From the NCBI GenBank assembly GCA_029262455.1, contig JAJCZJ010000020.1, positions 325,078 to 389,077 on the forward strand: DNA of 64,000 nt, in the 5' to 3' direction. The translations under genes were made by a program, and so were the position numbers. This stretch comes from Deltaproteobacteria bacterium. GTDB lineage: Bacteria; Desulfobacterota; Binatia; HRBIN30; CADEER01. The notes under the pieces were generated by a model, which worked only from the letters and a program-made list of their open reading frames with translations, was not told the DNA's origin and searched no databases. Numbering within the stretch: position 1 is the first letter of the stretch; each line of letters starts with the position of its first letter. Positions 1 to 64,000 of the stretch are shown in pieces.

Positions 1-3000
1 GTCAGATTCCAGAGTGAGAAACGTGACTGTGTCGCGCCCGACTCGATACGGGACTCGCGGATCACATGCCTCAAAGCGGCAAGGTACGATGGCCTGGCCA
101 CTTGGGACAACCTGGCGGGCCTCAAGGTCATACACGTACAGGACGTCGTCCTCGACGTCTCCGTCATCGTTTAGAGGCTTTCCGCCCTGAGAGGCCTCGC
201 TGACTCGATAAGCGAGCAAGGTGGGTGCACAACGATCTTCGTCTCCGCAGTCAGCCTCGGAAGCGCAGGGGCAGCCCGTCGCCCAACAGAACTTTGGACC
301 GAAGACGAAATCCTCGACTGCGAATCCCCCGCCAATGCTCAAGGGGGCATCGCGTTCCGCGTCATAGAGCTGCAGAACCCGATCCTCGACGTCATCGTCC
401 CCATTCAGGTCTTCAGAGCTGGTCTCGGACCGCTCTTCGGCGATGAACGCAACGAACGGCCCCGACGCTTCAATCACGTCGGCTCTCATTTCGACATTGA
501 CCCACGACTCCGGCGCAAGCATCGCCTCGACACCGTGAACACGAACAAAACCATCGCCATCGATCACAGCGATCCACTCAGAAGACATGGATACGTCGGT
601 CGCGATCAATTCCAAACTGACGTCCTCGCCGCCGACAAATCGATGCACCACACCACCATTGAAACTCCCGGTTGCCTCCAAATTCGCCACCGACCCAGCA
701 GGTCCTTCGGGAACCAGATAGCTCGCTCCGCCATTCGCCACCGACACAATCCCAGCAGGACCCAGGATCCGAGTCTCATGGTTACCCGTATCCACTACGT
801 AGAGAACCGTGTCGTTGAAGTCTCCATCCCCCGAATGGTCTACATCACTGCCCTGGATCTGATCACAGCCATGCACAAACACCTGAACAGACTCGTCGCC
901 GTCCGGGCCTAAAACCGCCTGCACTTTAGATTCGAAGACGACAAAATCGCCATCTGCGGAAATCGTCGGAGTAATATGATCAGTCGATCCCAGCACATCG
1001 GCGAACGAAAAAGAGCTGGTCTTGCTAACGAGGGCTGTCATGCCGGTCAACGAATCGTGAATGAACACACCGCCGACGCCTGGGGAATCAGACGGCAGCA
1101 AGGCCGTTGAATTGGTCTCGAAGACTACGAATCGACCATCAGCAGAAATCGACGGCCGATCACTCAATCCGCTCGCTTGCTCACCGCCGGAACCAACAGA
1201 CACACGGCGCGTTACGCCCTCCCCCCGATCTCGAACGAAAACGTCGAAGTCGTTGTTCGTGTCCCCGGCAACGTGCAAAGACCCGTGATCTGCGAACGCA
1301 ACAAATCGCCCATCGCGAGATAGGACGGGAAAGATCCCGCCCGTCGGAACCCGCCGGCCTGACGGGTCAAGCGTTAATCTCTCGTTGGCAGCCGTCCGAT
1401 CATTGAACTCACCGTCGCCATCCGGGTCCCTTTCACGCACATAGAGGGCAAGCCCATTACCAGAGTTTGGACCGCTAGTATCGTTGGGGGTCATGAGCTC
1501 ATCAACAGCCTGAAACACCGCCACCTTCCCGTCTGCCGAGAGTGCGGGTGGGCGAACCGCGGATCTTGTCACCTCGAAGTTCTGGTCCCGGTTGAGGATC
1601 TCACTCGCATCGACATCGTAGTTCCAAACACGCGCATTTTTGAGCGTGCCAAACGCTACAGACCGACCATCGCTCGAAACAAACGAAAGCCCATCAGACA
1701 CGCGGGTACTACCAAATTGCTCTCCGTTTTCATCGACGCTGACCAGCTCCGTATAGACAGAGTCGGGCTCGTCGAATATTCCATCGCCGTCAAAATCTCG
1801 GTCATGAAGAAAGACGTCCCAGCCACACGCGCCCTCACGCGTGTCCCAGTCGACAGAGCACTCGTTCCGGCAGTCCTCGTCAAGACAGAGAGCTACACAC
1901 TTTTCGAAAACTTGACAAGAATTCTCCGCACAGTTGACATCGCCGACAGCGAGATTCGAAGCGAGGCTTTGAAAGACAACGAACCTCCCGGTTTCGGAGA
2001 GCACCGGATCCACACTGAAACAGTTTGCTGGCTCGCGATTCAACCCTCGATTGATCAAGATATTCGCTACATCGCCTGCTTCATCAAAAGTACCATCGCC
2101 GCCAACGTCACGATCACGGACGAAAACACCGCCCCAAAAAGGCGTCTCAACGTCAGCCGCAATCGCCTCGCTGAGCGAAACGAACGCAACATATCTCCCG
2201 TTCGCCGAAATCGAAGGAAGCCCCGCACCCCCGGTGGGATTGAGATCCGGGTCAGTGCTCACGATATGCACGTCGTCGCTCCGACATGCCGCCCGTTCGC
2301 TCGTGCGTACGAAAACCCGCCCCTCCGATACCACGACGCTTCTGCCGTCTACGATTGGAGCAGCATCGACAGCGATAGACTTCGAGAGGTCCACCGAATT
2401 TCCCCCGATCTCGTAAACACGAAGAATCGAGTCAAACTCATCGCCGTCCTGGTTCTTGTCCCTATTCCCTGGTGCCCCCTGAGCAGGTTCGGATTCGAGA
2501 ATCGCGAGAACACCTCCGTCAGTTGCAAGTGCCGGCAAACGAAATGGCCCCTGGGAGACACGCACCACCGCACGACCGCTTTCAGCCTCCTCGCCCAATG
2601 CCTGCACCTCCCCCGTGCTGCGGTCGAATAGGAGAACAACATCATCGTCGGCGTCCTCATCACCGTTCACATCGCGACCGTCAACTCCCTCATCCAGCAC
2701 AACAACCAAGGCTTCGTCACTCAGTGTCAGCCCATCAATCGCGACCGGAAACCCCGCTGTCATCTGGAAGCCAACACAACGACTCCCCGCGCACTGGGCG
2801 TCACTGGTGCAAGGGGCCCCCGAGGCCACACCGGCCTGACAGATACCCTGCTCGAGTCCTGCCGATCCTGAGGTCGCCAGGTCGCCAGTGTCCTGTTCGA
2901 GCAACCGCCGGACCAGAATCGGCCCAAACCCCAAGTGATAACGCGAGGCGAAGTCAAATATTGGGTCGCACTCGTCGCCAGCACACCCTGGAGCGCGACG

Positions 3001-4053
3001 CAGGATGCGGAGCACGGTGCGCGCCGCGTCGACAGTGCCGAAGACGATCGATGCGTCCGACACGCTGCCGTCGGTCCGAGGGTCGAAAACGGGCGGGAGT
3101 AGAGACCCTTCTGGCGACAAGGACTGCAGGAAGTCATTGCTGGGGATTCGGATCGGCGCTGGGTCATCGGGAAACGCCGGGATCGCCAACGCCCCACTCA
3201 GGAGACGCCCGGCCCGTAACAATGGCGACGGCAATACGCCACTCCAGTCCATCGACAATAGGAGATTCCCTTCAGCGTCGGTTGTCATACGAAGCTGCGA
3301 GGCCCCGGGGGCGCAGGGCGGAACAGGATCAAAGCAAAGAGCCTGGAAGTTATTTTCGGGCGGGAGCGCAGTGAAGGATCCAAAGAGCTCGTGTGGCGAG
3401 TCGTCGCAGCTACCATTCGCGGCAAACAGCGAATCGATACACGCCAATCCCTGCGGCGCGGCGGTACAGTCAGCCGTCGCCGCGGCACAAGGCAAAGGAC
3501 TATTGGCAAGACTGACCACAATGCGTGCTGGACCTGCCAGAGTGAGATCGTCAGTGTCGGTACCCACCAGCTCATCCGTATCTGGGAAGACAAACCGAAG
3601 CTTCTTGTCGCCCTCAAGGCTGATCGACGGCACTGCCGCTCCCGGGTCAATCTCGACGCACGAAGTCCCACCAGTCAGGGCCATACACTGCGCGAGCTGC
3701 GGTCGGAGGGAGCTGCAATCGGTAGCCAACGTAACCGCACTAGGCGGCCCACCTGGCGGGATAAAGAAGACCGTAACAACAAGATCTTCGACCAGATCCC
3801 CAAAGGTCGGCACATCCCCATCACACAATGGGCTCAACGTGACTTCGACAACATCGCCAGGGCCAGCGTGCGGACGATCCAGGCTCCCGACTGAGCCGCG
3901 GAGATTCTTCGACACACCCGGAATCACGTTACACGCCGCACCCGCATCCCGAGGCGCCATCAACAACACAGTCACGATCAGCAACGGAACGAAACAGCGG
4001 TACGAGTCGAGATCGGTACGATTCGTGACGAGACTTGCAGCAAACTGAAACAT
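1..4053 (-). CDS. Large secreted repeat protein with PD40/TolB-like beta-propeller repeats and Cys-rich modules; ATG at 4051-4053, 3' end lies beyond window position 1 (partial)
   Basis: Manual translation of the minus strand from the ATG (plus-strand 'cat' at 4051-4053) gives an open frame to the window edge. It begins MFQFAASLVTNRTDLDSYRCFVPLLIVTVLLMAPRDAGAAC (signal peptide). Recurrent motifs SISADGRFVVFES / SISANGRYVAFVS / LSADGKVAVFQA / ISADGDFVVFES match PD40/WD40-like TolB propeller repeats, with many DxDGDG segments. It is absent from the ORF track because no stop occurs inside the window. The overlapping plus-strand ORFs give Arg-rich nonsense. Confidence 0.6.
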   Translation of the reverse strand, partial: MFQFAASLVTNRTDLDSYRCFVPLLIVTVLLMAPRDAGAACNVIPGVSKNLRGSVGSLDRPHAGPGDVVEVTLSPLCDGDVPTFGDLVEDLVVTVFFIPPGGPPSAVTLATDCSSLRPQLAQCMALTGGTSCVEIDPGAAVPSISLEGDKKLRFVFPDTDELVGTDTDDLTLAGPARIVVSLANSPLPCAAATADCTAAPQGLACIDSLFAANGSCDDSPHELFGSFTALPPENNFQALCFDPVPPCAPGASQLRMTTDAEGNLLLSMDWSGVLPSPLLRAGRLLSGALAIPAFPDDPAPIRIPSNDFLQSLSPEGSLLPPVFDPRTDGSVSDASIVFGTVDAARTVLRILRRAPGCAGDECDPIFDFASRYHLGFGPILVRRLLEQDTGDLATSGSAGLEQGICQAGVASGAPCTSDAQCAGSRCVGFQMTAGFPVAIDGLTLSDEALVVVLDEGVDGRDVNGDEDADDDVVLLFDRSTGEVQALGEEAESGRAVVRVSQGPFRLPALATDGGVLAILESEPAQGAPGNRDKNQDGDEFDSILRVYEIGGNSVDLSKSIAVDAAPIVDGRSVVVSEGRVFVRTSERAACRSDDVHIVSTDPDLNPTGGAGLPSISANGRYVAFVSLSEAIAADVETPFWGGVFVRDRDVGGDGTFDEAGDVANILINRGLNREPANCFSVDPVLSETGRFVVFQSLASNLAVGDVNCAENSCQVFEKCVALCLDEDCRNECSVDWDTREGACGWDVFLHDRDFDGDGIFDEPDSVYTELVSVDENGEQFGSTRVSDGLSFVSSDGRSVAFGTLKNARVWNYDVDASEILNRDQNFEVTRSAVRPPALSADGKVAVFQAVDELMTPNDTSGPNSGNGLALYVRERDPDGDGEFNDRTAANERLTLDPSGRRVPTGGIFPVLSRDGRFVAFADHGSLHVAGDTNNDFDVFVRDRGEGVTRRVSVGSGGEQASGLSDRPSISADGRFVVFETNSTALLPSDSPGVGGVFIHDSLTGMTALVSKTSSFSFADVLGSTDHITPTISADGDFVVFESKVQAVLGPDGDESVQVFVHGCDQIQGSDVDHSGDGDFNDTVLYVVDTGNHETRILGPAGIVSVANGGASYLVPEGPAGSVANLEATGSFNGGVVHRFVGGEDVSLELIATDVSMSSEWIAVIDGDGFVRVHGVEAMLAPESWVNVEMRADVIEASGPFVAFIAEERSETSSEDLNGDDDVEDRVLQLYDAERDAPLSIGGGFAVEDFVFGPKFCWATGCPCASEADCGDEDRCAPTLLAYRVSEASQGGKPLNDDGDVEDDVLYVYDLEARQVVPSGQAIVPCRFEACDPRVPYRVGRDTVTFLTLESD

Positions 4054-4377
4054 TCCCACCCCCGTCGTGCGTCTAGTCTAACAGATAGTACTCGTTCTCT
4101 ACTGAGCAATTCCCGCGCCACCCCGAAGACCCGCTTAGCACTAAAGCTCACTTCGACCGGAGTGGGCAAACGTCTTCTCACTCGATCCGCCGACGAGCAG
4201 ATTGCTACCCGGTGCCATCCGCCCGGCATCGCCCAGGCCGAGCTGAGTGAGGGCGGCACGAAACTTGACCTCCCTCCAAGCCATGACTCGACACAGCTTC
4301 GGTTCGATCGAAAAGGCTTACGAAACGATCGGCCCCCGAGAGCTCAATCAGGGAAGGGAACGCTCGGCGAGCGGCCC

Positions 4378-4388
4378 AAGGAGAGGAG
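4378..4388 (+). promoter_or_regulatory. Ribosome-binding site (aaggagaggag) 5 nt upstream of ATG 4394
   Basis: Strong Shine-Dalgarno-like purine run read directly from the sequence; the spacing is appropriate. Confidence 0.5.
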
Positions 4389-4393
4389 CACCA

Positions 4394-5590
4394 ATGACAA
4401 ATCTTGTTCAAGGACTCGTAAACGATCAGCGATCACGGATAGCCAAAATCGAACATGCCTCGGCGCCGAGGCATCGGACCAACCGGGCCAGCCGGTACGT
4501 CCTAGCCGCGTACGCCGCCCTCGCGATCGGCTTGGCTGGCACTTCCATCGCCTACGCCGAGTGCACAACTCGGATCGAAGGCAACAACTTCATCATTGAG
4601 GGGTGCAACGTTCACGTCCGGGATGGCAGCGGCGGTACCGACTGCGACACTTTGGCCGGCTGCAGCGGTCTCGGCAACATCGTACTCGGCTACAATGAAG
4701 ACACCGGGGACCCAAGCCCCAGAGGCGGCCAGCACAACTTGGTGGTCGGCCCTGACCACAGCTACACGAGCTCGGGAGGCTTGGTTGCCGGCCGGTCGAA
4801 CACTGTGAGTGGTGCAAACTCTTCGGTGTTTGGCGGCGGCGGGAATGTCGCTAGCGGCCTTGCTTCGTCGATCACTGGGGGAGGACTAAACATCGCAAAC
4901 GGCTGGGCCGTCACTGTCGGCGGCGGAATCAGGAATAAAGCCACCGGACCGTTCTCGACAGTTGCCGGCGGGTCCGACAATTGGACCCCCGGTCTCTTCA
5001 GCTCGGCCACGGGAGGCTTCGGAAACACAGCAGCCGGAGACCGGTCAGCAGTCACAGGCGGGTCCGAAAACACCGCGTCAGGATTCGCTTCAAGTGTCGT
5101 CGCTGGAATCGACAACGCAGCCACCGGAGCTGGTGCTTCGGTGGTCGGCGGTCGGACGAACATCGCTAGCGGCAACGGCAGCACGGTCTCGGGCGGCGAG
5201 AACAACACCGCGCAGGGCATCTCTTCCTCTGTGTCCGGTGGTGGCGACTCAGATCCAGCCAACGGGAACATAGCGTCTGGCGACTATGCGTCGGTATCCG
5301 GCGGAGGAAAGAACCAAGCAAGCGGCCCGTACGCTGCCGTCAGCGGCGGCGCAAACAACAATGCTAGCGCGGAACTGTCGAGCATCAACGGCGGCGCCGG
5401 CAACATCGCGAGCGGACAGTCCGCGACGGTCAGCGGTGGCGTTTCGAACGAGGCGTCGGGTTTGGAGTCGGTCATCAGCGGCGGCGTCCAGAATACGGCC
5501 GACGACATCGGTTCGACAGTAAGCGGCGGCGATCAACTGACGACGACGAGCCTCTTCGATCATCAGCCAGCTTGCAGCTGCGGGCCTTGA
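4394..5590 (+). CDS. Membrane-anchored/secreted Gly-Ser-Asn-rich repeat protein, Hep_Hag/YadA-head-like 14-residue repeats
   Basis: Frame of ORF 4247..5590; the internal Met preceded by a Shine-Dalgarno sequence is the likely start. The N-terminus has a hydrophobic anchor (YVLAAYAALAIGLAGTSIAYA). The remainder is a periodic x-S-x-V-S-G-G-x-x-N-x-A-S-G repeat (e.g. SAVTGGSENTASGFASSVVAGIDNAATGAGASVVGG), typical of beta-roll/YadA-head repeats. Confidence 0.45.
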   Translation: MTNLVQGLVNDQRSRIAKIEHASAPRHRTNRASRYVLAAYAALAIGLAGTSIAYAECTTRIEGNNFIIEGCNVHVRDGSGGTDCDTLAGCSGLGNIVLGYNEDTGDPSPRGGQHNLVVGPDHSYTSSGGLVAGRSNTVSGANSSVFGGGGNVASGLASSITGGGLNIANGWAVTVGGGIRNKATGPFSTVAGGSDNWTPGLFSSATGGFGNTAAGDRSAVTGGSENTASGFASSVVAGIDNAATGAGASVVGGRTNIASGNGSTVSGGENNTAQGISSSVSGGGDSDPANGNIASGDYASVSGGGKNQASGPYAAVSGGANNNASAELSSINGGAGNIASGQSATVSGGVSNEASGLESVISGGVQNTADDIGSTVSGGDQLTTTSLFDHQPACSCGP

Positions 5591-5680
5591 TTCGGGCTCC
5601 GTCCACACTCCGAAGCACTGTCTTGCAGCCGTCGAGCCCATTCCGTGGCCAGCAAGTTCAGTACACATCGCGCACCTATC

Positions 5681-5687
5681 GGGAGGA
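5681..5687 (+). promoter_or_regulatory. Ribosome-binding site (gggagga) upstream of ATG 5693
   Basis: gggaggaagacaATG read directly from the sequence. Confidence 0.45.
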
Positions 5688-5692
5688 AGACA

Positions 5693-7879
5693 ATGAAACA
5701 GCGAACAAAACACGTCCGCAAACCCGCGACCTCAAAATCGATGGTGATCATCGTATCGGTCGCACTCTCGTTGTCGCTACACGTCGCGACGGCCGACGCA
5801 GCTGTCTGTAACGCTGCGGATCTCTGCAGCCCAGGTCTGACCCTCTGCACGATCAACGGCACACACGAAATCGGCGACTTCTGCGAGCTCGATTTTCGCG
5901 GTCTGGCCGTTGCCAAGGTCGTACTGAACGGAACGCTGCAATCCGAAATCCCTGGTGGAGGTTTCGACATTCTCTCCAACGAGTTCACCCTGAACGGGAC
6001 GATCGCTGCATCTGGATCGATCGACGACACCGGCGGATCTATTTGGATCAACGCCGCGGGCGATTTCATACTCGCCAGCGGAAGGATCAATGTCTCCGGC
6101 CCGTCAGGCGCCGGAGACATTGACATCACCGCGACCGGGTCTGTCGACCTCCTGTCCGGCAGCGGCGCTGGGTTGCGCGCCGAGGGAACTACGCGAGAGG
6201 CTGACGGCGGAGCCGTCGCGATTGATGCCACGGGCCCCCTGCGCATTCATCGCAAGATCGCTACCTCCGGCGGCAACGACTCGAGCGGCGGCGACATCAA
6301 TCTCCGCGGCGCCACGATTGATATCGACGCTGAGCTCGATGTCCGCGCAAACTCCTCCGGATTGATCGAAGTGCTGGCAACTGGCGACCTGGAGATCGGC
6401 CCTAGCGGTCGCCTGCTGACGAAGGCCGTGCCCTTCGAGGACTCGGCGTCGTCCGCCGGAGATGTCGACCTCTTCTCTTTCGAAGGTAGCATCCTCATCG
6501 ACGGACAGATCGATGTCGACGGCGCCGCCGACACCGACGGCGCCGTCGTTTACCTCGACGCCGAGACCGACCTCACAGTGAACGGCGAGATTTTCGCAAG
6601 AGGAGGCAGCCTCTCAGCGAGTGGCGGTAGTATCGAAGCCTTCGCTAAGGGCGATCTGTCACTCTCCGGAAAGCTGTCGGTCGACGGCAACGGCGGCGAG
6701 AACGACGCCGGAGCCATCTCGATCGATGTCGACGGAGTTGCGCAAGTCACGGGTGAAGTGTCGGCAAACGGCGGTGCTCTATTCGGAAGCGGCGGATACA
6801 TCGACATCTTCGCAGACCAACTAAGCGTTCAGTCGCCAAGTAGTCTCCAAGTCAACGGTGGCGGCGGCGGCGGCTCTATCTTCGCAGAATCCCGCGCCGG
6901 CGACGCGATAGTCGGCGGTACTATGAAAGCAAACGGAACGGGAGGTAGCTTTGCCGGCGACATCGAGGTCCAAGCTCGCTGCCTGGTCGAAATCGGCGGA
7001 ACTGTAGAGGCCAAAGGAGAACCCGACGGTGCGATAACCCTCCAAGGCGAACAGATCTCAATTCTCTCCAACGCCAAGTTGATGGCAGCCTGCGGTCCCG
7101 CCGCTGACTGTATCCTCTTCCGAATCCGCCAAGTTTCTCCGACGAATCCAGACGTTCATCCACAGGCCATGGTCGATCCTCCTCCAACCGTCCAAGAGAT
7201 CCCCACGCTTCCAGCCTGTATCCCGCCAACACCGACACCAACCAGCACGCCGACAGCGACGCCCACCGCGACGCCGACCGCGACCGCAACCCCGACGGCG
7301 ACAGAATTACCCAGCGCAACCGCGACACCGACCCTAAGCACTCTGTGCGATACGGAGCCTAGGGACGATTGCGCCGAAGCGACGAGATCGTCCCTGTTGA
7401 TAAGGACGGACGCCGATCCAGAGCGCCAGAAGCTCATTTGGAAATGGTTGGGCGACGACCCCAACGGTTCTTTTTCGTTCGGCGCTCCCGACTCCATGAC
7501 GCGGTACCAATTCTGTGTGTACGAACAAATCGACCTCTTCGCGGCGCTTGAAATACCTCCCGCAACGACTTGCGGAACGAAACCGTGCTGGAAGCGCCTC
7601 GGGCCTACCTCCGAGCCACGGGGCTTTCGCTACAAAGATACCGATCTATCTTCAGACGGAATTCGCGTCCTACTCCTCAAAGCCAGCCAGGCAGGGACAA
7701 CGAAAGCAAAGGTCCTAGCAAAGGACGAAAACCTTCCATTCCCGTCTGCACTGGCGCTGGCACCTGAGGTCACGGTACAACTCGTCAACGATCTGGCCGC
7801 TAGTCCCTGCTGGTCGACGACGTATCAAGAAGAAGATGTGGTTCGGAACGACGACTCGCAGTTCAAAGCAAAACGTTGA
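5693..7879 (+). CDS. Secreted parallel beta-helix-like repeat protein with Pro/Thr-rich linker and C-terminal Cys-containing domain
   Basis: Signal peptide MKQRTKHVRKPATSKSMVIIVSVALSLSLHVATADA. Long run of G/D/S/I-rich pseudo-repeats (DIDITATGSVDLLSGSGAG..., IDIDAELDVRANSSG..). PT-linker PTPTPTSTPTATPTATPTATATPTATELPSATATPT. Start refined from ORF 5645..7879. Confidence 0.5.
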   Translation: MKQRTKHVRKPATSKSMVIIVSVALSLSLHVATADAAVCNAADLCSPGLTLCTINGTHEIGDFCELDFRGLAVAKVVLNGTLQSEIPGGGFDILSNEFTLNGTIAASGSIDDTGGSIWINAAGDFILASGRINVSGPSGAGDIDITATGSVDLLSGSGAGLRAEGTTREADGGAVAIDATGPLRIHRKIATSGGNDSSGGDINLRGATIDIDAELDVRANSSGLIEVLATGDLEIGPSGRLLTKAVPFEDSASSAGDVDLFSFEGSILIDGQIDVDGAADTDGAVVYLDAETDLTVNGEIFARGGSLSASGGSIEAFAKGDLSLSGKLSVDGNGGENDAGAISIDVDGVAQVTGEVSANGGALFGSGGYIDIFADQLSVQSPSSLQVNGGGGGGSIFAESRAGDAIVGGTMKANGTGGSFAGDIEVQARCLVEIGGTVEAKGEPDGAITLQGEQISILSNAKLMAACGPAADCILFRIRQVSPTNPDVHPQAMVDPPPTVQEIPTLPACIPPTPTPTSTPTATPTATPTATATPTATELPSATATPTLSTLCDTEPRDDCAEATRSSLLIRTDADPERQKLIWKWLGDDPNGSFSFGAPDSMTRYQFCVYEQIDLFAALEIPPATTCGTKPCWKRLGPTSEPRGFRYKDTDLSSDGIRVLLLKASQAGTTKAKVLAKDENLPFPSALALAPEVTVQLVNDLAASPCWSTTYQEEDVVRNDDSQFKAKR

Positions 7880-9401
7880 TGCGCGCGGCGGAACCGCCAC
7901 TGGAGCACAGGCCATCTGCCTCCTGGTCGGTTCCGTCGTTGCCTATTCGACGACATTCGCACCCTGGAACGCTTCCGCACTGTCATGGATCGCCCTGACT
8001 CCCCTATTCTGGATCCTACAAAGCCAGACACCGGCCCAAGGCGCTCTCATTGGCCTGGCCTGGGGGACGGGCGCCATTTGGGGTGTCGGCTACTGGGTCC
8101 CTTCAGCCCTCGCGCATTACTACCAGCAGCCTCTGTGGTTCGGTTACCTGTTCGCCATCGGCGCGTCGCTTATCTTCGCGGGATCTTACACCGCTGGGTT
8201 CGCCGCCTGCGCGGCGTACGTCAGCTCGAAGCGATCGGGTTTGGCTAGAATCTTGACGGTCACTTGCCTGTGGGTCGCATGGGAACTAGCGCGAGCGCGT
8301 CTACTGACCGGCGACCCCTGGCTGCTCAGCGGATACGGCATCCTCACCTACAATCATCTGGCACAGACCGCAGACATCGGCGGTGTTTACATGCTTTCGT
8401 TCCTAATCGCACTGGTCAACGCAACCATGGCCGAGGTGATCGCGACCCGACCACTACAAAGAATTGTACCGCTTGCATTGATGACCGCCTGCATTCTGGT
8501 CGTCGCCAATGGTTACGGCTCTTTTCGGCTTCATCAACCTTTCCCATCTGAACCCGAGCTTGCCATCGCGGTCGTCCAGGGAAACAACGACGTCGGTTCC
8601 CAGTGGGAGTCCAAACATTACGGCCAAGGCTTGCGCACCTATCTTCAGCTCAGCACTGACGCTGCCGACAGCAAGCCCCGCTTGCTCGTATGGCCTGAAA
8701 ACGCGGTCACATTCTTTCTTGCGCACGAACCGACTTATCGATCGATAATCGGCAGAACCCTAAGTAGTCTCAACGCGGACCTGATCATCGGGACACCACA
8801 CTTCGAATCGGAAGATCCCGCACGACCGATCTATTTCAATTCAGCTTTCTACCTCTCAAAGAACGGCGAGATTCGCGACCGCTACGACAAAGTGCACCTG
8901 TTGCCCTTCGCAGAATATTTCCCACTCCACGCGATCGGGCTGTTGCGAAGAAACTTCGCGCGCGTCCGGTCGTTCGAAGAGGGGCGGGAGACCCGTCCCC
9001 TCGATACACAGTTCGGCCCAATCGCCACCTTGATCTGTTTCGAGGGCATCTTTCCTGAACTCGCACGCAGTCAGATGAACCAGGGAGCTTCCCTCCTTGT
9101 CAACCTATCAAACGACGCTTGGCTCGGCTCCACCATCGGTGCCGAACAGCACCTCTCGATGGTCGCTCTACGCGCCATCGAGAACCGTACATGGGTCATA
9201 CGCGCAACGACGACCGGCATCTCAGCGATCGTCGCCCCCGACGGACGCGTGGTGGCCCGAACAAACTCCCTCGAGAAAGCCTTGCTCCAGAAAACGGTAA
9301 TCCCGATGCAGATTTCGACTTTCTACAAACGGTGGGGCGATCTGTTCGCTTACGCGTGCTTGACATTCGCCGTCATCGGCACGGCAACTCGCCGCCACTG
9401 A
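7836..9401 (+). CDS. lnt: Apolipoprotein N-acyltransferase
   Basis: 521 aa. N-terminal multi-TM region followed by a CN-hydrolase domain with the Lnt catalytic motifs LVWPENAV (Glu), YDKVHLLPFAEYFP (Lys) and LICFEGIFPE (Cys). It overlaps the 3' end of the upstream gene by about 44 nt, so the true start may be a downstream non-ATG codon. Confidence 0.75.
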   Translation: MWFGTTTRSSKQNVDARGGTATGAQAICLLVGSVVAYSTTFAPWNASALSWIALTPLFWILQSQTPAQGALIGLAWGTGAIWGVGYWVPSALAHYYQQPLWFGYLFAIGASLIFAGSYTAGFAACAAYVSSKRSGLARILTVTCLWVAWELARARLLTGDPWLLSGYGILTYNHLAQTADIGGVYMLSFLIALVNATMAEVIATRPLQRIVPLALMTACILVVANGYGSFRLHQPFPSEPELAIAVVQGNNDVGSQWESKHYGQGLRTYLQLSTDAADSKPRLLVWPENAVTFFLAHEPTYRSIIGRTLSSLNADLIIGTPHFESEDPARPIYFNSAFYLSKNGEIRDRYDKVHLLPFAEYFPLHAIGLLRRNFARVRSFEEGRETRPLDTQFGPIATLICFEGIFPELARSQMNQGASLLVNLSNDAWLGSTIGAEQHLSMVALRAIENRTWVIRATTTGISAIVAPDGRVVARTNSLEKALLQKTVIPMQISTFYKRWGDLFAYACLTFAVIGTATRRH

Positions 9402-9573
9402 ACTCGGGCTGTGATCTGGGGAAGCGATAGCGCATTCCGACACCATCTCGGGTACAACTGCCATGTCCAAAGCTACCGACAAGCCTGTATTGAAAACGAA
9501 GCGAGAAATTGTAGGCTCCTGAATGTCTCTGGGCCCGACGCGACTTTTCGCCGAAAACTGCCCAGCACTCTTT

Positions 9574-9579
9574 AAGGAG
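9574..9579 (+). promoter_or_regulatory. Ribosome-binding site (aaggag) 8 nt upstream of ATG 9588
   Basis: Read directly from the sequence. Confidence 0.5.
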
Positions 9580-9587
9580 CGGTTCTC

Positions 9588-10637
9588 ATGCGCAGCGCCA
9601 AAGACTTCTTCAAACCCCTAGCGATCGGTGCCCCGGAGCCACTTCGCGAAGTTCCGTTCCGGCCTTCGCGCATGATCCATTTTTTCGATCCGAGCAATCC
9701 GAAGATGGCGGCGAAGGTGCCGGACATCGCGAAACGCTGCGATGTCGTCCTCGGCAATCTCGAGGATGCTGTCGCCGCCGACCGCAAGATTGCCGCGCGC
9801 GAGGGGCTGGTCAAGATCGGCCGCGACACCGATTTCGGCAATGCGCAGCTGTGGACACGCATCAACAGCTTGGACTCACCTTGGGCGCTGGACGATCTCA
9901 CCCAACTCATCTCTGAAATTGGCGACAAGTTGGACGTGATCATGATCCCCAAAGTCGAAGGCGATTGGGACATTCACTACGCCGACCGCCTGGTCGCCCA
10001 ACTCGAGGCCCGTGCCGGACTCAAGAAGCCTCTGCTCTTCCATGCAATTCTCGAAACGGCCACCGGCGTCAGCAACGTCGAAGAGATTTGTGGCGCTAGC
10101 CCGCGCATGCAAGGGCTCTCGCTCGGACCGGCTGACCTCGCCGCGTCGCGGCGAATGAAAACGACACGGGTCGGCGGCGGGCACCCAGGATATATCGTCC
10201 GCACCGATCCCGACCCGGCCAACGAAGACGCGCCCCGCCCTACCGCGCAACAAGATCTTTGGCACTACACCTTGGCGCGCATGGTCGACGCCTGTAACGC
10301 ACACGGCATCCTGCCGTACTACGGACCGTTCGGCGACATCAAAGACACCCTCGCTTGCGAGGACCAGTTCCGAAACGCCTTCCTCCTGGGATGTGTCGGG
10401 GCGTGGAGTTTGCACCCGGTTCAGATCGACATCGCCAAGAAAGTCTTCTCTCCCCCCGCCGAGGAAGTGCTGTGGGCCAAGCGGGTCATCGCCGAGATGG
10501 GTGACGGCACCGGCGCCGTCATGATCGACGGCAAGATGCAGGACGACGCCACGTTCAAGCAGTGCGTCGTCATGGTCGACCTGGCCGAAAAGCTCGCCGC
10601 CAACGACGACGATCTCAAGAAGGCTTACGAACTCTAG
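9588..10637 (+). CDS. HpcH/HpaI aldolase / citrate lyase beta-subunit (CitE) family protein, possibly malyl-CoA lyase-like
   Basis: 349 aa with a TIM-barrel CitE-like pattern ([12 protein letters not shown]..., [17 protein letters not shown]). Family-level call from motif recollection. Confidence 0.55.
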
Positions 10638-10644
10638 TCGTCGC

Positions 10645-11613
10645 TCATCTCTGGGCGCCGGCGGCCACGTAGGCGACCGTGTGCCCATCATCGCGGAGAC
10701 TCGCAAAGACATCTTCGAGTCGGTCCCCGCCGCCGCTCAGGTATGTGTCGTAGAACGCAATCATCACCTCTGCGGCGACGTCGAGCAACGGATCCGGTTG
10801 CTCTAAGAAGCGTTCGATCATGTTGACGTGATTGCCGCCAACCATCTCGATGAGGATCTTGGGAGCCTCGAGTGCCGCGTGAAAATCGCGCGAAGCTTGT
10901 GGTGGGATTGGGAAATCGACGTCGCCCTGGAAGGTCAATGTCGGTGGACCAGCCGCGCCGAACGGTTCGCCAAAAAATGGAGCGACGGCGGTCGCGGCGG
11001 GCTCGACGAACACTGTGGCCGCGATCCGGGAATCGGCACAACAAGGCGATCGGGTTGCCGCGATCACAGTCGTTCCGCCGAGAGAGTGCCCCATGGCACC
11101 GACACCGCGGTCGTCGACGCGCTGATACAATGGATCGCCCGGATCGTTGCTCGCCTCGAGTAGCGCGTTGACAACAACCGACAGGTCCTGTGGTTGCTCG
11201 CGAACATCGCCAATGCCGCTATTAAAGCCCCCCGGGGCGTCCTGATTCGTCAGCGGGAAGGCAACGGCGACGGCTATGTAGCCGGCCGCCGCCAGACGTT
11301 GTCCGATCGCATCAAAGCGTTCCGTCCTGCCACCGAAACCGTGAGCGAGCAGGACGAGCCTGCAGCGACTACCGCGGCACGCCGGCCGACTCAGTGGCGT
11401 GGCGGCGTACCAGAGCCGGGTTTCCAGCACCCGATCAATGCGCCCCGCAAAGTCGCCGTTTGGCGGCGTTGCCCGTGTCGAGTCGGTGATCGTGCGTGTT
11501 TCTTCGATCACATCTTCAAGAGCGACGTCGGTCGGAAAACCGCCACCGTCGTCATCCCCACACGAGATTGCGAGCGACGCAGCCGCAACCACGACCACGA
11601 TTTGTTTCGCCAT
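10645..11613 (-). CDS. Alpha/beta-hydrolase fold lipoprotein (serine hydrolase, GHSLGG nucleophile elbow)
   Basis: ORF 10645..11871 trimmed to the internal Met MAKQIVVVVAAASLAISCGDDDGG (lipobox LAISC). GHSLGG motif present. Resembles dienelactone hydrolase/PAF-acetylhydrolase-like esterases. Confidence 0.55.
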   Translation of the reverse strand: MAKQIVVVVAAASLAISCGDDDGGGFPTDVALEDVIEETRTITDSTRATPPNGDFAGRIDRVLETRLWYAATPLSRPACRGSRCRLVLLAHGFGGRTERFDAIGQRLAAAGYIAVAVAFPLTNQDAPGGFNSGIGDVREQPQDLSVVVNALLEASNDPGDPLYQRVDDRGVGAMGHSLGGTTVIAATRSPCCADSRIAATVFVEPAATAVAPFFGEPFGAAGPPTLTFQGDVDFPIPPQASRDFHAALEAPKILIEMVGGNHVNMIERFLEQPDPLLDVAAEVMIAFYDTYLSGGGDRLEDVFASLRDDGHTVAYVAAGAQR

Positions 11614-11741
11614 GAGCCGGTCGCTTGCCAGATACCTCATCGGGCGCAGTCCTCCCTGTAGCCATCGTTGAAGTCGAATGAACAGACCCGTGGATATACT
11701 TCGACGGCTGCGAGCAGTACAGCACCGCGATCCGAACCCGA

Positions 11742-13133
11742 TCACAGTGCAGGCGACGGTCTCGAGACCCACCACAACCGCGCGCTCAACAAGCACGCTG
11801 CCGTGGCGAGACCAGCGAGTAAGCCATACCACACACCCGTAGCACCAATCGGGGTAAAAAGCCCGAGCCAAGCGGAGACGGGAAACCCGACCAACCAGTA
11901 GCTGACGAATGTGATGTACATCGGCAAGCGAACATCTTTCAGCCCACGCAGCGCTTGGTTGGCGGAAACCTGTGTCGCGTCAAAGAGGGCGAAGGTCGCC
12001 GCAATCGGCAGGAACGACGATGCAAGACCGAGCACTGTCGCGTTCAACGGGTCAGCCGCATCGAGGTAGAGTCCCGCGATCCCGGTGGGGACCGTCATCG
12101 CCGGCACCGCTACGAACATGATCGCTCCGATGCAAGACAGGATGGAAACCACCGCTGCGCGGCGCACCCCCGCTGCGTCGCGCGCACCCGCCATGAGTCC
12201 GACGCGCACCCCGCCGGCCATCGACAAGCCCAACGGCATCATGAACGCAAGCGCCGCGACATTGAGCGCAACTTGGTACGCAGCCATTTCGTCGATGCCG
12301 ATGCGTCCCATCAGGAAGACAGCCGCGTTGAACAACATCGCCTCGAAAAACATGGTGAAGCCGATGGGCCAGCTCAGCTGCACCAACTCATCGAGGCTCA
12401 CCCAACAGGGCTTGGAAAAGTTCGAGAAGAGCGCAAAGCGCCGGCTCGCAGATTCCAGATTGATGTAAGCGACGAGAGAGAAGAAGCCAGCGGCGTGCGA
12501 GATCGAGGACGCGATCCCAGCTCCCACGAGTTCGAGCCGGGGAAATCCCCAATTGCCGTAGATGAGCAGCCAATTGAGGAGCGCGTTGAGCAACGTCGAA
12601 ATGACGATAATGACAAGCGGTGCGCGCGTCCGTTCGATCGCAGCAAGAAAATTGCGCAGCGCCACGACTCCGAGAGCAAACGGCAATCCCGCGGCGAGCG
12701 CTAACACGTAGGGCTCGGCCATCGCAGCCGGGAGAGCCGGCTGACCGAGAATCTGGGCGATCTCCTCCGTAAAGAGAAAGGTGATCGACAGGATCGGGAT
12801 ACAGACGCCAATCGTCCACAACCCCATGCGCACCGCTCGTCGCACGCTCGCGGTATCATCTGGATCGGCACCGAGCGCCTGGGAGACCATCGGCGACACG
12901 GCCATCGCCGGACCGAAGCCGAAAAGAAACATCGCGTAAAAAATGACTTGGCCAAGTGACGCGCTCGCCAACGCCTCCGGCCCGAGCCGACCGATCATCA
13001 AGACGTCCACGGTGTTGATGGAGAACTGGACGAGCTGCGTCAGTCCCATCGGGATGCCGATGGCCAGGAGCGCAAGAAATTCGCGCCGCCAGGGGCCCGC
13101 TGGAGTGTTCGATCGGTTCGCTGAAGTCGCCAT
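11742..13133 (-). CDS. MATE family multidrug/sodium efflux transporter (NorM-like)
   Basis: 463 aa with 12 predicted TM segments. N-terminal signature GIPMGLTQLVQFSINTVDVLMIGRLGPEALASASLG typical of MATE proteins. Confidence 0.75.
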   Translation of the reverse strand: MATSANRSNTPAGPWRREFLALLAIGIPMGLTQLVQFSINTVDVLMIGRLGPEALASASLGQVIFYAMFLFGFGPAMAVSPMVSQALGADPDDTASVRRAVRMGLWTIGVCIPILSITFLFTEEIAQILGQPALPAAMAEPYVLALAAGLPFALGVVALRNFLAAIERTRAPLVIIVISTLLNALLNWLLIYGNWGFPRLELVGAGIASSISHAAGFFSLVAYINLESASRRFALFSNFSKPCWVSLDELVQLSWPIGFTMFFEAMLFNAAVFLMGRIGIDEMAAYQVALNVAALAFMMPLGLSMAGGVRVGLMAGARDAAGVRRAAVVSILSCIGAIMFVAVPAMTVPTGIAGLYLDAADPLNATVLGLASSFLPIAATFALFDATQVSANQALRGLKDVRLPMYITFVSYWLVGFPVSAWLGLFTPIGATGVWYGLLAGLATAACLLSARLWWVSRPSPAL

Positions 13134-13432
13134 GATATTCGACCGAAGATGCTACAAGAGGCTAGCTGGCGATAGGGCCTCGATTTCGACGATCGACGAA
13201 CCATCGCGCGCGATCGCGCATGAGACCAGAAGTGGCGGCGAACCACGACGTGTGCAGTCGGCCAGCTTAATCCCAACCTACGTCAACCCAAAATCCTGGC
13301 TCGCTTCCTTGCAAGCCAGGGAACTTCCGAGTCAGATCGTTGGTTCTCCTGTCGGCAATACGCTTTGACGAACCGTCCAAAGAATTGGACGCGGTGCAAT
13401 CTGCCAACGGTCATCAATTCCCACACCAATCA

Positions 13433-13439
13433 AAGGAGC
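13433..13439 (+). promoter_or_regulatory. Ribosome-binding site (aaaggag) upstream of ATG 13446
   Basis: Read directly from the sequence. Confidence 0.5.
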
Positions 13440-13445
13440 ATACTC

Positions 13446-15086
13446 ATGAAGGCAAGTGACCTATTGGTCCGCGCCCTGGAGAACGAGGGGGTCGAGTACA
13501 TCTTCGGCATTCCCGGCGAAGAGAATCTCGATTTACTCGAATCACTCAGATCCTCAAAAATCCGCTTGATCCTGACACGCCACGAACAGGCAGCTGGATT
13601 CATGGCCGCAACGGTCGGCCGGCTCACCGGCAAGGTCGGCGTGTGTCTATCGACGCTCGGACCAGGCGCGACCAACTTCATGACCGCCGCATCCTACGCT
13701 TTGCTGGCCGGACTGCCGGTCTTGTTCATCACAGGTCAAAAGCCAATCAAGAAGAGCAAACAGGGACGTTTTCAGATCATCGACATCGTGCGGATGATGG
13801 AGCCGGTAACCAAGCTCAGCAAGCAGATCGTCGACGGCAACAACATCCCCTACTTCGTACGCGAAGCCTTCCGCGTCGCCCGACAAGAGAAACCCGGGCC
13901 AATCCATCTGGAACTACCGGAGGATATCGCGGCCGAAGAAGTCGACCGCCATCCGTTTGCAGTGACCGAGCCGACACCGCCGGGAGCGAGTCACTCCGCT
14001 CTCAAACACGCCGCAGAATTGGTCATGCAAGCCAAGCGCCCGCTGCTCTGCGTCGCGGCCGGCGCAAACCGGCAAGACACACGCGCCGCGCTCGAGCAGC
14101 TGATCAACAACACCGGACTATATTTCGTAACCACTCAAATGGGCAAAGGCGCGGTCGACGAACGCCACGACCGTTTTCTCGGCACGACAGCTCTTTCGAG
14201 TGACGACTACGTTCATTGCGCCATTGAGCGTGCGGACCTCATCGTCAACTTCGGTCACGACCTGAGCGAAAAACCGCCGTTCTTCATGAAGGAGGGGGGT
14301 CGAACCGTGATCCACGTGTCCTACTCACCGGCCGAAATGGACGACGTGTACTTCCCGCAACACGAGGTGATCGGCTGCACCGCGGCCAACGCGACATCCC
14401 TGAGCGATCTCATCAAGCCCTCGGAGCATTGGGATCTCGACTACTTCGCAAGGGTCAAAGAGCAGGTCGATACGCACGTACTGCACCACTTCGGCGACGA
14501 ACGCTTTCCGTTCCTGCCACCGCGCGCTGTGCACGAGGTGCGCTCCGCGGTGAAGAGCGACGCCATCCTTTCGCTGGACAACGGTATGTACAAGATCTGG
14601 TTCGCCCGAAACTACCAGGCGCACGCCCCGAACACCGTGCTGCTCGACAATGCCCTGGCGACCATGGGCGCCGGTCTACCGGTCGCGATCGGGGCCAAAC
14701 TTCTCCGGCCCGATCGCCAGGTGATAGCCGTCTGCGGCGATGGCGGCTTTATGATGAACTCACAGGAATTGGAAACCGCGGTCCGACTCGAACTGGATCT
14801 CGTCGTCCTCGTGCTACGCGACGACTCCTACGGAATGATTCGCTGGAAGCAGGAGTCCGTCGGCTTCCCCGACTGGGGGTTGGAGTTCAAGAACCCCGAC
14901 TTCGTTCGCTACGCCGAATGCTACGGCGCCACGGGACACCGCGTGAAAGAAATCGGCGGTCTCGAAGAAACAATGCGCCGGGCGTTGGCCGCGGGCGGAG
15001 TCCATCTGATCGAAGCGCCGATCGACTACTCGGAAGACAATCACGCGCTCGGAGAGGCCCTGCGCGAAAGAACATGTGCAATCTGA
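13446..15086 (+). CDS. Thiamine-pyrophosphate-dependent enzyme, acetolactate synthase-like (catabolic ALS/sulfoacetaldehyde acetyltransferase family)
   Basis: Start refined to MKASDLLVRALENEGVEYIFGIPGEENL (TPP enzyme N-terminal Pyr domain). A central domain and a C-terminal TPP-binding region GDGGFMMN are present. About 547 aa. Confidence 0.65.
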   Translation: MKASDLLVRALENEGVEYIFGIPGEENLDLLESLRSSKIRLILTRHEQAAGFMAATVGRLTGKVGVCLSTLGPGATNFMTAASYALLAGLPVLFITGQKPIKKSKQGRFQIIDIVRMMEPVTKLSKQIVDGNNIPYFVREAFRVARQEKPGPIHLELPEDIAAEEVDRHPFAVTEPTPPGASHSALKHAAELVMQAKRPLLCVAAGANRQDTRAALEQLINNTGLYFVTTQMGKGAVDERHDRFLGTTALSSDDYVHCAIERADLIVNFGHDLSEKPPFFMKEGGRTVIHVSYSPAEMDDVYFPQHEVIGCTAANATSLSDLIKPSEHWDLDYFARVKEQVDTHVLHHFGDERFPFLPPRAVHEVRSAVKSDAILSLDNGMYKIWFARNYQAHAPNTVLLDNALATMGAGLPVAIGAKLLRPDRQVIAVCGDGGFMMNSQELETAVRLELDLVVLVLRDDSYGMIRWKQESVGFPDWGLEFKNPDFVRYAECYGATGHRVKEIGGLEETMRRALAAGGVHLIEAPIDYSEDNHALGEALRERTCAI

Positions 15087-15090
15087 GGAG
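15085..15090 (+). promoter_or_regulatory. Ribosome-binding site (gaggag) upstream of ATG 15097
   Basis: Read directly from the sequence. Confidence 0.45.
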
Positions 15091-15096
15091 ATAGGG

Positions 15097-16482
15097 ATGT
15101 CCATCCGAATCGAAGCGGCCTACGACGGAAGCCTGATCGAGGAACTGCCACTGCACACAGAAGCCGAGGCCATCGAGATGATGAGCGCTGCCCACGCCGC
15201 GTACATGGATCGCACTCGGTGGCTGCCGGCCCACCAGCGCATCGCCATTCTCGAGAAAGTAGCCGACGCAATTTCGTCACGCACGGAAGAGTTGGCCCTG
15301 CAGGCAGCCCGAGAAGGAGGCAAGCCGCTGCAAGATTCCCGCGTCGAAGTCGCCCGGGCTGTAGACGGTGTGAAGACCGCGATCGAGACATTGCGGCAAT
15401 TGGGTGGCACAGAAATTCCGATGGGCATCACCCCTTCGTCTGCGGGACGGACTGCGCACACCTACCGCGAGCCACGCGGTGTGGTGCTGGCGATCAGCGC
15501 CTTCAACCACCCCTTCAACCTGATCGTGCACCAAGTCGTCACCGCAGTGGCGGCAGGATGTCCGGTGGTGGTCAAGCCCGCCGCCACCACTCCCTTGTCT
15601 TGCCGATCCCTCGTACGGATCGTGCAAGAAGCGGGACTGCCGACCGATCTGTGCCATTTCGTCTTGTGCGAGCGAGATGTTGCTGAACGCCTTGTGACCG
15701 ATCGGCGAACGGCTTTTCTCACATTCATCGGCTCAGCCCGGGTCGGCTGGAGTCTGCGCTCGAAGTTACCACCCGGGGCGGCATGTGCCCTCGAGCACGG
15801 CGGTGTGGCACCAGCAGTCGTCGATGCTACGGCCGACATCGACGATGCCCTGCCGCTCCTCGTCAAAGGCGGCTTCTACCACGCCGGCCAGGTCTGCGTG
15901 TCGGTCCAGCGCATCTACGTCGACGACACGATCGCAGACGACTTCGTGCAGGGCTTCGAGCAGCAAGTGCGCGACCTGAAGGTCGGCGATCCTACGGATC
16001 CCGGTACCGAGGTCGGCCCGTTGATCCTGCCGCGCGAGGTCGACCGTGTAGACGAGTGGGTCAAGGAAGCTGTCGCCGCGGGCGCCGAACTGCGATGCGG
16101 CGGCGAGAGAGTTTCACCCCACGTCTACGCCCCAACGATTCTCGTCGATCCACCCGACGACGCACGCGTCACAACTTCCGAGATTTTCGGGCCCGTGGTT
16201 TGCGTCTACCGATACAAAGATCTCGACGAGGCGGTGCGGAGGGCCAACGCCCCCGACAGCTACTTCCAGGCGTCGGTCTTTACGCAGCGACTCGATGTCG
16301 CCTTGGATCTGTCCAGGCGCTTGAATGGCATGGCGGTGATGGTCAACGATCACACCGCCTTTCGCGTCGACTGGATGCCGTTCGGCGGGCACCGCCAATC
16401 CGGTCTCGGTCGCGGCGGCATCGGATACACGATCGAAGACATGTCGATCGAGCGCATGGTGGTCTTCCGAACGCCGCATTGA
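15097..16482 (+). CDS. NAD(P)+-dependent aldehyde dehydrogenase
   Basis: ALDH-family pattern (catalytic Cys region GQVCVSVQRIYV; Glu region LEHGG-like ALEHGGVAPAVV). Overlaps or is coupled with the upstream TPP-enzyme gene. Confidence 0.7.
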   Translation: MSIRIEAAYDGSLIEELPLHTEAEAIEMMSAAHAAYMDRTRWLPAHQRIAILEKVADAISSRTEELALQAAREGGKPLQDSRVEVARAVDGVKTAIETLRQLGGTEIPMGITPSSAGRTAHTYREPRGVVLAISAFNHPFNLIVHQVVTAVAAGCPVVVKPAATTPLSCRSLVRIVQEAGLPTDLCHFVLCERDVAERLVTDRRTAFLTFIGSARVGWSLRSKLPPGAACALEHGGVAPAVVDATADIDDALPLLVKGGFYHAGQVCVSVQRIYVDDTIADDFVQGFEQQVRDLKVGDPTDPGTEVGPLILPREVDRVDEWVKEAVAAGAELRCGGERVSPHVYAPTILVDPPDDARVTTSEIFGPVVCVYRYKDLDEAVRRANAPDSYFQASVFTQRLDVALDLSRRLNGMAVMVNDHTAFRVDWMPFGGHRQSGLGRGGIGYTIEDMSIERMVVFRTPH

Positions 16483-16732
16483 GAAAGCCCGTGTGGCATA
16501 CGCGGTTTGACGAATCGGCAGAATGGGCTAGTTCTTCCACAATGGTTAGACTCCTGCCTCCCACTGCCACAACGATGTTCTCGTCGACCTACCCGGCGGC
16601 TCTTTCGAACGCCGAGGCGACGTCATTGGCGGCGTTCGCCATGCTAGGGGTTTACCGACTCGGAAAGCCAGGCCACTGGGCCTGAGAAACCGCCCGCTCG
16701 GCCTCAACATCTAAGACCACGACAAAGGGCGT

Positions 16733-18856
16733 ATGGTTTCAGAAAACCAAGTCGGTTCGAGTTTGCGCTGGTGGGCCATCGTCGGGCTTGGGATCGCAGG
16801 ATATCTCGCTGCCTTCGCCCTATGGCAGATCTCGGACACCGAGCTGCCGGCAACCGGACCACCGGGACGCGGCGCTGATCTGAAGTCGTACTTCCTTCCC
16901 GGTATGGCTTTCATTCGCCAGTCATTGCTCGACGGCGAGCTGCCGCTTTGGAATCCATACGCACTGGCCGGCTCTCCGTTCATCGCGCTACACCACCCGG
17001 GCGCTCTTTACCCACTGCTCGTCGCCTTCGCTCCCCTGCCCCCACACCTAGCCATCGCTGCGCACGGACTCCTCCACCTCGCACTCGCGGGCATTTTCAC
17101 CGCCGTCTACGCGAGAAAAGTCGGCCTGCAGGCCGGAGCCTGTCTCGCTGCAGGCCTTGCGTACATGGGTTCCGGGCCCTTGATTACGGCCCTGTTCAAC
17201 ACTGCCTACCTGTCGACCTTCGTCTGGCTTCCGGCGATCCTTTGGGCCATCGAGCACCTTTGCGACAGGCCAGGTCGACTTGCAGCGGTGCGAATGGCTG
17301 GCGCGATCGCCCTTTGCTTTCTCGCCGGGCACGTACAGGCCTTTGTCTATTCAGTCCAATTCGCTGCGCTCTATGGAGCCGCCCGGTTGTTCGCCTCACA
17401 ACCGAGACAACGCTGGCTAGCCACCATCGGGTGGAGCTTTGCAGCGGGCCTACTAGCTGTTGGATTAATCGCCATACAGCTACTCCCAACGGCAAGCCAT
17501 GCAGCTTCGGCGGCTCGCAGTTTGGAGGGCCTTGTATACAATCTAGCCCGCTGGTCTCAGCTGCGATGGACGGCACTGCCGGAAATTCTCGCCGGCCAAG
17601 GCCACTACCCGTTCAGTCTGCCGTTCCTTTTCGCCCCTTTGGTCGTCGCAGCGCTGTTGTCGAGCCAGCGCATGGTCGCCGCAACGCTCTTGGCGATCTT
17701 CCTCCTTTGCTTCGACTTCATGACCGGGGGGCATGCCTTTGGTTCCAGATTCTACTACGCCCTCCCCGCTGGAAATCTGTTTCGCTTCCCCACGCGCATG
17801 GACTTTGCCTATCACTTCGCAGCCGCCACACTTATCGGATTCGGGGCGAATTTCTTTATCCTGCAGGCCAAGCGACGGAGTTCCCGATTCGCGCTCATCG
17901 CTAGCATCCTGATTCCTTCGCTCCTGGCGATCGACCTATTCTCGCGCAATCGTCTCCCGTATCACTACGACCTCTGGAGCGACCCGTTCTCAACCAGTGC
18001 CGTAGACAACACGGTCGATCTAGCCGCGACCGCCGGCTACGATCGGATGTTCATTCAGAACCACGCCTGGGTGACCGTACCGCTCAAGTTCGGGACGCTG
18101 CGCGGCGTTTTCGCTCTGCCGGATTACGATCCGATGCCACCTGGCCTCTACACTGAGTTCTTCGAAGTGCCAGGTGCGCTGTGGCACGGCCGACTCGAAG
18201 TCGTCGATCCGTGGCCAGGAAAGCAGAAAAACCGAAACCTGCAGCCGGCCAGCAGGCTCGACCTACTCAGTGTTCGTTACTACGTTGACGCACGGACAAA
18301 CGCTGTCAGAACCGGCCCCAACGGCATGGCTACCGTGGCCAAAGCCCACCGCATTCGCAGAGGCCCCCCCGCGGCTTACAAGCGCGAATCGGCCCTGCCT
18401 CGGACCTACATCGTCAAGGACGTTATCGCAGCGACGTCGGACGATGAAGCCTTGGCGCGAGTCAAAGCGCTCGACTTTGACCCCAGGCAAACCGCTGTTG
18501 TCATCGGCACCGACGCATTTCCATCAACACCGCTGAGCCCTGACGACAGCGCCCGGATCACCGCCTTCAGGCGCAACGATGTCTCGATCGAAGCCTCTTG
18601 CACTTCCGATTGCCTGCTCGTACTCACAGACCTCTACGACCCAGACTGGTCCGTGCACGTCGACGGAGCACCGCGCGAACTCCTGCGCGCCAACTACCTG
18701 GTGCGCGGAGTCCGACTCGAGGCGGGAACCCACAGGGTCGACTTCCACTACCGCGCGCCCGCGTTCTGGACCGGCGCGGCGACCACCTTGATCACCATGA
18801 CCATCGCCATATACCTGGCCGCAAGCGGACGACGGAGGCCCTCTCGTGAGCCCTGA
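16733..18856 (+). CDS. YfhO-like GT-C fold membrane glycosyltransferase, paralog 1 of 3
   Basis: 707 aa. About 450 aa of multi-TM N-terminal region followed by a soluble C-terminal domain ending YDPDWSVHVDGAPRELLRANYLVRGVRLEAGTHRVDFHYRAP. Strongly similar along its whole length to the ORFs at 18846 and 21936. Confidence 0.5.
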   Translation: MVSENQVGSSLRWWAIVGLGIAGYLAAFALWQISDTELPATGPPGRGADLKSYFLPGMAFIRQSLLDGELPLWNPYALAGSPFIALHHPGALYPLLVAFAPLPPHLAIAAHGLLHLALAGIFTAVYARKVGLQAGACLAAGLAYMGSGPLITALFNTAYLSTFVWLPAILWAIEHLCDRPGRLAAVRMAGAIALCFLAGHVQAFVYSVQFAALYGAARLFASQPRQRWLATIGWSFAAGLLAVGLIAIQLLPTASHAASAARSLEGLVYNLARWSQLRWTALPEILAGQGHYPFSLPFLFAPLVVAALLSSQRMVAATLLAIFLLCFDFMTGGHAFGSRFYYALPAGNLFRFPTRMDFAYHFAAATLIGFGANFFILQAKRRSSRFALIASILIPSLLAIDLFSRNRLPYHYDLWSDPFSTSAVDNTVDLAATAGYDRMFIQNHAWVTVPLKFGTLRGVFALPDYDPMPPGLYTEFFEVPGALWHGRLEVVDPWPGKQKNRNLQPASRLDLLSVRYYVDARTNAVRTGPNGMATVAKAHRIRRGPPAAYKRESALPRTYIVKDVIAATSDDEALARVKALDFDPRQTAVVIGTDAFPSTPLSPDDSARITAFRRNDVSIEASCTSDCLLVLTDLYDPDWSVHVDGAPRELLRANYLVRGVRLEAGTHRVDFHYRAPAFWTGAATTLITMTIAIYLAASGRRRPSREP

Positions 18857-21008
18857 GAACCCCGACGCGAGTTCAGATGCCGTTCGGAACAACCGCCACG
18901 CAACCTTGCGATGGTGGTTGGTCGTCGGGCTCGGGATCGGGGGATTCCTCGCTGCGTTTATCGTCTTCCGCCTACTCGACCAGAGCCTTCCGCTCACCGG
19001 CCCGCCGGCGAACGGCGCCGACCTAAAGTCCTATTTCATTCCGGCGATGGCGTTCATGCGACAGGCCTTCTTCGACGGCGAGCTGCCCCTGTGGAACCCG
19101 TACCAACTCGCCGGGTCTCCGTTCATTGCGCTCCATGGACCAGGCGCGCTCTACCCGTTGCTCTTCATCTTCACTCCACTACCGCCCCACGTCGCGCTGA
19201 TCGCACACGCCCTGCTCCACTACGTTCTCGCTGGACTGTTCAGCGCGCTGTACGCGCGAAAGATCGGTCTACCAAGTGCCGCATGTCTCGTGGCTGGACT
19301 CGCGTACGTGGGCTCGCCGCCACTCGTCGACGCCGCATTCAACACGGGATACCTGTCGACCTTCGTCTGGCTTCCGGCGATCCTGCTGGCAGTCGAGAGC
19401 ATCTGCGACACGCCCGGGCGTCGGACGGCGGTTCTCCTAGCCGGAGTCCTGGCGCTCTGCTTTTTGGCCGGACACCCCCAGGCGTTCGTTTATTCCGTCT
19501 TCATCGCCGCACCCTACGGCGCCCTGCGCCTGTTGACCTCCCAACCTTCTGCAAAGTGGGTGTCGATTCTCGTCTGGAGTACGACAGCAGGCTTGCTGGC
19601 GGCTGGTCTGATGGCGATACAGATCCTACCGACCGCCAGCCACGCCAACACCGCCGCCAGAAACCTCGACGGTCTCAACTATCATCTCGCACGATGGTCG
19701 GCCCTGCGATGGCATCATCTACCTAGCCTTCTCACCGGCCAAGACGGCCCCCCGCTCGGTCTACCATTTCTCTTCGCGCCCCTAACCATCGCTGCGCTCT
19801 TCTCGCGCCAACGCGTACTCGCGCTGACTCTGCTGTCGATCTTTCTATTGTCCTTCGACTACATGACCGGCGTCAGCGCACTCGGGTCAAAACTCTACTA
19901 TGCCTTGCCTGCGGGGAATCTGTTTCGTCTCCCCCAACGAATGGCATTTGCGTACCACGCGCTTGCCGCTGCATTAATGGCGCTCGGCGTGAGCGCCGTA
20001 ATCTCCGGAGCCAAACGCTGGGGATCTACCCTCGCGATCATCGCGGCAATCACGATCCCGGCGATCCTCGCACTCGATCTCTTCGTCCGTAATCCACTTC
20101 GTTTTCGCTACGACCTCTGGCGCGCCCCCTGGTCGGTCCCCGGAGCCGCAGAAACCTCACCCCTATTGAACGCAGCCGGCTTCGACCGACTTTTCATCCA
20201 GAATCGGGCCAAAGTAACAATACCGCGAAAATTTGGAATGTTGCATCGAGCGTTCATCCTGCCGGACTACGATCCGTTGCTCCCCGGCATCTACCGCCCG
20301 TTCTTTCAGATCCCGCCGAAAGGGCTGTGGCACGGTACCCTCGACATTGTCGATCCGTGGCGCGGCAGACCGCTAAATTCTGTGCGCAAGCCGATTCTGC
20401 AACCCCCAACACGCCTCGATTTACTCAGCGTTCGCTACTACGTGGATGCTCGCCACGGAGCCGCTAGCGACCCGAAAAAACTAGGCCCGGCCTCCCAACT
20501 CGCGGACATCCACGTCGGGCAACACGCTGTCTACAAACGTGAGACGGCAGTGCCCCGCACGTACATCGTGAAGGACATCGTCGGTGTGAATTCGGAGGCA
20601 GATGCCTTGGCGAGAGTGCACGCCCTCGACTTCGACCCTGCTCGGACGGCCATTGTCGTCGGTCCCCCTGCACAATCCTCAGAAACTCCGGCGGCGAACG
20701 AAGGGGCGCGCATCACGTCTTTTCGCCGCAACGACGTTCGCATCGAAGCATCCTGCAATTCGGATTGCCTGCTCGTCCTGACCGACCTGTACGACCCCGA
20801 TTGGTCAGTTCAGGTCGACGGGCAACCTACAACGTTGCTGCGCACCAACTACTTGGTTCGTGGCGTCCGGCTCAACCCTGGAACCCACACCGTAGATTTC
20901 CACTATCGCGCCCCCGCCTTCTGGACCGGTGCTGCGATCACGCTTGCGGCGCTGCTGGTGTCAGGCTACCTCGCCCTGTCCGGAAGAGAACATAAGCGAG
21001 TCGGCTAG
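18846..21008 (+). CDS. YfhO-like GT-C fold membrane glycosyltransferase, paralog 2 of 3 (GTG start overlapping upstream stop)
   Basis: 720 aa. Shares LRWW..VGLGIGGFLAAF, GADLKSYF, DGELPLWNPYQLAGSPFIALH, NTGYLSTFVWLPAIL and a C-terminal YDPDWSVQVDG motif with paralog 1. Confidence 0.5.
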   Translation: MSPENPDASSDAVRNNRHATLRWWLVVGLGIGGFLAAFIVFRLLDQSLPLTGPPANGADLKSYFIPAMAFMRQAFFDGELPLWNPYQLAGSPFIALHGPGALYPLLFIFTPLPPHVALIAHALLHYVLAGLFSALYARKIGLPSAACLVAGLAYVGSPPLVDAAFNTGYLSTFVWLPAILLAVESICDTPGRRTAVLLAGVLALCFLAGHPQAFVYSVFIAAPYGALRLLTSQPSAKWVSILVWSTTAGLLAAGLMAIQILPTASHANTAARNLDGLNYHLARWSALRWHHLPSLLTGQDGPPLGLPFLFAPLTIAALFSRQRVLALTLLSIFLLSFDYMTGVSALGSKLYYALPAGNLFRLPQRMAFAYHALAAALMALGVSAVISGAKRWGSTLAIIAAITIPAILALDLFVRNPLRFRYDLWRAPWSVPGAAETSPLLNAAGFDRLFIQNRAKVTIPRKFGMLHRAFILPDYDPLLPGIYRPFFQIPPKGLWHGTLDIVDPWRGRPLNSVRKPILQPPTRLDLLSVRYYVDARHGAASDPKKLGPASQLADIHVGQHAVYKRETAVPRTYIVKDIVGVNSEADALARVHALDFDPARTAIVVGPPAQSSETPAANEGARITSFRRNDVRIEASCNSDCLLVLTDLYDPDWSVQVDGQPTTLLRTNYLVRGVRLNPGTHTVDFHYRAPAFWTGAAITLAALLVSGYLALSGREHKRVG

Positions 21009-21114
21009 GCGAAACGACCTTCCGCCGTCCAGCGCAGGATCGGCTCTTGCGAGCCGAACAATCGCCGAGGCCCCCGACGCACGTAACCCCTGGAAGCGTG
21101 AAATCATCCAGACT

Positions 21115-21939
21115 ATGTTATCTCGGATGAGCCAAGGAGCGACATTCCCAACTCCCCCCCTCTCTGTGGTAATACCGGCCTTCGAGGAGTCCAGTCGCAT
21201 CGGCCCTCCACTCGCAAAAATTTGCCAGTATATTGCACAGAACCACCCGGGCACTGAGATCATCATCGTCGACGACGGCAGTCGCGACAGTACCTCGGAA
21301 ACGGTTGAGAAGCTCGCCCCGGATCTGCCATGCCCGGTCACCCTGTTGCGCTATGAGAAAAATCGCGGCAAGGGCTACGCGCTGCGCGTAGGTTTCGCGC
21401 ACAGCAGCGGGCAGCGCGTCCTGTTTACCGATTGCGATCTTTCGACGCCGATCGAGGAACTCGATCGGCTTCTCCCCGCGATCGAGGATGGCGCCGATGT
21501 GGTGATCGGCTCGCGGAAGATGACCGGTGCCGACATCGTCGTTCATCAAAAATGGTACCGCGAGCGGCTCGGCAAAGTCTTTACGTTTCTCGTCAACATC
21601 GCAATCGCCAACGTCAGCGACGCAACGTGCGGTTTCAAGCTCTTCGACGGTGACGTTGGCCGGAAACTCTTCGCACTCGGTCAAATCGACGACTGGAGTT
21701 TCGACGCCGAAATCCTCTTCCTAGCCAGCCGACAGAACCATCGCATCGTCGAGATTCCCGTAACCTGGCGCGATGCCGAGGGCACAAAAGTCCGCCTTGG
21801 CCGCGACGCGCTCGCGGCCCTGACTGGGCTGATGCGCATTCGATGGCTGGCGCTGCGCGGCGTCTATCGGGAGGCTGCTTCTCCGAGCCTGGACTCCTCC
21901 GTCGAAGTCAAGATGCTGCCTGACCGGCTCATATCGTGA
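21115..21939 (+). CDS. GT2 polyprenyl-phosphate glycosyltransferase (GtrB/CsbB/DPM1-like)
   Basis: Start refined to MLSRMSQGATFPTPPLSVVIPAFEES. Motifs IIVDDGSRD, YEKNRGKGYAL, DCDLSTP (DxD) and DDWSFDAEILFLA match dolichyl/undecaprenyl-phosphate sugar synthases. Confidence 0.65.
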   Translation: MLSRMSQGATFPTPPLSVVIPAFEESSRIGPPLAKICQYIAQNHPGTEIIIVDDGSRDSTSETVEKLAPDLPCPVTLLRYEKNRGKGYALRVGFAHSSGQRVLFTDCDLSTPIEELDRLLPAIEDGADVVIGSRKMTGADIVVHQKWYRERLGKVFTFLVNIAIANVSDATCGFKLFDGDVGRKLFALGQIDDWSFDAEILFLASRQNHRIVEIPVTWRDAEGTKVRLGRDALAALTGLMRIRWLALRGVYREAASPSLDSSVEVKMLPDRLIS

Positions 21940-24116
21940 GCACAGGTAGTTCCCCGCAACTCGTCAAGCAGACAAACGTCGATTCCTGGCAGTGGTGGAC
22001 ACTCGTAGGGCTGGGGCTCGGCGCCTTCCTCGCGGTATTCATAGCACTTCGGCTCACGGACCCCACATTGCCTCCAAGCGCGCCGCCGGCCCGCGGTTCC
22101 GACCTCAAGTCCTACTTCCTCCCCTCGATGGTGTTCATTCACCAATCACTGATGGATCTCGAGCTGCCACTCTGGAACCCGTTCCAGCTCGCCGGCTCTC
22201 CGTTCATCGCCAGCCATCACCCCGGCGCCCTCTATCCCCTGCTCGTCGTGTTCGCACCGCTACCTCCACATCTGGCGCTCGCCGCCCACGCACTCCTCCA
22301 CTACGCACTCGCCGGTATATTCACTGCCCTATACGCACGAAAAATCGGCGCCCAGGCCGGTGCTTGCCTCGCTGCCGGAGTTGCCTACATGGGTTGCGCA
22401 CCAATGGTGAACGCCGCCTTCAACACCGCCTATCTGTCGACCTTCATCTGGCTGCCGGCGATTCTGCTGGCCATCGAGCACATGTTTCAGAAACCCGGCC
22501 GCCGGGCAGCCGTGATATTGGCCGCCACACTTTCCCTCAGCTTTCTGGCCGCGCATGCGCAGGCATTCGTTTACTCGGTCGAAGTTGGCGCACTCTACGG
22601 AATCGCACGACTGGCCGCGTCGCAGCCAAGAGCGCAATGGCCACGCATCGCGGGTTGGAGTATCGCTGCCGGATTGATCGCCGCGGGGCTGGTCGCGATC
22701 CAGTTGCTTCCCGCAGTCGAACACGCATCCGCCGGCGGGCGCAATCTCGAAGGCGTCAACTACGGTATCGCTCGTTGGCCTGGTCTCTATTGGCAGCAGG
22801 TCCCTCGAATCCTCTCCGGACTCGACCATCGAGGCACAGGTGTCCCCTTCCTTTTCGTCCCCTTAGCCATCGCGGCAATTTTTTCCCGCTGGCGGACACT
22901 TGCCCTCACGTTCCTCGTAATCTTCTTTCTCTGCATCGATTTCATGGCCGGATCCACCGGATTCGGGTCAAAGTTGTACTACGCTCTTCCCGCCGGAAAT
23001 TTGTTTCGCTTTTCAACCCGAATGGGATTCGCATATCAGCTCGTCGCCGCTGTCATCATGGGCCTCGGCACCAGTGCGGTCATCACGCGATCACAACGAT
23101 GGGGCCCAAAAGCAGCAGGCGCCGTCGGCATCGCACTTCCTGCCCTCCTCGCTCTCGATCTCTTCTGGCGCAATCCCCTGCCCTACCGATTCGACCTGTG
23201 GAGCGACCCGTGGGACGTGAGCGCCGTCAACGCCACCGCCGATCTAGCGAAAACCACCGAATACGACAGACTCTTCATTCAGAATCACGCGTGGGTGACC
23301 GTTCCAACGAAAGTCGGGATGCTGCACAGTGCCTTCGTCGTCCCGGACTATGACCCGCTACTGCCGGGGGCTTACAAGCACATGTTCGGGTCTGGTTCGA
23401 AAGTTGTCTGGCAAGGGCGCCTCGATATGGTCGATCCATGGCCTGGCGAGAGAAAGAAAAACCACAAGCCCCCCGTCCTCCAACCACCCACGCGACTCGA
23501 TCTGCTCAGTGTTCGGTACTACGTCGACGCCCGCACAATCGCGAGGCTAGGTCCTACCAAGCTGGGATCCGTTTTAGACGCCAAACAGATCCGCGAGGGA
23601 CCACCGCCGGTCTACGAACGCACGACTGCGTTGCCGCGTACCTACATCGTCAAGAATGTGATTGCCGTCGCGTCCGAGGACGATGCTCTGAAGCACGTGC
23701 ACGAGCTCGCCTTCGACCCGACCGAAACGGCTATCGTCGTCGGGAACACCACCCTAGACACGCAGCCGCTGACTGCAGACGATCAGGCTCACATCACGTC
23801 GTTCCACCGCAACGACGTATCCATCGAAGCATCCTGCACTTCGGAATGTTTGCTCGTCCTAACCGATCTCTTCGATCCCGATTGGACTGTGCATGTAAAC
23901 GACCAGCCGCACGAAATATTGCGCACGAACTATCTGGTACGTGGCGTCCGCTTGGAAGCGGGTACCCATCGCGTCGATTTCCACTACCGCGCGCGAGAGT
24001 TCTGGAAAGGCGCAATCATCACTCTCGCAGCACTCCTGGTTTCGGCGTACCTGCTGGCAACGGGCGACCCGACTCTCCACCGCCCTGCGACCAACACCGC
24101 TCGCAGTACCGGCTGA
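21936..24116 (+). CDS. YfhO-like GT-C fold membrane glycosyltransferase, paralog 3 of 3 (GTG start overlapping GT2 stop, GTGA)
   Basis: 726 aa with the same conserved blocks as paralogs 1 and 2. C-terminal FDPDWTVHVNDQPHEILRTNYLVRGVRLEAGTHRVDFHYRAREF. Confidence 0.5.
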   Translation: MSTGSSPQLVKQTNVDSWQWWTLVGLGLGAFLAVFIALRLTDPTLPPSAPPARGSDLKSYFLPSMVFIHQSLMDLELPLWNPFQLAGSPFIASHHPGALYPLLVVFAPLPPHLALAAHALLHYALAGIFTALYARKIGAQAGACLAAGVAYMGCAPMVNAAFNTAYLSTFIWLPAILLAIEHMFQKPGRRAAVILAATLSLSFLAAHAQAFVYSVEVGALYGIARLAASQPRAQWPRIAGWSIAAGLIAAGLVAIQLLPAVEHASAGGRNLEGVNYGIARWPGLYWQQVPRILSGLDHRGTGVPFLFVPLAIAAIFSRWRTLALTFLVIFFLCIDFMAGSTGFGSKLYYALPAGNLFRFSTRMGFAYQLVAAVIMGLGTSAVITRSQRWGPKAAGAVGIALPALLALDLFWRNPLPYRFDLWSDPWDVSAVNATADLAKTTEYDRLFIQNHAWVTVPTKVGMLHSAFVVPDYDPLLPGAYKHMFGSGSKVVWQGRLDMVDPWPGERKKNHKPPVLQPPTRLDLLSVRYYVDARTIARLGPTKLGSVLDAKQIREGPPPVYERTTALPRTYIVKNVIAVASEDDALKHVHELAFDPTETAIVVGNTTLDTQPLTADDQAHITSFHRNDVSIEASCTSECLLVLTDLFDPDWTVHVNDQPHEILRTNYLVRGVRLEAGTHRVDFHYRAREFWKGAIITLAALLVSAYLLATGDPTLHRPATNTARSTG

Positions 24117-24157
24117 GCATCGGCTCACCCAACAAACCGGCCCCACACGCCAAGCCT

Positions 24158-24916
24158 TCACAGGATCTCCCAGCCTTCACAATAGAGATCCTGCCAATTT
24201 CGAGGGCCTGCCGGTTTGAACCAAGTGCGTGGGGCGACAGTCGGCCCACCGCCAAGCCAAGCCGCCCACCAGCTATAGGTACTGTTCGCAATGACATGGG
24301 CGTGGCACAGCGCCATCGCGCACATGTCGACATGTGCGTCGTTCCCCGAGACGACGACCTGGCTGTCAAAGTGCCGACGACACCAGTCAGGGTCATCAGA
24401 GAAGACAATCGGGCTGTGACCTTCGAACCTTGCCAACGCTTGCCTGTACCACGACAAAGGCAGATTGGAGTGGATCCGGCTCTTATCCGTGTAATCGCCC
24501 CGACGCACGTGAACCGACACACGTGAAGTGCGAACGCCGGCAAGCACCTCCTCTGCCCGTTCCCGCACTTCGTCGGTGAATGTGAAGTTGCTTCGCACAA
24601 TCTCTTCGCAATGCGCGAAATACTTGGGACTCTGGTAGTAACCCAAGAGATCGAAGTCGCGCCGCTCGCTGAGGCCGAACACCTCCCGCGAGAACGAGAA
24701 GCGAGGCTCGCGAAAGCTTTCTACGGGCGGCGGGACAGATTCGTCGAGAACCGAACCGAGGATGAAACCCCGAGCAAGATCGGACGCCGAGATCGGCGCG
24801 CACGGATCGTGGCCGGTAATGATCGATGCACCCAAGACGGCAGCATATTGAAACATCTGGTTTCCCAAACGCCCCTGAATCCCAATAGAGTTATGTCCGA
24901 GTCTCGCCACGTTCAA
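24158..24916 (-). CDS. GT11 alpha-1,2-fucosyltransferase (FutC/WbgL-like)
   Basis: The GRLGNQMFQYA N-terminal hallmark, VHVRRGDY and HVIANSTYSWWAAWL are the three canonical GT11 motifs. Confidence 0.7.
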   Translation of the reverse strand: MNVARLGHNSIGIQGRLGNQMFQYAAVLGASIITGHDPCAPISASDLARGFILGSVLDESVPPPVESFREPRFSFSREVFGLSERRDFDLLGYYQSPKYFAHCEEIVRSNFTFTDEVRERAEEVLAGVRTSRVSVHVRRGDYTDKSRIHSNLPLSWYRQALARFEGHSPIVFSDDPDWCRRHFDSQVVVSGNDAHVDMCAMALCHAHVIANSTYSWWAAWLGGGPTVAPRTWFKPAGPRNWQDLYCEGWEIL

Positions 24917-24940
24917 CCATGAGTGAATCAGCGCGGGCGG

Positions 24941-27472
24941 TCAAAGTCCGATCACGTGCGTAATGGCGGGAATGGGCTTCGCCAAGGCCGGCAGGCGGAT
25001 CCCAATGTGGACCGTCGCCAACTCGCCTGTCGTTCCGGGAGCGAAACGCGGCTGCACCTCGACACACTTGCCGTTTCGAATCGGACGCGGCGCCGACGCC
25101 GGCTTCTTGCCGTCGAGGAGGAACTTGACGCCGGCCTCCAACATCGCCTGGCCGCACTTCTTCTTCGAACAACACACCGCAACAAATCCCAAGCGCATCT
25201 GCGGCATCGAGAACGTCAGCCAGCCTGCCTGCTGCGAAGCGCGTGTCACCAGCCCCGCGCACGCTGCGGGGTGCCGGCACTCGGGCATGCTGCGTTCGTT
25301 GTCGGGAATGTAGCGCCCGCCCTCCTCCGCCTTCCATCGTGTCCAACCCGCGTCCGAAGTTTGCGCAAGAGCCCGGTGCGGATTCTTCTCAGCCATCGCA
25401 TCGAGGCGCGCGAAGTGCTGTTCTCCAAACGTCGGCACTTCGTAGTTGGTACACCGCGGCGGTTCAGAAACCGCACACCACTCCGCCGGGCAAGCCAGCG
25501 GCTTGGGCAGGACCGAGGCCGACGGCTGACGGGGACGCTTCGGCCAGCGCACAGTCGGATAAGGCTCAGCAGAAACTCGACCCAACGCCAGGAGCAACGC
25601 GTCCGAAAGTTTGTACGCCAGCGCGTCGGCAGTCGTCTGAAACAGAAGCGGACCGGGATGCCAATTGCGGAACACGACGCCCAACGACTGGCGGCGCCGT
25701 TCAGACACGCCCGCTGCCTCCCCCTCCCGCGTCGTCTCGTGAAGCGTGTCACCAACCACACCCCACTCCTTGCCGGGGTAGCCAACGCTCTTGATGCCAC
25801 GCTCCATACAGAGCACATCCGCGCCAAACGGACCGTAGACATCAAGCAACACCTGGTCCTCGGCCGGCAGACGCGAGCAGTCATGCGTATAAAGAATCTG
25901 CGGCACCGGGCTGCGCTCCATCAGCAGCGACCAGCGATAGAATAGCTCGTGGTAGAGCTGGAGATCTTCCGCGGAGCTGCCGGCCTCGAAATAGGTCCAC
26001 GAGTAGTGCGTCATGTCGACGTCGTCGCCCACCAGCGTGCGCAAACACCAAACCTGGTTATCGAACGAGTCGCCGCAATCCCCACCCTGGCCGGTGTTCC
26101 GCACTTCAAACTCGACGCCGGCGGTATTCCAGACCGGAGCCATCAGGCGTTCGAGCTGGAGCTGGTAAGAATCGTAGTGACAGTTGTCGAAACCCGCGGT
26201 CACCGAGCTTCCGATCGTGCCGATGACGAAGCGGTCTCGCCAAACCAGGGCCCGCGCAAGCTTGTCAGCCAAGAAGTCGATTCCTTGCTGGTAGCGGCGG
26301 TCGTTTGGTTGCAAATACCAAGTCTTACGCAACACATCGGGACCACCGTAATAGTCCTCGAGCATCGAGCGCATCTTCTCCACCTCGGCCCGGATTACGG
26401 CATAGCGGGCGCCCTCTGCGTCGGAATCGCCGGCACCGCCTCCTTGTCGCAGCGAGAGTTTCTCGCGAACTGCCGGAACAGCGATCAGCTCCCGCCAAAA
26501 CGCACGCGCAAAGCGCTCGCCACTGTCGCGATTCAGGTGTGAGCCGTCGCTCGTTGCCAAGTCCGCGACGTCGGGCAAAACGACCGGAACCCCGAGAGCA
26601 TCGCCCAAATGAGGAAGATGGCCGGTCTGGGTTTGCGCGTAGGGAGTGAGAGTCACCACCATGAGAGCACCGCGCGATCTCAGTTCACTCTGGAGTTCTC
26701 GCGCTGCCGGCACCACTCGGTCGTAGTTCCGGTCCTCCCGAGTCCAGCCAACCGCATAACTCGCAGCCGGCTCAACTGCGGGTCGCCACCAACCAGTTCG
26801 CGAAGACCGATAGATGACCCATTGCGAAGCGATCTCATCGCCAAACCAATCCAGCTTCGGCACAATGGTGTGAAGCCAACGCTGCAAGCCCCACCGAGCC
26901 CGGGTCTCGATCCATAGCTTGTGGGCCTGCCACCAAGTCAACTGCATCGCCGCGACCGCACGATCCGACACTCGATCGCCGAAGAAGTGCGGCCCGCCGG
27001 CGACGACCACCACCTTCGGTCGCAGATCATGTCGACGGATCAGCTCCAGGGCAAAACCCAGCCCTTCCGAGTGCCCCATGCCGAGAGAAAAGACTCTTGA
27101 CCCCATCACCTCAGCGGCAGGCACTATACCGTCCTCACGCAGACCGAGCGGCATGCGCGAATTACCGATGAAGAGAACATCGGCCCGGCGCGCGTTTGAA
27201 ACCGAGTCTCCGATGTCGTGAAACAGCGCGACATGACTCAGTTCATCACCAACCGAATACGTGAAGAACGCGTCGTCCCCCGGCACCTCGAACGACGGCA
27301 TCCACTGCATCCGGGCCTGGCGCCCATCGGGCAAGGACAACTTCGGTAAGAGCAATGCCGTCAGCACAAAAGAAGAAAGAAAAAGAAGAACCGCGGATGA
27401 ACGCTGATCAACGCTGATGCGCCGCGGGAAGCCACGGCTGACATCGGACGATCTGCGTTCACCTGCGTTCAT
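24941..27472 (-). CDS. Large periplasmic partner of MBOAT with two SGNH/GDSL-hydrolase-like regions (AlgJ/AlgX/PatB-like O-acetyltransferase component)
   Basis: ORF 24941..27571 trimmed to Met 34 (MNAGERR...) so that it does not overlap the MBOAT stop at 27498. N-terminal TM segment. FIGNSRMPLG and TIGSSVTAGFDNCHY blocks resemble SGNH block I. Immediately downstream of the MBOAT on the same strand. Confidence 0.45.
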   Translation of the reverse strand: MNAGERRSSDVSRGFPRRISVDQRSSAVLLFLSSFVLTALLLPKLSLPDGRQARMQWMPSFEVPGDDAFFTYSVGDELSHVALFHDIGDSVSNARRADVLFIGNSRMPLGLREDGIVPAAEVMGSRVFSLGMGHSEGLGFALELIRRHDLRPKVVVVAGGPHFFGDRVSDRAVAAMQLTWWQAHKLWIETRARWGLQRWLHTIVPKLDWFGDEIASQWVIYRSSRTGWWRPAVEPAASYAVGWTREDRNYDRVVPAARELQSELRSRGALMVVTLTPYAQTQTGHLPHLGDALGVPVVLPDVADLATSDGSHLNRDSGERFARAFWRELIAVPAVREKLSLRQGGGAGDSDAEGARYAVIRAEVEKMRSMLEDYYGGPDVLRKTWYLQPNDRRYQQGIDFLADKLARALVWRDRFVIGTIGSSVTAGFDNCHYDSYQLQLERLMAPVWNTAGVEFEVRNTGQGGDCGDSFDNQVWCLRTLVGDDVDMTHYSWTYFEAGSSAEDLQLYHELFYRWSLLMERSPVPQILYTHDCSRLPAEDQVLLDVYGPFGADVLCMERGIKSVGYPGKEWGVVGDTLHETTREGEAAGVSERRRQSLGVVFRNWHPGPLLFQTTADALAYKLSDALLLALGRVSAEPYPTVRWPKRPRQPSASVLPKPLACPAEWCAVSEPPRCTNYEVPTFGEQHFARLDAMAEKNPHRALAQTSDAGWTRWKAEEGGRYIPDNERSMPECRHPAACAGLVTRASQQAGWLTFSMPQMRLGFVAVCCSKKKCGQAMLEAGVKFLLDGKKPASAPRPIRNGKCVEVQPRFAPGTTGELATVHIGIRLPALAKPIPAITHVIGL

Positions 27473-27497
27473 CTGCGGTTCAAATCCCTTGCTCGGC

Positions 27498-28907
27498 TCA
27501 AAACTGGAAGTAAATGAACTGCTGTTCCGTCGTGTACAGCGCAAGGACCGCCGCCAACATGGCACCGGCATAGATCGGCATCTCGAAGCGCTTCATTCCG
27601 AGTCCCGAGCTCCGGATCATTGCGGACCGCAAGTGAAGCGCCACGACCGGAGCGACGAAATACCAACCGAGTACTGTCAGATCGTCTAGGGAGCCAAGCC
27701 CACCACCAACCAACGAGACGATCCCCGCCACTGCATTGCCGACAACTCGCGTGCTCTGCGATAGATCCTCGGCGCGGAACAGGCCCATGCTCAGGATCCA
27801 CGTCACTTGCACGACGAGATACCAGCCCATCGAGGCCAGACGTCCCTGAGGTCCGCGCGAGAAACCCAAGGTCCGCTCGATCGCGAGCGCCAGCCCGTGC
27901 AACGCCCCCCACATCACGAAGGTCCAACTCGCACCATGCCAAAGTCCAGCGATCACCATGACCGCTGTGACGTTCACCAACGTGCGAGCTCGTCCGTGCC
28001 GGTTCCCCCCCAACGGGATGTACAGGTAGTCGCGGAACCAACGCGAGAGCGTGATGTGCCAACGACGCCAGAAATCGCTGAAGGTTGCCGCGATGTAGGG
28101 AGCGTCAAAATTGATCGGCAAGCGAAAGCCAAGCTGATAGGCAAGCCCGCGCGCAATGTCGGTATATCCCGCGAAGTCACAGAACAGCTGGCAGGAGAAA
28201 AAGGCGAGCATCGAGAGAGCCAGCAATCCGCCACCGGTTTCCGACGCGGCGCTCTCCCAATGCGTATCGACGACGCGTCCGAGGTTGTCAGCGACGACGA
28301 CCTTGAGAAACAGGCCGCGAACGATCAGGTAGGCGCCTTCGAAGAAGACTCTACCTCTGAAACCACGGTCGCGTTCCAACTGATAGAGAAAATCCCGCGC
28401 TCGAACGATCGGGCCCGCGACGAGCTGCGGAAAGAAGGCGATATAGCAGGCGAGTCGGACAAAGCTTTTCTCAGCCGGGATGTCGCCGCGGTAAACGTCG
28501 ATCGTGTAGCTCATCGACTGAAACGTATAGAACGAGATCCCAATCGGGAGGACAATCTCCGGATCCACAAACTGCCAAAGGCCCGAGGTCGCAATGTTCT
28601 GCGCCACAAAGCCACCGTACTTGAAGTAGCCGAGCAGCCCCAGATTGAGCAGCAGAGAAAGCGAAAGAATGCCCTTGCGCCGTGCCGTAGCCGACCCTGG
28701 CGCAGCGGCAATCACGCGGGCAGCGAAATAGTCGACACACGTGCTGAAGAGAATGAGGGCGAAGTACTTGGGGACGTGCCAGGAATAAAACGCCCAGCTC
28801 AGCAACAAGAGCCCGAAGACGTACGATCGGTTCGATCGGCGCGTCGCACCGCGCAGCGCCAACGCCAAAAAGAACAGGAACAAGAAAGAGACAGAAAGAA
28901 AGCTCAC
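27498..28907 (-). CDS. MBOAT family membrane-bound O-acyltransferase (AlgI/DltB/PatA-like)
   Basis: 469 aa, multi-TM. Conserved GISFYTFQ, FWRRWHITLSRWFRDYLYIPLGGNR and the His in WHGASW. Confidence 0.75.
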   Translation of the reverse strand: MSFLSVSFLFLFFLALALRGATRRSNRSYVFGLLLLSWAFYSWHVPKYFALILFSTCVDYFAARVIAAAPGSATARRKGILSLSLLLNLGLLGYFKYGGFVAQNIATSGLWQFVDPEIVLPIGISFYTFQSMSYTIDVYRGDIPAEKSFVRLACYIAFFPQLVAGPIVRARDFLYQLERDRGFRGRVFFEGAYLIVRGLFLKVVVADNLGRVVDTHWESAASETGGGLLALSMLAFFSCQLFCDFAGYTDIARGLAYQLGFRLPINFDAPYIAATFSDFWRRWHITLSRWFRDYLYIPLGGNRHGRARTLVNVTAVMVIAGLWHGASWTFVMWGALHGLALAIERTLGFSRGPQGRLASMGWYLVVQVTWILSMGLFRAEDLSQSTRVVGNAVAGIVSLVGGGLGSLDDLTVLGWYFVAPVVALHLRSAMIRSSGLGMKRFEMPIYAGAMLAAVLALYTTEQQFIYFQF

Positions 28908-29405
28908 GTTTTCGGCGCCGGATTGAAGTGCGAAAACACATAGCGGCCGGAGAGGCAGATGTCAGCGACCGAGGACATCGGGGGTAGTGGGTCACTTTGA
29001 TCCTGAGCTCGGCGCAACCGGAGCGAAGTTGGGAGGGCACGGCACCGCCGAGCCTTTCCGGGGTGGAGTCTTGTCACAGCTACCACCCGCAGGAGCTATG
29101 CGCGGCTCGGCGGCGCCGCGCCCTCCCGGGACCCGGCTGCTCCCGTCCGCTTCGATCAAACCGACCCACCACCGGACATCGAACGCGGTACGCGTATTCT
29201 CCCTCGAAGGCCCGTTCCAAGGCGGCCTCATTCACACCCCGGTCGTAACGCAGCAAGGAGCCGTCTGCATACGCGCGCTGCGCTGTTTCCGGGTCTATGG
29301 AAATGCCACTCCGTTCCGCATTCATTTCCGTCATTTGCAGTTTCCGACACAAACCAATCCGCCCTCTTGCGGAGCCACCCAGGTCGCGCCAGGATCGCAT
29401 CCCTT

Positions 29406-30590
29406 ATGCCGAAAGAAGAGATCGAGGTCGAGGTTCGGGTTCGGCTGCGCGGAGGGCATTCCTACGATCTCACCCTATCATCCAACTCCGCTCTTCTGCG
29501 CGACTTGATCACGACGCTCGGCGGGTCGAGAAACTCGGTCCAGCCCCGACTCTTCCAGCTACCCCTCGACGGCGGCCAAACCTCCGCAACATTCGCCAGC
29601 GATCAGATATCAGCGATCGACACCCGTCCGCCACTCGACTGGAACACCATCACAACTGGTACGGAAGAGCGGTCCGCAAAAAGCCTCGGCGATGGTCCGC
29701 CTCTCGTCCTACGCGGCGCCCGCAACATTACACGCCAGCCATCCTACGAGGCAGCAGAGCGACGAGCGCGGCGGCTGATGGAACCGTTCGTGGCGCATCG
29801 ACAAGCCCGCCGTGCCGCACTGAAGAGCACTTGCGACGAGCTCGGCGGAAACACCTTCGTCGTCTCCCCCTTCAACCAAGGCTTCGTCCCGCTACTGCGC
29901 AACTGGGCCGCATCCTGTGATCGTTCCGGCATCGACTGCCGCGCCAGGACGGTACTGTTTCCGACCGACAACGGCGCCGACACTGCAGCACGCGAGCTCG
30001 GATTCGCAACCCTCTTCGACGGCGTCTCGTTTGACGGTGCCCCGCGCGACGCTATCAAAGTCTACGGGGACGCCCACTTTGCCGATTGTGTCTTCGCCAA
30101 GCTCGGCGCAGCAATCGACATGCTCGCTCTCGGCTACGACATCCTACTCCAGGATATGGATCTCGTCTGGTTCAAAGACCCGCTCCCCGGACTCAAAACT
30201 CGAGCGATGGCCGACGATCTGGACTTACAGTTCATGCGCGACATGAATCCGCGCTTCCAGCCGCTGTACTACAACTCCGGCTTCGTATTTATGCGCAACA
30301 ACGAATTCACCCGCCAAACCTGGAACACCATCTTCGACGCCTTTGCGGCGGTCGTGTTCTACCGCTCCGATCAAACCGTCGTGAACCAGGTCGTCGACTG
30401 CTACAAAGAGCGAGGATTGCGAGCCGCCCGTCTTCCAGATCGCTACGTAGATGGACAACTGCTGATCCGGGCCCAAACAAAACGCCGGCCTCTACCGCCA
30501 GATTCGATCGTGGCTCACGTCAACTGGACCGGAAACCTTGCCGAGAAGATCGCTCGGCTCAAAGCACTCGAACTGTGGTTCATCGACTGA
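29406..30590 (+). CDS. Novel ~80-aa N-terminal domain fused to a nucleotide-diphospho-sugar transferase (Nucleotid_trans/GT77-like) domain
   Basis: Start taken at MPKEEIEVEV (internal Met of ORF 29367..30590; weak RBS, start uncertain). C-terminal domain has LLQDMDLVWFKDP (the DxD...W motif of the Nucleotid_trans family). The N-terminal 80 aa are homologous to the N-terminus of the 36641 protein and to an internal segment of the 41978 protein. Confidence 0.5.
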   Translation: MPKEEIEVEVRVRLRGGHSYDLTLSSNSALLRDLITTLGGSRNSVQPRLFQLPLDGGQTSATFASDQISAIDTRPPLDWNTITTGTEERSAKSLGDGPPLVLRGARNITRQPSYEAAERRARRLMEPFVAHRQARRAALKSTCDELGGNTFVVSPFNQGFVPLLRNWAASCDRSGIDCRARTVLFPTDNGADTAARELGFATLFDGVSFDGAPRDAIKVYGDAHFADCVFAKLGAAIDMLALGYDILLQDMDLVWFKDPLPGLKTRAMADDLDLQFMRDMNPRFQPLYYNSGFVFMRNNEFTRQTWNTIFDAFAAVVFYRSDQTVVNQVVDCYKERGLRAARLPDRYVDGQLLIRAQTKRRPLPPDSIVAHVNWTGNLAEKIARLKALELWFID

Positions 30591-30673
30591 TCGATGCAAA
30601 TCACTTGCCGTGTCACAAGTTTTCCCCTTTTAAGCTTGACAGGAAGTCAGCGAACGTCGAGACTGCCTCCCGG

Positions 30674-31942
30674 ATGCCGACATTTGTTGGCGACACCTTA
30701 CCGGAGGCGCTTCGAGCCTTGGACTGCTCAAAATCCATCGAAACTCGTGTCCTGCCGCGCGCAGTGGCCTTCGGTCGCTTGCTTCTCGCTATCGCGGCGG
30801 CACTTGCCGTGGTGACAGCTCCGCATAGGGCGCCGGCAGCCCAGATCAAGTTCACGGGATTTGCCCAAATCAACGGCGCCCCGAGCGGACCGTTCGCAGC
30901 ATTCACAATGAATGAGGTCGTCGATATGACGATCACGATCGACGAGACTACGGCCGATTCGAATGGCGCCGGCGGCGCCGGATCATACAGCGATCCGACC
31001 TCGACCGCATTGTTCGAGGGACAGACCTCCGTGCAGATGGTCACTTTCACCGGCTTCGGCTTCGAACTCCTCGATTCGACGCGACTCGACCCGGCCAACG
31101 GCCTCGTCTCATCGAGCCCGAGCGCGGCGTACGTCGAGGACTGGGACCTGACCAACCTGTCGCCGATTTCGAACGTCGACGACCTTCCGACCATCATTGC
31201 CGAGTTGCCCAATGTGAACATTGGAACCGTCAGCGCCAACTTTTCGATACAACAACTGCCCGCCGGCCCGACCACGCTCTTCCTCGGGCTCAAGCCAACC
31301 GTCACGGTCACCGACTTTTGCGGCAACGGCATCGTCGAGGCCCCGGAAGCGTGTGACGATCCGGTGTGTTGCAACCCGACCTGCACCGCAATCATAGCGA
31401 ACGGAACTGAATGCCGCGCTTCAGCCGGCGTCTGTGATGTGGCCGAGACCTGCAGCAACGGCGCATGCCCCGTCGACGGCTTCGCCTCGATCGGCACCGT
31501 GTGCAACCCGTCATTGGGCGTCTGTGATCCAGAGGAAGTGTGCAGCGGCTCGAGCGCGGAATGCCCGCCGGACACGCTGACTCAGTTCACCTGTGGCACG
31601 ATCTGCGGCGCCCCGGTAGACGAGTGCGACGTTGCCGACATCTGCGTCTCCGGCAACGTCGATTGCCCACCGATGGGGACAATGTGCACACCGACACCGG
31701 TTCCGACTCCGACGCCCACGCCCGTTCCCGAAAATGGGTCCGGGGACGGGGCTTGCAGCGACGGTCTCGACAACGACAACGACAACCTCATCGACTGCGA
31801 CGACCCTGATTGCCTCGACGTCGAGGCATGCGAAACCGTGCACGCACCGACGCTCTCGCCAGGTGGATTGACGATCACCGTGCTCATCCTCGCCCTCATC
31901 GGCTTGTTGGCGATGGGGCGGGCAGTGCTCCGGAAGAACTGA
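30674..31942 (+). CDS. Secreted Cys-rich repeat protein (CGNG...ECDD myxo-type/disintegrin-like repeats) with PT linker and C-terminal TM plus basic tail (possible sorting signal)
   Basis: Internal ATG of ORF 30086..31942; the true start may be a nearer GTG. Repeats CGNGIVEAPEACDD, CRASAGVCDVAETCSNGACPVDGF and CNPSLGVCDPEEVCSGSSAECPPD, a TPTPVPTPTPTPVP linker, and a tail APTLSPGGLTITVLILALIGLLAMGRAVLRKN. Confidence 0.5.
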   Translation: MPTFVGDTLPEALRALDCSKSIETRVLPRAVAFGRLLLAIAAALAVVTAPHRAPAAQIKFTGFAQINGAPSGPFAAFTMNEVVDMTITIDETTADSNGAGGAGSYSDPTSTALFEGQTSVQMVTFTGFGFELLDSTRLDPANGLVSSSPSAAYVEDWDLTNLSPISNVDDLPTIIAELPNVNIGTVSANFSIQQLPAGPTTLFLGLKPTVTVTDFCGNGIVEAPEACDDPVCCNPTCTAIIANGTECRASAGVCDVAETCSNGACPVDGFASIGTVCNPSLGVCDPEEVCSGSSAECPPDTLTQFTCGTICGAPVDECDVADICVSGNVDCPPMGTMCTPTPVPTPTPTPVPENGSGDGACSDGLDNDNDNLIDCDDPDCLDVEACETVHAPTLSPGGLTITVLILALIGLLAMGRAVLRKN

Positions 31943-31962
31943 CGGCCGAGGTGCCTGATCAA

Positions 31963-32469
31963 ATGAGCGACTCCAAAAAGACAAGAAAGCAGCTAATCGA
32001 AGAACTCGAACAACTTCGTGGTCAAGTCGCGCAGCGACAGCAGTCGCAGTCGGACAACAGTGCACCGGCGCTTGCCGGCGACGTTTCACGACGCACCGCG
32101 CTAAAGGTCGCCTGGACCGCGCCGGTCATTTTGGCAATCCCTCTCCAGGCCGATCGCTCTGGCGCCCAACCTCCGGTCGGAACGGTGGCCCCGGGCTGTC
32201 CCACCATGACCCCGACCAACGCGGCCCCTCCGACTAGCTCGCCGACCTTGTTCCCAACGACCGCTGAGCCGACGATTTCGCCGACTCAACCAGTCCCGAC
32301 CACCAGGTTGCCAACGTCCAGTCCCACGAACGACCCGACATTGCGTCCGACCACCAGCCCGACGATCCCTGCCCCGACGGCTATGCCGACGGCGAGGCCG
32401 ACCACCAGCCCGACGATCCCTGCTCCGACGCTTTCCCCGACCCCTGGTTTCCCGACGCTTTCCCCGTAA
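31963..32469 (+). CDS. Small exported Pro/Thr/Ser-rich protein, paralog A (coiled-coil N-region plus SRRTALK Tat-like motif)
   Basis: Internal Met of ORF 31810..32469: MSDSKKTRKQLIEELEQLRGQVAQRQ...DVSRRTALKVAWTAPVILAIPLQ followed by PTTSPTIPAPT-type repeats. A paralogous N-terminus is found at 45413..45892 on the opposite strand. Confidence 0.5.
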   Translation: MSDSKKTRKQLIEELEQLRGQVAQRQQSQSDNSAPALAGDVSRRTALKVAWTAPVILAIPLQADRSGAQPPVGTVAPGCPTMTPTNAAPPTSSPTLFPTTAEPTISPTQPVPTTRLPTSSPTNDPTLRPTTSPTIPAPTAMPTARPTTSPTIPAPTLSPTPGFPTLSP

Positions 32470-32611
32470 TCATCGGCGGTCAGCCCGCAATTCGGTTGAG
32501 AAACCGCCGTCGCTTTCTTCAGAGGACTTTCATCGTCCCCGCCCAATCGTGTCGAACACCATACCGGGCCTCATCCGCGTCAGCGCAAGCACCGTTCCGA
32601 AAAGCTAGCAA

Positions 32612-33976
32612 ATGTCGTCAGGAAACAGCGTAGAAACGCCGCCTACCAACTCTGGAGACTCCCCACGAGCACGGGGTGCGGCGGCTCGGCGGGTACGTCC
32701 GCGGCAGCGGGGCGGGCTCGAGACTTTCGAAGTACACAACGAAATCGTCGTGCTTCCCGGCGAGGGGGACCGCGTTTACGCGCTGAACGAGTCCGGTAAG
32801 GAGATCTTCGGCCTCTGCGACGGTCGCCACACCCTAGAGGCAATGGTCGACCAACTGGCGTCGAGGTACGACGCGCCTGACGTCGCGATCATGGGCGACG
32901 TGTCCGCAGCGATATTCGACCTCCACGGCCTCGGGCTGGTCGATATTCCTCCACCGGCTGACGCAGCTGCATCGATCGAGCCGCAGACCTCGGTCAAGGC
33001 ACGACCCAACGTGCGTTTCGTCTTCGGCATAGAGGACGTGCCCTATTTCCACTGGCAGCTTGCCATCCTCTTCGAGTCGCTCGTCGGCCAATTGCCCGAC
33101 GGTTGGGACGTCACCGTCGTCGTTTGCAACGACGAAGCACCGATTTCCGACGAGCTCATGAAGATCGTTTCCGAGTACGGTGTTCGCATCATGACCGGCA
33201 CCAGTCTCGCCGATCGCCACAGTCTCGACTTCGCCGGCGGCGGTGATCGCTACGTTCCGATGAACCGAGTCGAAGCACTCAGCGTCATTCGGCAAATCGT
33301 CGAACCCGAAGACGTCGTTTGCCTTCTGGACACCGACGTCTTCCTGTACGGCAACCTTCAAGAACAACTCTTCCCGACCGGCAACGCAATGGCCCGCAAC
33401 TGGATCATCTCCGAAGATCGGTACTTCGCGTTCTCGACCAACAACGAACGAGGACTGTCGCTCCCGAAGCTGCTCGAAGCCCTGGGGTGCGAGCAGGAGT
33501 TCAAACCCGGTGGCGTAGCGGTCTTCTTGACGGGAGAGACGATCCAACGCGAGCGCGTCATCCCCGACATTTTCCGTTTCCTTCAGGTTCTGTTCCTGCT
33601 CGGGAAAATCGTCGACGCACCAGCGCACGGCGTTTGGGTCGCCGAAATGGCATGCTTCGCAATGGCCATGTACCCCAACGAAATCGACTACGAGCTTCTC
33701 GACATCCCGCAATTCGCCGTCCAGGAGCAGCATGCTGAAGTCGCCCCCGACGGTTCGTTCTTCCACTACTACACCGACATCAACGACGGCGGGGGATCAA
33801 ATGGTCCGTTTTTCGAATCGCAGTGGCATAAACAGTTATTTCACCAGTCCAACATGCTCCTCGAAGACTTCGACAGCTTCAGAGTGAACGCCAAAGGCCG
33901 CCTCGAGCAGCGCTTCTTCGAAATCGCCGACAAGGCGAGAAAGCGCCTTTACGGCATCGAACGCACGGGCAAGTAG
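32612..33976 (+). CDS. PqqD-like (RRE) domain fused to a DxD-containing putative glycosyltransferase domain
   Basis: Residues ~36-112 (FEVHNEIVVLPGEGDRVYALNESGKEIFGLCDGRHTLEAMVDQLASRYDAPDVAIMGDVSAAIFDLHGLGLVD) match the PqqD/RiPP-recognition-element pattern (LNETA..IWELCDG..T..EI...L...Y......DV..FL..L...GLI). The C-terminal domain has DTD and acidic motifs. Confidence 0.5.
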   Translation: MSSGNSVETPPTNSGDSPRARGAAARRVRPRQRGGLETFEVHNEIVVLPGEGDRVYALNESGKEIFGLCDGRHTLEAMVDQLASRYDAPDVAIMGDVSAAIFDLHGLGLVDIPPPADAAASIEPQTSVKARPNVRFVFGIEDVPYFHWQLAILFESLVGQLPDGWDVTVVVCNDEAPISDELMKIVSEYGVRIMTGTSLADRHSLDFAGGGDRYVPMNRVEALSVIRQIVEPEDVVCLLDTDVFLYGNLQEQLFPTGNAMARNWIISEDRYFAFSTNNERGLSLPKLLEALGCEQEFKPGGVAVFLTGETIQRERVIPDIFRFLQVLFLLGKIVDAPAHGVWVAEMACFAMAMYPNEIDYELLDIPQFAVQEQHAEVAPDGSFFHYYTDINDGGGSNGPFFESQWHKQLFHQSNMLLEDFDSFRVNAKGRLEQRFFEIADKARKRLYGIERTGK

Positions 33977-33980
33977 AGCC

Positions 33981-34598
33981 GTGTTGTCAATGTTCGATAC
34001 GCCCGCACACCTCGAGCAGCAGACGCGCGAGCAACAGGCCGCAGCCCGGTACTGCGGGCTCGGCTTCAAAAAGGCCACGCTGCCCTCCGAGGTCTTGCAA
34101 CGGTTGCGCCAACACCTGGAAACGAACAGCCGCCGATTCCGCGCCGAGGAGCCCATCGACTACCTCGTCAACCCGGACCCCGGGAAGATTCCGGCCCTTT
34201 ATTTCGAGGACAAAGAATTCAACGCCACCCTAAGTCGCGAGCTACAAGGATTGCACGAAGAGTGGGCCGGAAGGAGTCTGACCGAGTCCGCCTGCTACGG
34301 CATCCGCGTCTATCAACGCGGCAGCTTTCTCTACAACCACGTCGACCACACCGACACACACATCATCAGCTCTTCGATCTGCGTCGACCACCGCCTCGAC
34401 AAGCCGTGGCCCCTCTACGTCGAGGATATCGACGGCAATCCCCACCAGATCGATCTCGACCCTGGCGACATACTGTTCTACGAGGGAGCCCGCCTGCGAC
34501 ACGGCCGTGCCTATCCACTCGAGGGTGACTACTACGCATCCATTTTCGTCCACTATCGACCCGCAAATCTCTGGTCTTCGCGGCTCGTTGGCACCTAG
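33981..34598 (+). CDS. 2OG-Fe(II) oxygenase superfamily protein (PhyH/P4H-like)
   Basis: YNHVDHTD (HxD) followed by a distal H in LRHGR and a jelly-roll-like spacing. Alternative ATG start at 33990. Confidence 0.55.
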   Translation: MLSMFDTPAHLEQQTREQQAAARYCGLGFKKATLPSEVLQRLRQHLETNSRRFRAEEPIDYLVNPDPGKIPALYFEDKEFNATLSRELQGLHEEWAGRSLTESACYGIRVYQRGSFLYNHVDHTDTHIISSSICVDHRLDKPWPLYVEDIDGNPHQIDLDPGDILFYEGARLRHGRAYPLEGDYYASIFVHYRPANLWSSRLVGT

Positions 34599-34640
34599 TC
34601 GCCGATTTCGTTAAGAACACCCGAAAACGCAGTATTACTC

Positions 34641-36644
34641 GTGAGACATCTACTCTATACAAACTACCAGTCCGGTCAGTCGGGTTTGAGCAACGGCATC
34701 ATGTCGATCGAGCTGGGCGTGGTCCTCGCGTTCCTGACGAATCGGTTTCTCCTGCTCGATGGCAACATCTCCCCGCCGGCCAATATCGTGTCGTACGGCG
34801 ATCGAGTCGACAACAGCCAGCCGAGCCGCGTCACCGACCTGATCGACCTACCGGTCGCCTGGAGTGAGCCAGGAAGCGTCGACGTGTCCAAGTTGCCGTT
34901 CCTCGAATTGAGCGACGACCATCTGGGGAGTGCCGCGTTCTATGTCCCCGGCACCGTCGACATCCGATCCGCCGACGCGGAAGCGTTCGCCAACGGCAGG
35001 ACAGTGTGGCTCAACGCTGGCGGCTCGCTCGACGAGATCCCGGTGCTGCGAGTGTCCGAGGATCACAGCAAAGACAATCTTCGATACAATCTCAACTACT
35101 ACTCGTACTTCTTCTACCTCGACGACGAAACGCGTCGCTCCGTCTACCGCATGCTCGAGCGGATGCAACCAAAGCAGGACCTAGGGGAGCTGGCGAAGCG
35201 CGTCGCCGGCGATCTCGGAGCATTCAACGCGGTGCACTTGCGACGCGGTGACTTCAAGGTGACCTATGGAGTCACCACCCTCGACCGTCAACCTTGGGAA
35301 GCAATCGAGGCGCTCGAGCATCACTTCAAACGCGACGACACTCTGGTCTTCGTGACCGACGAGCGCGACGACCCGTTCTTCGACGAGATCAAGAAGGTCT
35401 ATACGCATCACGTATTCATCGATCACCACATCCTCGACGACTACGAGAAGGACTTCGCCGCATTGCAGCACCGCGACAGCATCGCCTTGGCCTATCTTTC
35501 CCAGCTCGTGGCGGCCGAATCCGCCGACTTCATTGGCACCATGACCAGCACGTTCACCGCCATCATCCAGCGCTACCGCGGCAATCGCGGCAAGGCCGAG
35601 AGTTTCAAGTACCTTTGGAACGAGCTCCCGGACGACGGCGATCGTCTCGAACGCGGCCGTCATCCGGTTAGTGAGTGCGTCCCGATGGACCGCGGCATGA
35701 TGGTCGAAGAGTCGTCGGGTCCGTACTCATGGAATCGCTACAACAAGAGGATCGCCGCCAACTGGATGCGCGAATGGCCCGAAAGTTTTCTGACCCAAGA
35801 GAGCCTCGAAACCGGCAAATTGACGACCGGGGCCAGCCCCGTTGCCCGCCCCATCGTTCTGGTTCGTCCCGAAAGGACGAAAGTCGAGGTCGCGTTCGAC
35901 GGCTTGAGCATCATTCTAAACTCGCAAGTGCCTCGCGTTGCGACCAAGCTGAGCGAAGCCTTCGAATCACGCCAAGCTGCGAGTCCAGCGAACGTCATCG
36001 GGGAGTTCGAGGTTGCTGAAGAAGACGGCGACTTCCGTCTTCTGCAACGCGGCCAGGAAATCGCCACCGCAGCAAGCTACGAGGAGTTGGCGCGCACGTT
36101 AAAACTCCGCATGGTGCCGATCTTTGTCGGTGCGCGCCGCCGGCACGTGTGGCTGGAAGCTTTTTCCTTCCGTAGAGCAGGCCATGCGCTGGTTCTCGCC
36201 GGCGACATGGGTCCTCCATCGGACTGGCTGCCGGACGCCATGTGCTCGAACGGCTGGGAGCTGCTGTGGGACGAGATCGTCCCGATCCGCCTGGAAGACT
36301 GTACCGTCACACCGTTCGGCCGCACGACCTGGCCGAAGGGCGCAGCCCTGCGCATCGACCGTACGCCCTGTCGCGTCAGCGGCCTGATCGTCACCAGCCG
36401 ACAAGTCCAGCGCCGCGACACCTTGACCGTCTTGTCCCCAGCCACCGGGGTGGCGGAGTTGATCGGCCGCTGCGTCGACTTCCGCACCGACCGCAAGCGG
36501 GCGGTAGAACGCCTGTGCAAGCTGGTCGAGAAACGAACCGTAGGCAGACTGTCCTTCAGCCGCGCCGAGACCGCTGTCGATCTCCTCACGCGCCCCTTCC
36601 TCGACGCGGAGCGTGAGTCCGCCCACGGTACAAAGTCTGCATGA
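34641..36644 (+). CDS. Fucosyltransferase-superfamily GT-B (O-FucT-like) domain plus ~250-aa C-terminal domain of unknown function
   Basis: N-terminal QSGLSNGIMSIELGVVLAFLTNRFLLL resembles the GGLxNQ block of O-FucT/POFUT-like GTs. HLRRGDF matches the H-x-R-R-G-D motif shared by GT11/GT23/GT65/GT68. The C-terminal region has no recognised motif. Confidence 0.45.
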   Translation: MRHLLYTNYQSGQSGLSNGIMSIELGVVLAFLTNRFLLLDGNISPPANIVSYGDRVDNSQPSRVTDLIDLPVAWSEPGSVDVSKLPFLELSDDHLGSAAFYVPGTVDIRSADAEAFANGRTVWLNAGGSLDEIPVLRVSEDHSKDNLRYNLNYYSYFFYLDDETRRSVYRMLERMQPKQDLGELAKRVAGDLGAFNAVHLRRGDFKVTYGVTTLDRQPWEAIEALEHHFKRDDTLVFVTDERDDPFFDEIKKVYTHHVFIDHHILDDYEKDFAALQHRDSIALAYLSQLVAAESADFIGTMTSTFTAIIQRYRGNRGKAESFKYLWNELPDDGDRLERGRHPVSECVPMDRGMMVEESSGPYSWNRYNKRIAANWMREWPESFLTQESLETGKLTTGASPVARPIVLVRPERTKVEVAFDGLSIILNSQVPRVATKLSEAFESRQAASPANVIGEFEVAEEDGDFRLLQRGQEIATAASYEELARTLKLRMVPIFVGARRRHVWLEAFSFRRAGHALVLAGDMGPPSDWLPDAMCSNGWELLWDEIVPIRLEDCTVTPFGRTTWPKGAALRIDRTPCRVSGLIVTSRQVQRRDTLTVLSPATGVAELIGRCVDFRTDRKRAVERLCKLVEKRTVGRLSFSRAETAVDLLTRPFLDAERESAHGTKSA

Positions 36645-37630
36645 CAGACCAAGCAACCGCACCGCGCCAGATCGACATCCGCATCTCCACCATCGGCGGG
36701 CACGAGTATCGGTTGAATCTCCGCGAAGACGCCGTCCATTTGCGCGACCTCTTTACTCGATTCGTCAACCGACCGGCGACTGGGGCTGTCCGAGCTCCTG
36801 AATTCATCCAACTGCCCCTCGACGGAGGCAACGCTTCCTGCACGATCGCCGTCGATCAGATTGTGTCGATCGTCACCACGCCACCAGTCGTCATCGAAGT
36901 GCAACAACCCGCCGTCGAGCCAAACGTAATTCCAGATGTGCCGGCAGTGGTCGCGCCACCCCAGATCCGGCGCGCACACTACACGGTGATCGACGACTTT
37001 CTCACCGTCGATGAGCACCGAGACATGCTGGCGTTGGCATTGAGCGAGAAGGACAGCTTCGAACCCGGTACGGTGCAGGGTGAACCGAGTCCACACCGAC
37101 GAAACAGCGTCATCATGAACTTCGCAGACTCGGCGCACGGAACACTGCTGACAAGTCGTCTGCTCGTTTGGTTTCCATTGATCGCAAAGGCGCTGAAGGA
37201 ACCACTGTTTCCGCTCAAGACGGTCGAGTCGCAACTGACCGCCGCCAACGACGGAGACTACTATAAGCCTCACCTCGATACCGACGGGAAGACCCCCGAT
37301 TTCCGGGTCATCGCGTGCGTCTACTATTTCTTCCGCGAGCCAAAAGGGTTCACGGGCGGCGACCTACGCCTCTATGATTCCATCGAAACAGGTGGCGAAA
37401 TCTGTCAGGCGGATTCCTTCCAAGACATTCGGCCGGCAAGCAATCGCTTGGTCGCATTCACCTGCGAGACCTTCCACGAGCTGCTCGCGACTCGCTGCCC
37501 GTCCAAGGATATCGAAGACAGTCGTTTTGCGGTGACCGCGTGGTTTCACCGCAGCGGCGCACCGGACCCCGACGCCAAGTTCGGTTGGGGACATTATCGT
37601 TGCGGCGAAGTTCCGGAGGCACTGCGGTGA
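36641..37630 (+). CDS. Novel ~80-aa N-terminal domain fused to a prolyl-4-hydroxylase-like 2OG-Fe(II) oxygenase
   Basis: C-terminal domain has YYKPHLDTD (HxD), GGDLRLY, NRLVAF..ETFHEL (second His) and RFAVTAWF (2OG-binding Arg), which is the P4H pattern. The N-terminus IDIRISTIGGHEYRLNL...LRDL...QLPLDGGNASCTIAVDQIVSIVTTPP is paralogous to the N-terminus of the 29406 protein. ATGA overlap with the upstream gene. Confidence 0.6.
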   Translation: MTDQATAPRQIDIRISTIGGHEYRLNLREDAVHLRDLFTRFVNRPATGAVRAPEFIQLPLDGGNASCTIAVDQIVSIVTTPPVVIEVQQPAVEPNVIPDVPAVVAPPQIRRAHYTVIDDFLTVDEHRDMLALALSEKDSFEPGTVQGEPSPHRRNSVIMNFADSAHGTLLTSRLLVWFPLIAKALKEPLFPLKTVESQLTAANDGDYYKPHLDTDGKTPDFRVIACVYYFFREPKGFTGGDLRLYDSIETGGEICQADSFQDIRPASNRLVAFTCETFHELLATRCPSKDIEDSRFAVTAWFHRSGAPDPDAKFGWGHYRCGEVPEALR

Positions 37631-37802
37631 GCAACGCGAGGGCTCGCTGCTCGAGACCACCGATCCTCGCGCTTTCGACCAAAGGTAGCGAAGGCGCGCC
37701 CCCCGCCGCACCGGGTACTGTCATCAGCAGCCGGCGAGTCAGCCACCTCGCTTTCGCAGGCTTGACCGAAGCCCCCGGGATCAGAGGCAGAGTGCGTTTG
37801 TC

Positions 37803-38930
37803 ATGATCTTCACGGTTTTCGTCGCACCGGTCGAACCAACGCAACAGTGGCGTGCCGATCTCCTCGAATACTCATGGCGACGCATCAAGCAGAGCGGCGA
37901 ACTGATCCGGCTGGCGCCAACCGCCCCCGGACGCGCACCAGGTAGCAGAGGGAGAGTCGGGAGAACCGTCAAAACGTTCGACTGGAACCCCCACCCGTAC
38001 ACCCAGGACGTGTACGCCGGCTATCAGACAACCGCCGGCGTACTCGAGTGGTTGTTCAACGAGCCGGCCGAAGGAACAGTCCTTTTGCTGGATTCGAGCT
38101 GCATCCTACGCCACCCGGTTACAGCAGAGGTCGAACCAGGCCACGTGCGCGGGTCGTCGTGGCCGGAGATCCCACTTGGCACGGACGGCCCATTCGGCCT
38201 GCATGATGATCTGAAGTTTCTCGAATCCTATTGCGTCAACCGCAAGCTCCCCCTCGCTCCCGTGCGGATGCCGATTTTGATCCACACGGCGGACCTGCGA
38301 AAAATCGCGGCGCGCTGGCTCGAGCTTACGGCGTTGATTCGATCCCATGCCGTAGGCGTTCACGGAAAATACCTTCATGCAGATCGCGTCGCCTACACCG
38401 TCGCCGCCGCCGAATACCGCATCCTCCACACCCTTGACGACCTCGGCACTACGACGTCGGATACCGGCAAAGACGTTCCGATCGTCGACTACAGCACACC
38501 GATCAAGTCCAAACAGGGAGAGATCGTCTGGGACCGAAAGGTCTATCGACCATGGGAGGCAGTCTACACCGAAAATGCGCGCGCAGGCGCAGGCAGAGAC
38601 GTACTCGGGATCCTGAACGAGATGGTGACGCGCCGCGAATCGGGAGCCGAGCTTGCGGCAACACGTCCACAGCGGTGCTACGGGGTGCGGGAAGCACGAA
38701 TTCTCGACGACATTCATCTCGAAGTACCTGGGTGTGCCGACTTGATGTCGCTGAATCAATCCGCGGCTGCCATCTGGGAGCTGTGCAACGGCGAGAACAC
38801 ACTCGCCGAGATCGTCAGCGAGCTCGAGAGACAATTCGACGCGTCACGCGAAACCCTCATGACATCCGTCGAATCGACGGCGAGGGATTTGGAAAGCTCA
38901 GGTGCCATCGAGCTGGAGGAGCTGTTCTGA
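37803..38930 (+). CDS. Unassigned N-terminal (possibly glycosyltransferase) domain with C-terminal PqqD-like (RRE) domain
   Basis: C-terminal 83 aa ILDDIHLEVPGCADLMSLNQSAAAIWELCNGENTLAEIVSELERQFDASRETLMTSVESTARDLESSGAIELEE match the PqqD pattern. N-terminal ~290 aa begin MIFTVFVAPVEPTQQWRADLLEYSWRRIKQSG. Confidence 0.5.
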   Translation: MIFTVFVAPVEPTQQWRADLLEYSWRRIKQSGELIRLAPTAPGRAPGSRGRVGRTVKTFDWNPHPYTQDVYAGYQTTAGVLEWLFNEPAEGTVLLLDSSCILRHPVTAEVEPGHVRGSSWPEIPLGTDGPFGLHDDLKFLESYCVNRKLPLAPVRMPILIHTADLRKIAARWLELTALIRSHAVGVHGKYLHADRVAYTVAAAEYRILHTLDDLGTTTSDTGKDVPIVDYSTPIKSKQGEIVWDRKVYRPWEAVYTENARAGAGRDVLGILNEMVTRRESGAELAATRPQRCYGVREARILDDIHLEVPGCADLMSLNQSAAAIWELCNGENTLAEIVSELERQFDASRETLMTSVESTARDLESSGAIELEELF

Positions 38931-40156
38931 TGGCATCCAAAGCAAAACCAAGCGCCAAAAAGTCCGTGCCGACCACAAAAACAAAGCACGCAGCAAAACG
39001 TGCCAAAGCCTCGGCCAAGAAAACAGCCAAAGCGCCGCCCGGAAAAGCCACGACAGCACGGGCGAAGAAGACCACCAAGACTCCGGCCTCCAAGAGCCCC
39101 AAAACCCGGACCCAAAGGACCCGGGCCCAAAAGCCCCGGGCCCGCAAAGCCGCGCTCAAAGTATCGCAAACGGTGTCGCCCAAAGGATCGCAAACGACTT
39201 CGAAGACGGAGCGAACGACCCCATCGCCTCGCGCAAAGTCGCGGCAGGCCACAAAACAACCCCAGATCTTCGTGTCGATCGCCTCCTACCGCGACCAGTT
39301 TCTTCACTTCACCATCGAGTCGGTGCTCAAACAGGCGACGTACCCAGAACGGTTGACCTTCGGCCTCTGCTGGCAAGCCGACGACACCGAGCAACTCGAT
39401 CAATACCTGCACGATCCGCGTTTCCGCATTCGCAAGTACCCGTACTACGCGAGCCTCGGCTACGGTTGGGCAAGAGCCGAGATCCAAAAACTATACGCCG
39501 GCGAAGAGTACCATCTACTGATCGATTCTCACACGTATCTCGCCAAGGGGTGGGACGAGAATCTGATCGCGCAACTCGAGAGCAAGCCGGGCGAGAAGCC
39601 GCTACTGACGACCAGCTCACCCCCTTTCACCTTCGACAATGACGGCAACGTCGTAATCCCGTGGCAAGGGACCGAACACGACGGCGTGCCGCTGATGAAG
39701 TGCGCACGAATCCAACCGGCAGGGTGGGTCGACATCCAGATGTCCAATGAGCGCAAGTCCACCAAACATCAAACCACCGGATTGGTGTGCTGTAACTTTG
39801 TCTTCACGCACGGGGCTTGGATCCGCGAAGTGCCCGAGGATCCGGCGATGATCAACGCCGGCCACGAGTCAGCCCTTTCGGTTCGTACCTTCACCCACGG
39901 ATACGACATCTACCTGCCCGACGAAATTCAAATCTGGCACCTCGACTACAACAACTACCCGAACGGTGAGCGCAACAAGGTATGGGAAGCAAAGTCCGAC
40001 AGTTGGCAGTCTGAGGGCACCGAGATCATGCTGCGGCGGCTGCAAGCGCTGTTCTACAACCGCGGCGACCGCGCCTCGCTCGGCCGCTACGGACTCGGTC
40101 GATCCCGCACCGTAGCCGACTGGGCGGAGATCACCGGACTCGACCTCAGTGACTGA
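38930..40156 (+). CDS. GT60-like (Glyco_transf_GlcNAc / Skp1-Hyp and mucin-Thr GlcNAc-transferase family) enzyme with ~110-aa Lys/Ala/Thr-rich histone-H1-like N-terminal tail
   Basis: ATG overlaps the upstream stop (TGATG). Tail MASKAKPSAKKSVPTTKTKHAAKRAKASAKKTAKAPPGK... Catalytic region starts IFVSIASYRDQFLHFTIESVLKQATYPERLTFGLCWQADD, which I recognise as the N-terminal signature of the GT60 family from memory (needs HMM confirmation). Paralogous to 46893..47900. Confidence 0.45.
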   Translation: MASKAKPSAKKSVPTTKTKHAAKRAKASAKKTAKAPPGKATTARAKKTTKTPASKSPKTRTQRTRAQKPRARKAALKVSQTVSPKGSQTTSKTERTTPSPRAKSRQATKQPQIFVSIASYRDQFLHFTIESVLKQATYPERLTFGLCWQADDTEQLDQYLHDPRFRIRKYPYYASLGYGWARAEIQKLYAGEEYHLLIDSHTYLAKGWDENLIAQLESKPGEKPLLTTSSPPFTFDNDGNVVIPWQGTEHDGVPLMKCARIQPAGWVDIQMSNERKSTKHQTTGLVCCNFVFTHGAWIREVPEDPAMINAGHESALSVRTFTHGYDIYLPDEIQIWHLDYNNYPNGERNKVWEAKSDSWQSEGTEIMLRRLQALFYNRGDRASLGRYGLGRSRTVADWAEITGLDLSD

Positions 40157-41942
40157 CGTCGACTCCGCACTACTGCCAATTCCCCAACCCGAGTGGCGTG
40201 CTTCTTTATCCGGCGACGGCGCGGCAGTTGATGTCCTGATTTTAAGCAAGGACCGCGCCTGCCAACTCGACGGACTGCTGCGCACGATGCGCGCGTTCCT
40301 GACCATCCCACACCGGAAATACGTACTGTACAAGACGTCTAATTTGGCGTTCGAGCGCGGCTACGACATGCTCCGCCGGTGGAATCCCGAGGTCGAGTTC
40401 ATCGACGAGGCGCAAACGTTTCGACAATGCTACCTCGACCTCGTGGCAAGGATCGCCGCCGGGCCTGGTCGCTACTGGATGCCGGTGATGGACGACATGA
40501 TCTTCACTCGCACGTTCACCGCACAGCCACTCATCGACCTCCTCGACACAGACGAGGACGTGCTGGCGATCTCTCTGCGCCTCGGCGAGAACATTACCTA
40601 TTGCTACACCCGAAACGCTCCAACCACACCTCCGGACTTCAGCAACGGACACCGTTGGGAATGGAGAACAGCCAGCCCAGGCTACTGGAACTATCCAATG
40701 TCCGTCGACGCCAACATCTACCGCACGGCGGAAATGGCCGAATACATCCCGACCCTCCAATTCGGCAAGGCTGAAGTCATCGAGGCACGCATGGCCGGGG
40801 TGCCCTTGAACCGCCCCCATATGCTGTGTGAACCGACCCCCAGCGTACTCAATCTCGCGATCAACCGCGTTCAACACACCTTCAAGAATCGGCACGGCAC
40901 AATCACGCCAGAAGCCCTGAACGGCGCTTTCCTCGCGGGTTTCGCGATGGATGTGCGCCCGTTGCTGGGTCGAACCTTCAACGCCTGTCACGTCGAGGTC
41001 GAGCTGTCCTTGGTCCCCGATGCGCGCGAGCGCCCCGGCGCAACGCCCCTCTCTTCGACCGGCTGGAAACCACAGCGAAACGGCGCCGTCGTCGTGACCG
41101 AGAGCCATGCTGTCGTGACGCTCAAGAGGAACGGAACGAAGCTCAAACTCAATCAGAGCGCCGAAGAGATCTGGAAACTGTGCGACGGAACACGAACGCC
41201 CGAGGACATCCAAAACGAGCTCGCGCAACATTTTGACGCAACCCCGCGCCAGCTTCACAGCGGCGTACGAAGCGCCCTGGCGAATTTCATCAATCACGGC
41301 CTTCTCCGTCAGGAACGCCCGGAAGGCGCATACCGCCGCATCGACCTGCGCCAGATTCCCTGCTTCGTGATCAATTGCGAAGCCGATGCTGAGAAGGACA
41401 CGTTGATGAAGCGTCAGCTCGCTGAGCTCGGGATACCGTACGAACGTGTACCCGGGATCGCCGCAAGCCCGGATTGGGTCGGCGTCGCGCTGTCGCACCT
41501 CAAAGTGCTTCGCCTGACCCGCTCGACGACACCCTTCCTGGTGCTCGAGGACGATTGCTTGTTCAACGACCGCTTCCAACCAGTGTGGCAAGTACCGGTC
41601 GAGGCCGACGCCCTGTATCTCGGCGTTTCCGAGTTCGGCCTCGAGACCCCCGGTCACTTCAGCTGGGGCCGCCGGCGCAAGAACCAATGGAGACCCTACG
41701 ACCGGTCCTTCCTCCGCATTTTCAACATGCTCGCACGCCATGCGGTCGTGTACCTTTCCAACGACTACTGCGAGCAAGTCATCCAATCGCAAATCGAAGC
41801 ACTGACGAATCGAAGTTTGCCGTACCCTGGGGACATCGGCTGCGCGATGCTGCAAGCATCGCACGTCGTCCTGACCCCGAACGAACCGATCTGCCGGCAA
41901 ACCGGTCGTGACTCGACCGTGCGTCCGTTGCCGGAGCTCTGA
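40149..41942 (+). CDS. Three-domain enzyme: GT-A (GT2-like) domain - PqqD-like (RRE) domain - GT25 family glycosyltransferase domain
   Basis: GTG start overlapping the upstream stop. N-terminal VDVLILSKDRACQLDGLLRTM and a DDM motif (GT-A). Residues ~312-388 VVTLKRNGTKLKLNQSAEEIWKLCDGTRTPEDIQNELAQHFDATPRQLHSGVRSALANFINHGLL (PqqD-like). C-terminal CFVINCEADAEKDTLMKRQLAELGIPYERVPGI matches the GT25 N-terminal motif (LPS GT25 / collagen Hyl-galactosyltransferase family). Confidence 0.5.
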   Translation: MTDVDSALLPIPQPEWRASLSGDGAAVDVLILSKDRACQLDGLLRTMRAFLTIPHRKYVLYKTSNLAFERGYDMLRRWNPEVEFIDEAQTFRQCYLDLVARIAAGPGRYWMPVMDDMIFTRTFTAQPLIDLLDTDEDVLAISLRLGENITYCYTRNAPTTPPDFSNGHRWEWRTASPGYWNYPMSVDANIYRTAEMAEYIPTLQFGKAEVIEARMAGVPLNRPHMLCEPTPSVLNLAINRVQHTFKNRHGTITPEALNGAFLAGFAMDVRPLLGRTFNACHVEVELSLVPDARERPGATPLSSTGWKPQRNGAVVVTESHAVVTLKRNGTKLKLNQSAEEIWKLCDGTRTPEDIQNELAQHFDATPRQLHSGVRSALANFINHGLLRQERPEGAYRRIDLRQIPCFVINCEADAEKDTLMKRQLAELGIPYERVPGIAASPDWVGVALSHLKVLRLTRSTTPFLVLEDDCLFNDRFQPVWQVPVEADALYLGVSEFGLETPGHFSWGRRRKNQWRPYDRSFLRIFNMLARHAVVYLSNDYCEQVIQSQIEALTNRSLPYPGDIGCAMLQASHVVLTPNEPICRQTGRDSTVRPLPEL

Positions 41943-41977
41943 TCGAACGAGCCGTTCCTCCAAGCCGGATCCATACA

Positions 41978-44900
41978 GTGAAAAAGGGCACAATCCACGA
42001 TCTCTTCTCCCGCACCGCTTGCGTCGTGTCCGACAGGCACCGATTCATCTATTTGACGGCGCAAAACGCCACGTCTTCCCTGAAGGCCGAGCTGTCGAAC
42101 GAGCACTGCGGCGGCGTTGTCCTCGCCCGCGCACAGGTGGCTGATAAACTCTGGAACCAATACTTTACGTTCGCCTTCCTGCGCGACCCGCTGACGCGCT
42201 TTCTCTCCGCCTATCAGGAAGTGTCTCTGCACATGGAGCGTGACAAACTCGAACCGCGCCCTTTCGGCCGGATGCCCGACGGCCTCGATCGCTTTCAGGC
42301 ATTTCTCGCGGACGTCGAGCAGAACGGTCCGTGGAACGAGCACATTGCACTCCAGCTAGCCTTCGTCGAGCGCCGAAGAATCGACTTTTGGGGGCTCGTC
42401 GAAACGCTGCAAGACGACTTCCAACAAATCTACACCCGGCTGGGATTGGGGACCTGTCCCGTTCTGCCAAAACGCCGCTCTCGCAGCGGCCGTGAGGAAA
42501 AGGACGGCATCTCGCGCTTCGCCTTCCATCCGGAGGACCTCGATGCGACGACAATTGAGCGCATCTACGACCTCTACCGTGAGGACGTCTTGCTGATTCG
42601 AGCGGTTCGCCCCGACGCACCTGAAATGCAGCCGCACTCAACCCGTGCCGCACCGCCCCCCGGAATGGTGCAGGTGGCGATCGCCCTGGCCAACGGCGGC
42701 GAATACTCCCTCGAACTTCCGCCCGGCCAACCAGAGCTGGGCGCTCTGCAAGCTGTGGTATCACCACAACAATCCGATGGACGTTTTCTCGGCCCGCAAG
42801 TTCTGCAGGTTCCACTGCGTGGTGGCAATTCCGCGCTGACGTTTTCCACGCAGCACCTCGTTCGTCTCGAGCTACGCCCCCCCGACGCCCGAGAACTGCG
42901 CCGAATCGAGGCGCCGGCCACCGGCACGGGCAACTCCGGAGTGAATCTAATAAACGTCGGGAACAAGCGGCCGCCAACCGAGGACCCATCGAGCAATATC
43001 GACGAGGCGCATCTCGGTGGCTACATTCGTGCGGCCAATACACCGATTCTCCACAGCGCCGCAGGCCCACACGGGGACCGGGGAACCTGGAATCCGCTGC
43101 TGTGGCGTTGGGCAATCGAAGATCTCGACGTGCGATCAGTGATCGATATCGGATGCGGCGAGGGACACGCCGCCGGATTTTTCTCCGACGGCGGGTGTGA
43201 AGTGCTCGCGCTCGATGGCAGCCTTCAAGCGCGCTATTCCAGCGTTGTTCCAGATCGCCACGTCGTACACGACTTCGTCGAGGGACCTTTCGTCCCAGAG
43301 AAAAGCTTCGACATGGCCTGGACCTGCGAGTTCGTCGAACACGTCGAGGCGCGTTTTCTCCACAATTTCCTGGCTACGATCGCATCGAGCCGCAAGTACG
43401 TGATGATGACGTTCGCCAGCCCGACACAAACAGGCTGGCATCACGTCAATTGCCAAGAACAGGGTTACTGGGTCGATCAGTTGGGACGCCTCGGGTTTCG
43501 CCTGGACGACGATCTAACCGAGAGAGGCCGAGCCTTGGCTCACTCTCATTTTCGCGAACGTGGCCTGGTCTTCGTCCGGCACCATCGAAAAGGCGAGTCA
43601 TCGAAGTCCACAGAACCGTCGCTGCGCGCGACTGCCGAGAGTCACTGTCTCGACCCGCTGCCGGTCCAATCCATGCAGGTCGCACAGCGCGAGAGCGATG
43701 CCTTCTACCTGTTTGTCGACATCTTCGTGCATCCGACCGCACCGAGAATCGTGGCGATCTCACCACCCTATGGCGAAGACTGGAATCCTAACGTTGTCGG
43801 CATCGACTACGATGCCGTCGACCTTGTATTCGGTGACATACGCGTCCGCGGCCGCTGCCTGCGGCACCGTCTCGACTCCTGGGAGCCTTGCATGCTTCTC
43901 GAGTTCGAGGACGAAGACCTAACAGAGCGCATTCGGGCCAACGACGAGATCAACGTCACGATCGAGGCCGGCTCGCATTCGTCGTCCTTCGTCCTGACGA
44001 CCCGCCCAGCGCCAGCCTACGATGTCGCAATGAGCCTCGTCGTACGCAACGAAAACCGCTGGATCCGCACGTTTCTCGACTACTACCTCGACTGCGTCAA
44101 AGCCGACCACGTCTTCATCTACGACAACGGAACGTCGGAACAAGACCAGCTGCTTTCCATTCTTCACCCGTACCGAGAGCGCGGGCAAGTGACGTACATC
44201 CCGTGGGATTTTCGCTGGCGCAACCGCATCGACCGCAAGATGATCGGCCAACCGACACAGGAGGCTCACTCCCTTGCAAGATTCGCAAACACCGGGTGGA
44301 TCGGCTTTCTCGACATCGACGAGTTCCTGCGCTTGCCGCACAGCACCCTGCCACAATTTCTCGCTCGCTTCGCGTCCGCGGAGGTCGACGGACTCTCGTT
44401 CGGTATCCGGTGGTTTTCTTACGAGGGCCCGCTTGCACTCGATGAGATTACGAGTGTGCCACTGCAATTCCTCCACTCGCGCCGCAATGAGCTCGGCCGA
44501 AAACGGCAGAAGTTCTTCGTCAAAGGCGGCGGCTCGAAGTTTCTTCGCTTGCATTGGCTCGAAGACGGAGGTCGCGAACTGCCCATCGACGACACCGAGA
44601 TCTACTTTCACCACTACGATCAACGTCCCGGCCGTTTCGAAGAAGGAAAGCAAATCGGAGGAGCGCGCGACGAATACATGCTGCGCTTCGCCGACCAGCT
44701 CTCGCGCCCCGAGCGGCACAGAGCCCCTCTAACCGAGAGAGGATGGATCACCCACATCAACTCTTCGATCGAACGCGCCGAACGCGACACCTCCAAACTC
44801 ACCCCGGAAGTCCTCGCCGTCGACGGCATGTGCGGGCGCTACACCCGTCACTTCTACAACAACCTCTGCAGCTTCGGAGGATGCCGCTACCTCGAGATCG

Positions 44901-45385
44901 GCAGCTATCACGGGGCCAGCACCTGCGCGGCAATCTTCGGCAACGACGTATCCGCCGTGTGCATCGACAATTGGACACAGTTTCACGGCAAGCGAAGCCG
45001 CTTCGAGGATGCCCTACGACGCTTCCGAGGAGATCGCTCGGTCCGAGTCATCGAGCAAAACTGCTTCGAAGTAGACGCCTCAAGCCTCGGCCCATTCGAC
45101 ATCTATCTCTACGATGGCGACCACAGCCAGCAGAACCAGTACCGAGCCTTGCAGCACTTCGTTCAGACGCTGGCCAAGCTCGCCGTAGTCGTCATCGACG
45201 ACTGGAATCGTCGGCATATCCGTCGGGGGACACAGGACGCGATTCGGGACCTCGAACTCGATGTAATCTTCGACCGAGAGATCCTACTGCCAACCGACCA
45301 GACGGCGGATGAAAACCGTGACGCTGGAGCGCGAACTTGGTGGAACGGACTCTACATCATGCTCGTTCGCAGTAGAACGCAGTAG
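41978..45385 (+). CDS. 1135-aa five-domain enzyme: sulfotransferase (Sulfotransfer_2-like) - novel ~80-aa domain - class I SAM methyltransferase - GT-A glycosyltransferase (DIDEFL) - TylF/CmcI-like O-methyltransferase
   Basis: GTG start. Five domains are visible:
- (1) 5'-PSB-like RFIYLTAQNATSSLKAEL and 3'-PB FLRDPLTRFLSAY, carbohydrate sulfotransferase motifs.
- (2) MVQVAIALANGGEYSLELP...LQVPLRGGNSALTFSTQHLVRLELRPP, homologous to the N-termini of the 29406 and 36641 proteins.
- (3) RSVIDIGCGEGHAAGFFSDGGCEVLALD, methyltransferase motif I.
- (4) HVFIYDNGTSEQ...GWIGFLDIDEFL, GT-A DxD.
- (5) FDIYLYDGDHS, Methyltransf_24 (TylF/MycF-like) motif. Confidence 0.55.
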   Translation: MKKGTIHDLFSRTACVVSDRHRFIYLTAQNATSSLKAELSNEHCGGVVLARAQVADKLWNQYFTFAFLRDPLTRFLSAYQEVSLHMERDKLEPRPFGRMPDGLDRFQAFLADVEQNGPWNEHIALQLAFVERRRIDFWGLVETLQDDFQQIYTRLGLGTCPVLPKRRSRSGREEKDGISRFAFHPEDLDATTIERIYDLYREDVLLIRAVRPDAPEMQPHSTRAAPPPGMVQVAIALANGGEYSLELPPGQPELGALQAVVSPQQSDGRFLGPQVLQVPLRGGNSALTFSTQHLVRLELRPPDARELRRIEAPATGTGNSGVNLINVGNKRPPTEDPSSNIDEAHLGGYIRAANTPILHSAAGPHGDRGTWNPLLWRWAIEDLDVRSVIDIGCGEGHAAGFFSDGGCEVLALDGSLQARYSSVVPDRHVVHDFVEGPFVPEKSFDMAWTCEFVEHVEARFLHNFLATIASSRKYVMMTFASPTQTGWHHVNCQEQGYWVDQLGRLGFRLDDDLTERGRALAHSHFRERGLVFVRHHRKGESSKSTEPSLRATAESHCLDPLPVQSMQVAQRESDAFYLFVDIFVHPTAPRIVAISPPYGEDWNPNVVGIDYDAVDLVFGDIRVRGRCLRHRLDSWEPCMLLEFEDEDLTERIRANDEINVTIEAGSHSSSFVLTTRPAPAYDVAMSLVVRNENRWIRTFLDYYLDCVKADHVFIYDNGTSEQDQLLSILHPYRERGQVTYIPWDFRWRNRIDRKMIGQPTQEAHSLARFANTGWIGFLDIDEFLRLPHSTLPQFLARFASAEVDGLSFGIRWFSYEGPLALDEITSVPLQFLHSRRNELGRKRQKFFVKGGGSKFLRLHWLEDGGRELPIDDTEIYFHHYDQRPGRFEEGKQIGGARDEYMLRFADQLSRPERHRAPLTERGWITHINSSIERAERDTSKLTPEVLAVDGMCGRYTRHFYNNLCSFGGCRYLEIGSYHGASTCAAIFGNDVSAVCIDNWTQFHGKRSRFEDALRRFRGDRSVRVIEQNCFEVDASSLGPFDIYLYDGDHSQQNQYRALQHFVQTLAKLAVVVIDDWNRRHIRRGTQDAIRDLELDVIFDREILLPTDQTADENRDAGARTWWNGLYIMLVRSRTQ

Positions 45386-45412
45386 AAACGCCGCAAATAT
45401 CGAAACCGGGAA

Positions 45413-45892
45413 TTACTCCTCGCCCTTGGTTTCTTTTCCCACGGGAGCCGGTCGGCCCTCGTCGTCATCCGAAGCAATGAGCTTTTTAGCACCGAAGCCA
45501 AAGAGCGCCGCTGCGGCCACAGCCGCGGCGCCGCCTGAAACCACAGGCGCATCGACTGCTGCCTGAAAGGCGGTCGGAACCGCCGTACTGGGAAGGCCCG
45601 GATCGAGGACCGTCGGGACCTGCGTCGGTGCGGCAGTAGGATTGAGGCAAAGTGACGGCGAATTGGTACATTGCGTCGTCCCAGCTTCGACAGGCGCGAC
45701 GAATCCAAGATCAGACGAGACCGGTACCGATAAGATCACCGGCGTTACCCAGGCAATCTTGAGCGCCGAGCGCCTTGAAATATCGTCGGAAAAAGTCGGC
45801 CGCGCCGCCTTCCCGTCCGTCACCAGCTCGCCCCGCAGCCGCTCGATCTCCTCGAGAAGCTCCTTTTTCGTCTTCGTTCCGTCACCCGCCAT
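45413..45892 (-). CDS. Small exported Pro/Thr/Ser/Ala-rich protein, paralog B (coiled-coil N-region plus SRRSALK Tat-like motif, C-terminal hydrophobic segment)
   Basis: Internal Met of ORF 45413..45997, preceded by gagggtc. MAGDGTKTKKELLEEIERLRGELVTDGK...DISRRSALKIAWVTPVILSVPVSS, then a PT-rich region with two Cys, then AAAVAAAALFGFGAKKLIASDDDEG. Confidence 0.5.
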   Translation of the reverse strand: MAGDGTKTKKELLEEIERLRGELVTDGKAARPTFSDDISRRSALKIAWVTPVILSVPVSSDLGFVAPVEAGTTQCTNSPSLCLNPTAAPTQVPTVLDPGLPSTAVPTAFQAAVDAPVVSGGAAAVAAAALFGFGAKKLIASDDDEGRPAPVGKETKGEE

Positions 45893-46048
45893 TATAGACC
45901 CTCTCCAATGCTGCCGCTGCCATAGCAAGAATCCGACCCAAATCCCAGGCCTGCGACATCGATTTCCTGGATTCGCGGTGAGACACCCCCTGCGCACTCG
46001 TAGCAGCGGCTCGGCAGCCTATCCCGATCAAGTGGGAGAATGGGCGTG

Positions 46049-46744
46049 TCATCCCACCCCGCAGACCTCCCGACCCGTGGCTTCACGATAGTAGGACACA
46101 TCCTCGGCGCAAATGCGCAAAGCCAGTTCTCGCGTCTCCCCATCATAGAAAAGCTCCGGAACCGGCATCCCGTGCCGGCGAAGCCAGCCCGGGGAACGAT
46201 CTGTCGCGCGCTCTCGAATCGTCACGTCCTGCGGCGAAGGATTCTCGTGCAGGACCGGCGCGGAAACCGAAACTCTCTCGTTTAAGCTCGCCAGCCCCCG
46301 CGAGAGATCTTCCACCGCAACGACTTCGTCGAAGTCTATCTGATGCGTGTTTCGGACCTGCGGCACCAAATGGTGCTGGGGTTCGATCCCGCGGGTCTGA
46401 ACATGCTGCAAGGTGTAGAGGAACTTGCGAAAGCTCTTGTCCCGCAGCGAGAGCTTCCGGTCATCGTCGGCAAAGCACCACAACGTTTCATCGCGCACGA
46501 CCCACAAGGTGTAGAACCCGACGAGTCGGCGAAGCGGATCGCGCACAAAGAAGACCTTCCAATAGTCACGACAGCGGTCGATGTCGCCGTGCCAAATCAG
46601 GAAAGCGTCAAGGTCTTCGACCGGTTGCTTCGTCTTCTCCTCAATCGCTGCCTTGCACCACGATCGGATGCTGTTCGAACCACACTTGGGACTATAGACG
46701 GCAAGTACTTCGAGTGGATCCGCGGCTAGGAAGAAGTGGGCCAT
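46049..46744 (-). CDS. Carbohydrate sulfotransferase-like protein (Sulfotransfer_2/3 family); possible N-terminal extension through the heptad repeat to a GTG at 46900
   Basis: From MAHFFLAADPLEVLAVYSPKCGSNSIRSW (5'-PSB PKCGS) and FFVRDPLRRLVGFY (3'-PB). The ORF-track version starts at a GTG at 46898-46900, 5 nt upstream of the preceding gene's stop, which is a coupling-type overlap. That start would add (T-S-H-E-S-P-V)n repeats to the N-terminus. Confidence 0.5.
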   Translation of the reverse strand: MAHFFLAADPLEVLAVYSPKCGSNSIRSWCKAAIEEKTKQPVEDLDAFLIWHGDIDRCRDYWKVFFVRDPLRRLVGFYTLWVVRDETLWCFADDDRKLSLRDKSFRKFLYTLQHVQTRGIEPQHHLVPQVRNTHQIDFDEVVAVEDLSRGLASLNERVSVSAPVLHENPSPQDVTIRERATDRSPGWLRRHGMPVPELFYDGETRELALRICAEDVSYYREATGREVCGVG

Positions 46745-46759
46745 GGGGATTCTATGTGT

Positions 46760-46878
46760 GTGATTGGTGACTGGTGATTCGTGACTGGTGACTGGTGATT
46801 CGTGACTGGTGACTGGTGATTCGTGACTGGTGACTGGTGATTCGTGACTGGTGACTGGTGACTGGTGACTGGTGATTG
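46760..46878. repeat. 17 tandem copies of a heptanucleotide (GTGACTG/GTGATTC; 21-nt super-unit x4) between the GT60-like gene and the sulfotransferase
   Basis: Read directly: gtgattg gtgactg gtgattc gtgactg gtgactg gtgattc ... gtgactg gtgattg. On the minus strand this is CAGTCAC/GAATCAC. In the reading frame of ORF 46049..46900 it encodes the heptad TSHESPV five or more times. Confidence 0.8.
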
Positions 46879-46892
46879 GTTGGGCAAAAGTT

Positions 46893-47900
46893 CTACACAC
46901 CGGCGCCGGCCTGGTACTCTTCGAAAGTGACGCAGCTCTCCCAGTCGGACGGCGACCGGATTGTCACTGGGTCGGGGTTCGCGCCACTAAACGCATCCGG
47001 ATGCGCGCGTTTGGCTCGGAAGTCAAAGCCCGAAAAAATCTCGTAGTCCCGCAAGGTCCGCACCCGACCGAAACCGTACGGTCCGGGCAGCGGTGATTCA
47101 TAGCTCGAGAGCAGCTGTTCCAAACGGGCAAACGCCTCGCGGTTGCGGCGCTCGACGACGTCTTCCCCCTGCTCCCAATGGCGCCGCGGCGGCCCGTCGT
47201 TGTGCTGCATGTGCCATGCCACGACTTCCGTTGGAAGAAAGAAGTCGTACCCCCAGGTGTACGAACGAATGGTCACATTCAGCTCTTCGCCCCAATAGTA
47301 TTGTCCGGGATCCTGCGGCACCTCGACATTCCAGATGCCGCGCGAGAACGCGAAGTTGCCGTTGACAAACCGTGTACGCCCCGGCTTCTTGACGTTGGGG
47401 GCTCCAAAGTCGAACCACGGCGCCCAATGGTCCGACGCGCTCCAGCCGCTCACCTTGGTCGTCGGCACACCCATTTCAGTACGACGCTGCGGCACACCAT
47501 CCTCGTCGTACCAGAATAGGGGAGCATTCATGCTGAGAACGGGTTTCTCACTGGGGAGAGCCTCCAGCATCTCGATCAGCCGCGCGTCCCAGTCGGGCTC
47601 GAGCTTCATATGGGAATCGATCTGCAGAGTGTAGGGTTCACCTCGCCACAGAGACTGCGCAATATTACGCGCCCAGGGGCCGCCCTGGCTTGCCGCAATC
47701 GTCGTATCCACAAACCGAAACCGCGGATCTCGGCGAAAATCCTCCAACGGCACCGGCGCTTTTGGGTCACGCTGCCAGCAAATTCCGAAACGCAGCGAAT
47801 CTGGAGCACTTGCCGTTTCGATCGCGTCACGCAAGGTGCGCGGCAACTCGGGGTCCGTGTACGACGCGATCGCGACGAAGATCTGAGGGTGGGAAGCCAC
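46893..47900 (-). CDS. GT60-like (Glyco_transf_GlcNAc family) glycosyltransferase, paralog of 38930..40156 without basic tail
   Basis: GTG start (MASHPQIFVAIASYTDPELPRTLRDAIETASAPDSLRFGICWQRD). Collinear similarity with the 38930 protein (IFV[AS]IASY.D, [IL]CWQ, DSH, W...E, WH). Confidence 0.45.
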   Translation of the reverse strand: MASHPQIFVAIASYTDPELPRTLRDAIETASAPDSLRFGICWQRDPKAPVPLEDFRRDPRFRFVDTTIAASQGGPWARNIAQSLWRGEPYTLQIDSHMKLEPDWDARLIEMLEALPSEKPVLSMNAPLFWYDEDGVPQRRTEMGVPTTKVSGWSASDHWAPWFDFGAPNVKKPGRTRFVNGNFAFSRGIWNVEVPQDPGQYYWGEELNVTIRSYTWGYDFFLPTEVVAWHMQHNDGPPRRHWEQGEDVVERRNREAFARLEQLLSSYESPLPGPYGFGRVRTLRDYEIFSGFDFRAKRAHPDAFSGANPDPVTIRSPSDWESCVTFEEYQAGAGV

Positions 47901-48115
47901 GATTCATACTCTTGCCGAAGCCAAGGTCGCACCGCAAGTGACAGAGACACCCGTCTATAGCCGCTCCACCGCTTGAATCTTGGTCGAGGACTCGGGATTC
48001 CAAACAACCTCCTCATGGCTCCAAGATCGGGATCTTCGCAGACAATCGACCCGCAAGGTTGCCCGAGCCACTGCGAGCGCGGCCGCAAACCCACCCGATC
48101 CACTCGACCCCCGGA

Positions 48116-49114
48116 TCAGACCTTGTGGGCGAGCCCCTTTTCCCGCGCCGTGTACTGATCGAAGATCCAGGCGTAGGTTTTCTCGATACCGTCGCGCAAT
48201 GAAGTAGACGGAGCCCAACCGAGCTTCTCAATGATCATCGTGTTGTCGCTGCTCCGCCCGTCGACACCCTTCGGAGCATCCAGTTTATAGGTTCGCTCGA
48301 GCCGAATTCCGGCAATCTCTTCGACGACATCGACCAGATCATTGATGGACACTGTCTCACTTGAGCCGAGATTGATCGGGTCCGAGACACTGCTCTCCAT
48401 CAGCCGACGAATTCCCTCGATGCAGTCATCGATGTACGTAAACGAGCGACCCTGGTTTCCATCGCCCCAGATTTCAATGCGATGATCGCCGCGGACTTTT
48501 GCTTCGATCACCTTTCGACAGATCGCCGCGGGTGCCTTCTCGCGACCACCGTCCCAGGTCCCATGAGGCCCATACACATTGTGGAAGCGAGCCACTCGCG
48601 TCCGCATCCCAAAGTCCTCCATGAAATGGCGGCACATACGCTCGGAGAACAGCTTCTCCCACCCGTACCCATCTTCCGGCATCGCCGGGTACACGTCGTC
48701 CTCTTTCAAGGGAGTGACATCATAGCCACGTTGCTTGTCCGCCCTGTATACGCATGCCGACGACGCGTAGAAAAAGCTCTCGGTGCCGCACACATTCGCA
48801 GCTTCCAACAGATGGGTATTGATCAAGACGTTGAGCATGCACAGAGCCTTGTTGCTCTCGATGAAGCCCATGCCGCCCATATCACAGGCCATCTGGTACA
48901 CGACTCCGACCCCCTCGCAGACATCCATGCACGGACTCCGCAACCGCAGATCCAGCTGCCGATTGTCGACGTCGTCGAAGCACTGGTACCACTCTTCGAT
49001 CGGTTTGAGATCGACCGCGCGTAGGTTGGGCTCACCACGCTGGCGCAAGTCGGCAACAATCTGCCCCCCGATAAACCCGCCCGCGCCTGTGACTAGAACA
49101 GTAGAAGCAACCAT
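48116..49114 (-). CDS. gme: GDP-mannose 3,5-epimerase (plant GME-type extended SDR; produces GDP-L-galactose/GDP-L-gulose)
   Basis: 332 aa. Collinear matches to plant GME as I recall it: TGAGGFIG, MACDMGGMGFIESN (AADMGGMGFIQSN), FFYASSACVY, GYGWEKL, FHNVYGPHGTWDGGREKAPAAICRK (FHNIYGPFGTWKGGREKAPAAFCRK), SDNTMIIEKLGWAP (SDNNLIKEKLGWAP). Confidence 0.75.
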   Translation of the reverse strand: MVASTVLVTGAGGFIGGQIVADLRQRGEPNLRAVDLKPIEEWYQCFDDVDNRQLDLRLRSPCMDVCEGVGVVYQMACDMGGMGFIESNKALCMLNVLINTHLLEAANVCGTESFFYASSACVYRADKQRGYDVTPLKEDDVYPAMPEDGYGWEKLFSERMCRHFMEDFGMRTRVARFHNVYGPHGTWDGGREKAPAAICRKVIEAKVRGDHRIEIWGDGNQGRSFTYIDDCIEGIRRLMESSVSDPINLGSSETVSINDLVDVVEEIAGIRLERTYKLDAPKGVDGRSSDNTMIIEKLGWAPSTSLRDGIEKTYAWIFDQYTAREKGLAHKV

Positions 49115-49228
49115 GGTCAGTCTGTATTTGCCTCTAACAGCTCACGTTGCAAGGATCAGCCGGGAACAATCGATGCATTCACTTCCTCATGCTTCGCCCG
49201 AAAGAGTAGACTCGAAGGTCAGGCAACA

Positions 49229-51316
49229 ATGACTGAGAAATCGCCCTGGCATGACGCTCTGAAGCTGGCGGCGTCAGGAAGTCGCAACGGAGTAGCGGCC
49301 ATCGTAGACGAGGCGCTCGCGGCTTCTGCTGTCAGCTCGAAGTACGAAACTATAGCTGCGAGAATCTTCCTTCTCGCCGCAGACTTCCCAAAGGCCGTCG
49401 CAGCTTGGGAACGTGCTCGACAAAAGGCGCAGACGGACGAAGACACTCGTGAGGTGAACATCGTGCGCGCGCTCGTTTCAGGGATGCTCGGAGACTTCGC
49501 GACCTCTCTGGACACCTACCACCAAGTCGTCAACGAGGGTTCCGACATCGCAACAATCCTCGCCGCAATCGAGGTCGCAGTGCGCGCCGAAGCCTGGGAA
49601 AAAATCCAACGTTGGCAACCGATCCTGGAAAAGCACGCGTCAGCAAAGCTCGAGCACAACCTGCGCCTCGCCGATCAGCTTCGACTCGCTGGCCGAGTCG
49701 ACGATGCTCGAGCGCTCATCCTCAGAGCCGTCGCGGCATCGACAGATCCGAAGGTCGCCAGGCCAGCGGCCGCACAACTTCTGATCGTCTGCGGCGCCTA
49801 CGACGAAGCGAGGCAGCTGTTCGAAGCACAGATCTCAGCAGGCGTAGCCTGTGCTTCGTCTCATGCGGGCATGTCTACCCTTCAGCTGTGGCACGGAGAC
49901 GTGGGCACCGCGTTGCAGGCCGCAGCAAACGCCTGCCGAATCAATCCGGAACTGAAGACAACGCGAAAAGTTGAGGCCATTGGGAAACTTCTCGACGGGG
50001 AGCACGCAGCGGCCATCGAGGCTTTGGACTCTTTGGTGAACTCCGGCGAAGCAAACGATGCTGAAACTCATGCATGGCGCGCTGAAGCGCTTGTGAGACA
50101 GGGCAAACACGATCTCGCAATGGCTGCCGCGCGCAACGCTGGAGATCTCAGTCCAGATCACGCCACTTTCATCGCGGTGCGCGTCATCGAAGCGCTCACG
50201 GCAGTACGCAGCGGGCGACGACCAACGGGAGACGGCACACTCGTCCGTGCCGTTGAGGTGCTCTGCGGTGCGCGCGACGCGTCTCTGCTACGAAAAACAA
50301 TGCGGCGCGTCGCGGCCGGTCCCTGGATGGGTCCGGACAGAGTATTGGCAGCTGGGACACGGTGGCTCCGCCGCATCGGGATCCCTGTCGCCGAAATCGC
50401 CACACCGGCGGAGGTCGAATCCATTTTGGAACGAAGTCTGGAGGCCATGGGTGGAAATCGTAGCCCCTTTCATCCGACACGAGTGGAGGGTGGAAAGCTC
50501 AAGCCGCTGCGCGTCGAAGCGCCGCCGCGCACACTCGTGAGAGATGCCCAACACGCGGTTCGGTTCGGCGGCTACGAGACCGCGCGCCGACGGCTCGACC
50601 TATTGATCGAGCGTTACCCTGGCTGGCCGCAGCCTTGGTACTACCGCGCCGAGATCTTGATGTGGCTCGGTCGCTACGACGAAGCTCGGGAAGACCTGGA
50701 GATCGCCCTGTCCCGGAAGCACAGTGATCCGGAAATCGAACACGGATACTGGCACCACATCGGCCTCGCCGGCGTGCATCTCATGCAAGGGAGACCCGAG
50801 ATCGCGCTGCGAACCATTGATCGCGTGCGGCGCCGTATGATCGGATCTCCGGCCCAACCGTACTACGCCTGGCGCGGCGAGATCCTTCGAGCCTTGGGAC
50901 GAAGCGAAGAAGCAAGGGATGCGCTGCAGGAGGTTTGCCCACCTGGCGGTCGCCGTCTCGGTTCGTGGCTTACGTTGGCAATGGTCTGCCACGATCTCGG
51001 AGAAACTCAGCGAACCAGGCAGATCCTCGTGCAAGCGGCGGAGAGCGCACCATCCTTGATGCTCGACCTTGCGCGGTCACCACAAGTCGCCCGATCTCTC
51101 AATCGGCTACAAGGTCAATCCGGCTGCGACACACTGTCGGACCGGGAGGTTCTCGAACTCCTAGCTCGAATGACAAAAGCTCTGCGCGGCAATCGCAGTG
51201 CCTCTTGTGTCACCTTTGTCGACTCCGATGGGAGTCTCCGTGCGATCCCACCGAACGGCTTCTACGAAAACGTCGCCCGACACATCGAGATTGATGGCAT
51301 TCGCGCCAAGTTGTAG
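49229..51316 (+). CDS. Ala/Arg-rich TPR-like repeat protein
   Basis: 695 aa, all-alpha, with repetitive helical hairpin patterns (e.g. WYYRAEILMWLGRYDEAREDLEIAL, YYAWRGEILRALGRSEEARDAL). No catalytic motif recognised. Confidence 0.4.
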   Translation: MTEKSPWHDALKLAASGSRNGVAAIVDEALAASAVSSKYETIAARIFLLAADFPKAVAAWERARQKAQTDEDTREVNIVRALVSGMLGDFATSLDTYHQVVNEGSDIATILAAIEVAVRAEAWEKIQRWQPILEKHASAKLEHNLRLADQLRLAGRVDDARALILRAVAASTDPKVARPAAAQLLIVCGAYDEARQLFEAQISAGVACASSHAGMSTLQLWHGDVGTALQAAANACRINPELKTTRKVEAIGKLLDGEHAAAIEALDSLVNSGEANDAETHAWRAEALVRQGKHDLAMAAARNAGDLSPDHATFIAVRVIEALTAVRSGRRPTGDGTLVRAVEVLCGARDASLLRKTMRRVAAGPWMGPDRVLAAGTRWLRRIGIPVAEIATPAEVESILERSLEAMGGNRSPFHPTRVEGGKLKPLRVEAPPRTLVRDAQHAVRFGGYETARRRLDLLIERYPGWPQPWYYRAEILMWLGRYDEAREDLEIALSRKHSDPEIEHGYWHHIGLAGVHLMQGRPEIALRTIDRVRRRMIGSPAQPYYAWRGEILRALGRSEEARDALQEVCPPGGRRLGSWLTLAMVCHDLGETQRTRQILVQAAESAPSLMLDLARSPQVARSLNRLQGQSGCDTLSDREVLELLARMTKALRGNRSASCVTFVDSDGSLRAIPPNGFYENVARHIEIDGIRAKL

Positions 51317-51498
51317 TGCCCGCTCAAATCCTCCGATACCAGCCGACTGCTACGGAGCAAAGCAAGTAGTGCGCTTGGCCCGTTTTGCGAGACAGGAGCC
51401 TGCTATTCGGGGGCCGGGGGTGGATACGGCTGGGTGCGCCGAACTCGTGGGCATCACCGGGTGGGCGCTCGCACCGTCGGCCTGCTATCGTGTCGGTC

Positions 51499-52260
51499 AT
51501 GAACGAGAACCTCTCGAAAAATCCACACCTGGCAGCGCTCCTCGTAGCCATGCTCGCGACGACCTCCGCCCTAGCCGAACCGCCGCCAGCCTATTTGAGC
51601 GCGGCAGTTGCCAATCCCGATCGCAACGCCGCCGACCGTGCCAGGGATGAGAATCGCAATCCCGCTGAAGTGCTTGCGTTCTTCGGGATCGAACCAGGCA
51701 TGACGGTGGTCGACCTCATGGCGGGTCGGGGCTACTACTCGGACCTGCTGTGTCGCGCTGTCGGCGACACAGGCAAAGTCTTCGTACATAACAATCGCTT
51801 CGTGCTAGAGCGCTTCGCCGAGAAAGCCGTCGCCGAGCTGGTTGCAAAGCCCGAGTTCGCTCATTGCAAGAGGTTGGATCGCGAGCTGGACAATCTCGGC
51901 CTTGGCGACGGGACCCTCGACGCTGCCGTCATGGTGTTGTTCTACCACGACACCTATTGGCAGAAGACTGATCGGACAAAGATGAACGCGGGCATCCTTC
52001 GAGCGCTGAAACCAGGCGGCGTTTTTGGAGTCGTCGACCACCACGCTGAGCCGGGCTCCAAAGACCGCGATGTGAGCACACTACATCGAGTCGAGGCCAC
52101 CATCGTGAAGCGTGAAATCATCGACGCCGGATTCGTTCTCGAAGCGGAGAGCGAGCTACTCCGCCATCCCGACGATGATCGCACGCTCAACGTCTTCAAG
52201 CCGGAGATACGCGGCAAAACAGACCGCTTTATCTACCGCTTCCGCAAGCCGACCGAGTAG
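51499..52260 (+). CDS. Signal-peptide-bearing class I SAM-dependent methyltransferase-like protein
   Basis: Internal Met of ORF 51385..52260: MNENLSKNPHLAALLVAMLATTSALAEPPPAY (signal peptide), then VVDLMAGRGYYS (motif I-like) and LKPGGVFGVVDH (motif post-I/II). Confidence 0.5.
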   Translation: MNENLSKNPHLAALLVAMLATTSALAEPPPAYLSAAVANPDRNAADRARDENRNPAEVLAFFGIEPGMTVVDLMAGRGYYSDLLCRAVGDTGKVFVHNNRFVLERFAEKAVAELVAKPEFAHCKRLDRELDNLGLGDGTLDAAVMVLFYHDTYWQKTDRTKMNAGILRALKPGGVFGVVDHHAEPGSKDRDVSTLHRVEATIVKREIIDAGFVLEAESELLRHPDDDRTLNVFKPEIRGKTDRFIYRFRKPTE

Positions 52261-52266
52261 CACGAC

Positions 52267-53163
52267 ATGACTTCCAGTGACACGAACGGCAAGCGGGTCC
52301 TCGTCGCCGGGGCAACAGGTTACCTCGGCAAGTTTGCAGTCCAGCAGTTCAAGCGGCGCGGATACTGGGTTCGAGCTCTAACCCGCAGCGAGGAGCGACT
52401 GCGACGCGGCGGCCCGTTCACGGCTCCCGCCATCGCACCAGAAGACTGCGACGAAATCTTTGTGGGTGAGGCTACAAAACCGGAGACGCTCGCAGGCCTG
52501 CTGGACGGAATCGACATTGTCTTCTCGTCGATTGGGATCTCGCGCCAACGCGACGGCCTGACCTTCGAGCAGGTCGACTATCAGGCCAACCGCAATCTGA
52601 TCGACCTTTGCTCAGGGACGTCGGTCGAAAACTTCGTCTATGTCTCCATGCTCGGGGCAGAGCAGATTTCCAACCTTGCCATCACCATCGCGCACGAACG
52701 GGTCGTCGAAACATTGCGCACCTCTGGTCTCGAATACACCATTGTCCGGCCCTCCGGGTACTTCTCCGATATGGGAGTACTGCTGGATATGGCAAAGCGT
52801 GGTCGGGCGTTGTTGGTCGGCAGCGGGAACAACCGCTTTACCCCTATCCACGGTCGCGACCTCGCCGATGTTTGCGTCGACGCGGCCGCCGGAAGTGATC
52901 GAGAGGTCGAAGCCGGCGGCCCTGAGACGATGACCCAACGCGAAGCCGCCGCGCTGGCATTCGACGTTGCGGGCAAGCCGGTGAAGATGACCGTCATACC
53001 CCTGTGGCTGGCCAAAGGATTGGCCCGAACCATCGGGCTGCTCAACACACAGTTCGGCGATCTCGCAGAGTTCATCGTCACCGCCGGTGAAGTCGACGCC
53101 GTCGCTCCAACACGCGGCAGAACCACCCTGCGCAGCTACTTCGAGAGCTTGAACGATAGTTGA
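52267..53163 (+). CDS. NAD(P)-binding NmrA-like/atypical SDR oxidoreductase
   Basis: VLVAGATGYLGKFAVQQFKRRGYWVRALTR Rossmann motif. About 298 aa. Confidence 0.6.
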   Translation: MTSSDTNGKRVLVAGATGYLGKFAVQQFKRRGYWVRALTRSEERLRRGGPFTAPAIAPEDCDEIFVGEATKPETLAGLLDGIDIVFSSIGISRQRDGLTFEQVDYQANRNLIDLCSGTSVENFVYVSMLGAEQISNLAITIAHERVVETLRTSGLEYTIVRPSGYFSDMGVLLDMAKRGRALLVGSGNNRFTPIHGRDLADVCVDAAAGSDREVEAGGPETMTQREAAALAFDVAGKPVKMTVIPLWLAKGLARTIGLLNTQFGDLAEFIVTAGEVDAVAPTRGRTTLRSYFESLNDS

Positions 53164-53226
53164 GGACGCCGGCACAACGAGGTGCCAACGCGCCGACATT
53201 GCTCAGCACCCCGCAACGGCCTGCGG

Positions 53227-54837
53227 CTAGTGGTCCCGAGCTTTCCCAGCCGAACCCGGTCGCCCTTGGGCAAACCAGGCGTGCTCGGGACGAGCGAGGA
53301 TCTCTGCAATCAGCGTATCGATCGCCGACGCCGCCACACCCTCACCGCGCGCTGCCGCATGCTCGGCGATCTCACGCGCTTGCGGCAGTAGCTCCTGATA
53401 AAATCGTTCCGCAACCTCGTACATCCCGTGCCACTGAGTGTAGTCCGGCGCCATCATCGCCGCACCCATGCGCGCGCGACGGCCTTCGTGGTGCCAGAGG
53501 TAGAACCAGGTCCATTCGATCTCCTCATCAAAGGGAGTCGCCGTGATCAGATCGTTCGTCTTGAGCGCCTTCATGATCGACTGACCTGGCGCTGCAAACT
53601 TCTCGTTGTAGAGAGTCACGAGATCGTCATACTGCCGGTAAAACCCGCTCGTGTGGTCGTCCGTGTGGCAGTGCGAGCAAACTTCGCGCATCCGTCCGCG
53701 CTTATCGGCGGCGCTATCGGTCACCAGCTCACGCCGCTTCTGTGGGTCGAGCTCACGTACAATCGCCCCATCTTTATCGGTGTCCATCTGCAGACTCAGA
53801 GGCGGTCGGTTGTTCCAAGAGATCCGCTCGCGCGGATCATGCGTGATCTTGCCACCGTTTCGTGAGTGTCCAGACATGTGGCAGGTAGCGCAGGTCGGTG
53901 CCTGCGCGTAGTCGCGGCCGAGCACCCAGCTGTCGCCGTCCAGGTCCATGTCTTCGCGCAGGTCGCGGTAGGCGACACCGTGCTTCGACTCCTCATAGAT
54001 CTCCTTTTGCGGATGGTCGGGTCCGAGGTGGCATTTGCCGCAATTCTCCGGCTGTCGCGCACGTCGCGGCGAAAAATCGTGACGGCTGTGGCAGGCGGAA
54101 CACGAGCCGCGTGATCCGTCGAGGTTCAACCGGCCAATTCCCGTATTCGGCCAAGTCCCGGTGTCGAGGAGCGGACGGCCATTGTCGTCGCGCAGCACGC
54201 GAGCAACCGCGTCGAGGTCCGTTGGCTTGCCGTCAACGCCAGGCTTCAAGTCCACAAACGTGATCGACTCCCCGGTGGTCGCTCGCAGTGCGACCTTGCT
54301 CCCGTGGCATTGCTGGCAGCCAGAGAGGGCTGCGGCCATACCGTCGACTTCATCTCCTCGCGCAATTGCTTCGGGCGAATGTGGTGAAAAAGCCACGCGA
54401 GAGCCCTCGACCGTCTCGGCGAGAAAGTTGTCCAACGAGGCAAGGATGTTGCCGGCCGCAGCGTGATGACTCCGCTCGAACTCGTCGGCCACCTGCGGGT
54501 GACATCCCGCACAATCGCGCGGCGTTACGATCGTCGCTATGTCTGCGCCGTAATGGGAGAACGCATCCGCCTCATCGCGTTCGGCTCGGTGACAGTCTAG
54601 GCAGGCGACACCGACCTCCGCGTGCTTGCTGCTGCGCCAGTGCGTCACGATGCCGGGATGTGCTTGACTGTGGCAGGCTACACAGCCCTCGCTACTCGAA
54701 GCCACCGAAATGATCGGCTCGCGCATCCCACCCTCTACTTCGCGTCGTACGATCTCCATGCGTTGCACGAAGAACAGAGAACCGACGAAGATCAGGGCCG
54801 CTGCGATCAGCACCAGTCGTTTGGCGTTCAAATCCAT
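53227..54837 (-). CDS. Membrane-anchored octaheme c-type cytochrome (hydroxylamine-oxidoreductase/multihaem family-like)
   Basis: N-terminal TM segment (LVLIAAALIFVGSLFFV) and eight CxxCH motifs: CVACH, CLDCH, CAGCH, CQQCH, CSACH, CGKCH, CATCH, CSHCH. Confidence 0.6.
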   Translation of the reverse strand: MDLNAKRLVLIAAALIFVGSLFFVQRMEIVRREVEGGMREPIISVASSSEGCVACHSQAHPGIVTHWRSSKHAEVGVACLDCHRAERDEADAFSHYGADIATIVTPRDCAGCHPQVADEFERSHHAAAGNILASLDNFLAETVEGSRVAFSPHSPEAIARGDEVDGMAAALSGCQQCHGSKVALRATTGESITFVDLKPGVDGKPTDLDAVARVLRDDNGRPLLDTGTWPNTGIGRLNLDGSRGSCSACHSRHDFSPRRARQPENCGKCHLGPDHPQKEIYEESKHGVAYRDLREDMDLDGDSWVLGRDYAQAPTCATCHMSGHSRNGGKITHDPRERISWNNRPPLSLQMDTDKDGAIVRELDPQKRRELVTDSAADKRGRMREVCSHCHTDDHTSGFYRQYDDLVTLYNEKFAAPGQSIMKALKTNDLITATPFDEEIEWTWFYLWHHEGRRARMGAAMMAPDYTQWHGMYEVAERFYQELLPQAREIAEHAAARGEGVAASAIDTLIAEILARPEHAWFAQGRPGSAGKARDH

Positions 54838-54859
54838 GGAATCCCCCGTGGTCTTCGCC

Positions 54860-55906
54860 TCAGTGGGCGACGGCCGCCTCCCAAATCATGAGAACCGAGA
54901 TCAGGACAACGGCCAACAGACCAATCCAAACACTCGCTTCGGAAAATCTCGTTTTTCGACGAATCAAGTCGTCGATAAAAGGCCAACAGAACATCGTGAA
55001 GACCACGAAGCCCATGCTGAGAATGGCCACGGTTCCGGAAAAAAGTTTCAGCCAACGAAACGCCACATAGAAGAACCACTCGGGTTTGATCACTTCGGGA
55101 GTCGTCAACGGATCGGCCAAAGGACCCATCGTGGCCGGGAACACAGTCGCCAACGCGCTCAGGAGAACCATCAACGACAGTCCGATGGTCAGCTCCATAT
55201 AGACGTGATCGGGGAACAGATTGAACGTTCCACCTCCGTCCGGCTCCTCCTCGAACGAGAGCTCGCTGACACCCTGCAACCGGACGATCGCGATGTGCAC
55301 AACGATCAACAGAGTCAGAATGATCGGCAACACCGCTCCGTGAAGGACAAAGAAGCGCGCCAGGGTATGGCTATTGTACGAATCGCCTCCGAGCAGCATG
55401 CGCTTGACGGTCGACCCGATCAGGGGAACGCCATCGGCGATGTTGGCGCCGACCGTCGCCCCCCAGTAGCTCAGCTGCTCATAGACGAGGCTGTAGCCGG
55501 TGAAGGCAATCGTCAGAGTGCAGACGAGCATCGACATACCGATCATCCAGTTGATCTCGCGCGGCTTGCGATAAGCCCCGGAAAAAAACACCCGCATCTG
55601 ATGGAGCACGATCGCGGCGATCATGAAGGTTGCGCCCCACTTGTGCACGCTCCGGACGTACCAACCAAATGGGACTTCGTCGGTGACATAGGCCACCGAC
55701 TGGTACGCGCGCGACGGCGACGGTTCGTAGTAAAAGGCGAGCAACAACCCCGTCACGATCTGAATCGCGTAGAGGTACGCCGGCGTACCTCCGAGGGCGA
55801 ACCACCATCGCTTCATGTGATTCGGCACCGGCTCGTTGGTGAGCCAACGTAAATCCTCACCGCTCACATCGAGTCGTTCCCCGAACCAATGGCGCACCGA
55901 CATCAT
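54860..55906 (-). CDS. Cytochrome b (Rieske/cytochrome b complex subunit)
   Basis: GWYVRSVHKWGATFMIAAIVLHQMRVFFSGAYRKPRE and downstream His-containing helices are typical of cytochrome b / b6. Confidence 0.75.
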   Translation of the reverse strand: MMSVRHWFGERLDVSGEDLRWLTNEPVPNHMKRWWFALGGTPAYLYAIQIVTGLLLAFYYEPSPSRAYQSVAYVTDEVPFGWYVRSVHKWGATFMIAAIVLHQMRVFFSGAYRKPREINWMIGMSMLVCTLTIAFTGYSLVYEQLSYWGATVGANIADGVPLIGSTVKRMLLGGDSYNSHTLARFFVLHGAVLPIILTLLIVVHIAIVRLQGVSELSFEEEPDGGGTFNLFPDHVYMELTIGLSLMVLLSALATVFPATMGPLADPLTTPEVIKPEWFFYVAFRWLKLFSGTVAILSMGFVVFTMFCWPFIDDLIRRKTRFSEASVWIGLLAVVLISVLMIWEAAVAH

Positions 55907-55915
55907 GCTCTGCCC

Positions 55916-56455
55916 CTAGGTCCGAAGCGCGCCCGTAGTGGACGGGATCAAGTCGGCTTCCGCCAACTCGATGAAAAGAAGGTTTCCTTCGACCTTTAGA
56001 TTGTACGGGATCAGATCGAGCCCCTGCTCCCCTGGCGGGCCACCCGTACCCTTGCCGGTCGAATCAAACACACCATTGTGACAGGGACAGAAATAGCGTT
56101 GGTCCCTACTCTGCCAATGAACCTTGCACCCGAGATGCGGGCAGACGTCCGAAAGCGCAGTGAATGTCACCGCGTCGACGTCATCGGCCTGGCGCGCAAT
56201 CACGACAGTCGCGCCGCTCGGTGTCGTATACTGAATCGTGCCCTCGACTCCCAGCCGGTCCAAGTCGCCGACATAGAGCCATTGCCCGAGGTTGCGCTGC
56301 GGCGGATAGAGGAACCTCGCGGCCAGTGAGGCAAACCCACCATAGGCCGTGACTAGGCTGACGAACAAACCACCCGACAAGAGCCTGGCAAAAAAGGCGC
56401 GACGCGGCGGTTGCTCCGGAATCTTCTTCCCCGATGACTCCTGCAGTATTGCCAT
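55916..56455 (-). CDS. Rieske [2Fe-2S] iron-sulfur protein with Tat signal
   Basis: Tat motif PRRAFFARLL. Rieske boxes CPHLGC and CPCHNG. Confidence 0.75.
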   Translation of the reverse strand: MAILQESSGKKIPEQPPRRAFFARLLSGGLFVSLVTAYGGFASLAARFLYPPQRNLGQWLYVGDLDRLGVEGTIQYTTPSGATVVIARQADDVDAVTFTALSDVCPHLGCKVHWQSRDQRYFCPCHNGVFDSTGKGTGGPPGEQGLDLIPYNLKVEGNLLFIELAEADLIPSTTGALRT

Positions 56456-56458
56456 GAC

Positions 56459-56908
56459 CTATGCGACAGCCGACGACGCGTTTGCCAGACGCTGTCCAAG
56501 AAAACGCAGGCAATCGGTTTCGCTAACCAGGCCCACGATCTCGTCCCCCGCCGCACCGCCGACGACAGGCAAACAACCGATGCGCTTCTCCAACATCGTC
56601 GCGACAGCATGCCGAAGCGGCGTCGTCTCGCGCGCGGTTTCGACATGCCTGGTCATCACGTGGCGAACTTCAATCTTTGAAAGCCATTCACGTTGTGGCC
56701 CCGGCTCGAACTCAAGCACTGACGAGATCGCAGCGCGGAATAAATCTCGCTGCGAAAGGATTCCGGCAAGGCGGTTGTTGACCACTACAGGCATATGGCG
56801 GATTCGGCCAAGCCGCATGATGTCATCGGCCAGATCGAGGGCGTCATCCACCTTTAGAGTGACGACCTCGCCCTGCATGATGTCTCTCAGAATCGGTTCA
56901 TCAGACAT
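56459..56908 (-). CDS. CBS-domain pair protein
   Basis: 149 aa. Two CBS-like segments (IRHMPVVVNNRLAGILSQRDL; IGCLPVVGGAAGDEIVGLVSETD). Confidence 0.6.
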   Translation of the reverse strand: MSDEPILRDIMQGEVVTLKVDDALDLADDIMRLGRIRHMPVVVNNRLAGILSQRDLFRAAISSVLEFEPGPQREWLSKIEVRHVMTRHVETARETTPLRHAVATMLEKRIGCLPVVGGAAGDEIVGLVSETDCLRFLGQRLANASSAVA

Positions 56909-57393
56909 GACAGTGACATCAGCAATTGTCGTACCGTCATTCCGCTGGTCCGTACGAACAGCGAACGAGAACAGGGATTCTCAAAATCACTGCTGGCAGC
57001 CGCTGGGTTTCTCACGTATGGGAAACCTGAATTCCAAATTCTCTGACCTGCGCGGTGGGTGGTACGACAAATCTAGTAGGGTCAGTGCGAGTCGTGCGCC
57101 GGCATCGAGGCAAAGGTATTTCGCCAAGTCGATCAAGCTTCTCTACGCCGCTTACTTCGGCGCGCTGAACACCTATTCAGCAGCAGCGCTCCAGTCGATC
57201 CAGAAGAAGGTGCCGATCTACGTACCCGACTTGGCGTTCGGCGTGCTAGGCGTCAGCCCTACCGAAGTAGCCCGACGCACTCGTCCGCGCAGGTGAACAA
57301 CCCGTCCGACGAATAACGTCGGCCGATGCCGCCCTCAGATCGTTGGTAACATTTTCTTGCTGCAATCCAGCAATCCTGGTCTACTTCGAACTG

Positions 57394-58962
57394 ATGAAAC
57401 AGACTCACCTCGTATTCCTCGCGCTGGGCCTCAGCACCCTATGCACGCACCCGATCGCGGCGCAGATCGAACCCATTGGCAACAGTATTCAAGTCGGTAC
57501 CAACGACGGCACCAACCAATTTCTGCCAACGGTCGCCGCGGCGCCGAACGGCAACTTTGTGGTTGCTTGGAGTCGTGCATTTGACTTCCCATTCATGGGG
57601 CAGATGATCCCGGTGCGCCAGCTACAAGCGCGCGCCTTCGACAGCGCCGGAGCGCCAGTGGGCTTCGAATTCAACATTCGTTCGGGGTACCAAACCGCGT
57701 TCATTCCAGACGCCACCGCGATCGATGGCGGATTCGTTGTGGCTTGGGAAAAACAGTTTGACTACGGCGTCCACGCGATAAAGCTCGACGCGTCGGGAAG
57801 CGCGCCCACCGGAGCGGAGTTTCTCGTCGACTCCACGGTTGTTTACAACAACCCGCCCGGCGAACCCGGCGACACCCTCAACCCGGAACAACCTGTCGTC
57901 GCTGCGACTGCCAACGGCGGTTTCGTCGTCGTGTGGTCCCGCGTCTACCTCGAGTGGCCCCCCACTGGAATCAGAGAGGGGCGTGGTGTGCACGGACGTC
58001 TCTATGACAGCAACGGCACGCCGGGTTCGAAGTTTCAGGTAAACACCACCCAACCAATGGAACACGCAGCCGCGGGACGCGACGTCGCCTCGGATCCCTC
58101 TGGAAACTTCGTTGCCGTCTGGGACTTTGAGAACGACGACGCAATCTTCGGGCAACGGTTTAACTCGAACGGGACACCGGTCGGCACCGAATTCTCAGTG
58201 AGCGGTCCGCCGGACACTCGCACCGACCCATCGACCTGCATGCACTCTGACTCCAGCTTCGTCGTCGAGTGGACGGCAACGGACGGCTCGGGGAACCCAC
58301 GCATTCAAGCCCAACGCTTCGACAGCGGTGGCACTTCCCAAGGCACAGATTTTCGAGTCAGCTTACCTTCGGCGACCTCAGCGCAGTACGGAGAGATTGT
58401 TTGCACCGGCGATGGCGGCTTCACCATTGCCTGGGACGAGCCCAGCGGCTTCTTCGGCCGTCGTTACGACGCCGCGGGCGATCCAGTCGGGACACGGGTA
58501 TCGTTACATGCGTCCGGACAGTCGCTTGACTCGCGTCCGCGCCTCGCGGCGCAGACGTTTCCCAATCTACTGATGGTGCATGACAGCAGCGCTATTACCG
58601 CTCAGCGAATGCGGGCGTCAGGAGAGGGATTCCCGGTCGACAGCTTCAAATGCTACAAGGCTATCGACCGAGAGGCGCCGCCGTTTCAGTCGCTGAGTGT
58701 AACGCTGGCGGACCAGTTCGCCATCAACGACGGCACTTTCAAGGTCGTCAAACCGCGCCTCCTCTGCAACCCCGTGGCAGTGGACAGCGAGGGGATTAAC
58801 CGACCTGACGAACACCAGGTTTGCTATAAGATCCGCGGACCAAGAATAGACCGCGACGAGAGACCCCTCATCTCCGTGAGCAGCGACTTCGGGGTTTCGC
58901 AGCTGGAGATCGTCAGACCATTGTACTTGTGCATACCTTCTCTCAAGACGGTACTTCCCTAG
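57394..58962 (+). CDS. Secreted repeat protein with six or more NG[NG]F[VT][VI][AV]W modules (beta-propeller/beta-sandwich-like), unknown function
   Basis: Signal peptide MKQTHLVFLALGLSTLCTHPIAAQ. Repeats NGNFVVAWS, DGGFVVAWE, NGGFVVVWS, SGNFVAVWD, DSSFVVEWT, DGGFTIAWD, each followed by QRF/GRRYD-like segments. Confidence 0.45.
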   Translation: MKQTHLVFLALGLSTLCTHPIAAQIEPIGNSIQVGTNDGTNQFLPTVAAAPNGNFVVAWSRAFDFPFMGQMIPVRQLQARAFDSAGAPVGFEFNIRSGYQTAFIPDATAIDGGFVVAWEKQFDYGVHAIKLDASGSAPTGAEFLVDSTVVYNNPPGEPGDTLNPEQPVVAATANGGFVVVWSRVYLEWPPTGIREGRGVHGRLYDSNGTPGSKFQVNTTQPMEHAAAGRDVASDPSGNFVAVWDFENDDAIFGQRFNSNGTPVGTEFSVSGPPDTRTDPSTCMHSDSSFVVEWTATDGSGNPRIQAQRFDSGGTSQGTDFRVSLPSATSAQYGEIVCTGDGGFTIAWDEPSGFFGRRYDAAGDPVGTRVSLHASGQSLDSRPRLAAQTFPNLLMVHDSSAITAQRMRASGEGFPVDSFKCYKAIDREAPPFQSLSVTLADQFAINDGTFKVVKPRLLCNPVAVDSEGINRPDEHQVCYKIRGPRIDRDERPLISVSSDFGVSQLEIVRPLYLCIPSLKTVLP

Positions 58963-59031
58963 CGCGAACTCAAGGACGCCAATGCGGCGGCACAGACGGC
59001 ACCACCCGTCGCGGAGGCAATCAACTAAGCT

Positions 59032-60456
59032 ATGGGCGACGAGATCAATCAGCGCTACTACGACGCCGATGACTTCAGCGACTTTCGACACAATCTCGAT
59101 GAGGAAACAGCGCTACTCGGCAATCTCTTTCAACAAGACGACTTCAGCAAGCGCGGAGACATGGCAGGCTTCGAGCTCGAAGCCTGGCTGATCGACGACC
59201 AGGGGGATCCATTCCCGGACAACGAAAGTTACCTGAAGGCCCTCGACAACCCACTCGTCGTTCCCGAGCTCGCTAGGTTCAACGTCGAATTGAACGGAAG
59301 CCCGACTGCCCTCACTGGCCGGGTGTTTTCACGCTTGCAAGATGAACTCGATGCAACCTGGCGATCCTGCCGCAAAGCAGCGGACCGATTGAAGTGTCAC
59401 CTCCTGACAATCGGTATCCTGCCGACCGTCAAGGAAGCCATGTTGTCGGACGAGTACATGTCGCACATGGTCCGCTATCAGACGTTGAATGATCGGGTCA
59501 TGGCGCTGCGCGACGGAAAGCCGCTCGAGCTCAACATCGAAGGCACGCCCAACCTCCTCGCGACACATTCCGACGTCATGCTCGAGGCCGCCGCCACGTC
59601 GTTTCAGGTCCACCTGCAATGCCTGCCCGACCGGGCGGTGCGCGACTTCAACGCGTCGCTGATCGCGTCTGCACCGATGGTCGCCGTCTCGGCGAATTCA
59701 CCCTTTCTGTTCGGACACGCGCTCTGGGACGAAACCCGCATCCCGCTATTTGAACAGGCAGTTGACCTCGGCGAGCGATTCCCGTCCAGAGTCAGTTTCG
59801 GCAAGAGCTATGTAAACGAGTCGCTCTTCGAAATCTTCGAAGAGAACCAGCGCGAGCATCCGATCCTGATTCCGGCGGTCCAGGAGCAACCGGCGAACCA
59901 ATTCGCTCACGTGCGCTTCCACAATGGGACACTGTGGCGTTGGAATCGCCCCTTGATCGGCTTCGATTTCGACGGCCAGGTGCATCTGCGGATCGAACAC
60001 CGGGTCATTCCAGCCGGCCCCACGATCAAGGATTGTATCGCCAATTGCGCCTTCTACTTTGGTTTGGTGCGCGGCTGGGGCCTGGACAAGGAGCCACTGG
60101 AGAACCACATCCCCTTCGAAGTCGCGCGCGACAACTTCTACAACGCCGCCCGATACGGTTTGGGCGCTCGGGTCCGATGGTCGCGCGATGGCACCGAGAG
60201 TGAAGTCTCGATTCGATCCCTGATCATCGACGAACTATTGCCAATCGCTCGCGCCGGCCTTCAGTCGAGATCAATTCCGGACTCGGAGATCGACGACTAC
60301 CTGGGAGTGATCGCAGCGCGCGCCGAATCGTCACAGAACGGCGCGGCCTGGCAACGGCGTTGGATCGAAGAGAACGGTCCAGACTTCAACGGTCTGGTCC
60401 TCGCATACCGCGAACAACAGAACCGGGGTTGCCCGGTTCACGAATGGACGCTTTAA
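59032..60456 (+). CDS. Glutamate-cysteine ligase family 2 (GCS2/YbdK-like) carboxylate-amine ligase
   Basis: 474 aa with the pattern of the GCS2 family (ELNGSP, HVHLQC, SANSPFLFG). Call from motif recollection only. Confidence 0.4.
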   Translation: MGDEINQRYYDADDFSDFRHNLDEETALLGNLFQQDDFSKRGDMAGFELEAWLIDDQGDPFPDNESYLKALDNPLVVPELARFNVELNGSPTALTGRVFSRLQDELDATWRSCRKAADRLKCHLLTIGILPTVKEAMLSDEYMSHMVRYQTLNDRVMALRDGKPLELNIEGTPNLLATHSDVMLEAAATSFQVHLQCLPDRAVRDFNASLIASAPMVAVSANSPFLFGHALWDETRIPLFEQAVDLGERFPSRVSFGKSYVNESLFEIFEENQREHPILIPAVQEQPANQFAHVRFHNGTLWRWNRPLIGFDFDGQVHLRIEHRVIPAGPTIKDCIANCAFYFGLVRGWGLDKEPLENHIPFEVARDNFYNAARYGLGARVRWSRDGTESEVSIRSLIIDELLPIARAGLQSRSIPDSEIDDYLGVIAARAESSQNGAAWQRRWIEENGPDFNGLVLAYREQQNRGCPVHEWTL

Positions 60457-60465
60457 GTCCGTCTC

Positions 60466-61461
60466 GTGCAAGAGCTTACAACCCTCCCGAAGCACCTACT
60501 GGAATGCCCTGCGACCGAGCTCAAGGCGCTGCTGGGTGGACCAACTCTGCTGCACTTGCAGGGAGAGAAAGAGCCGGCGCTCTTCGTCTCACTGCTCCTC
60601 CACGGTAACGAGGTGAGCGGATGGGACGGCCTTCGCCGCCTGCTGGCGGCGAATCCGGACTTGCCGCGGTCGATGTCGATTTTCATTGGAAACATAGACG
60701 CCGCGGAGCAACGCGTCCGCACACTGCCGAATCAGCAAGACTTCAACCGAATCTGGCGCGGTGCGACCGGCCCAGAAGGACAGATGGCGGCATCCGCCCT
60801 CCGGTCGATGACCGCGCGCAAGCTCTTTGCCGCCGTAGACTTGCACAACAATACTGGACGCAACCCCCACTACAGCGTGCTCACTGACCTGAGCGCCAGC
60901 AACTTCGGGCTGGCGTACCTGTTCTCAAACAATGCCGTCTACATCCGAGAGCCCGACACGGTGTTGACCAGCGTGCTCTCCGAACACTGTCCAGCAATCG
61001 CGCTGGAACTCGGCCCGGTCGGCGATCCGAGATGCGCCGAACGCTCGTACGACTACCTCACAAGACTTCTCCAACTCGAAGAGGTGCCCACGGCAACCCC
61101 CGACAACTTCAACCTCTTCCGTACCGTCGTACGCGTACACATCCCCGAGGGCATCGAGTTCTCGTTCGCTGACACCCCCACAGACAGCGGCGAGCTCGTA
61201 CTCACCGCGGGCATCGAGAGCATCAACTTCCACGAGATGCCCGCCGGCACGAGCTTCGGCCTCACCAACCGGCCCCTGAACGAGTCCCTCCGGGCCCTCG
61301 ACGTGGTTCACGACGATGTTACCGACCGGTACTTTCAGGTGACGGACAACGAGATCCGCACAAGAAAAAGTATCGTACCCGCCATGTACACCACCGACCC
61401 TCAGGTCATTCGGCAGGACTGCTTGTGCTACTTCATGGAACGAATCACCGGGCTTGTTTGA
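60466..61461 (+). CDS. Succinylglutamate desuccinylase/aspartoacylase (AstE/AspA) family zinc hydrolase-like protein
   Basis: LLLHGNEVSG (HGNE metal-binding motif of the AstE_AspA family), an internal His, and about 331 aa. Confidence 0.5.
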   Translation: MQELTTLPKHLLECPATELKALLGGPTLLHLQGEKEPALFVSLLLHGNEVSGWDGLRRLLAANPDLPRSMSIFIGNIDAAEQRVRTLPNQQDFNRIWRGATGPEGQMAASALRSMTARKLFAAVDLHNNTGRNPHYSVLTDLSASNFGLAYLFSNNAVYIREPDTVLTSVLSEHCPAIALELGPVGDPRCAERSYDYLTRLLQLEEVPTATPDNFNLFRTVVRVHIPEGIEFSFADTPTDSGELVLTAGIESINFHEMPAGTSFGLTNRPLNESLRALDVVHDDVTDRYFQVTDNEIRTRKSIVPAMYTTDPQVIRQDCLCYFMERITGLV

Positions 61462-61541
61462 CGGATCAGAGCCAACCGTCTTCATGACGACACGGGATGG
61501 AATGGCGTTCAACTGGTTGAACGCCAGCCGTTGGCCGTGGC

Positions 61542-62876
61542 CTAACGAATCGGTTGGAAATCGAGATTCGGGAGCTCACGTATTGCCGGCCGCAGCAGCA
61601 GCTCCTGCATCAGGGTTCGCCGATGCAGGCAACGGATCAACTCTGCATCGCGACTGCGGTCATCTTCCCAGACGAAACGCTCGAGTTCCGAGTCGGCCTC
61701 AGCCCAATCGCCGACGGATTTTCCAACGAGAACCGACACCAGCGCGAGATCTTCCTTGTCGGCAGCATCGCCCCAGAGGTCGACGGAGCGCGCCGCCTGC
61801 GCCATACGCAGCGCGGTTCCGAACTCATAGTCGGTCCTTTCGCGCTCGAGGGTTTTCACGAGCAGCTCGAACATTCCCGCGTGCCGCGATTCGGCCGCCT
61901 CGGGCAGCGCCACGGAATCGAGCTCAACTCCCTCGACACCGGCAATCGTCTCGATCGCCATGCGCCCAAACACCAGATACCAACTGAGGTACTGCGGAAG
62001 ATTCAGTCCGGCGAAAGGCTTGGCACACACTGCGGCCACCGCCATCGGCGTGTTCAACGAGAATCGCGCCGAGTGGTAGGCAATGACGCCGAGATCGATC
62101 TCTTCTCCGGTAATCTCTGCGTACTTGCGATACGCCCGTGCGATATCCCCGAGTGGTTCCGAAACATCGCGACCACGAAAAGCAGCCAGGTCGCCGAGCG
62201 GATCGCCGAGATGCGATAATTCAAAATCGAGAACAGCCGTCACCTTTCCGTCGTCGAAGAGAAACTGCGCCGCGTCCCCGGTTACGAACGTCGTCCGACT
62301 GCGATGCATCGGCACATTGCGCTTGAGCCAAAGCAAAGCAAACTCGATCAGCGGCTCCGGTCTCTGCTTGCCCTGTCGATAGCCCTTTTCCCAGACCGGC
62401 AAGTCGTCGAGCCCGATCTGCCGTGCCCCCTCGGGGCGTTGCAGACCGATCGCGTCGAACGCCGCCAGATCGATCGAGTGCATGCGTGCCAAGATAGCGA
62501 CGTACTCGTCCATCACCGCGCAACGCTCCGCTTCGTCCTGAGCGGTTGCCAGGTTCGCCCGACCGGGGGCACAGGCCATGACGATACCGCGAGGATCTTC
62601 GCAGAAACCGTAGAGCCGAGGCACAGGAATCCCGTGGTCTTCGAGAACCCGCATCACCTCGTACTCATGCCGGATGTCGTATGTCCCCTGCCCCATCTCA
62701 CGGTCGCCACGGTAGTAGACTCGCACGACCTCACCGTCGCATTCGACCTCGAGAAACCACGCCGGACGCCAGCGCGGTTGGCGTTCGACGCGAAGCGCCC
62801 GACCGCCAACCATGCGGCCAACTTCCGCGAACACGCGCTGCCAGCGATCCTCCTTTACTTGCTCGACTGGGATCAT
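61542..62876 (-). CDS. Phosphotransferase-family kinase (APH/choline-kinase-like fold)
   Basis: ORF 61542..62990 trimmed to internal Met MIPVEQV, preceded by aggagggg. Brenner-like HRD-equivalent DFELSHLGDPLGDLA and the overall APH pattern. Confidence 0.45.
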   Translation of the reverse strand: MIPVEQVKEDRWQRVFAEVGRMVGGRALRVERQPRWRPAWFLEVECDGEVVRVYYRGDREMGQGTYDIRHEYEVMRVLEDHGIPVPRLYGFCEDPRGIVMACAPGRANLATAQDEAERCAVMDEYVAILARMHSIDLAAFDAIGLQRPEGARQIGLDDLPVWEKGYRQGKQRPEPLIEFALLWLKRNVPMHRSRTTFVTGDAAQFLFDDGKVTAVLDFELSHLGDPLGDLAAFRGRDVSEPLGDIARAYRKYAEITGEEIDLGVIAYHSARFSLNTPMAVAAVCAKPFAGLNLPQYLSWYLVFGRMAIETIAGVEGVELDSVALPEAAESRHAGMFELLVKTLERERTDYEFGTALRMAQAARSVDLWGDAADKEDLALVSVLVGKSVGDWAEADSELERFVWEDDRSRDAELIRCLHRRTLMQELLLRPAIRELPNLDFQPIR

Positions 62877-63097
62877 ACCCCTCCTGGGTTGCAAGGTCCG
62901 ACTCTGAGTTGGCTCGACGCACCGCACAATGCAAGCGAGCAAGCGATGACAAGCGAAGAAACCCAGATATCGGTTCACTGGGCGCTCCAAATCTGGGTCG
63001 ACGCCGAAAGGTTGCGTCCTTACCTGGGGAGGCGTTATTGTCCGAAAGCGTGTCGCATTTTTGACCGCGAGCTAGGCAACCAAGGGGGGACATCGCA

Positions 63098-64000
63098 TGA
63101 AGACTCGGACCAGGAGTTTTGTGTTTGCGTTAGCTGCGTCGATCGTGATCGCCAGCGGAAGCGCCAGCGCCAATACCGTTACACAAAACACATCGTGGAC
63201 GATTGACCGCAGCGGCACCGGCACAACCTACCGCGTCGTCGCCTACGGCGATTCAATCTACGCTGGGTACTACGGCTCGATCTCGAGGGTAGCCCGGCGA
63301 GCCGCACCCTGGATCGAGGGCGAATACCTCTCGGCACATTGGAACGCCGACATCGAAGTCATCCGCCGCACGAAGTCAGGAGCTGTCGCCTCCGACATTT
63401 ATCAAAACAAAATCGTCGCGGAAGATTCCCACATGCAAAGCGCGAACACCCGCGTCGTCACGTTCGAGATGTGCGGTAACGACGGCCTGCAAGCGCGGTC
63501 GGACTTCGCCGGCCAGTCGGGAACCTGCAACTACGCCCCGTTGGACAATGCGTTGGCGAACTGCACGACCTACCAAGAGCTAGCGATGCAGTACATCAAT
63601 GCCAACGCCCATGCCAACACCGAACTCAAGATCGTCGCCAACCTTTACTATCCGGGTTACGACGCCGACAACGGCTTGGCGAACTGCAACGATCCAACGA
63701 CCGGCCAGCCACCGAGCAGGCAAGACATCATGATGCCGTATCTCGTGCGCATGAACTGGCGGGCCTGCAACTTCGCCAACACTTACGGCTTCGAGTGCGC
63801 CGACAGTTTCGCGGAGTACATGGGCGCCGACTACGACACCAACGGCGACAGCCTGATCGACTCGGACGCGCTGCGCTACGTGCAAGGCGAGAGTGAAGCG
63901 GACTACGTGACCCGGCTGACACAAACTCTGCGCTCAACGGTGCGTGACGCCAGCTTCCACTTCGTAAACAACACGACTAGCTTCGACTACATCCAGTCGG
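63098..64000 (+). CDS. Secreted GDSL/SGNH-family lipase/esterase-like protein (3' end beyond window)
   Basis: Manual translation: MKTRTRSFVFALAASIVIASGSASA (signal peptide), VAYGDSIYAGYYG (GDS block I), open to the window edge. Not in the ORF track because no stop occurs in the window. Confidence 0.55.

Follow-up and report, generated by a model that had tools for sequence, protein, structure and literature searches.

A PqqD-type recognition element between two GT-A-like domains in a bacterial protein encoded beside leader-bearing Pro/Thr-rich proteins

Closest described systems

To our knowledge, modification guided by an RRE is known for short peptides, and the fusions of RREs to glycosyltransferases (GTs) listed in genome-mining surveys have never been studied. 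In RRE-fused RiPP tailoring enzymes, a winged helix-turn-helix (wHTH) domain of PqqD type is joined to a catalytic domain, implying leader-guided modification. RRE-Finder has flagged RRE-glycosyltransferase fusions, by bioinformatics only (PMC7470986, PMC12710340); those reported are GT2 enzymes (PF00535) and uncharacterised. The protein described here, encoded in a 64,000-nt window of a Deltaproteobacteria bacterium contig, shares this PqqD-type fusion, but its RRE is internal, lying between two different GT-A domains. It is also one of three RRE enzymes in its cluster, and its putative ‘precursor’ is a Pro/Thr-rich protein of 160-270 aa instead of a short RiPP peptide.

Human COLGALT1 (GLT25D1; PDB 9evj, 8zgc) resembles this two-GT enzyme in carrying two tandem GT-A lobes on one chain, the C-terminal of which is GT25-type with a Glu-Asp-Asp metal site. 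This EDD motif (E435/D437) is catalytic and metal-binding (PMC12003778). COLGALT1 modifies a repetitive protein rich in proline once a 2OG-dependent hydroxylase has acted, a likeness that is proposed to extend to the two-GT enzyme. However, no RRE separates the lobes of COLGALT1, and the N-lobe of that enzyme lacks catalytic activity and shows no sequence relationship to the N-terminal domain found here. Its acceptor is hydroxylysine in the ER lumen, whereas the candidate substrates of the two-GT enzyme are Lys-poor. The mimivirus protein R655 (PDB 9crz), a GT25-like putative collagen glycosyltransferase, is the closest solved structure to the C-terminal domain by sequence profile (E 1.2e-5). 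R655 is single-domain, with neither an RRE nor a second GT, and its activity is putative (PMC9546862).

The Skp1 pathway of Dictyostelium and Toxoplasma employs the same enzyme classes and logic as the cluster, namely PhyA (a prolyl 4-hydroxylase, P4H), Gnt1 (GT60) and PgtA, a bifunctional diglycosyltransferase (PMC8724618). GT60 enzymes attach the first GlcNAc to Hyp in Skp1 or to Thr/Ser in mucin domains; in Dictyostelium the diglycosyltransferase acts next (PMC8724618). The pathway is cytoplasmic, a location that the two-GT enzyme would share. PgtA is composed of GT2 and GT74 domains and has no RRE, compared with the N-domain and GT25 of the two-GT enzyme; the likeness is proposed as an analogy. 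Furthermore, Skp1 offers a single acceptor proline on a folded protein, in contrast to the long Pro/Thr-rich region here.

No relevant paper came up when the literature was searched for an RRE-GT25 enzyme of established function, for a RiPP with Hyp glycosylation in bacteria, or for glycosylation of Pro/Thr-rich proteins that depends on a leader, and PF01755 is not among the entries in the supplement of a 2025 RRE survey. Several aspects of the locus are new: the insertion of an RRE between two different glycosyltransferase domains, the membership of one of these in a GT-A-like family of more than 4,000 representatives without a name, Pfam model or structure, likely substrates identifiable as leader-bearing Pro/Thr-rich proteins, and a small conserved core.

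Architecture of the 597-residue protein

The gene and its domains are as follows.

40149..41942, plus strand: gene of the two-GT/RRE enzyme, 597 aa, with N-terminal GT-A-like, PqqD/RRE and GT25-like domains (ORF list, homologues)
40218..41033, plus strand: N-terminal GT-A-like domain, residues 24-295 (model, Foldseek, conservation)
41082..41306, plus strand: PqqD-type RRE, residues 312-386, approximately (PF05402, model, Foldseek)
41334..41939, plus strand: C-terminal GT25-like GT-A domain, residues 396-597 (PF01755 in relatives, PDB profile, Foldseek)

The ORF begins with a GTG codon and, as read from the sequence, overlaps by 8 nt with the stop of the GT60-like gene at 38930..40156. It contains both peptides quoted in an earlier sequence-only reading, VVTLKRNGTKLKLNQSAEEIWKLCDGTRTPEDIQNELAQHFDATPRQLHSGVRSALANFINHGLL and CFVINCEADAEKDTLMKRQLAELGIPYERVPGI, and the segment 41082..41942 corresponds to residues 312-597 plus the stop, all inside this ORF. 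The gene call on the public contig is identical. Because 13 full-length homologues (42-69% identity) are colinear with the 597-aa protein, the ORF is one real gene and no fusion artefact. Two GT domains with an internal RRE are a rare architecture, found in 13 clusters among 5.8 billion; the nearest genome loci come from three MAGs, one of Candidatus Binatia (68% identity), one acidobacterial and one unclassified.

A structure model predicted from a 137-row composite alignment reached pLDDT 93.2 and pTM 0.80 (an earlier 14-sequence alignment gave pLDDT 52). Taken domain by domain, it shows the order GT-A, wHTH, GT-A. Model and folds thus agree with the sequence-only reading that a PqqD-like segment is flanked by two GT domains in one polypeptide, both of GT-A fold. 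In a Foldseek search with the full model, COLGALT1 was the top match (about 680 columns aligned, E 2.3e-11), and further double-GT-A enzymes were matched, namely PmHS2, LH3, LARGE1 and K4CP.

The PqqD-like character proposed for residues ~312-388 is borne out by both profile and fold, which identify the middle segment as an RRE. PF05402 matches residues 330-386 with 43.7 bits (E 3.6e-11; gathering cut-off 23.4), and several PqqD-type NCBIfam models match the protein, each below its own equivalog cut-off. Segment 312-385 is modelled with pLDDT of about 85-95 as three strands (315-319, 322-327, 330-334) followed by three helices (336-344, 351-359, 366-382), the order of a winged helix-turn-helix. 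Its Foldseek match is TbiB1 with bound leader (5v1u_B; TM 0.78, rmsd 3.1, 88 columns). This is the third PqqD domain of the window, as had been noted, the others residing in the products of 32750..33976 (52.2 bits) and 37803..38930 (51 bits).

The C-terminal domain appears, from sequence comparison, to be a divergent relative of GT25 with the unusual Glu-Asp-Asp metal motif of COLGALT1. Glu467-Asp468-Asp469 (41547..41555) is invariant in 15 C-domain relatives and aligns with ‘vfEDDlrF’ of COLGALT1 and ‘lvlEDDinF’ of R655. All 15 relatives match PF01755 at E ≤ 1 (best E 1.6e-8), and a precomputed PF01755 match is present in several orthologues. Against the PDB, the C-domain profile finds R655 with E 1.2e-5 and COLGALT1 weakly (E 0.3). 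Foldseek likewise matches R655 (E 1.1e-6). Viral proteins bearing the name GT25 are matched too, more than 15 of them, with a target TM of 0.5-0.7 and alignments of about 200-250 columns. The earlier placement of a GT25 domain downstream of the RRE is therefore upheld by the motif, the fold and the relatives, but membership is distant: the window protein itself scores 17.5 bits over its whole length and 22.3 bits when the domain is taken by itself, both below the PF01755 cut-off of 24.

The N-terminal domain had been read as GT2-like, an assignment that was rejected: none of the 13 members matches PF00535 or any other Pfam GT model at E ≤ 1, and hhalign against a GT2 of the window gives a probability of 0.05%. 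Searches of the PDB by sequence, whether with a single sequence, a 13-sequence profile or a 59-sequence profile, returned noise only. In the model, the fold proceeds through strand 27-34, helix 37-50, strand 55-62, helix 66-78, strand 82-86, helix 91-104 and strand 109-114 with pLDDT above 90; strand 1 is followed by an SKDRxxQL loop, and strand 4 directly by Asp115-Asp116 (40491..40496). These aspartates (D92/D93 in domain numbering) are invariant across 59 diverse relatives, as are R13 and Q16, besides a Tyr and an Asn. GnT-I, SpsA and other GT-A enzymes match this domain in Foldseek over 255-285 columns, an attribution made by alignment length only, since the matches carry no query ranges and were assigned to N- or C-domain in this way. 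Since hhalign between the N- and C-domains is insignificant, the two lobes are no detectable duplicates.

According to the model, the N-domain is GT-A-like; it belongs to a large uncharacterised family without a Pfam model or solved relative. This family counts 4308 representatives among 1.84 billion proteins, mostly stand-alone proteins of ~260 aa or fusions to GT2, GT4 or methyltransferase domains. GT-A-like folds also comprise nucleotidyltransferases. As no relative is characterised, we infer sugar transfer by the N-domain from fold and motif only.

The gene cluster and its Pro/Thr-rich proteins

The genes surrounding the two-GT enzyme include two candidate substrates and a series of putative modifying enzymes.

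31963..32469, plus strand: putative substrate 1, 168 aa, a Pro/Thr-rich core behind a conserved N-terminal leader (MSDSKKTRKQLIEELEQLRGQ ... SRRTALKVAWTAPVILAIP) (ORF, orthologues)
32612/32750..33976, plus strand: first RRE enzyme, N-terminal PqqD and a DTD-containing catalytic domain of no assigned class (Pfam 52.2 bits, gene call)
33990..34598, plus strand: small protein of ~202-205 aa, putative 2OG oxygenase with HxD...H...R (motif only)
34701..36644, plus strand: O-fucosyltransferase-like protein, weak PF10250 match at 25.5 bits, where the cut-off is 31.5 (Pfam, gene call)
36641..37630, plus strand: prolyl-4-hydroxylase-like 2OG-Fe(II) oxygenase (PF13640 57 bits; PDB 6t8m E 4.2e-5)
37803..38930, plus strand: second RRE enzyme, unclassified N-terminal domain and C-terminal PqqD (Pfam 51 bits)
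38930..40156, plus strand: GT60-like GlcNAc transferase of the Skp1-Hyp/mucin-type family, directly upstream of the two-GT gene (PF11397 151.6 bits, gene call)
41978..45385, plus strand: downstream tailoring enzyme, 1135 aa, with sulfotransferase, methyltransferase, GT92-like and methyltransferase domains (Pfam)
45413..45892, minus strand: putative substrate 2, 159 aa, paralogous to the first and sharing its leader, with an additional C-terminal hydrophobic and acidic tail (ORF, leader HMM)
46049..46900, minus strand: sulfotransferase at the far end of the cluster (Pfam)
46893..47900, minus strand: second GT60-like GlcNAc transferase at the far end (PF11397 150.4 bits; Pfam)

The two paralogous Pro/Thr-rich proteins are, judged by their sequences, likely substrates of the two-GT enzyme. 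The core of the first contains 27% P, 24% T and no K, and the second is recognised by the leader HMM with E 3.4e-37. Leader-bearing Pro/Thr-rich genes adjoin the two-GT enzyme twice in the window and also in L002, L005, L008, L010 and L003; in a further locus, L027, such a gene adjoins a stand-alone RRE-GT25. Orthologues of 31963..32469 adjoin the cluster in all six. These proteins are conserved in genomes of Binatia-like, acidobacterial and gammaproteobacterial origin, among them that of a cultured strain, Elongatibacter sediminis CH-27, whose Pro/Thr-rich protein is encoded at 3487..4017 of L010 and whose two-GT orthologue is naturally RRE-less. Four of seven candidate cores contain no Lys and the other three contain 2-4. 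Because the candidates are 160-270 aa long and no leader peptidase is evident for them, this is no textbook RiPP system. A Tat signal was considered for the substrate motif SRRxALK with WVAPVIL and rejected: PF10518 reaches just 7.4 bits in one of six proteins, TIGR01409 does not match, and the RR pair is KR in two of eight homologues. The likeness lies at the level of the motif only.

The GT60-like gene occupies the same position beside the two-GT gene in all related loci examined (L002, L003, L004), and the enzyme pair at 46049..47900 recurs in L002. The small protein of 33990..34598 finds no Pfam or PDB support for its assignment as an oxygenase; in alignment, its place next to GT60 is kept down to the minimal locus, L003, where the RRE of the two-GT orthologue is the sole RRE seen. 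The conserved core is small, consisting of putative substrate, small putative oxygenase, GT60 and two-GT enzyme. A P4H-type oxygenase (PF13640) and a GT60-type GlcNAc transferase (PF11397) are both co-encoded with the two-GT enzyme.

In the gammaproteobacterial loci L008-L010, a tailoring enzyme of the 41978..45385 type is fused directly to an RRE-less two-GT module. Since these orthologues and P0011/13/14 have no RRE while the same leader-bearing substrate is kept, the RRE is dispensable in some lineages. About two dozen PqqD+GT25 proteins of 290-355 aa were found, located in analogous multi-RRE clusters.

Proposed mechanism and competing readings

The cluster probably hydroxylates, glycosylates, methylates and sulfates the adjoining Pro/Thr-rich proteins, in a pathway uncharacterised to date. 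Within it, the two-GT enzyme is proposed, with a probability of about 0.55, to extend an O-glycan by two sugars on these neighbouring proteins while docked on their leader. This proposal draws on what was observed of the architecture and folds of the domains, the conservation of their metal motifs, the synteny, and the presence of leader-bearing proteins in the same loci; from this we infer that the RRE binds the leader, which acceptor and donor sugars are used, in what order the steps run and that the enzyme is cytoplasmic. RRE-GT25 as an evolutionary module, as in the two dozen shorter proteins, is counted in its favour.

The gene product would be a soluble, cytoplasmic, bifunctional glycosyltransferase in which both GT-A domains are catalytic, with the RRE between them. 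The RRE would dock on the conserved leader of ~60 residues with which the Pro/Thr-rich proteins from both cluster ends begin, so that the disordered substrate core is held beside two active sites. Candidate docking segments within the leader are its N-terminal helix (residues 1-25) and the WVAPVIL segment (residues 40-62). The enzyme would work after the prolyl-hydroxylase-like oxygenases and the GT60-like GlcNAc transferase, adding two more sugars to the one first O-linked to hydroxyproline or threonine. The product may then pass to the downstream sulfotransferase/methyltransferase/GT92 enzyme. Leader-tethered addition of two sugars is a reasonable mechanism for an enzyme of this design.

The sequence-only reading had instead paired collagen-hydroxylysine galactosylation with the adjacent 2OG oxygenases. 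Hydroxylysine was rejected on substrate composition, being excluded as a general acceptor because four of the seven candidate cores are without lysine. With Lys-poor cores, an oxygenase closest to prolyl 4-hydroxylase (6t8m) and a translationally coupled GT60-like gene upstream, Hyp- or Thr-linked GlcNAc extended by the two-GT enzyme is therefore the better analogy. In essence, the earlier model survives in the alternative that the GT25-like domain initiates, in the manner of COLGALT1, on a residue hydroxylated by the neighbouring oxygenases, while the N-domain adds a second sugar. COLGALT1 is indeed the best structural match, the EDD motif is conserved, and two oxygenase genes lie within the cluster. 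Yet hydroxyproline alone would remain as the acceptor, and a dedicated GT60 of initiating type (PF11397) is encoded directly upstream and co-conserved. As far as is known, most bacterial GT25 enzymes, of the LgtB and Lic2B type, lengthen glycans instead of initiating them on protein, and initiation by this domain is considered unlikely.

It is more doubtful still that a single lobe is catalytic, the N-domain being a scaffold or a sugar-nucleotide-binding stabiliser and only one sugar being added. Precedent exists in the N-terminal GT-A lobe of COLGALT1, which binds UDP-sugar and is structural, and in the accessory domain of LH3 (PMC12003778), and the Foldseek likeness to COLGALT1 spans both lobes. 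This is countered by the N-domain family itself, which stands alone at ~260 aa in thousands of genomes and whose invariant Asp-Asp, Arg, Gln, Tyr and Asn form the pattern expected of an autonomous enzyme. A non-protein acceptor, such as LPS, capsule or a lipid-linked glycan, with PqqD serving in regulation or protein-protein contacts and having nothing to do with the Pro/Thr-rich proteins, would suit many GT25 enzymes, the Pfam name of which is ‘LPS biosynthesis protein’, and genes for a GT2, three YfhO-like proteins, an MBOAT and a sugar epimerase also lie in the window. This seems highly improbable: the three RRE-bearing enzymes are grouped with protein-modifying types (P4H-like, GT60-like, O-FucT-like), the leader-bearing genes are kept across phyla, and the conserved core contains neither Wzx/Wzy nor an ABC polysaccharide export set.

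If leader-docked extension by two sugars is correct, the logic of leader peptides would reach O-glycosylation on the scale of proteins. An orphan GT family would gain a function, and portable, leader-addressable glycosyltransferases would become available for engineering. Tentatively, and at somewhat less than even odds, the cluster may represent an undescribed bacterial pathway in which a conserved N-terminal leader brings a series of enzymes, all equipped with docking domains of their own (the PqqD RRE or a second module of ~75 aa), to a long Pro/Thr-rich protein. Hydroxylation, multiple glycosylation, methylation and sulfation in the cytoplasm would yield a product resembling mucins or extensins. 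Such a pathway would amount to a ‘RiPP logic’ for a whole glycoprotein, and would give bacteria a counterpart of eukaryotic Hyp/Thr O-glycosylation built from relatives of GT60 and GT25. Because the likely substrates are identifiable and the conserved core is small, co-expression followed by mass spectrometry could put the system to a direct test.

Beyond cellular genomes, tblastn with the N-domain found nothing in plasmids, and its sole match among phages is an unannotated 735-kb uncultured phage.

Architecture of the two-GT enzyme

The gene at 40149..41942 (+) encodes a 597-aa polypeptide, the two-GT enzyme, in which a PqqD-type RiPP recognition element (RRE, residues ~312-386) lies between an N-terminal domain (N-domain, 24-295) and a C-terminal GT25-like domain (396-597). 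The sequence-only reading had placed an RRE between two glycosyltransferase domains at 41082..41942, a span that the ORF listing shows to be the last 286 codons of this ORF; both peptides it quoted are found in the product. The same ORF is called as a gene on an independent public contig. Its GTG start codon falls within the final codons of the upstream GT60-like gene (...CTC AGT GAC TGA), giving an overlap of 8 nt, and a 35-nt gap separates its end from the next gene. The three-part polypeptide is real, since 13 full-length homologues (42-69% identity) are colinear with it. Two GT-A-type domains flank an RRE, as had been proposed. The predicted structure, based on a composite alignment of 137 rows, reaches a mean pLDDT of 93.2 and a pTM of 0.80. 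The exact architecture is rare, occurring in a Binatia MAG, an acidobacterial MAG and an unclassified MAG.

The middle segment is identified as an RRE by three lines of evidence. PF05402 (PqqD) matches residues 330-386 (E 3.6e-11, 43.7 bits, cut-off 23.4), residues 312-385 form three strands and then three helices in the model, in wHTH order, and Foldseek aligns the segment with the lasso-peptide RRE TbiB1 with its leader (5v1u_B; TM 0.78, rmsd 3.1, 88 columns). NCBIfam models of PqqD-type chaperones also match, every one below its equivalog cut-off. Counting this domain as the third of its kind was correct: two more lie in the window, at the N-terminus of the 32750..33976 product and the C-terminus of the 37803..38930 product, and are 29% identical to each other.

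The GT25 assignment of the C-terminal domain fares well by fold and family, and the Pfam score of the enzyme itself is sub-threshold, PF01755 reaching 17.5 bits at full length and 22.3 bits for the domain alone (cut-off 24). All 15 of 15 relatives of the domain match PF01755 (best E 1.6e-8), and a profile search of the PDB retrieves mimivirus R655 (E 1.2e-5), with human COLGALT1 as a weak match. These profile alignments put the invariant E467-D468-D469 on the Glu-Asp-Asp of COLGALT1, an unusual Mn-binding motif whose catalytic role in the GT25 lobe was established by mutagenesis (PMC12003778). COLGALT1 is also the top PDB fold match (Foldseek, E 2.3e-11), and many viral proteins named GT25 match by fold (target TM 0.5-0.7). 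Because of these matches the domain is treated as GT25-like, a divergent relative with predicted GT25-type action.

The GT2 label given to the N-domain is wrong. Pfam has no match in any of the 13 members, and profile comparison detects no similarity to a GT2 or to the C-terminal domain. No PDB relative is found by sequence, even using a 59-sequence profile. The model has GT-A strand/helix order, with D115-D116 immediately after strand 4, and Foldseek matches include the GT-A enzymes GnT-I and SpsA and the double-GT-A enzymes PmHS2, LH3, LARGE1 and K4CP; single-domain matches were assigned to the N-domain by alignment length, Foldseek reporting no query ranges. The family has 207 matches in the 90% database and 4308 representatives (E<=1e-3) among 1.84 billion proteins. 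The majority are stand-alone 'hypothetical proteins' of ~260-280 aa; other members sit inside proteins of 1000-2000 aa alongside GT2, GT4 and methyltransferase domains. All of 59 diverse members share the Asp-Asp pair and, in an SKDRxxQL loop that follows strand 1, the Arg and Gln. An unannotated homologue (30% identity, 96% coverage, E 2e-39) is encoded by an uncultured 735-kb megaphage (LR756501.1, 478977-479768).

Recombination of the modules

N-domain, RRE and GT25 recombine freely among related proteins.

Domain combinations among homologues (P numbers are protein-cluster search handles)
N-domain, RRE, GT25: 13 clusters at 90% identity among 5.8 billion
N-domain, GT25, sulfotransferase, without RRE: P0011, P0013, P0014, P0019
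Sulfotransferase, RRE, GT25: P0023
Methyltransferase, N-domain: P0021, P0022
GT92, N-domain: P0024

RRE-GT25 alone is a recurrent protein of 290-355 aa (about two dozen clusters), found in analogous gene clusters with PqqD-fused enzymes, including PqqD-GT10, and P4H-type oxygenases. The two-GT module of Halieaceae, Lysobacterales and Elongatibacter genomes has no RRE and is fused to the downstream sulfotransferase/methyltransferase/GT92 enzyme, giving proteins of 1419-2065 aa; these genomes still have both of the remaining RRE enzymes. The internal RRE is therefore a dispensable accessory module, and its origin is most simply explained by a fusion between genes for an N-domain and for an RRE-GT25 protein. 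P0018 (449 aa; locus L004, 9842-15608) looks like a frameshifted or truncated N-domain-GT25-sulfotransferase-GT92 giant with the GT25 remainder in the next ORF, and the chimeric-looking P0025, a cytochrome-like N-terminus joined to a GT25-like fragment, is probably an assembly artefact.

The gene cluster and its candidate substrates

Genes of the cluster, in order
1. RRE-X, N-terminal PqqD, 32750..33976
2. Small HxD...H protein
3. O-FucT-like
4. P4H-like 2OG oxygenase, 36641-37630 (PF13640; PDB prolyl 4-hydroxylase, E 4e-5)
5. X-RRE, C-terminal PqqD, 37803..38930
6. GT60-like GlcNAc transferase (PF11397)
7. Two-GT enzyme, 40149..41942 (+)
8. Sulfotransferase-MT-GT92-MT, 1135 aa, 41978-45385
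9. Sulfotransferase, opposite strand
10. Second GT60-like gene, opposite strand
Flanking, candidate substrate 1, 31963..32469 (+)
Flanking, candidate substrate 2, 45413..45892 (-), paralogue of 1

Gene order is identical in the related locus L002; in L003, which is reduced, just the small oxygenase (motif-assigned), the GT60 and the two-GT enzyme remain. The catalytic parts of RRE-X and X-RRE have no Pfam or PDB match. Both start with 'F.(V/F)F......WQ/QW...L', a pattern that may resemble plant peptidyl Ser/Hyp glycosyltransferases (GT95/GT96), and RRE-X has a DTD motif. A ~75-aa module (GGxxYxLxL ... QLPLDGG ... PP; 8 invariant columns in a four-sequence alignment) recurs in enzymes of the cluster without a PqqD domain, where it may serve as a docking domain of another type. 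It occupies residues ~8-85 of the P4H-like oxygenase, ~15-92 of a 407-aa DMD-motif protein encoded upstream (29367-30590) and ~228-308 of the 1135-aa tailoring enzyme, and also occurs at the P0013 C-terminus.

Both candidate substrates have a conserved N-terminal segment, the leader (MSDSKKTRKQLIEELEQLRGQ...), a second conserved segment (SRRTALKVAWTAPVILAIP) and a Pro/Thr-rich region. A leader HMM finds orthologues adjoining a two-GT-type enzyme in L002, L005, L008, L010 (Elongatibacter sediminis) and L003, and adjoining a stand-alone RRE-GT25 in L027. These leader-bearing proteins are the obvious candidates for RRE ligand and glycosylation substrate. Pro makes up 11-42% and Thr 9-25% of their cores; Lys is absent from four of seven and numbers 2-4 in the other three, a composition that excludes hydroxylysine as the general acceptor and with it the collagen-type rationale proposed earlier. 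Although the second conserved segment resembles a twin-arginine signal, this reading finds no support in the Tat models of Pfam and NCBIfam, and KR occurs in two homologues; the segment could equally be the strand recognised by the RREs.

Candidate substrate 2 ends in a hydrophobic stretch and acidic tail (AAAALFGFGAKKLIASDDDE), as does its L005 orthologue, whereas those of L008 and L010 end instead in IPVEL(S/T)EFEV. The L027 homologue (7841-8536, -) carries, after its Pro/Thr-rich part, a Peptidase_S74-like C-terminal region (intramolecular chaperone/autoprocessing), a hint that the product of that lineage might be trimeric and fibre-like. Directly upstream of candidate substrate 1, a large secreted-looking protein (30086-31942, +), conserved in L002 (15-2432), may be a further glycosylation target. 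Cysteine-rich repeats, weakly matching Disintegrin and 'acidic double-disulfide repeat' models, precede a PT-repeat linker in this protein; its L002 counterpart (805 aa) has a long PTxT repeat.

Proposed role and alternatives

The cluster chemistry is most likely cytoplasmic, because the two-GT enzyme sequence has no signal peptide or membrane segment and its partner enzymes use 2OG, SAM, PAPS and nucleotide sugars. GT60 enzymes initiate GlcNAc on Skp1 hydroxyproline or mucin-domain Thr/Ser, after which, in Dictyostelium, one polypeptide with two GT domains adds two sugars (PMC8724618). By analogy with this pathway, and in view of the overlap between the GT60-like and two-GT genes, the RRE of the two-GT enzyme would dock onto the leader, both lobes would add the second and third sugars to an O-glycan on the Pro/Thr-rich core, and the downstream 1135-aa enzyme would methylate, sulfate and extend the glycan. 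All functional steps of this pathway are ones we infer.

Alternatively, the GT25 lobe might initiate directly on hydroxyproline, the hydroxylysine version being excluded by core composition, or the acceptor might not be a protein. One lobe could also be non-catalytic, as in COLGALT1. Against a non-catalytic N-lobe stand its invariant Asp-Asp, Arg and Gln; together with the large, mostly stand-alone family, these favour an autonomous enzyme over a structural lobe.

RRE-glycosyltransferase fusions have already been noticed in surveys (PMC7470986; PMC12710340), the latter listing PF00535 fusions as 'not previously known'. The literature yielded no characterised fusion of this kind and no account of such a cluster type. 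The two-GT enzyme is predicted to be a variant within RRE-guided tailoring enzymes, and the pathway around it might represent a new class.

Elsewhere in the window, 53227-54837 (-) encodes a 536-aa multi-haem cytochrome c that has no connection with the cluster. Upstream lie three successive YfhO-like membrane proteins with a GT2 (16733-24116) and an MBOAT (27498-28907, -), together genes of the kind that typically glycosylate or acylate surface polymers outside the cytoplasm.

What the first reader, a model, noticed from the sequence alone, without database searches (positions are those of the whole stretch)
41978..45385. Single 1135-aa polypeptide combining sulfotransferase, methyltransferase, GT-A glycosyltransferase and TylF-like O-methyltransferase domains
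This domain order is highly unusual: 5'-PSB/3'-PB sulfotransferase motifs (RFIYLTAQNATSSLK; FLRDPLTRFLSAY), motif I VIDIGCGEG, a GT-A domain with DIDEFL, then a C-terminal FDIYLYDGDH methyltransferase. It implies sequential sugar addition, O-methylation and sulfation on one scaffold, an assembly-line tailoring enzyme.

A second stand-alone sulfotransferase at 46049-46744 strengthens the case that the product is sulfated. Sulfated and methylated glycans on bacterial proteins are rare.
Basis: partly seen in the sequence, partly recalled or inferred. Interest (0 to 1): 0.7.

Follow-up and report, generated by a model that had tools for sequence, protein, structure and literature searches.

The report
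Leader-guided bacterial protein glycan-tailoring enzyme
The 1135-residue protein is a real five-module enzyme (sulfotransferase-like, small docking module, methyltransferase, GT92 glycosyltransferase, O-methyltransferase) in a conserved, undescribed bacterial gene cluster that appears to use RiPP-style leader-peptide recognition and plant/protist-like hydroxyproline glycosylation enzymes to decorate secreted Pro-Thr-repeat proteins.

Summary
Window 41978-45385(+) is one 1135-aa ORF with Sulfotransfer_2, Methyltransf_23, GT92 and Methyltransf_24 domains, all above Pfam's thresholds. Full-length orthologues (54-60% identity) in independent assemblies exclude a frameshift fusion.

Two corrections:
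- The fused sulfotransferase has Gln29 where 10 of 11 aligned relatives have the 5'-PSB lysine. This copy may be impaired. The stand-alone sulfotransferase keeps the lysine.
- A fifth ~75-aa module (aa ~228-302) is shared with the N-terminus of the neighbouring prolyl-4-hydroxylase-like protein.

Context matters most. The gene ends a 13-kb operon, syntenic across several phyla, that encodes:
- three PqqD/RRE-domain proteins, one fused to a hydroxyproline-O-arabinosyltransferase-like GT-A domain;
- a prolyl-4-hydroxylase-like oxygenase;
- a Skp1-Gnt1-like GT (PF11397), with a second in the facing operon;
- an O-fucosyltransferase-like protein;
- precursor-like genes with a conserved helical leader, a Tat-like RR signal and "xPT" repeats.

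Relatives fuse the neighbouring RRE protein to these tailoring domains. The best reading is a late tailoring enzyme in a leader-guided, cytoplasmic Hyp/Thr O-glycosylation pathway, not a free-standing assembly line. I found no description of this system. There is no biochemical evidence, and PAPS supply is unchecked.

The parts
41978..45385 (+). 1135-aa multi-module tailoring enzyme (ST-X-MT23-GT92-MT24). Last gene of the + strand operon.
   Evidence: ORF. Pfam. Full-length orthologues P0002 and P0003. No signal peptide or TM segment.
42005..42595 (+). Sulfotransfer_2 domain (aa 10-206). 3'-PB R69/R74/S77 and His122 are present. The 5'-PSB lysine is replaced by Gln29 (CAA), with a 1-residue deletion.
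   Evidence: Pfam 54.5 bits. Motif comparison. DNA. Identical in an independent assembly.
42659..42904 (+). Module X: an unannotated ~75-aa module (predicted beta-beta-alpha-beta-beta-beta), shared with the P4H N-terminus and ORF 29297-29920.
   Evidence: BLASTP against P4H, E 4e-9. tblastn finds three copies in the window and copies N-terminal to other enzymes in relatives. Conserved in all 9 rows of A1.
42980..43597 (+). Methyltransf_23 class I SAM methyltransferase module (aa ~335-540). DxGCGEGH, CEFVEH and GWHHVNC are invariant.
   Evidence: Pfam. Motifs. Found in all 62 related loci because it was the search anchor.
43658..44677 (+). GT92 module: a beta-rich N-terminal extension (aa ~561-687) plus the GT-A catalytic domain (Pfam aa 688-880). 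D779-x-D781-E782 and H878/H879 are invariant.
   Evidence: Pfam PF01697 40.7 bits and PF13704 36.6 bits. Motifs. The GT92-MT24 pair recurs in many representatives.
44735..45385 (+). Methyltransf_24 cation-dependent O-methyltransferase-fold domain (aa ~920-1135).
   Evidence: Pfam 45.4 bits. It is the only confidently modelled part (pLDDT 85-93). Foldseek top hits are Rv0187, PaMTH1, SafC and CCoAOMT-like enzymes, with MycF at rank 41.
40149..41942 (+). RRE597: N-terminal domain + PqqD/RRE (aa 330-386) + GT25-like C-terminal domain. Fused to the tailoring domains in relatives.
   Evidence: Pfam PqqD 43.7 bits. P0009 aa 7-519 is 40% identical, E 1e-119. P0010 is 51-53% identical.
38930..40156 (+). 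Gnt1a: PF11397 (Skp1 Hyp-GlcNAc-transferase-like) GT with a Lys-rich N-terminal extension.
   Evidence: Pfam 151.6 bits. Gene call in the independent assembly L063. 70-80% identical across phyla.
37803..38930 (+). HPAT-like GT-A domain fused to a C-terminal RRE (375 aa).
36641..37630 (+). Module X + prolyl-4-hydroxylase-like 2OG-Fe(II) oxygenase.
   Evidence: PF13640 57 bits. The only PDB hit is 6T8M, the DdPhyA Skp1 prolyl hydroxylase, E 4e-5. HLD motif.
34641..36644 (+). O-fucosyltransferase-like protein with an HprK-related-kinase-like C-terminal segment.
   Evidence: PF10250 25.5 bits, below the 31.5-bit cut-off. TIGR04352 27.7 bits, far below the 200-bit cut-off. Syntenic in 19 loci.
33981..34598 (+). 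Conserved 205-aa protein of unknown function.
   Evidence: No family hit. Present in 21 related loci.
32612..33976 (+). RRE454: N-terminal PqqD/RRE + ~340-aa unknown domain.
   Evidence: PqqD 52.2 bits. Present in 14 loci.
31963..32469 (+). Precursor A (168 aa): helical leader, SRRTALK Tat-like signal, 99-aa core with 20 PT dipeptides. First gene of the operon.
   Evidence: Regex and leader HMM, 100.1 bits. Sequence. PT statistics.
45413..45892 (-). Precursor B (159 aa): same leader and RR signal, shorter PT core, C-terminal VDAP-TM-KK anchor and acidic tail. Convergent with the 1135-aa gene.
   Evidence: Leader HMM 90.4 bits. Orthologues at the same position in L001 and L004.
46049..46744 (-). 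Stand-alone Sulfotransfer_2 enzyme with an intact SPKCGSNS 5'-PSB.
   Evidence: Pfam 33.9 bits. Alignment A4. Syntenic in L001, L002 and L004.
46893..47900 (-). Gnt1b: second PF11397 GT.
   Evidence: Pfam 150.4 bits. Present in 24 loci.
48116..49114 (-). NAD-dependent sugar-nucleotide epimerase/dehydratase.
   Evidence: PF01370 128 bits and PF16363 82 bits. Present in 18 loci.

Best explanation
The 1135-aa protein is a cytoplasmic, multi-module late tailoring enzyme of a leader-peptide-guided protein O-glycosylation pathway.

Proposed pathway (steps 1-5 are inferred from domain families and context; none is shown biochemically):
1. The substrates are the co-encoded precursor proteins, preA and preB. 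Each has a conserved N-terminal helix, a Tat-like RR signal and a core of xPT repeats.
2. The three PqqD/RRE-domain proteins bind the leader. They hold the unfolded core near the enzymes.
3. The P4H-like oxygenase hydroxylates prolines of the PT units.
4. The HPAT-like and Gnt1-like GTs start Hyp-O-glycans. The O-FucT-like protein starts Thr-O-glycans.
5. The 1135-aa enzyme then extends and caps the glycans.

Proposed roles of its modules (inferred):
- The GT92 module adds a hexose. By family precedent this would be a beta-linked galactose.
- The MT23 and MT24 modules O-methylate sugars.
- Module X docks the enzyme to the same complex or substrate as the P4H, which carries the same module.
- The neighbouring RRE597 protein recruits the enzyme. 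The two proteins are a single polypeptide in some relatives.

In this genome the fused sulfotransferase domain has lost the conserved 5'-PSB lysine (K to Q). It is probably catalytically weakened or serves only in binding. The adjacent stand-alone sulfotransferase is then the likelier source of any sulfation.

The modified protein is then exported, probably by the Tat pathway, and anchored or released at the cell surface.
For: Shown by computation:
- Four Pfam domains lie above threshold in one ORF. Catalytic motifs of MT23, GT92 and MT24 are conserved in 9 homologues.
- Orthologous fusions occur in independent assemblies.
- The operon runs 31963-45385 with gaps of 173 nt or less. Synteny holds in L001 and L002.
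- Core genes are present in related loci from Binatia, Gammaproteobacteria, Acidobacteriota, Nitrospirales, Myxococcota and Acidimicrobiales: RRE454 in 14, P4H in 16, O-FucT-like in 19, unk205 in 21, HPAT-RRE in 22, Gnt1a in 23 and Gnt1b in 24.
- All 7 GT92-bearing loci and all 5 ST-bearing loci carry other cluster genes.
- Rosetta-stone fusions: P0009 is RRE597 + FUT8-like + MT23 + GT92 + MT24. P0010 is RRE597 N- and C-terminal domains (its PqqD segment is missing) + ST + MT23.
- The HPAT link: 26 of 73 family members hit PF23452.
- The P4H link: PF13640 at 57 bits, and the only PDB hit is DdPhyA.
- PF11397 is hit twice at ~150 bits.
- The leader HMM finds precursors in 12 related loci plus two in the window, scoring 30-104 bits.
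- 70% of core prolines are in PT dipeptides, about four times the shuffle expectation, and the cores contain no Tyr.
- No cluster enzyme has a signal peptide or TM segment.
- Module X is shared with the P4H.
- The K to Q change is seen only in this copy, 1 of 11.
Against: - There is no biochemical or mass-spectrometric evidence for any step.
- The window's own HPAT-like protein scores only 12 bits on PF23452, below the cut-off.
- The O-FucT and GT25 assignments are below Pfam cut-offs.
- The precursor-enzyme link rests on co-occurrence only. RRE-leader binding is untested.
- No leader protease or dedicated exporter was identified.
- The Tat assignment is motif-based only.
- The full-length model of the 1135-aa protein is poor (pLDDT 55). 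The ST and GT92 folds and the domain arrangement are therefore not structurally verified.
- The MT23 module also occurs in many loci without the cluster (38 of 62), so it is not specific to this pathway.
- The effect of Q29 on activity is inferred from other sulfotransferases.
Confidence: 0.6

Rival explanations
1. The enzyme belongs to a polysaccharide pathway (O-antigen, capsule or EPS). It would be a multi-module polymerase or chain terminator, like the GT/methyltransferase proteins of ABC-transporter-dependent O-antigen assembly. It would add, methylate and sulfate the non-reducing end of a lipid-linked glycan.
For: Multi-domain GT+MT proteins with terminal methylation are well known in Klebsiella and E. 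coli O-antigen synthesis (PMC11231755, found). The window also contains three YfhO paralogues and a GT11 fucosyltransferase upstream. GT92-MT24 and MT23 modules occur in many loci without RRE genes.
Against: The conserved cluster in the window, L001 and L002 holds no Wzm/Wzt, Wzx/Wzy, polyprenyl-phosphate initiating transferase or polysaccharide export gene. YfhO and GT11 are not conserved with the cluster (0 loci for GT11). The enzyme is directly fused to an RRE-containing protein in P0009. All GT92- and ST-bearing relatives sit beside cluster genes.
Confidence: 0.12
2. The cluster makes a small secreted RiPP natural product, a glycopeptide with signalling or antimicrobial activity. After leader removal the core is released. 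The 1135-aa enzyme tailors that metabolite rather than a structural cell-surface glycoprotein.
For: Three RRE domains and leader/core precursors adjacent to the enzymes are RiPP hallmarks. Some precursors are short and lack an anchor, for example L002 at 108 aa. Glycosylated RiPPs are known, including glycocins and cacaoidin (one search hits).
Against: Cores are long and repetitive, 40-189 aa, and vary in repeat number. Many end in a TM+KK anchor or a conserved C-terminal motif. There is a Tat/Sec-like signal with an AxA-like site instead of a double-glycine or protease/ABC exporter system, and no peptidase or ABC transporter lies in the cluster. These features fit mucin- or extensin-like surface proteins better.
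Confidence: 0.15
3. The four-domain ORF is an assembly or frameshift artefact that joins separate genes.
For: None was found.
Against: Two orthologue clusters have identical domain order and 100% coverage at 54-60% identity. One of them is seen in JGI, ENA and Logan assemblies. GC3 is uniform at 0.72. An independent Logan assembly of the same organism is identical at the 5' junction.
Confidence: 0.01

Closest known systems
RiPP biosynthesis with PqqD-like RiPP recognition elements (lasso peptide B1 proteins TfuB1/TbiB1, PqqD)
   Different: The RREs are fused to, or accompany, glycosyltransferases rather than cyclases, rSAM or YcaO enzymes. The 2025 RRE survey only notes RRE-GT (PF00535) fusions as not previously known (PMC12710340). 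Cores are long PT-repeat regions of 40-189 aa. The leader is followed by a Tat-like signal. No leader peptidase was found.
Eukaryotic hydroxyproline O-glycosylation: plant extensin/HRGP pathway (P4H, HPAT/GT95) and protist Skp1 pathway (PhyA, Gnt1)
   Same: The enzyme families co-occur here as they do in those pathways. They are a P4H-like oxygenase whose best PDB match is DdPhyA, an HPAT-family GT, two PF11397 Gnt1-family GTs, and Pro-rich acceptors.
   Different: The host is bacterial and the pathway cytoplasmic. Targeting is by a leader and RRE instead of Golgi localisation or a folded Skp1. The acceptor motif is xPT rather than Ser-Hyp4 or a single Pro. HPATs are described as plant-specific (PMC4738400). 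Hyp formation and the sugars transferred are unverified.
Multi-module GT/methyltransferase enzymes of ABC-transporter-dependent O-antigen assembly (WbdD-type terminators, Klebsiella O4/O7 enzymes; PMC11231755)
   Same: Several glycan-building and glycan-capping catalytic modules lie in one polypeptide. Relatives shuffle these modules.
   Different: There is no polysaccharide export or initiation machinery in the cluster. The enzyme is genetically, and in relatives physically, coupled to a peptide-binding RRE protein. A sulfotransferase module is included.
GT92 family (C. elegans GALT-1, plant GALS1 beta-1,4-galactan synthases) and Sulfotransfer_2 carbohydrate sulfotransferases (HS2ST, CHST family)
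   Same: Pfam membership is above threshold. The GT92 DxD motif and the ST 3'-PB and His motifs are conserved. There are weak profile hits to heparan-sulfate 2-O/3-O/6-O sulfotransferases.
   Different: The proteins are bacterial and soluble, and the domains are fused to each other and to two methyltransferases. The ST domain of this copy lacks the 5'-PSB lysine.
   Same: Soluble cytoplasmic GTs would modify an unfolded protein before it is exported.
   Different: Those systems use one GT and no RRE. None involves proline hydroxylation, methylation or sulfation, and none uses a Tat-like signal.

Membership tests
Sulfotransfer_2 (PF03567) carbohydrate sulfotransferases | Profile match above the gathering score | tested here: met
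   54.5 bits against a cut-off of 22, aa 10-206.
Sulfotransfer_2 (PF03567) carbohydrate sulfotransferases | 5'-PSB loop with the conserved lysine (PKxxxTS-type). Its catalytic role is from my own knowledge of sulfotransferases. | tested here: not met
   The window copy reads T-A-Q29-N-A-T-S-S. Ten of 11 aligned relatives, including the stand-alone ST, have Lys. The codon is CAA, identical in an independent assembly.
Sulfotransfer_2 (PF03567) carbohydrate sulfotransferases | 3'-PB motif (RDPxxRxxS) and catalytic His | tested here: met
   R69, D70, P71, R74, S77 and H122. R, D, P, R and H are invariant in A4. The motif aligns to the 3'-PB of HS 3-O-ST at E 0.05.
Sulfotransfer_2 (PF03567) carbohydrate sulfotransferases | PAPS-dependent sulfate transfer; PAPS supply in the host | not testable with these tools
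   The 64-kb window has no APS kinase or ATP sulfurylase. The rest of the genome is not available.
GT92 (PF01697) | Profile match above the gathering score, and a GT-A DxD motif | tested here: met
   40.7 bits against a cut-off of 23. D779-I-D781-E782 is invariant in 9 of 9 homologues.
GT92 (PF01697) | Inverting beta-1,4-galactosyltransferase activity with UDP-Gal | not testable with these tools
   This rests only on precedent from characterised family members (my own knowledge). The model of this region is low-confidence.
Class I SAM methyltransferases (Methyltransf_23) | Profile match and motif I GxGxG | tested here: met
   36.8 bits against a cut-off of 27. D390-I-G-C-G-E-G-H is invariant. 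The best PDB profile hits are class I methyltransferases.
TylF/MycF sugar O-methyltransferase family | Match to the TylF sequence family | tested here: not met
   No TylF family appears in the Pfam hit list at E<=0.1. The domain is Methyltransf_24. Only the fold is similar: MycF 4xvz is at Foldseek rank 41, behind Rv0187, PaMTH1 and SafC.
Cation-dependent O-methyltransferase fold (Methyltransf_24 / CCoAOMT-like) | Profile match, fold match and metal-binding acidic residues | tested here: inconclusive
   The profile (45.4 bits) and the fold (E 2e-7) are met. The third residue of Y-D-G-x-H varies (D, N, A, H) among orthologues, so metal dependence is unclear.
RRE-dependent RiPP-type pathways | PqqD-like RRE domain in pathway proteins | tested here: met
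RRE-dependent RiPP-type pathways | Adjacent precursor gene with a conserved leader and a variable core | tested here: met
   Two are in the window, and members occur in 12 related loci. Leader HMM scores are 30-104 bits, and cores vary in repeat type and number.
RRE-dependent RiPP-type pathways | Physical leader-RRE binding and leader removal | not testable with these tools
No peptidase gene is present in the cluster.
Hydroxyproline O-glycosylation machinery (P4H + HPAT/GT95 + Gnt1/PF11397) | Prolyl 4-hydroxylase-type 2OG oxygenase | tested here: met
   PF13640 57 bits. HxD motif H211/D213. The only PDB hit is DdPhyA 6T8M, E 4e-5. Substrate specificity is untested.
Hydroxyproline O-glycosylation machinery (P4H + HPAT/GT95 + Gnt1/PF11397) | HPAT family (PF23452) membership of the 375-aa GT | tested here: inconclusive
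   The window copy scores 12 bits against a cut-off of 23.9. Homologues at 48% identity score 27-29 bits, and 26 of 73 family members hit, best E 4e-11. The GT-A fold is confirmed. The AFDB comparison with plant HPATs could not be run.
Hydroxyproline O-glycosylation machinery (P4H + HPAT/GT95 + Gnt1/PF11397) | Gnt1-type (PF11397) GT | tested here: met
   150.4 and 151.6 bits against a cut-off of 21.
Hydroxyproline O-glycosylation machinery (P4H + HPAT/GT95 + Gnt1/PF11397) | Hyp and Hyp-linked sugars on the acceptor | not testable with these tools
   This requires mass spectrometry.
Tat-exported proteins | [ST]-R-R-x-F-L-K motif, h-region and AxA site (consensus from my own knowledge) | tested here: inconclusive
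   All 10 aligned leaders have [ST]RRx[AV]L[KSTAE], a short Pro-containing hydrophobic stretch and mostly an AQ/AxA-like site. No Tat predictor was available. The ~40-residue N-terminal extension is atypical.
ABC-transporter-dependent O-antigen multi-module enzymes | Co-located Wzm/Wzt transporter and lipid-carrier initiating transferase | tested here: not met
   None is present in the conserved cluster of the window, L001 or L002.

The most novel reading that the evidence does not exclude
The cluster defines an undescribed, phylogenetically widespread bacterial pathway. RiPP-type leader recognition (RRE domains) would direct proline hydroxylation and multi-step Hyp/Thr O-glycosylation of PT-repeat proteins. 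Methyl and sulfate caps would be added in the cytoplasm before Tat-type export. The product would be a bacterial counterpart of plant extensins or mucins. Its enzymes (HPAT-like, PhyA-like, Gnt1-like) would be prokaryotic relatives of families thought to be plant- or protist-specific. The 1135-aa protein would be its glycan extension and capping module.
Probability: 0.4. Interest if true: 0.9.

Novelty: new variant of a known kind. Interest (0 to 1): 0.75.

Why it matters
If the model is right, three things follow:
1. RRE-guided chemistry would extend from small peptide natural products to large, repetitive glycoproteins.
2. Bacteria would have a hydroxyproline O-glycosylation system. It would be built from relatives of plant HPAT and protist PhyA/Gnt1 enzymes, which bears on where those eukaryotic pathways came from.
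3. It would be a natural, soluble, cytoplasmic toolbox of leader-addressable GTs, methyltransferases and sulfotransferases for making defined mucin-like glycoproteins.

Related clusters occur in cultured strains (Luminiphilus syltensis NOR5-1B and Elongatibacter sediminis CH-27), so the idea can be tested directly.

The K to Q change in the fused sulfotransferase is a natural experiment on whether that module is catalytic or has become a binding module.

Tried and rejected
- Frameshift or assembly fusion: rejected by the orthologues and by the independent assembly.
- Anti-phage defence system: PADLOC gave only a trivial methyltransferase-region hit at 17 bits.
- Tyrosine sulfation, as for RaxST or TPST: rejected. 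The domain is Sulfotransfer_2 and none of 13 precursor cores contains Tyr.
- phmmer of the ST domain against PDB found nothing. A profile of 11 ST domains gave only weak 3'-PB-centred hits. The P-loop assignment therefore rests on the family alignment, the Pfam coordinates and the canonical motif as I know it.
- The full-length AF2 model was too poor to use, except for the C-terminal domain (pLDDT 55).
- The AFDB50 fold search for the HPAT-like model could not be run because the library was absent.
- NCBIfam found no family for the precursors.
- The word-index homology search with the 70-aa leader returned no candidates.
- PDB sequence searches of RRE597, the O-FucT-like protein, RRE454 and Gnt1b gave nothing useful.
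- The source organism could not be named. Exact look-ups returned no name or accession. The closest relatives are Candidatus Binatia and an unclassified MAG.
- TPR695, MT291, NAD298 and GT11 were considered as cluster members. They were dropped because they do not co-occur in related loci.
- Eight literature searches found no description of this cluster.

Full report
1. THE OBSERVATION

The ORF exists exactly as described: window 41978..45385, + strand, 1135 aa, GTG start. GC3 is 0.72, typical of coding sequence in this 60% GC window.

Pfam finds four domains, all above their gathering scores:
- Sulfotransfer_2, aa 10-206, 54.5 bits.
- Methyltransf_23, aa 382-473, 36.8 bits.
- Glyco_transf_92 / Glyco_tranf_2_4, aa 688-880, 40.7 and 36.6 bits.
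- Methyltransf_24, aa 972-1076, 45.4 bits.

The neighbouring stand-alone Sulfotransfer_2 gene (46049-46744, - strand) is also real (33.9 bits).

It is excluded:
- P0002 (1134 aa, 60% identity) and P0003 (1143 aa, 54%) cover 100% of the query with the same domains in the same order.
- The P0002 cluster is seen in JGI, ENA and Logan assemblies.
- An independent Logan assembly of the same organism (L063) is identical to the window over the upstream junction and the first 65 codons.

2. ANATOMY, WITH TWO CORRECTIONS

(a) The fused sulfotransferase lacks the 5'-PSB lysine.
- I aligned 11 ST domains: five fused, three from stand-alone or N-terminal relatives, and three of the cluster's stand-alone type. 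Ten have Lys in the 5'-PSB loop ([AGP]-K-N-A-[ST]-S-[ST] or S-P-K-C-x-x).
- The window's fused domain alone has Gln29 (T-A-Q-N-A-T-S-S) and is one residue shorter.
- The codon is CAA, one base from AAA, in two assemblies.
- The 3'-PB residues (R69, D70, P71, R74) and His122 are invariant.
- From established knowledge of sulfotransferases, this lysine contacts the bridging oxygen of PAPS and its loss severely reduces activity. I infer, but have not shown, that this copy is impaired.
- One orthologue (P0007) has a degenerate 3'-PB instead. The ST module may be under relaxed constraint generally.

(b) There is a fifth module. Residues ~228-302 form a conserved unit, predicted as beta-beta-alpha-beta-beta-beta.
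- It is homologous to the N-terminus of the neighbouring P4H-like protein (E 4e-9).
- It is also homologous to part of ORF 29297-29920.
- In relatives it sits N-terminal to other enzymes, including a Nucleotid_trans GT in L001.
- I call it module X and interpret it as a shared docking module (inference).

(c) The other catalytic motifs are intact and invariant in nine homologues: MT23 DxGCGEGH / CEFVEH / GWHHVNC, and GT92 D-x-D-E plus HH. MT24 EIGSxxGAS is conserved in the seven homologues that carry that domain. The third residue of its Y-D-G-x-H varies.

(d) Structure.
- The full-length AF2 model is poor (pLDDT 55 from a 9-sequence alignment). I did not use it outside the C-terminal domain.
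- The C-terminal domain is confident. It matches cation-dependent O-methyltransferases: Rv0187, PaMTH1, SafC, and MycF at rank 41.
- "TylF-like" is therefore true at fold level only.

3. CONTEXT: WHAT IS REALLY THERE

The gene is the last of a tightly packed + strand operon, 31963-45385. A convergent - strand operon, 49114-45413, faces it.

The + strand operon, in order:
- precursor A;
- RRE454 (N-terminal PqqD);
- a 205-aa unknown protein;
- an O-FucT-like protein with an HprK-like tail;
- module X + 2OG-Fe(II) prolyl-4-hydroxylase-like oxygenase;
- a 375-aa protein with a C-terminal PqqD;
- a PF11397 GT (the family of the Skp1 Hyp-GlcNAc transferase Gnt1);
- RRE597 (N-terminal domain, PqqD, GT25-like domain);
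- the 1135-aa enzyme.

The - strand operon:
- a sugar-nucleotide epimerase/dehydratase;
- a second PF11397 GT;
- the stand-alone ST;
- precursor B.

Synteny. The same gene order occurs in an unclassified MAG (L001) and a TARA scaffold (L002). A tblastn survey of 62 related loci gave these counts:
- Gnt1b in 24, Gnt1a in 23, the 375-aa protein in 22, the 205-aa protein in 21, the O-FucT-like protein in 19, the epimerase in 18, the P4H in 16 and RRE454 in 14.
- The loci come from Binatia, several gammaproteobacterial families, Acidobacteriota, Nitrospirales, Myxococcota and Acidimicrobiales.
- The accessory modules are rarer: GT92 in 7, MT24 in 6, the fused ST in 5 and the stand-alone ST in 5. 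They are always found with other cluster genes.

The 375-aa protein.
- Twenty-six of 73 family members hit Pfam HPAT (hydroxyproline O-arabinosyltransferase family), best E 4e-11. All 73 hit PqqD.
- The window copy itself scores only 12 bits on HPAT.

The P4H-like protein. Its only PDB sequence hit is 6T8M (E 4e-5). That entry is the Dictyostelium Skp1 prolyl hydroxylase DdPhyA (PMC7864055).

4. THE CANDIDATE SUBSTRATES

A regex, and then a leader HMM, found a precursor-like family.
- Two members are in the window: 31963-32469 (+) and 45413-45892 (-).
- Twelve related loci have one each, all within 10 kb of the enzymes. Scores run from 30 to 104 bits; the 30-bit hit in L024 is weak.

Precursor architecture:
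- a conserved N-terminal helix (consensus about D-K-T-K-E-E-L-L-A-E-I-x-x-L-R-x-Q);
- a variable spacer;
- [ST]-R-R-x-[AV]-L-..-W-x-x-P-V-[IV]-L followed by an AQ/AxA-like site, which resembles a Tat-type signal;
- a core of xPT repeats (FPTSFPT, APTT, SPTV, SPTQEPTR).

Core composition: 167 of 239 core prolines are followed by Thr, about four times the shuffle expectation. None of 13 cores contains Tyr.

The C-termini are of three kinds: VDAP-TM-KK plus an acidic tail; a conserved (I/V)PVE(I/L)xxF(D/E/K)(I/V) ending; or nothing.

No curated family covers these proteins.

None of the cluster enzymes has a signal peptide or TM segment on a simple hydropathy scan. Modification would therefore be cytoplasmic.

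5. HOW THE 1135-AA ENZYME IS TIED TO THIS PATHWAY

Besides operon membership, there are Rosetta-stone fusions:
- P0009 (1837 aa, locus L002) has aa 7-519 homologous to RRE597 (40% identity, E 1e-119, PqqD at aa 259-311). A FUT8-like domain, MT23, GT92 and MT24 follow.
- Elongatibacter P0010 (1381 aa) joins the RRE597 N- and C-terminal domains (51-53% identity) to ST and MT23. Its PqqD segment is missing.
- P0012 joins a GT8 domain to MT23.

The exhaustive search of 1.84 billion representatives gave 304 hits at E<=1e-30. X-MT23-GT92-MT24 and GT92-MT24 are recurring units. The best hits to the ST region alone are stand-alone proteins or an N-terminal domain. The 50% clustering puts P0001-P0003 under the ST-less representative P0005, so that search cannot count ST fusions.

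The enzyme is thus a modular set of tailoring activities recruited to an RRE protein. It is not a stand-alone assembly line.

6. MECHANISM

Best explanation, confidence 0.6. Steps 1-6 are inferred from domain families and context. What is shown computationally is set out in sections 1-5.
1. The RRE proteins bind the precursor leader.
2. The P4H hydroxylates Pro of the PT units.
3. The HPAT-like and Gnt1-like GTs start Hyp-O-glycans. The O-FucT-like protein starts Thr-O-glycans.
4. The 1135-aa enzyme docks through RRE597 and module X. Its GT92 domain adds a hexose, and its MT23 and MT24 domains O-methylate the glycans.
5. Sulfation, if any, comes mainly from the stand-alone ST in this genome.
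6. The product is exported through the Tat-like signal and anchored or released at the surface.

Rival explanations:
- Polysaccharide or O-antigen tailoring (0.12). Such multi-module GT/MT enzymes are known (PMC11231755). But the conserved cluster has no transporter or initiating transferase, and the RRE fusion argues against it.
- A small secreted glycopeptide RiPP (0.15). The long repetitive cores, the anchors and the signal peptide argue against it.
- An artefact (0.01).

7. COMPARISON WITH KNOWN SYSTEMS, AND NOVELTY

Each part belongs to a known family, but the combination is not described in the literature I could search. Eight searches found nothing.
- The 2025 RRE survey only lists RRE-glycosyltransferase (PF00535) fusions as not previously known (PMC12710340).
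- HPATs are called plant-specific (PMC4738400).

I rate the finding a new variant of known kinds: RRE-guided modification combined with Hyp-type O-glycosylation, with a multi-module tailoring enzyme. The novel reading, a widespread bacterial extensin- or mucin-like pathway, stays open at about 0.4 probability.

8. LIMITS

- All function is inferred. There is no biochemistry.
- The O-FucT, GT25 and (for the window copy) HPAT assignments are below Pfam's cut-offs.
- Tat export is motif-based only.
The nearest relatives are Binatia-like MAGs.

Noticed in passing
window 46760-46880: A 21-bp tandem repeat of 5.8 copies (7-bp sub-unit GTGACTG, about 17 copies) fills the gap between the Gnt1b stop (46893) and the stand-alone sulfotransferase ATG (46744). 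It is in frame with an upstream GTG (46900) and would encode HESPVTS x5. Orthologous loci have only 3-25 nt here (L001, L002). It could be a length-variable 5' region or an N-terminal extension of the ST.
   Followed up: partly
window 38930-39265: Gnt1a carries a ~110-aa Lys/Ala/Pro/Thr-rich, histone-H1-like N-terminal extension. Orthologues of 300-307 aa lack it. The gene call of 408 aa is confirmed in the independent assembly L063.
   Followed up: partly
window 30086-31942 (+): A 618-aa Cys-rich protein lies immediately upstream of precursor A. It has a weak Disintegrin hit (32.8 bits, below the cut-off), a PTPTPTP linker and a C-terminus (APTLSPGG + TM + RKN) that looks like an IPTL-CTERM-type sorting signal (from memory). 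It may be another surface protein or another substrate.
   Followed up: no
window 29297-29920 (+): A 207-aa ORF with no Pfam hit contains a third copy of module X (29424-29636, 42% identical to the P4H N-terminus). The cluster may therefore extend upstream to about 27.8 kb.
   Followed up: partly
window 24941-27571 (-); L002, L005, L006, L020, L045: An 876-aa protein with no Pfam hit and one TM-like segment co-occurs with the cluster in 5 related loci at 40-66% identity. It could be an export or anchoring component.
   Followed up: no
window 16733-24916: Three tandem YfhO-family membrane protein genes and a GT11 fucosyltransferase lie upstream. GT11 is not conserved with the cluster in related loci.
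   Followed up: partly
window 34641-36644 (+), aa 500-570: The O-FucT-like protein has a segment resembling HprK-related kinase A (TIGR04352, 27.7 bits, far below the 200-bit cut-off). It may be a nucleotide-binding or kinase module.
   Followed up: no
L010, L013, L014, L023, L026 precursors, compared with window preB, L001 and L004: There are two different conserved precursor C-termini. One is (I/V)PVE(I/L)xxF(D/E/K)(I/V) at the very end, in Gammaproteobacteria and Acidobacteriota. The other is VDAP-LLSG-TM-KK plus an acidic tail, in Binatia-like loci. They may be two sorting or anchoring signals; neither was identified.
   Followed up: no
Gnt1a orthologues across L001-L026: Gnt1a is 70-80% identical across phyla, while its neighbours are 44-67% identical. 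This points to unusually strong constraint or recent horizontal spread.
   Followed up: no
P0007 (orthologue), ST domain: A second kind of motif decay appears in the fused ST module. The 3'-PB reads AFLSDP..RLLRAY, with the Arg and Ser lost, while the 5'-PSB Lys is kept.
   Followed up: partly
window 53227-55906 (-): A multi-haem cytochrome c gene (536 aa) and a cytochrome b/b6 gene (348 aa) lie downstream. They are unrelated to the cluster.
   Followed up: no

What the first reader, a model, noticed from the sequence alone, without database searches (positions are those of the whole stretch)
45413..45892. Small protein paralog B, 27 nt beyond the operon's last gene on the minus strand (same leader, different Pro/Thr/Ala-rich core, C-terminal hydrophobic segment)
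MAGDGTKTKKELLEEIERLRGELVTDGK...DISRRSALKIAWVTPVILSVPVSS mirrors paralog A (KKxLxEExExLRGxl ... SRRxALKxAWxxPVIL). The core is TQCTNSPSLCLNPTAAPTQVPTVLDPGLPSTAVPTAF with two Cys. It ends with AAAVAAAALFGFGAKKLIAS plus an acidic tail, possibly a C-terminal membrane anchor.

It lies on the opposite strand to paralog A (31963-32469), which sits upstream of the operon, so the two genes are in opposite orientations.
Basis: seen in the sequence. Interest (0 to 1): 0.7.

Follow-up and report, generated by a model that had tools for sequence, protein, structure and literature searches.

The report
Membrane-anchored precursor of bacterial mucin-like glycopeptide
This small gene is real and encodes one of two substrate proteins, this one apparently membrane-anchored, for a neighbouring and so far undescribed bacterial enzyme set that looks built to hydroxylate and sugar-coat proline/threonine-rich peptides much as plants and protists make extensins and mucins.

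Summary
B (45413-45892, minus strand, 159 aa, good ribosome-binding site) and A (31963-32469) share a leader and are the only two copies in the window.

The leader defines an unannotated family of about 90 clusters at 50% identity. It has an N-terminal helix (KTKxELLxELExLR), an acidic spacer, a twin-arginine signal-like block ((S/T)RRxxLxxAWVAPVILSVPL, usually followed by a basic residue and AxA), then xPT repeats. C-termini fall into several classes. B belongs to the class with an Ala/Gly-rich hydrophobic segment, Lys/Arg, then an acidic tail.

In 15 of 16 genome loci from at least four phyla, the precursor sits beside the same cassette. The cassette encodes two RRE (PqqD)-fused HPAT-like glycosyltransferases, two prolyl-4-hydroxylase-like oxygenases, two GT60 polypeptide GlcNAc-transferases and an O-FucT/HprK-like protein. 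Sulfo- and methyltransferases are accessory. None of the enzymes has a signal peptide.

Best reading: B is a leader-guided substrate that is hydroxylated and O-glycosylated in the cytoplasm, exported afterwards (probably by Tat), and held in the inner membrane by its C-tail. The gene, the family and the synteny are shown. The chemistry, Tat use and anchoring are inferred. I found no description in the literature searched.

The parts
45413..45892 (-). Gene for precursor B (159 aa plus stop), a type II (tail-anchored) member of the leader family
   Evidence: ORF and translation. Identical protein in NCBI and Logan assemblies. Leader HMM E = 7e-22.
45899..45906 (-). Shine-Dalgarno-like GGAGAGGG, 6 nt upstream of B's ATG
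   Evidence: Read directly from the sequence.
45818..45874 (-). Leader part 1: N-terminal amphipathic helix, residues 7-25 (KTKKELLEEIERLRGELVT)
   Evidence: Near-invariant K-T-K..L..E...LR across 80 representatives. It is the only confidently structured part in AlphaFold2 (helix 9-25, pLDDT about 91).
45719..45778 (-). Leader part 2: twin-arginine signal-like block, residues 39-58 (SRRSALKIAWVTPVILSVPV)
   Evidence: RR in 82 of 91 family members and KR in 7. W, P invariant and V-A-P-V-I-L 76-100% conserved. Matches R-R-x-hydrophobic-hydrophobic as defined in PMC10924467. Pfam TAT_signal gives only E = 6.2.
45548..45718 (-). Core, residues 59-115: Pro/Thr/Ala-rich and disordered, with four xPT sites (NPT, APT, VPT, VPT), two non-conserved Cys, and the family motif PTAF near its end
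   Evidence: Sequence. Family-wide PT dipeptide count 690 against 203 expected from composition. pLDDT 50-58.
45479..45547 (-). C-terminal hydrophobic segment, residues 116-138 (PVVSGGAAAVAAAALFGFGA then KK): putative tail-anchor helix
   Evidence: Kyte-Doolittle 19-residue window maximum 1.79. The module P-A-L-S/G + Ala/Gly-rich stretch + K/R is conserved in 15 aligned type II members. AlphaFold2 gives only a short low-confidence helix at 123-130.
45416..45478 (-). Acidic C-terminal tail, residues 139-159 (LIASDDDEGRPAPVGKETKGEE), predicted cytoplasmic
   Evidence: Acidic tails follow the basic residues in all type II members.
31963..32469 (+). Gene for precursor A (168 aa): same leader, long xPT-repeat core, no C-terminal anchor, in the canonical position upstream of the first enzyme gene
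32612..33976 (+). N-terminal RRE (PqqD) fused to a distantly HPAT-like glycosyltransferase domain (454 aa)
   Evidence: PqqD E = 7.6e-14. C-domain matches L021 HPAT proteins at E = 1e-6. Present in every complete locus.
33981..34598 (+). Small 2OG-Fe(II) oxygenase, prolyl-4-hydroxylase-like (about 202 aa)
   Evidence: Invariant H120-x-D122...H174-x-R176. AlphaFold2 pLDDT 94.7. Best Foldseek hits are P. putida P4H and PHD2. Some sources name homologs 'prolyl 4-hydroxylase'.
34641..36644 (+). O-fucosyltransferase-like domain plus a C-terminal HprK-related kinase-like domain (667 aa)
   Evidence: Both hits are below the curated cut-offs: O-FucT E = 1.3e-5 and TIGR04352 E = 1.3e-6.
36641..37630 (+). 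Second 2OG-Fe(II) oxygenase (329 aa), P4H-like
   Evidence: PF13640 E = 3.9e-15. The only PDB sequence hit is prolyl 4-hydroxylase 6t8m, E = 4.2e-5.
37803..38930 (+). HPAT-like (hydroxyproline O-arabinosyltransferase family) glycosyltransferase with a C-terminal RRE (375 aa)
   Evidence: PqqD E = 1.9e-13. N-domain BLASTP E = 7e-59 and 1e-55 to two L021 proteins that pass Pfam HPAT at 50-55 bits. 5 of 14 family members hit PF23452 directly.
38930..40156 (+). GT60-type polypeptide GlcNAc-transferase (PF11397) with a Lys-rich N-terminal extension
   Evidence: PF11397 E = 5e-44. Start inferred from the ortholog alignment and the ATG overlapping the previous stop.
40149..41942 (+). Accessory protein with a central RRE and a weak GT25-like domain (597 aa)
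   Evidence: PqqD E = 3.6e-11 and GT25 E = 0.0038. Present in only some loci.
41978..45385 (+). Accessory multidomain tailoring enzyme (1135 aa): sulfotransferase, methyltransferase, GT92, methyltransferase. Last gene of the operon, convergent with B.
46049..47900 (-). On B's strand, upstream of B: second GT60 gene (46893-47900) and a sulfotransferase (46049-46900; true start probably near 46744)
   Evidence: PF11397 E = 1.1e-43 and Sulfotransfer_2 E = 4.6e-8. A GT60 of this type flanks the precursor in nearly all loci.

Best explanation
B is a real gene for a substrate ('precursor') protein of the adjacent leader-guided glycosylation cassette. The proposed sequence of events is:
1. The protein is made in the cytoplasm as a largely disordered chain.
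2. Its bipartite leader is recognised by the RRE (PqqD-like) domains fused to the glycosyltransferases. The leader consists of a conserved N-terminal helix and a conserved twin-arginine block.
3. The two P4H-like oxygenases hydroxylate prolines in the xPT sites of the core.
4. The HPAT-like and GT60 transferases O-glycosylate hydroxyproline and/or threonine. The O-FucT-like, GT25/GT92-like, sulfo-, methyl- and kinase-like domains then elaborate the glycans.
5. All these enzymes are soluble and need cytoplasmic co-substrates, so the finished bulky glycoprotein is exported after modification. The twin-arginine block, with its weakly hydrophobic h-region, basic c-region and AxA site, most likely targets it to the Tat translocase.
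6. Signal peptidase then removes the helix and the signal together. This would explain why the cassette has no protease or transporter of its own.
7. B, unlike A, keeps a C-terminal Ala/Gly-rich helix followed by KK and an acidic tail. It should therefore remain tail-anchored in the inner membrane, with its short glycosylated core in the periplasm and its tail in the cytoplasm. A would be released.

Shown: the gene, the family, the anatomy, the synteny, the enzyme families, and the absence of signal peptides in the enzymes.
Inferred: the substrate relation, the chemistry, Tat use, leader cleavage and tail anchoring.
For: Family: 93 hits to the leader profile in an exhaustive search, almost all small proteins with the leader at residue 1.

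Anatomy, measured on 80 representatives unless stated:
- The helix and the W-V-A-P-V-I-L block are near-invariant.
- RR in 82 of 91 members.
- AxA within 25 residues after the h-region in 58 of 80.
- A basic residue in the c-region in 66 of 80.
- PT dipeptides 690 against 203 expected.

Synteny:
- 15 of 16 leader-family loci from Binatia, Halieaceae (including the cultured Luminiphilus syltensis), Lysobacterales/Elongatibacter, Thermodesulfobacteriota and Acidobacteriota carry cassette genes next to the precursor.
- 11 of the 16 (12 with L001) show the full six-gene core.
- The reverse look-up from the P4H gene again finds a precursor directly upstream of the RRE-glycosyltransferase (L020, L023).

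B-type precursors are functional partners in their own right:
- They are the sole precursor in Binatia loci L004, L006 and L014.
- The same holds on contig L001/L024, in the same convergent position as in the window.

Enzymes:
- Three PqqD/RRE domains.
- P4H fold, pLDDT 94.7, top structural hits P4H and PHD2.
- P4H sequence hit for the 329-aa oxygenase.
- HPAT relation.
- GT60 at E = 1e-44.
- GT60 enzymes initiate mucin-type O-glycosylation, and a related enzyme adds GlcNAc to hydroxyproline on cytoplasmic Skp1 (PMC8724618).
- A Nitrospirales variant of the cassette pairs the same enzymes with two short tandem precursors ending in YPVPTVSPT / FPEPT. Pro/Thr cores therefore travel with these enzymes.
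- No enzyme has a signal peptide or a convincing transmembrane segment.

Topology:
- Positive residues flank both hydrophobic segments on the predicted cytoplasmic side (RR before the first, KK after the second).
- Tat-dependent tail-anchored proteins are an established class (PMC10924467).
- An MBOAT plus a single-TM partner flank the cassette in five loci. This fits an extracytoplasmic product.
Against: - No experiment, transcript or mass spectrum supports any step.
- The curated Tat models do not recognise the block (Pfam TAT_signal E = 6.2, no NCBIfam hit).
- The RR pair sits at residues 40-41, after an unusually long and conserved n-region.
- The h-region is far more conserved than is usual for a signal peptide. 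That points to sequence-specific recognition by a protein such as an RRE.
- The same block occurs in a Rhodothermales precursor (L019) that lacks the helix and the PT core. That precursor sits next to a discrete PqqD, HprK-like kinases and an ABC transporter.
- B itself lacks a clean AxA (only VEA|G) and lacks a basic c-region.
- B's core has only four xPT sites.
- The C-terminal segment is Ala/Gly-rich and only moderately hydrophobic. AlphaFold2 gives it low confidence.
- The direct Pfam HPAT hit for the window's own 375-aa protein is only E = 0.13.
- No tatA or tatC lies in the window or the fetched loci.
Confidence: 0.55

Rival explanations
1. B is a substrate of the cassette, but the conserved RR...WVAPVIL block is the RRE recognition sequence (a classical RiPP leader motif) and not an export signal. 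The modified peptide would then stay in the cytoplasm or at the membrane, or leave by an unlinked transporter. The resemblance to a Tat signal would be coincidental.
For: - The block is unusually conserved across phyla for a signal-peptide h-region.
- It travels with a discrete PqqD and HprK-like kinases in L019, without the helix or the PT core and next to an ABC transporter.
- That PqqD is most similar to the RRE of the 375-aa HPAT-like enzyme.
- In the Nitrospirales variant, which lacks the block, the HPAT genes are not fused to an RRE.
- In the same variant the RRE of the first enzyme is much less conserved (28% identity) than its catalytic domain (48%).
- Curated Tat models do not match.
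Against: - RRE binding does not explain the tripartite signal-peptide layout. This layout comprises RR, then about 12 weakly hydrophobic residues, then a basic residue and AxA at a median of 10 residues (58 of 80 and 66 of 80).
- It does not explain the positive-inside arrangement around B's second hydrophobic segment.
- It does not explain the absence of any transporter or protease in the conserved cassette.
- It does not explain the flanking MBOAT.
- The two roles are not exclusive.
Confidence: 0.2
2. The C-terminal module of B (P-x-L-S/G motif, Ala/Gly-rich helix, basic residues) is a sorting signal. A sortase-like enzyme (of exosortase, rhombosortase or archaeosortase type) would cleave it and attach the glycopeptide to a lipid or to the envelope. 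On this reading it is not a permanent tail anchor.
For: - The tripartite layout of motif, hydrophobic helix and basic cluster is conserved in 15 aligned members.
- One member gives a faint LPXTG-anchor hit (E = 0.29).
- Tat-dependent sortase substrates are known (PMC10924467).
- Other family classes carry different conserved C-terminal motifs that also look like sorting tags, for example IPVELSEFEIS.
Against: - Known sorting signals end at the basic cluster. B and all type II members carry a further 15-35 residue acidic tail.
- No NCBIfam sorting-signal model matches.
- No sortase-like gene was found in the window region annotated or in the conserved cassette.
Confidence: 0.12
3. A and B are not substrates but small bitopic membrane scaffolds. 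A cytoplasmic helix, an uncleaved signal-anchor and a periplasmic Pro/Thr spacer would recruit the RRE-bearing enzymes to the membrane, where they would glycosylate something else.
For: - The RRE domains need a peptide ligand, and the conserved helix is cytoplasmic in any topology.
- B lacks a clear cleavage site.
Against: - P4H-like, HPAT-like and GT60 enzymes act on Pro/Hyp/Thr in polypeptides, and the xPT core is the obvious acceptor.
- The core varies in length and repeat type, as a substrate does.
- The Nitrospirales variant uses 39-41 aa soluble peptides with a PT core and no membrane segment.
- The h-region is short and contains prolines, so it makes a poor stable anchor.
Confidence: 0.08
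4. B is a chance ORF or a decayed duplicate of A with no function.
For: - It lies outside the operon on the opposite strand.
- Its core has few xPT sites.
- No Pfam or NCBIfam model matches it.
Against: - It has a good ribosome-binding site.
- A 46%-identical ortholog occupies the same convergent position and is the only precursor on another contig.
- About 17 representative clusters share its specific C-terminal module.
Confidence: 0.02

Closest known systems
RRE-dependent RiPP precursor peptides (PqqA/PqqD paradigm, lasso peptides, etc.)
   Same: A small gene sits beside enzymes that carry PqqD-like RiPP recognition elements. The N-terminal leader is conserved and the core is variable. Several precursors can serve one enzyme set.
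   Different: - The precursors are 100-230 aa, long for the class.
- The core is a low-complexity xPT repeat.
- The enzymes are hydroxylases, glycosyl-, sulfo- and methyltransferases, with no cyclases or radical SAM enzymes.
- The leader contains a signal-peptide-like block.
- There is no dedicated protease or exporter.
- RRE-glycosyltransferase fusions have only been listed bioinformatically (PMC7470986, PMC12710340).
Plant and algal hydroxyproline-rich glycoproteins (extensins, CLE peptides) made by P4H plus HPAT
   Same: P4H-like oxygenases are combined with HPAT-family glycosyltransferases and Pro-rich repeat substrates (PMC8724618).
   Different: - The plant pathway runs in the ER and Golgi on Sec-translocated proteins.
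- Here the enzymes are cytoplasmic, fused to RREs and bacterial.
- The repeat is xPT, not SPPPP.
- No glycan has been observed.
Protist mucin-type O-GlcNAc glycosylation and the cytoplasmic Skp1 Hyp-glycosylation pathway (GT60 enzymes)
   Same: Two strong GT60 (PF11397) genes lie next to prolyl hydroxylases. The Skp1 pathway is likewise cytoplasmic, with hydroxylation followed by stepwise sugar addition. Thr/Pro-rich acceptors resemble those of Dictyostelium and T. cruzi mucins.
   Different: The system is bacterial, targeted by leader and RRE, acts on a repeat substrate at many sites where Skp1 has a single Pro, and the product appears destined for export.
[quoted passage not shown]
   Same: An N-terminal twin-arginine signal is combined with a single C-terminal hydrophobic helix followed by positive charges. 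The logic is also shared: a protein finished in the cytoplasm is exported afterwards (PMC10924467).
   Different: - Known examples are folded globular proteins, mostly carrying cofactors. B is disordered.
- The n-region is about 39 residues long and contains a conserved helix.
- Curated Tat models do not match.
Glycocins (sublancin, glycocin F) and other glycosylated RiPPs
   Same: They are ribosomal peptides glycosylated by an enzyme encoded in the same cluster.
   Different: - Glycocins use a single SunS-type GT2 without an RRE.
- They carry one or two sugars on Cys/Ser/Thr of a disulfide-stapled helical hairpin.
- They are exported by a dedicated ABC transporter/protease.
- None of these features is present here.

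Membership tests
RRE-dependent RiPP precursor | Small gene adjacent to enzymes carrying a PqqD-like RiPP recognition element | tested here: met
   Three PqqD domains in the operon. Precursor and cassette are adjacent in 15 of 16 loci.
RRE-dependent RiPP precursor | Conserved N-terminal leader and variable C-terminal core | tested here: met
   Leader near-invariant over 80 representatives. Cores differ in length, repeat type and C-terminal module.
RRE-dependent RiPP precursor | Physical binding of the leader by the RRE | not testable with these tools
   No co-folding or binding assay was available. The only indirect hint is lower RRE conservation where the leader differs (n = 1).
RRE-dependent RiPP precursor | Leader removed from the modified core by a protease | tested here: inconclusive
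   No protease in the cassette. AxA-type signal peptidase sites in 58 of 80 members. B has only a VEA|G candidate.
RRE-dependent RiPP precursor | Core is post-translationally modified | not testable with these tools
   Needs mass spectrometry.
Twin-arginine (Tat) signal peptide | R-R-x-hydrophobic-hydrophobic motif (definition in PMC10924467) | tested here: met
   B has R40-R41-S-A-L. RR in 82 of 91 family members and KR in 7.
Twin-arginine (Tat) signal peptide | Tripartite n/h/c layout with a weakly hydrophobic h-region, a basic c-region and an AxA cleavage site | tested here: inconclusive
   Met for the family (AxA 58 of 80, basic c-region 66 of 80). B itself has no basic c-region residue and only VEA|G. 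The n-region is about 39 residues with a conserved helix, which is atypical.
Twin-arginine (Tat) signal peptide | Recognition by curated models (Pfam PF10518, NCBIfam TIGR01409) | tested here: not met
   PF10518 E = 6.2 for B and no hit for A or three other members. No NCBIfam hit.
Twin-arginine (Tat) signal peptide | Export depends on TatABC and on the RR pair | not testable with these tools
   Needs a reporter assay. No tat genes in the DNA held, which says nothing about the rest of the genome.
Tat-dependent tail-anchored membrane protein | Single C-terminal transmembrane helix with positive residues on its cytoplasmic side | tested here: inconclusive
   Residues 116-136 reach Kyte-Doolittle 1.79 and are followed by K137-K138, a layout conserved in the type II class. 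The segment is Ala/Gly-rich and AlphaFold2 confidence is below 50.
Hydroxyproline-rich / mucin-type O-glycoprotein (by mode of synthesis) | Pro/Thr(Ser)-rich repeat acceptor region | tested here: met
   Mature regions are 19% Pro and 16% Thr. PT dipeptides 690 against 203 expected. B is a weak example with four xPT sites.
Hydroxyproline-rich / mucin-type O-glycoprotein (by mode of synthesis) | Peptidyl prolyl 4-hydroxylase present | tested here: inconclusive
   The 2OG-oxygenase fold with the HxD...H...R motif and best structural hits to P4H and PHD2 are shown. The 329-aa enzyme hits P4H 6t8m. Substrate specificity cannot be read from the fold.
Hydroxyproline-rich / mucin-type O-glycoprotein (by mode of synthesis) | Initiating glycosyltransferases of the HPAT (PF23452) and GT60 (PF11397) families | tested here: met
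   GT60 twice, at E = 5e-44 and 1e-43. For HPAT, the window protein is at E = 0.13 directly, but at about 1e-55 to 1e-59 to proteins that pass the model, and 5 of 14 family members pass E <= 0.01.
Hydroxyproline-rich / mucin-type O-glycoprotein (by mode of synthesis) | Hydroxyproline and O-glycans detected on the protein | not testable with these tools
   Needs mass spectrometry or compositional analysis.
C-terminal sorting signals (PEP-CTERM, GlyGly-CTERM, LPXTG type) | Signature motif, transmembrane helix and basic cluster at the extreme C-terminus, with a cognate sorting enzyme | tested here: not met
   21 further residues (the acidic tail) follow the basic pair. No NCBIfam model matches. 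No sortase-like gene in the cassette.
Glycocins | SunS-type GT2 glycosyltransferase, disulfide-stapled helical hairpin core, dedicated ABC transporter/protease | tested here: not met
   None of these appears in the Pfam results. B's core is disordered and its two Cys are not conserved.

The most novel reading that the evidence does not exclude
Bacteria from several phyla possess a cytoplasmic, leader-guided pathway that builds extensin/mucin-like proteins. These proteins would be hydroxyproline- and threonine-O-glycosylated, sulfated and methylated, and exported fully glycosylated through the Tat translocase. The RRE domains would bind the twin-arginine signal itself and so act as export-proofreading chaperones, as TorD-type chaperones do for cofactor enzymes. 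B would be the membrane-tethered form of the product and A the released form. This would be the first bacterial hydroxyproline O-glycosylation system and the first natural case of Tat exporting a cytoplasmically glycosylated protein.
Probability: 0.25. Interest if true: 0.9.

Novelty: new variant of a known kind. Interest (0 to 1): 0.72.

Why it matters
Protein hydroxyproline O-glycosylation and mucin-type GT60 glycosylation are regarded as eukaryotic traits. RiPP biology has no class built on dense O-glycosylation of Pro/Thr repeats.

This locus and its roughly 90 relatives suggest that bacteria combine three known ideas into one system:
- leader/RRE targeting;
- extensin- and mucin-type chemistry;
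- post-modification export.

If correct, the system would give:
- a new family of bacterial surface or periplasmic glycoproteins of unknown role;
- a possible natural solution to exporting glycosylated proteins from the cytoplasm, which is of interest to glyco-engineering;
- leader-addressable glycosyltransferases and prolyl hydroxylases as tools.

It is directly testable, because cultured strains carry the cassette: Luminiphilus syltensis NOR5-1B (L013) and Elongatibacter sediminis CH-27 (L015).

For B specifically, the A/B pair in one locus offers a built-in comparison of a released and a membrane-tethered product.

Tried and rejected
- **Pfam and NCBIfam on A and B:** no family at E <= 0.01. 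At E <= 10, B gives only a non-significant TAT_signal hit (E = 6.2).
- **Word-indexed homolog searches with B and with a three-leader profile:** only 2 + 2 hits. The exhaustive HMMER search was needed to see the family.
only chance-level arms of 29 nt or less. A recent duplication or an invertible segment is rejected.
- **Promoter and terminator scan around B:** no sigma-70-like promoter and no terminator between B and the convergent gene. Uninformative.
- **PDB sequence searches:** the 205-aa, 454-aa and 667-aa proteins and the GT60 gave nothing significant beyond the PqqD domain. The 205-aa protein was resolved only by structure prediction and Foldseek.
- no hit in the window or any locus. 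Not evidence of absence in the genomes.
- **AlphaFold2 of B:** only the N-terminal helix is confident. It neither confirms nor refutes the C-terminal helix.
- **Nine literature searches:** these covered RRE plus glycosyltransferase, P4H, hydroxyproline, GT60, Tat plus RiPP, and HPr kinase plus PqqD. None returned a description of this system.
- **Considered and rejected:**
  - Glycocin-type bacteriocin: no SunS-type GT2, no ABC transporter/protease.
  - PEP-CTERM or GlyGly-CTERM sorting signal as the primary reading of the C-terminus: the acidic tail follows it and no model hits.
  - Anti-sigma-like regulator: no sigma factor gene adjacent, and the PT core varies like a substrate.
Full report
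**1. Observation**

GGAGAGGG lies 6 nt upstream of that ATG. The stop of the convergent 1135-aa gene is 27 nt from B's stop.

Paralog A is at 31963-32469 on the plus strand. BLASTP of A against B gives 39% identity over 112 residues, E = 2e-21, concentrated in the first 60 residues. Six-frame motif and tblastn scans find no third copy in the window. The duplication is therefore old, and there is no invertible-segment signature.

**2. The family**

Neither protein matches Pfam or NCBIfam. Word-indexed searches found B itself, a 46%-identical homolog (P0002) and two short metagenomic relatives.

An exhaustive HMMER search of 1.84 billion representative proteins with a leader profile gave 93 hits at E <= 1e-3 and 47 at <= 1e-10. 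Almost all are 90-230 aa with the match starting at residue 1. Where a source names a member, it is 'hypothetical protein'.

The anatomy is constant:
- An N-terminal helix, MSDxxKTKxELLxELExLR. K, T, L, E, L and R are 76-99% conserved. This is the only part AlphaFold2 models with confidence in B.
- A 12-51 residue Ala/Gly/Ser/Glu/Asp-rich spacer.
- A block (S/T)RRxxLxxAWVAPVILSVPL, with RR in 82 of 91 members, KR in 7, and W and P invariant.
- Within the next 25 residues, usually a basic residue (66 of 80) and an AxA motif (58 of 80, median 10 residues on), for example RAQAQ, KAQAQ or VFAQS.
- A low-complexity region made of xPT repeats: 19% Pro, 16% Thr, 690 PT dipeptides against 203 expected.

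The C-termini fall into classes:
- About 22 end in FPTxxPxxIPVELSEFEI(S/D/E).
- About 17, including B, end in P-A-L-S/G, an Ala/Gly-rich hydrophobic stretch, Lys/Arg and a 15-35 residue acidic tail.
- About 16 carry a GRCIxAPT...SPTLGMAAAPD...GFVALGSARA module.
- Three end in PLLDPDR.
- A has no special end.

**3. Neighbourhood**

Between A and B lies a plus-strand operon:

| Gene (window) | Product |
|---|---|
| 32612-33976 | N-terminal PqqD/RRE domain fused to a glycosyltransferase-like domain (454 aa) |
| 33981-34598 | 205-aa protein, P4H-like (see below) |
| 34641-36644 | O-FucT-like plus HprK-related kinase-like protein (667 aa) |
| 36641-37630 | 2OG-Fe(II) oxygenase (329 aa) |
| 37803-38930 | 375-aa protein with a C-terminal PqqD/RRE |
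| 38930-40156 | PF11397 (GT60) GlcNAc-transferase |
| 40149-41942 | PqqD/RRE plus GT25-like protein (597 aa) |
| 41978-45385 | Sulfotransferase-methyltransferase-GT92-methyltransferase protein (1135 aa) |

On B's strand lie a sulfotransferase, a second GT60 and a sugar-nucleotide epimerase/reductase.

The 205-aa protein has an invariant HxD...H..R pattern. It folds with pLDDT 94.7 into a double-stranded beta-helix whose best PDB neighbours are Pseudomonas putida prolyl-4-hydroxylase and human PHD2. Some databases already name its homologs prolyl 4-hydroxylase. The 329-aa oxygenase's only PDB sequence hit is also a prolyl 4-hydroxylase.

The N-domain of the 375-aa protein is 37% identical (E = 7e-59 and 1e-55) to two Nitrospirales proteins. 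Both pass Pfam's hydroxyproline O-arabinosyltransferase (HPAT) model at 50-55 bits. Five of 14 family members hit that model directly. The 454-aa protein's catalytic domain is a more distant relative (E = 1e-6).

None of the enzymes has a signal peptide or a convincing membrane segment. All need cytoplasmic co-substrates (2-oxoglutarate, nucleotide sugars, PAPS, SAM, ATP); this point rests on established biochemistry.

**4. Conservation of the association**

A scan of one genome per species with the leader alignment returned 17 loci. They come from Binatia, Halieaceae (including the cultured Luminiphilus syltensis NOR5-1B, plus Congregibacter), Elongatibacter sediminis and other Lysobacterales, Thermodesulfobacteriota, Acidobacteriota and a Rhodothermales MAG.

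Of the 16 with a full leader, 15 have cassette genes next to the precursor. Eleven show the whole six-gene core, usually preceded by the second GT60: RRE-GT, P4H, O-FucT/HprK, 2OG oxygenase, HPAT-RRE and GT60. With L001 the count is twelve. The others are cut by contig ends. One locus (L016) is an orphan beside tig-clpP-clpX-lon.

Going the other way, from homologs of the P4H gene, two further contigs again show a leader-family gene directly upstream of the RRE-glycosyltransferase.

B-type precursors are the sole precursor in three Binatia loci. The same is true on contig ERZ25039602:contig_31710. There the gene sits in the same convergent position as in the window, and an IS200-type transposase occupies the A position. 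B is therefore a working partner of the cassette and not a decayed copy.

**5. Two informative variants**

A Nitrospirales locus (L021) has the RRE-glycosyltransferase, both oxygenase types, a GT60, a methyltransferase and two unfused HPAT genes. It pairs them with two tandem 39-41 aa precursors, MKNKQPxKKKEAYTKPEVFTHEPLRNITAAVS(Y/F)P(V/E)PT.... These lack the helix and the RR block. Pro/Thr cores therefore follow the enzymes, and the RR block is not required by the enzyme family as such.

Conversely, a Rhodothermales locus (L019) has a precursor with only the RR block (TRRAILKAGWVAPVVLAVPL) followed by GSKDYG repeats. It sits next to a discrete PqqD, HprK-like kinases and an ABC transporter.

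These two cases pull in opposite directions on whether the block is an export signal or an RRE ligand. I conclude it may be both.

**6. Mechanism proposed**

- **Shown:** the gene, the family, its anatomy, the synteny, the enzyme families and their lack of export signals.
- **Inferred, step 1:** the RRE domains bind the leader and bring the disordered core to the catalytic domains.
- **Inferred, step 2:** prolines in xPT are hydroxylated. Hyp and/or Thr are then O-glycosylated by the HPAT-like and GT60 enzymes. GT60 enzymes initiate mucin-type glycosylation in protists, and a related enzyme adds GlcNAc to Hyp on cytoplasmic Skp1 (PMC8724618). The glycans are then extended, sulfated, methylated and perhaps phosphorylated.
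- **Inferred, step 3:** the finished glycoprotein leaves through the Tat pathway. The supporting features are:
  - the block satisfies R-R-x-hydrophobic-hydrophobic;
  - it has a weakly hydrophobic h-region;
  - it has a basic 'Sec-avoidance' c-region;
  - it has an AxA site.

  These criteria are as summarised in PMC10924467. In addition, the cassette has no exporter or protease of its own.
- **Inferred, step 4:** B stays tail-anchored. Its C-terminal hydrophobic segment is followed by KK and an acidic tail, which fits the positive-inside rule. Tat-dependent tail-anchored proteins are an established class.
- **Supporting detail:** a flanking MBOAT plus a single-TM partner, conserved in five loci, would fit further acylation of an extracytoplasmic product.

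**7. Weak points**

- Curated Tat models do not recognise the block.
- The n-region is unusually long.
- The h-region is unusually conserved.
- B lacks a clean AxA and a basic c-region, and has only four xPT sites.
- Its C-terminal helix is Ala/Gly-rich and poorly supported by AlphaFold2.
- No expression or chemical data exist.
- RRE-leader co-variation rests on a single comparison, 28% against 48% identity.

**8. Comparison with what is known, and verdict**

The system works like an RRE-dependent RiPP pathway in its targeting. It works like plant extensin or protist mucin/Skp1 glycosylation in its chemistry, and like Tat tail-anchored proteins in its export. It fails or cannot be tested on defining features of each family (see the membership table).

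RRE-glycosyltransferase fusions have only been listed in genome-mining surveys (PMC7470986, PMC12710340). Nine literature searches found no description of this precursor family or cassette.

I rate it a new variant of a known kind, a new RiPP-like class. Interest is about 0.7. Confidence in the full mechanistic chain is 0.55. I estimate about 0.8 that B is a substrate of the cassette, and about 0.55-0.6 that export is by Tat.

Noticed in passing
window 46760-46880: A heptanucleotide GTGACTG is repeated about 17 times (21-nt super-period x5.8, 96% matches). It lies between the stop of the GT60 gene (46893) and the probable true start (near 46744) of the sulfotransferase. In the long ORF it reads as SHESPVT repeats. 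It could be a slipped-strand (phase-variable) tract controlling the sulfotransferase and perhaps B downstream.
   Followed up: no
window 38930-39240: The GT60 gene 38930-40156 starts with a roughly 100-aa Lys/Ala/Thr-rich, histone-H1-like extension. It contains a 15-nt repeat at 39096-39143 and is absent from the ortholog on L001 (306 aa).
   Followed up: partly
window 30086-31942 (+): A Cys-rich repeat protein (disintegrin-like, acidic double-disulfide repeats) ends in SPGG + hydrophobic helix + RKN, a sorting-signal-like tail. It stops 20 nt before precursor A. Homologs precede the precursor in L003 and L023.
   Followed up: partly
window 24941-28907 (-): An MBOAT (DltB/AlgI-like) and an 876-aa single-TM protein with no Pfam hit flank the cassette. 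They recur beside it in L003, L006 and L012, and the MBOAT also recurs beside it in L023. They may O-acylate the exported product.
   Followed up: partly
family members P0007, P0011, P0012, P0018, P0026 etc.; loci L005, L009, L010, L012, L013, L015, L017, L018: The commonest precursor class ends in a conserved FPTxxPxxIPVELSEFEI(S/D/E) motif at the extreme C-terminus, with no hydrophobic segment. Its role is unknown; it could be a sorting, attachment or strand-donation tag. Other classes end in GRCIxAPT...SPTLGMAAAPD...GFVALGSARA or in PLLDPDR.
   Followed up: no
L021 6188-6469 (Nitrospirales, GCA_031315915.1): A variant cassette has two tandem 39-41 aa precursors (MKNKQPxKKKEAYTKPEVFTHEPLRNITAAVS(Y/F)P(V/E)PT...), two unfused HPAT genes, a discrete PqqD and an HprK/ScmC-like protein. 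It looks like a conventional short-peptide version of the same chemistry.
   Followed up: partly
L019 9938-11546 (Rhodothermales MAG): This precursor carries only the TRRAILKAGWVAPVVLAVPL block, followed by GSKDYG repeats. It sits next to a discrete PqqD, two HprK-related kinases and an ABC transporter. The RR block is thus shared with a different PqqD/HprK peptide system.
   Followed up: partly
P0070 (227 aa) and P0009 (450 aa): P0070 joins the leader and a PT region to a C-terminal domain beginning DIRLKQNI..., which by recollection resembles the intramolecular-chaperone domain of phage tail spikes. P0009 is a sulfotransferase read through into a precursor, which shows adjacency on the same strand in another genome.
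   Followed up: no
L016 9995-10492 (Lysobacterales MAG): An orphan leader-family precursor (type I end) lies beside tig-clpP-clpX-lon, with no cassette gene within 10 kb. Precursors can therefore sit away from the enzymes.
   Followed up: yes
window 45368-45387: A perfect 10-nt direct repeat (CGCAGTAGAA x2) spans the stop of the 1135-aa gene and the 27-nt spacer before B's stop. No terminator hairpin lies between the convergent genes.
   Followed up: no
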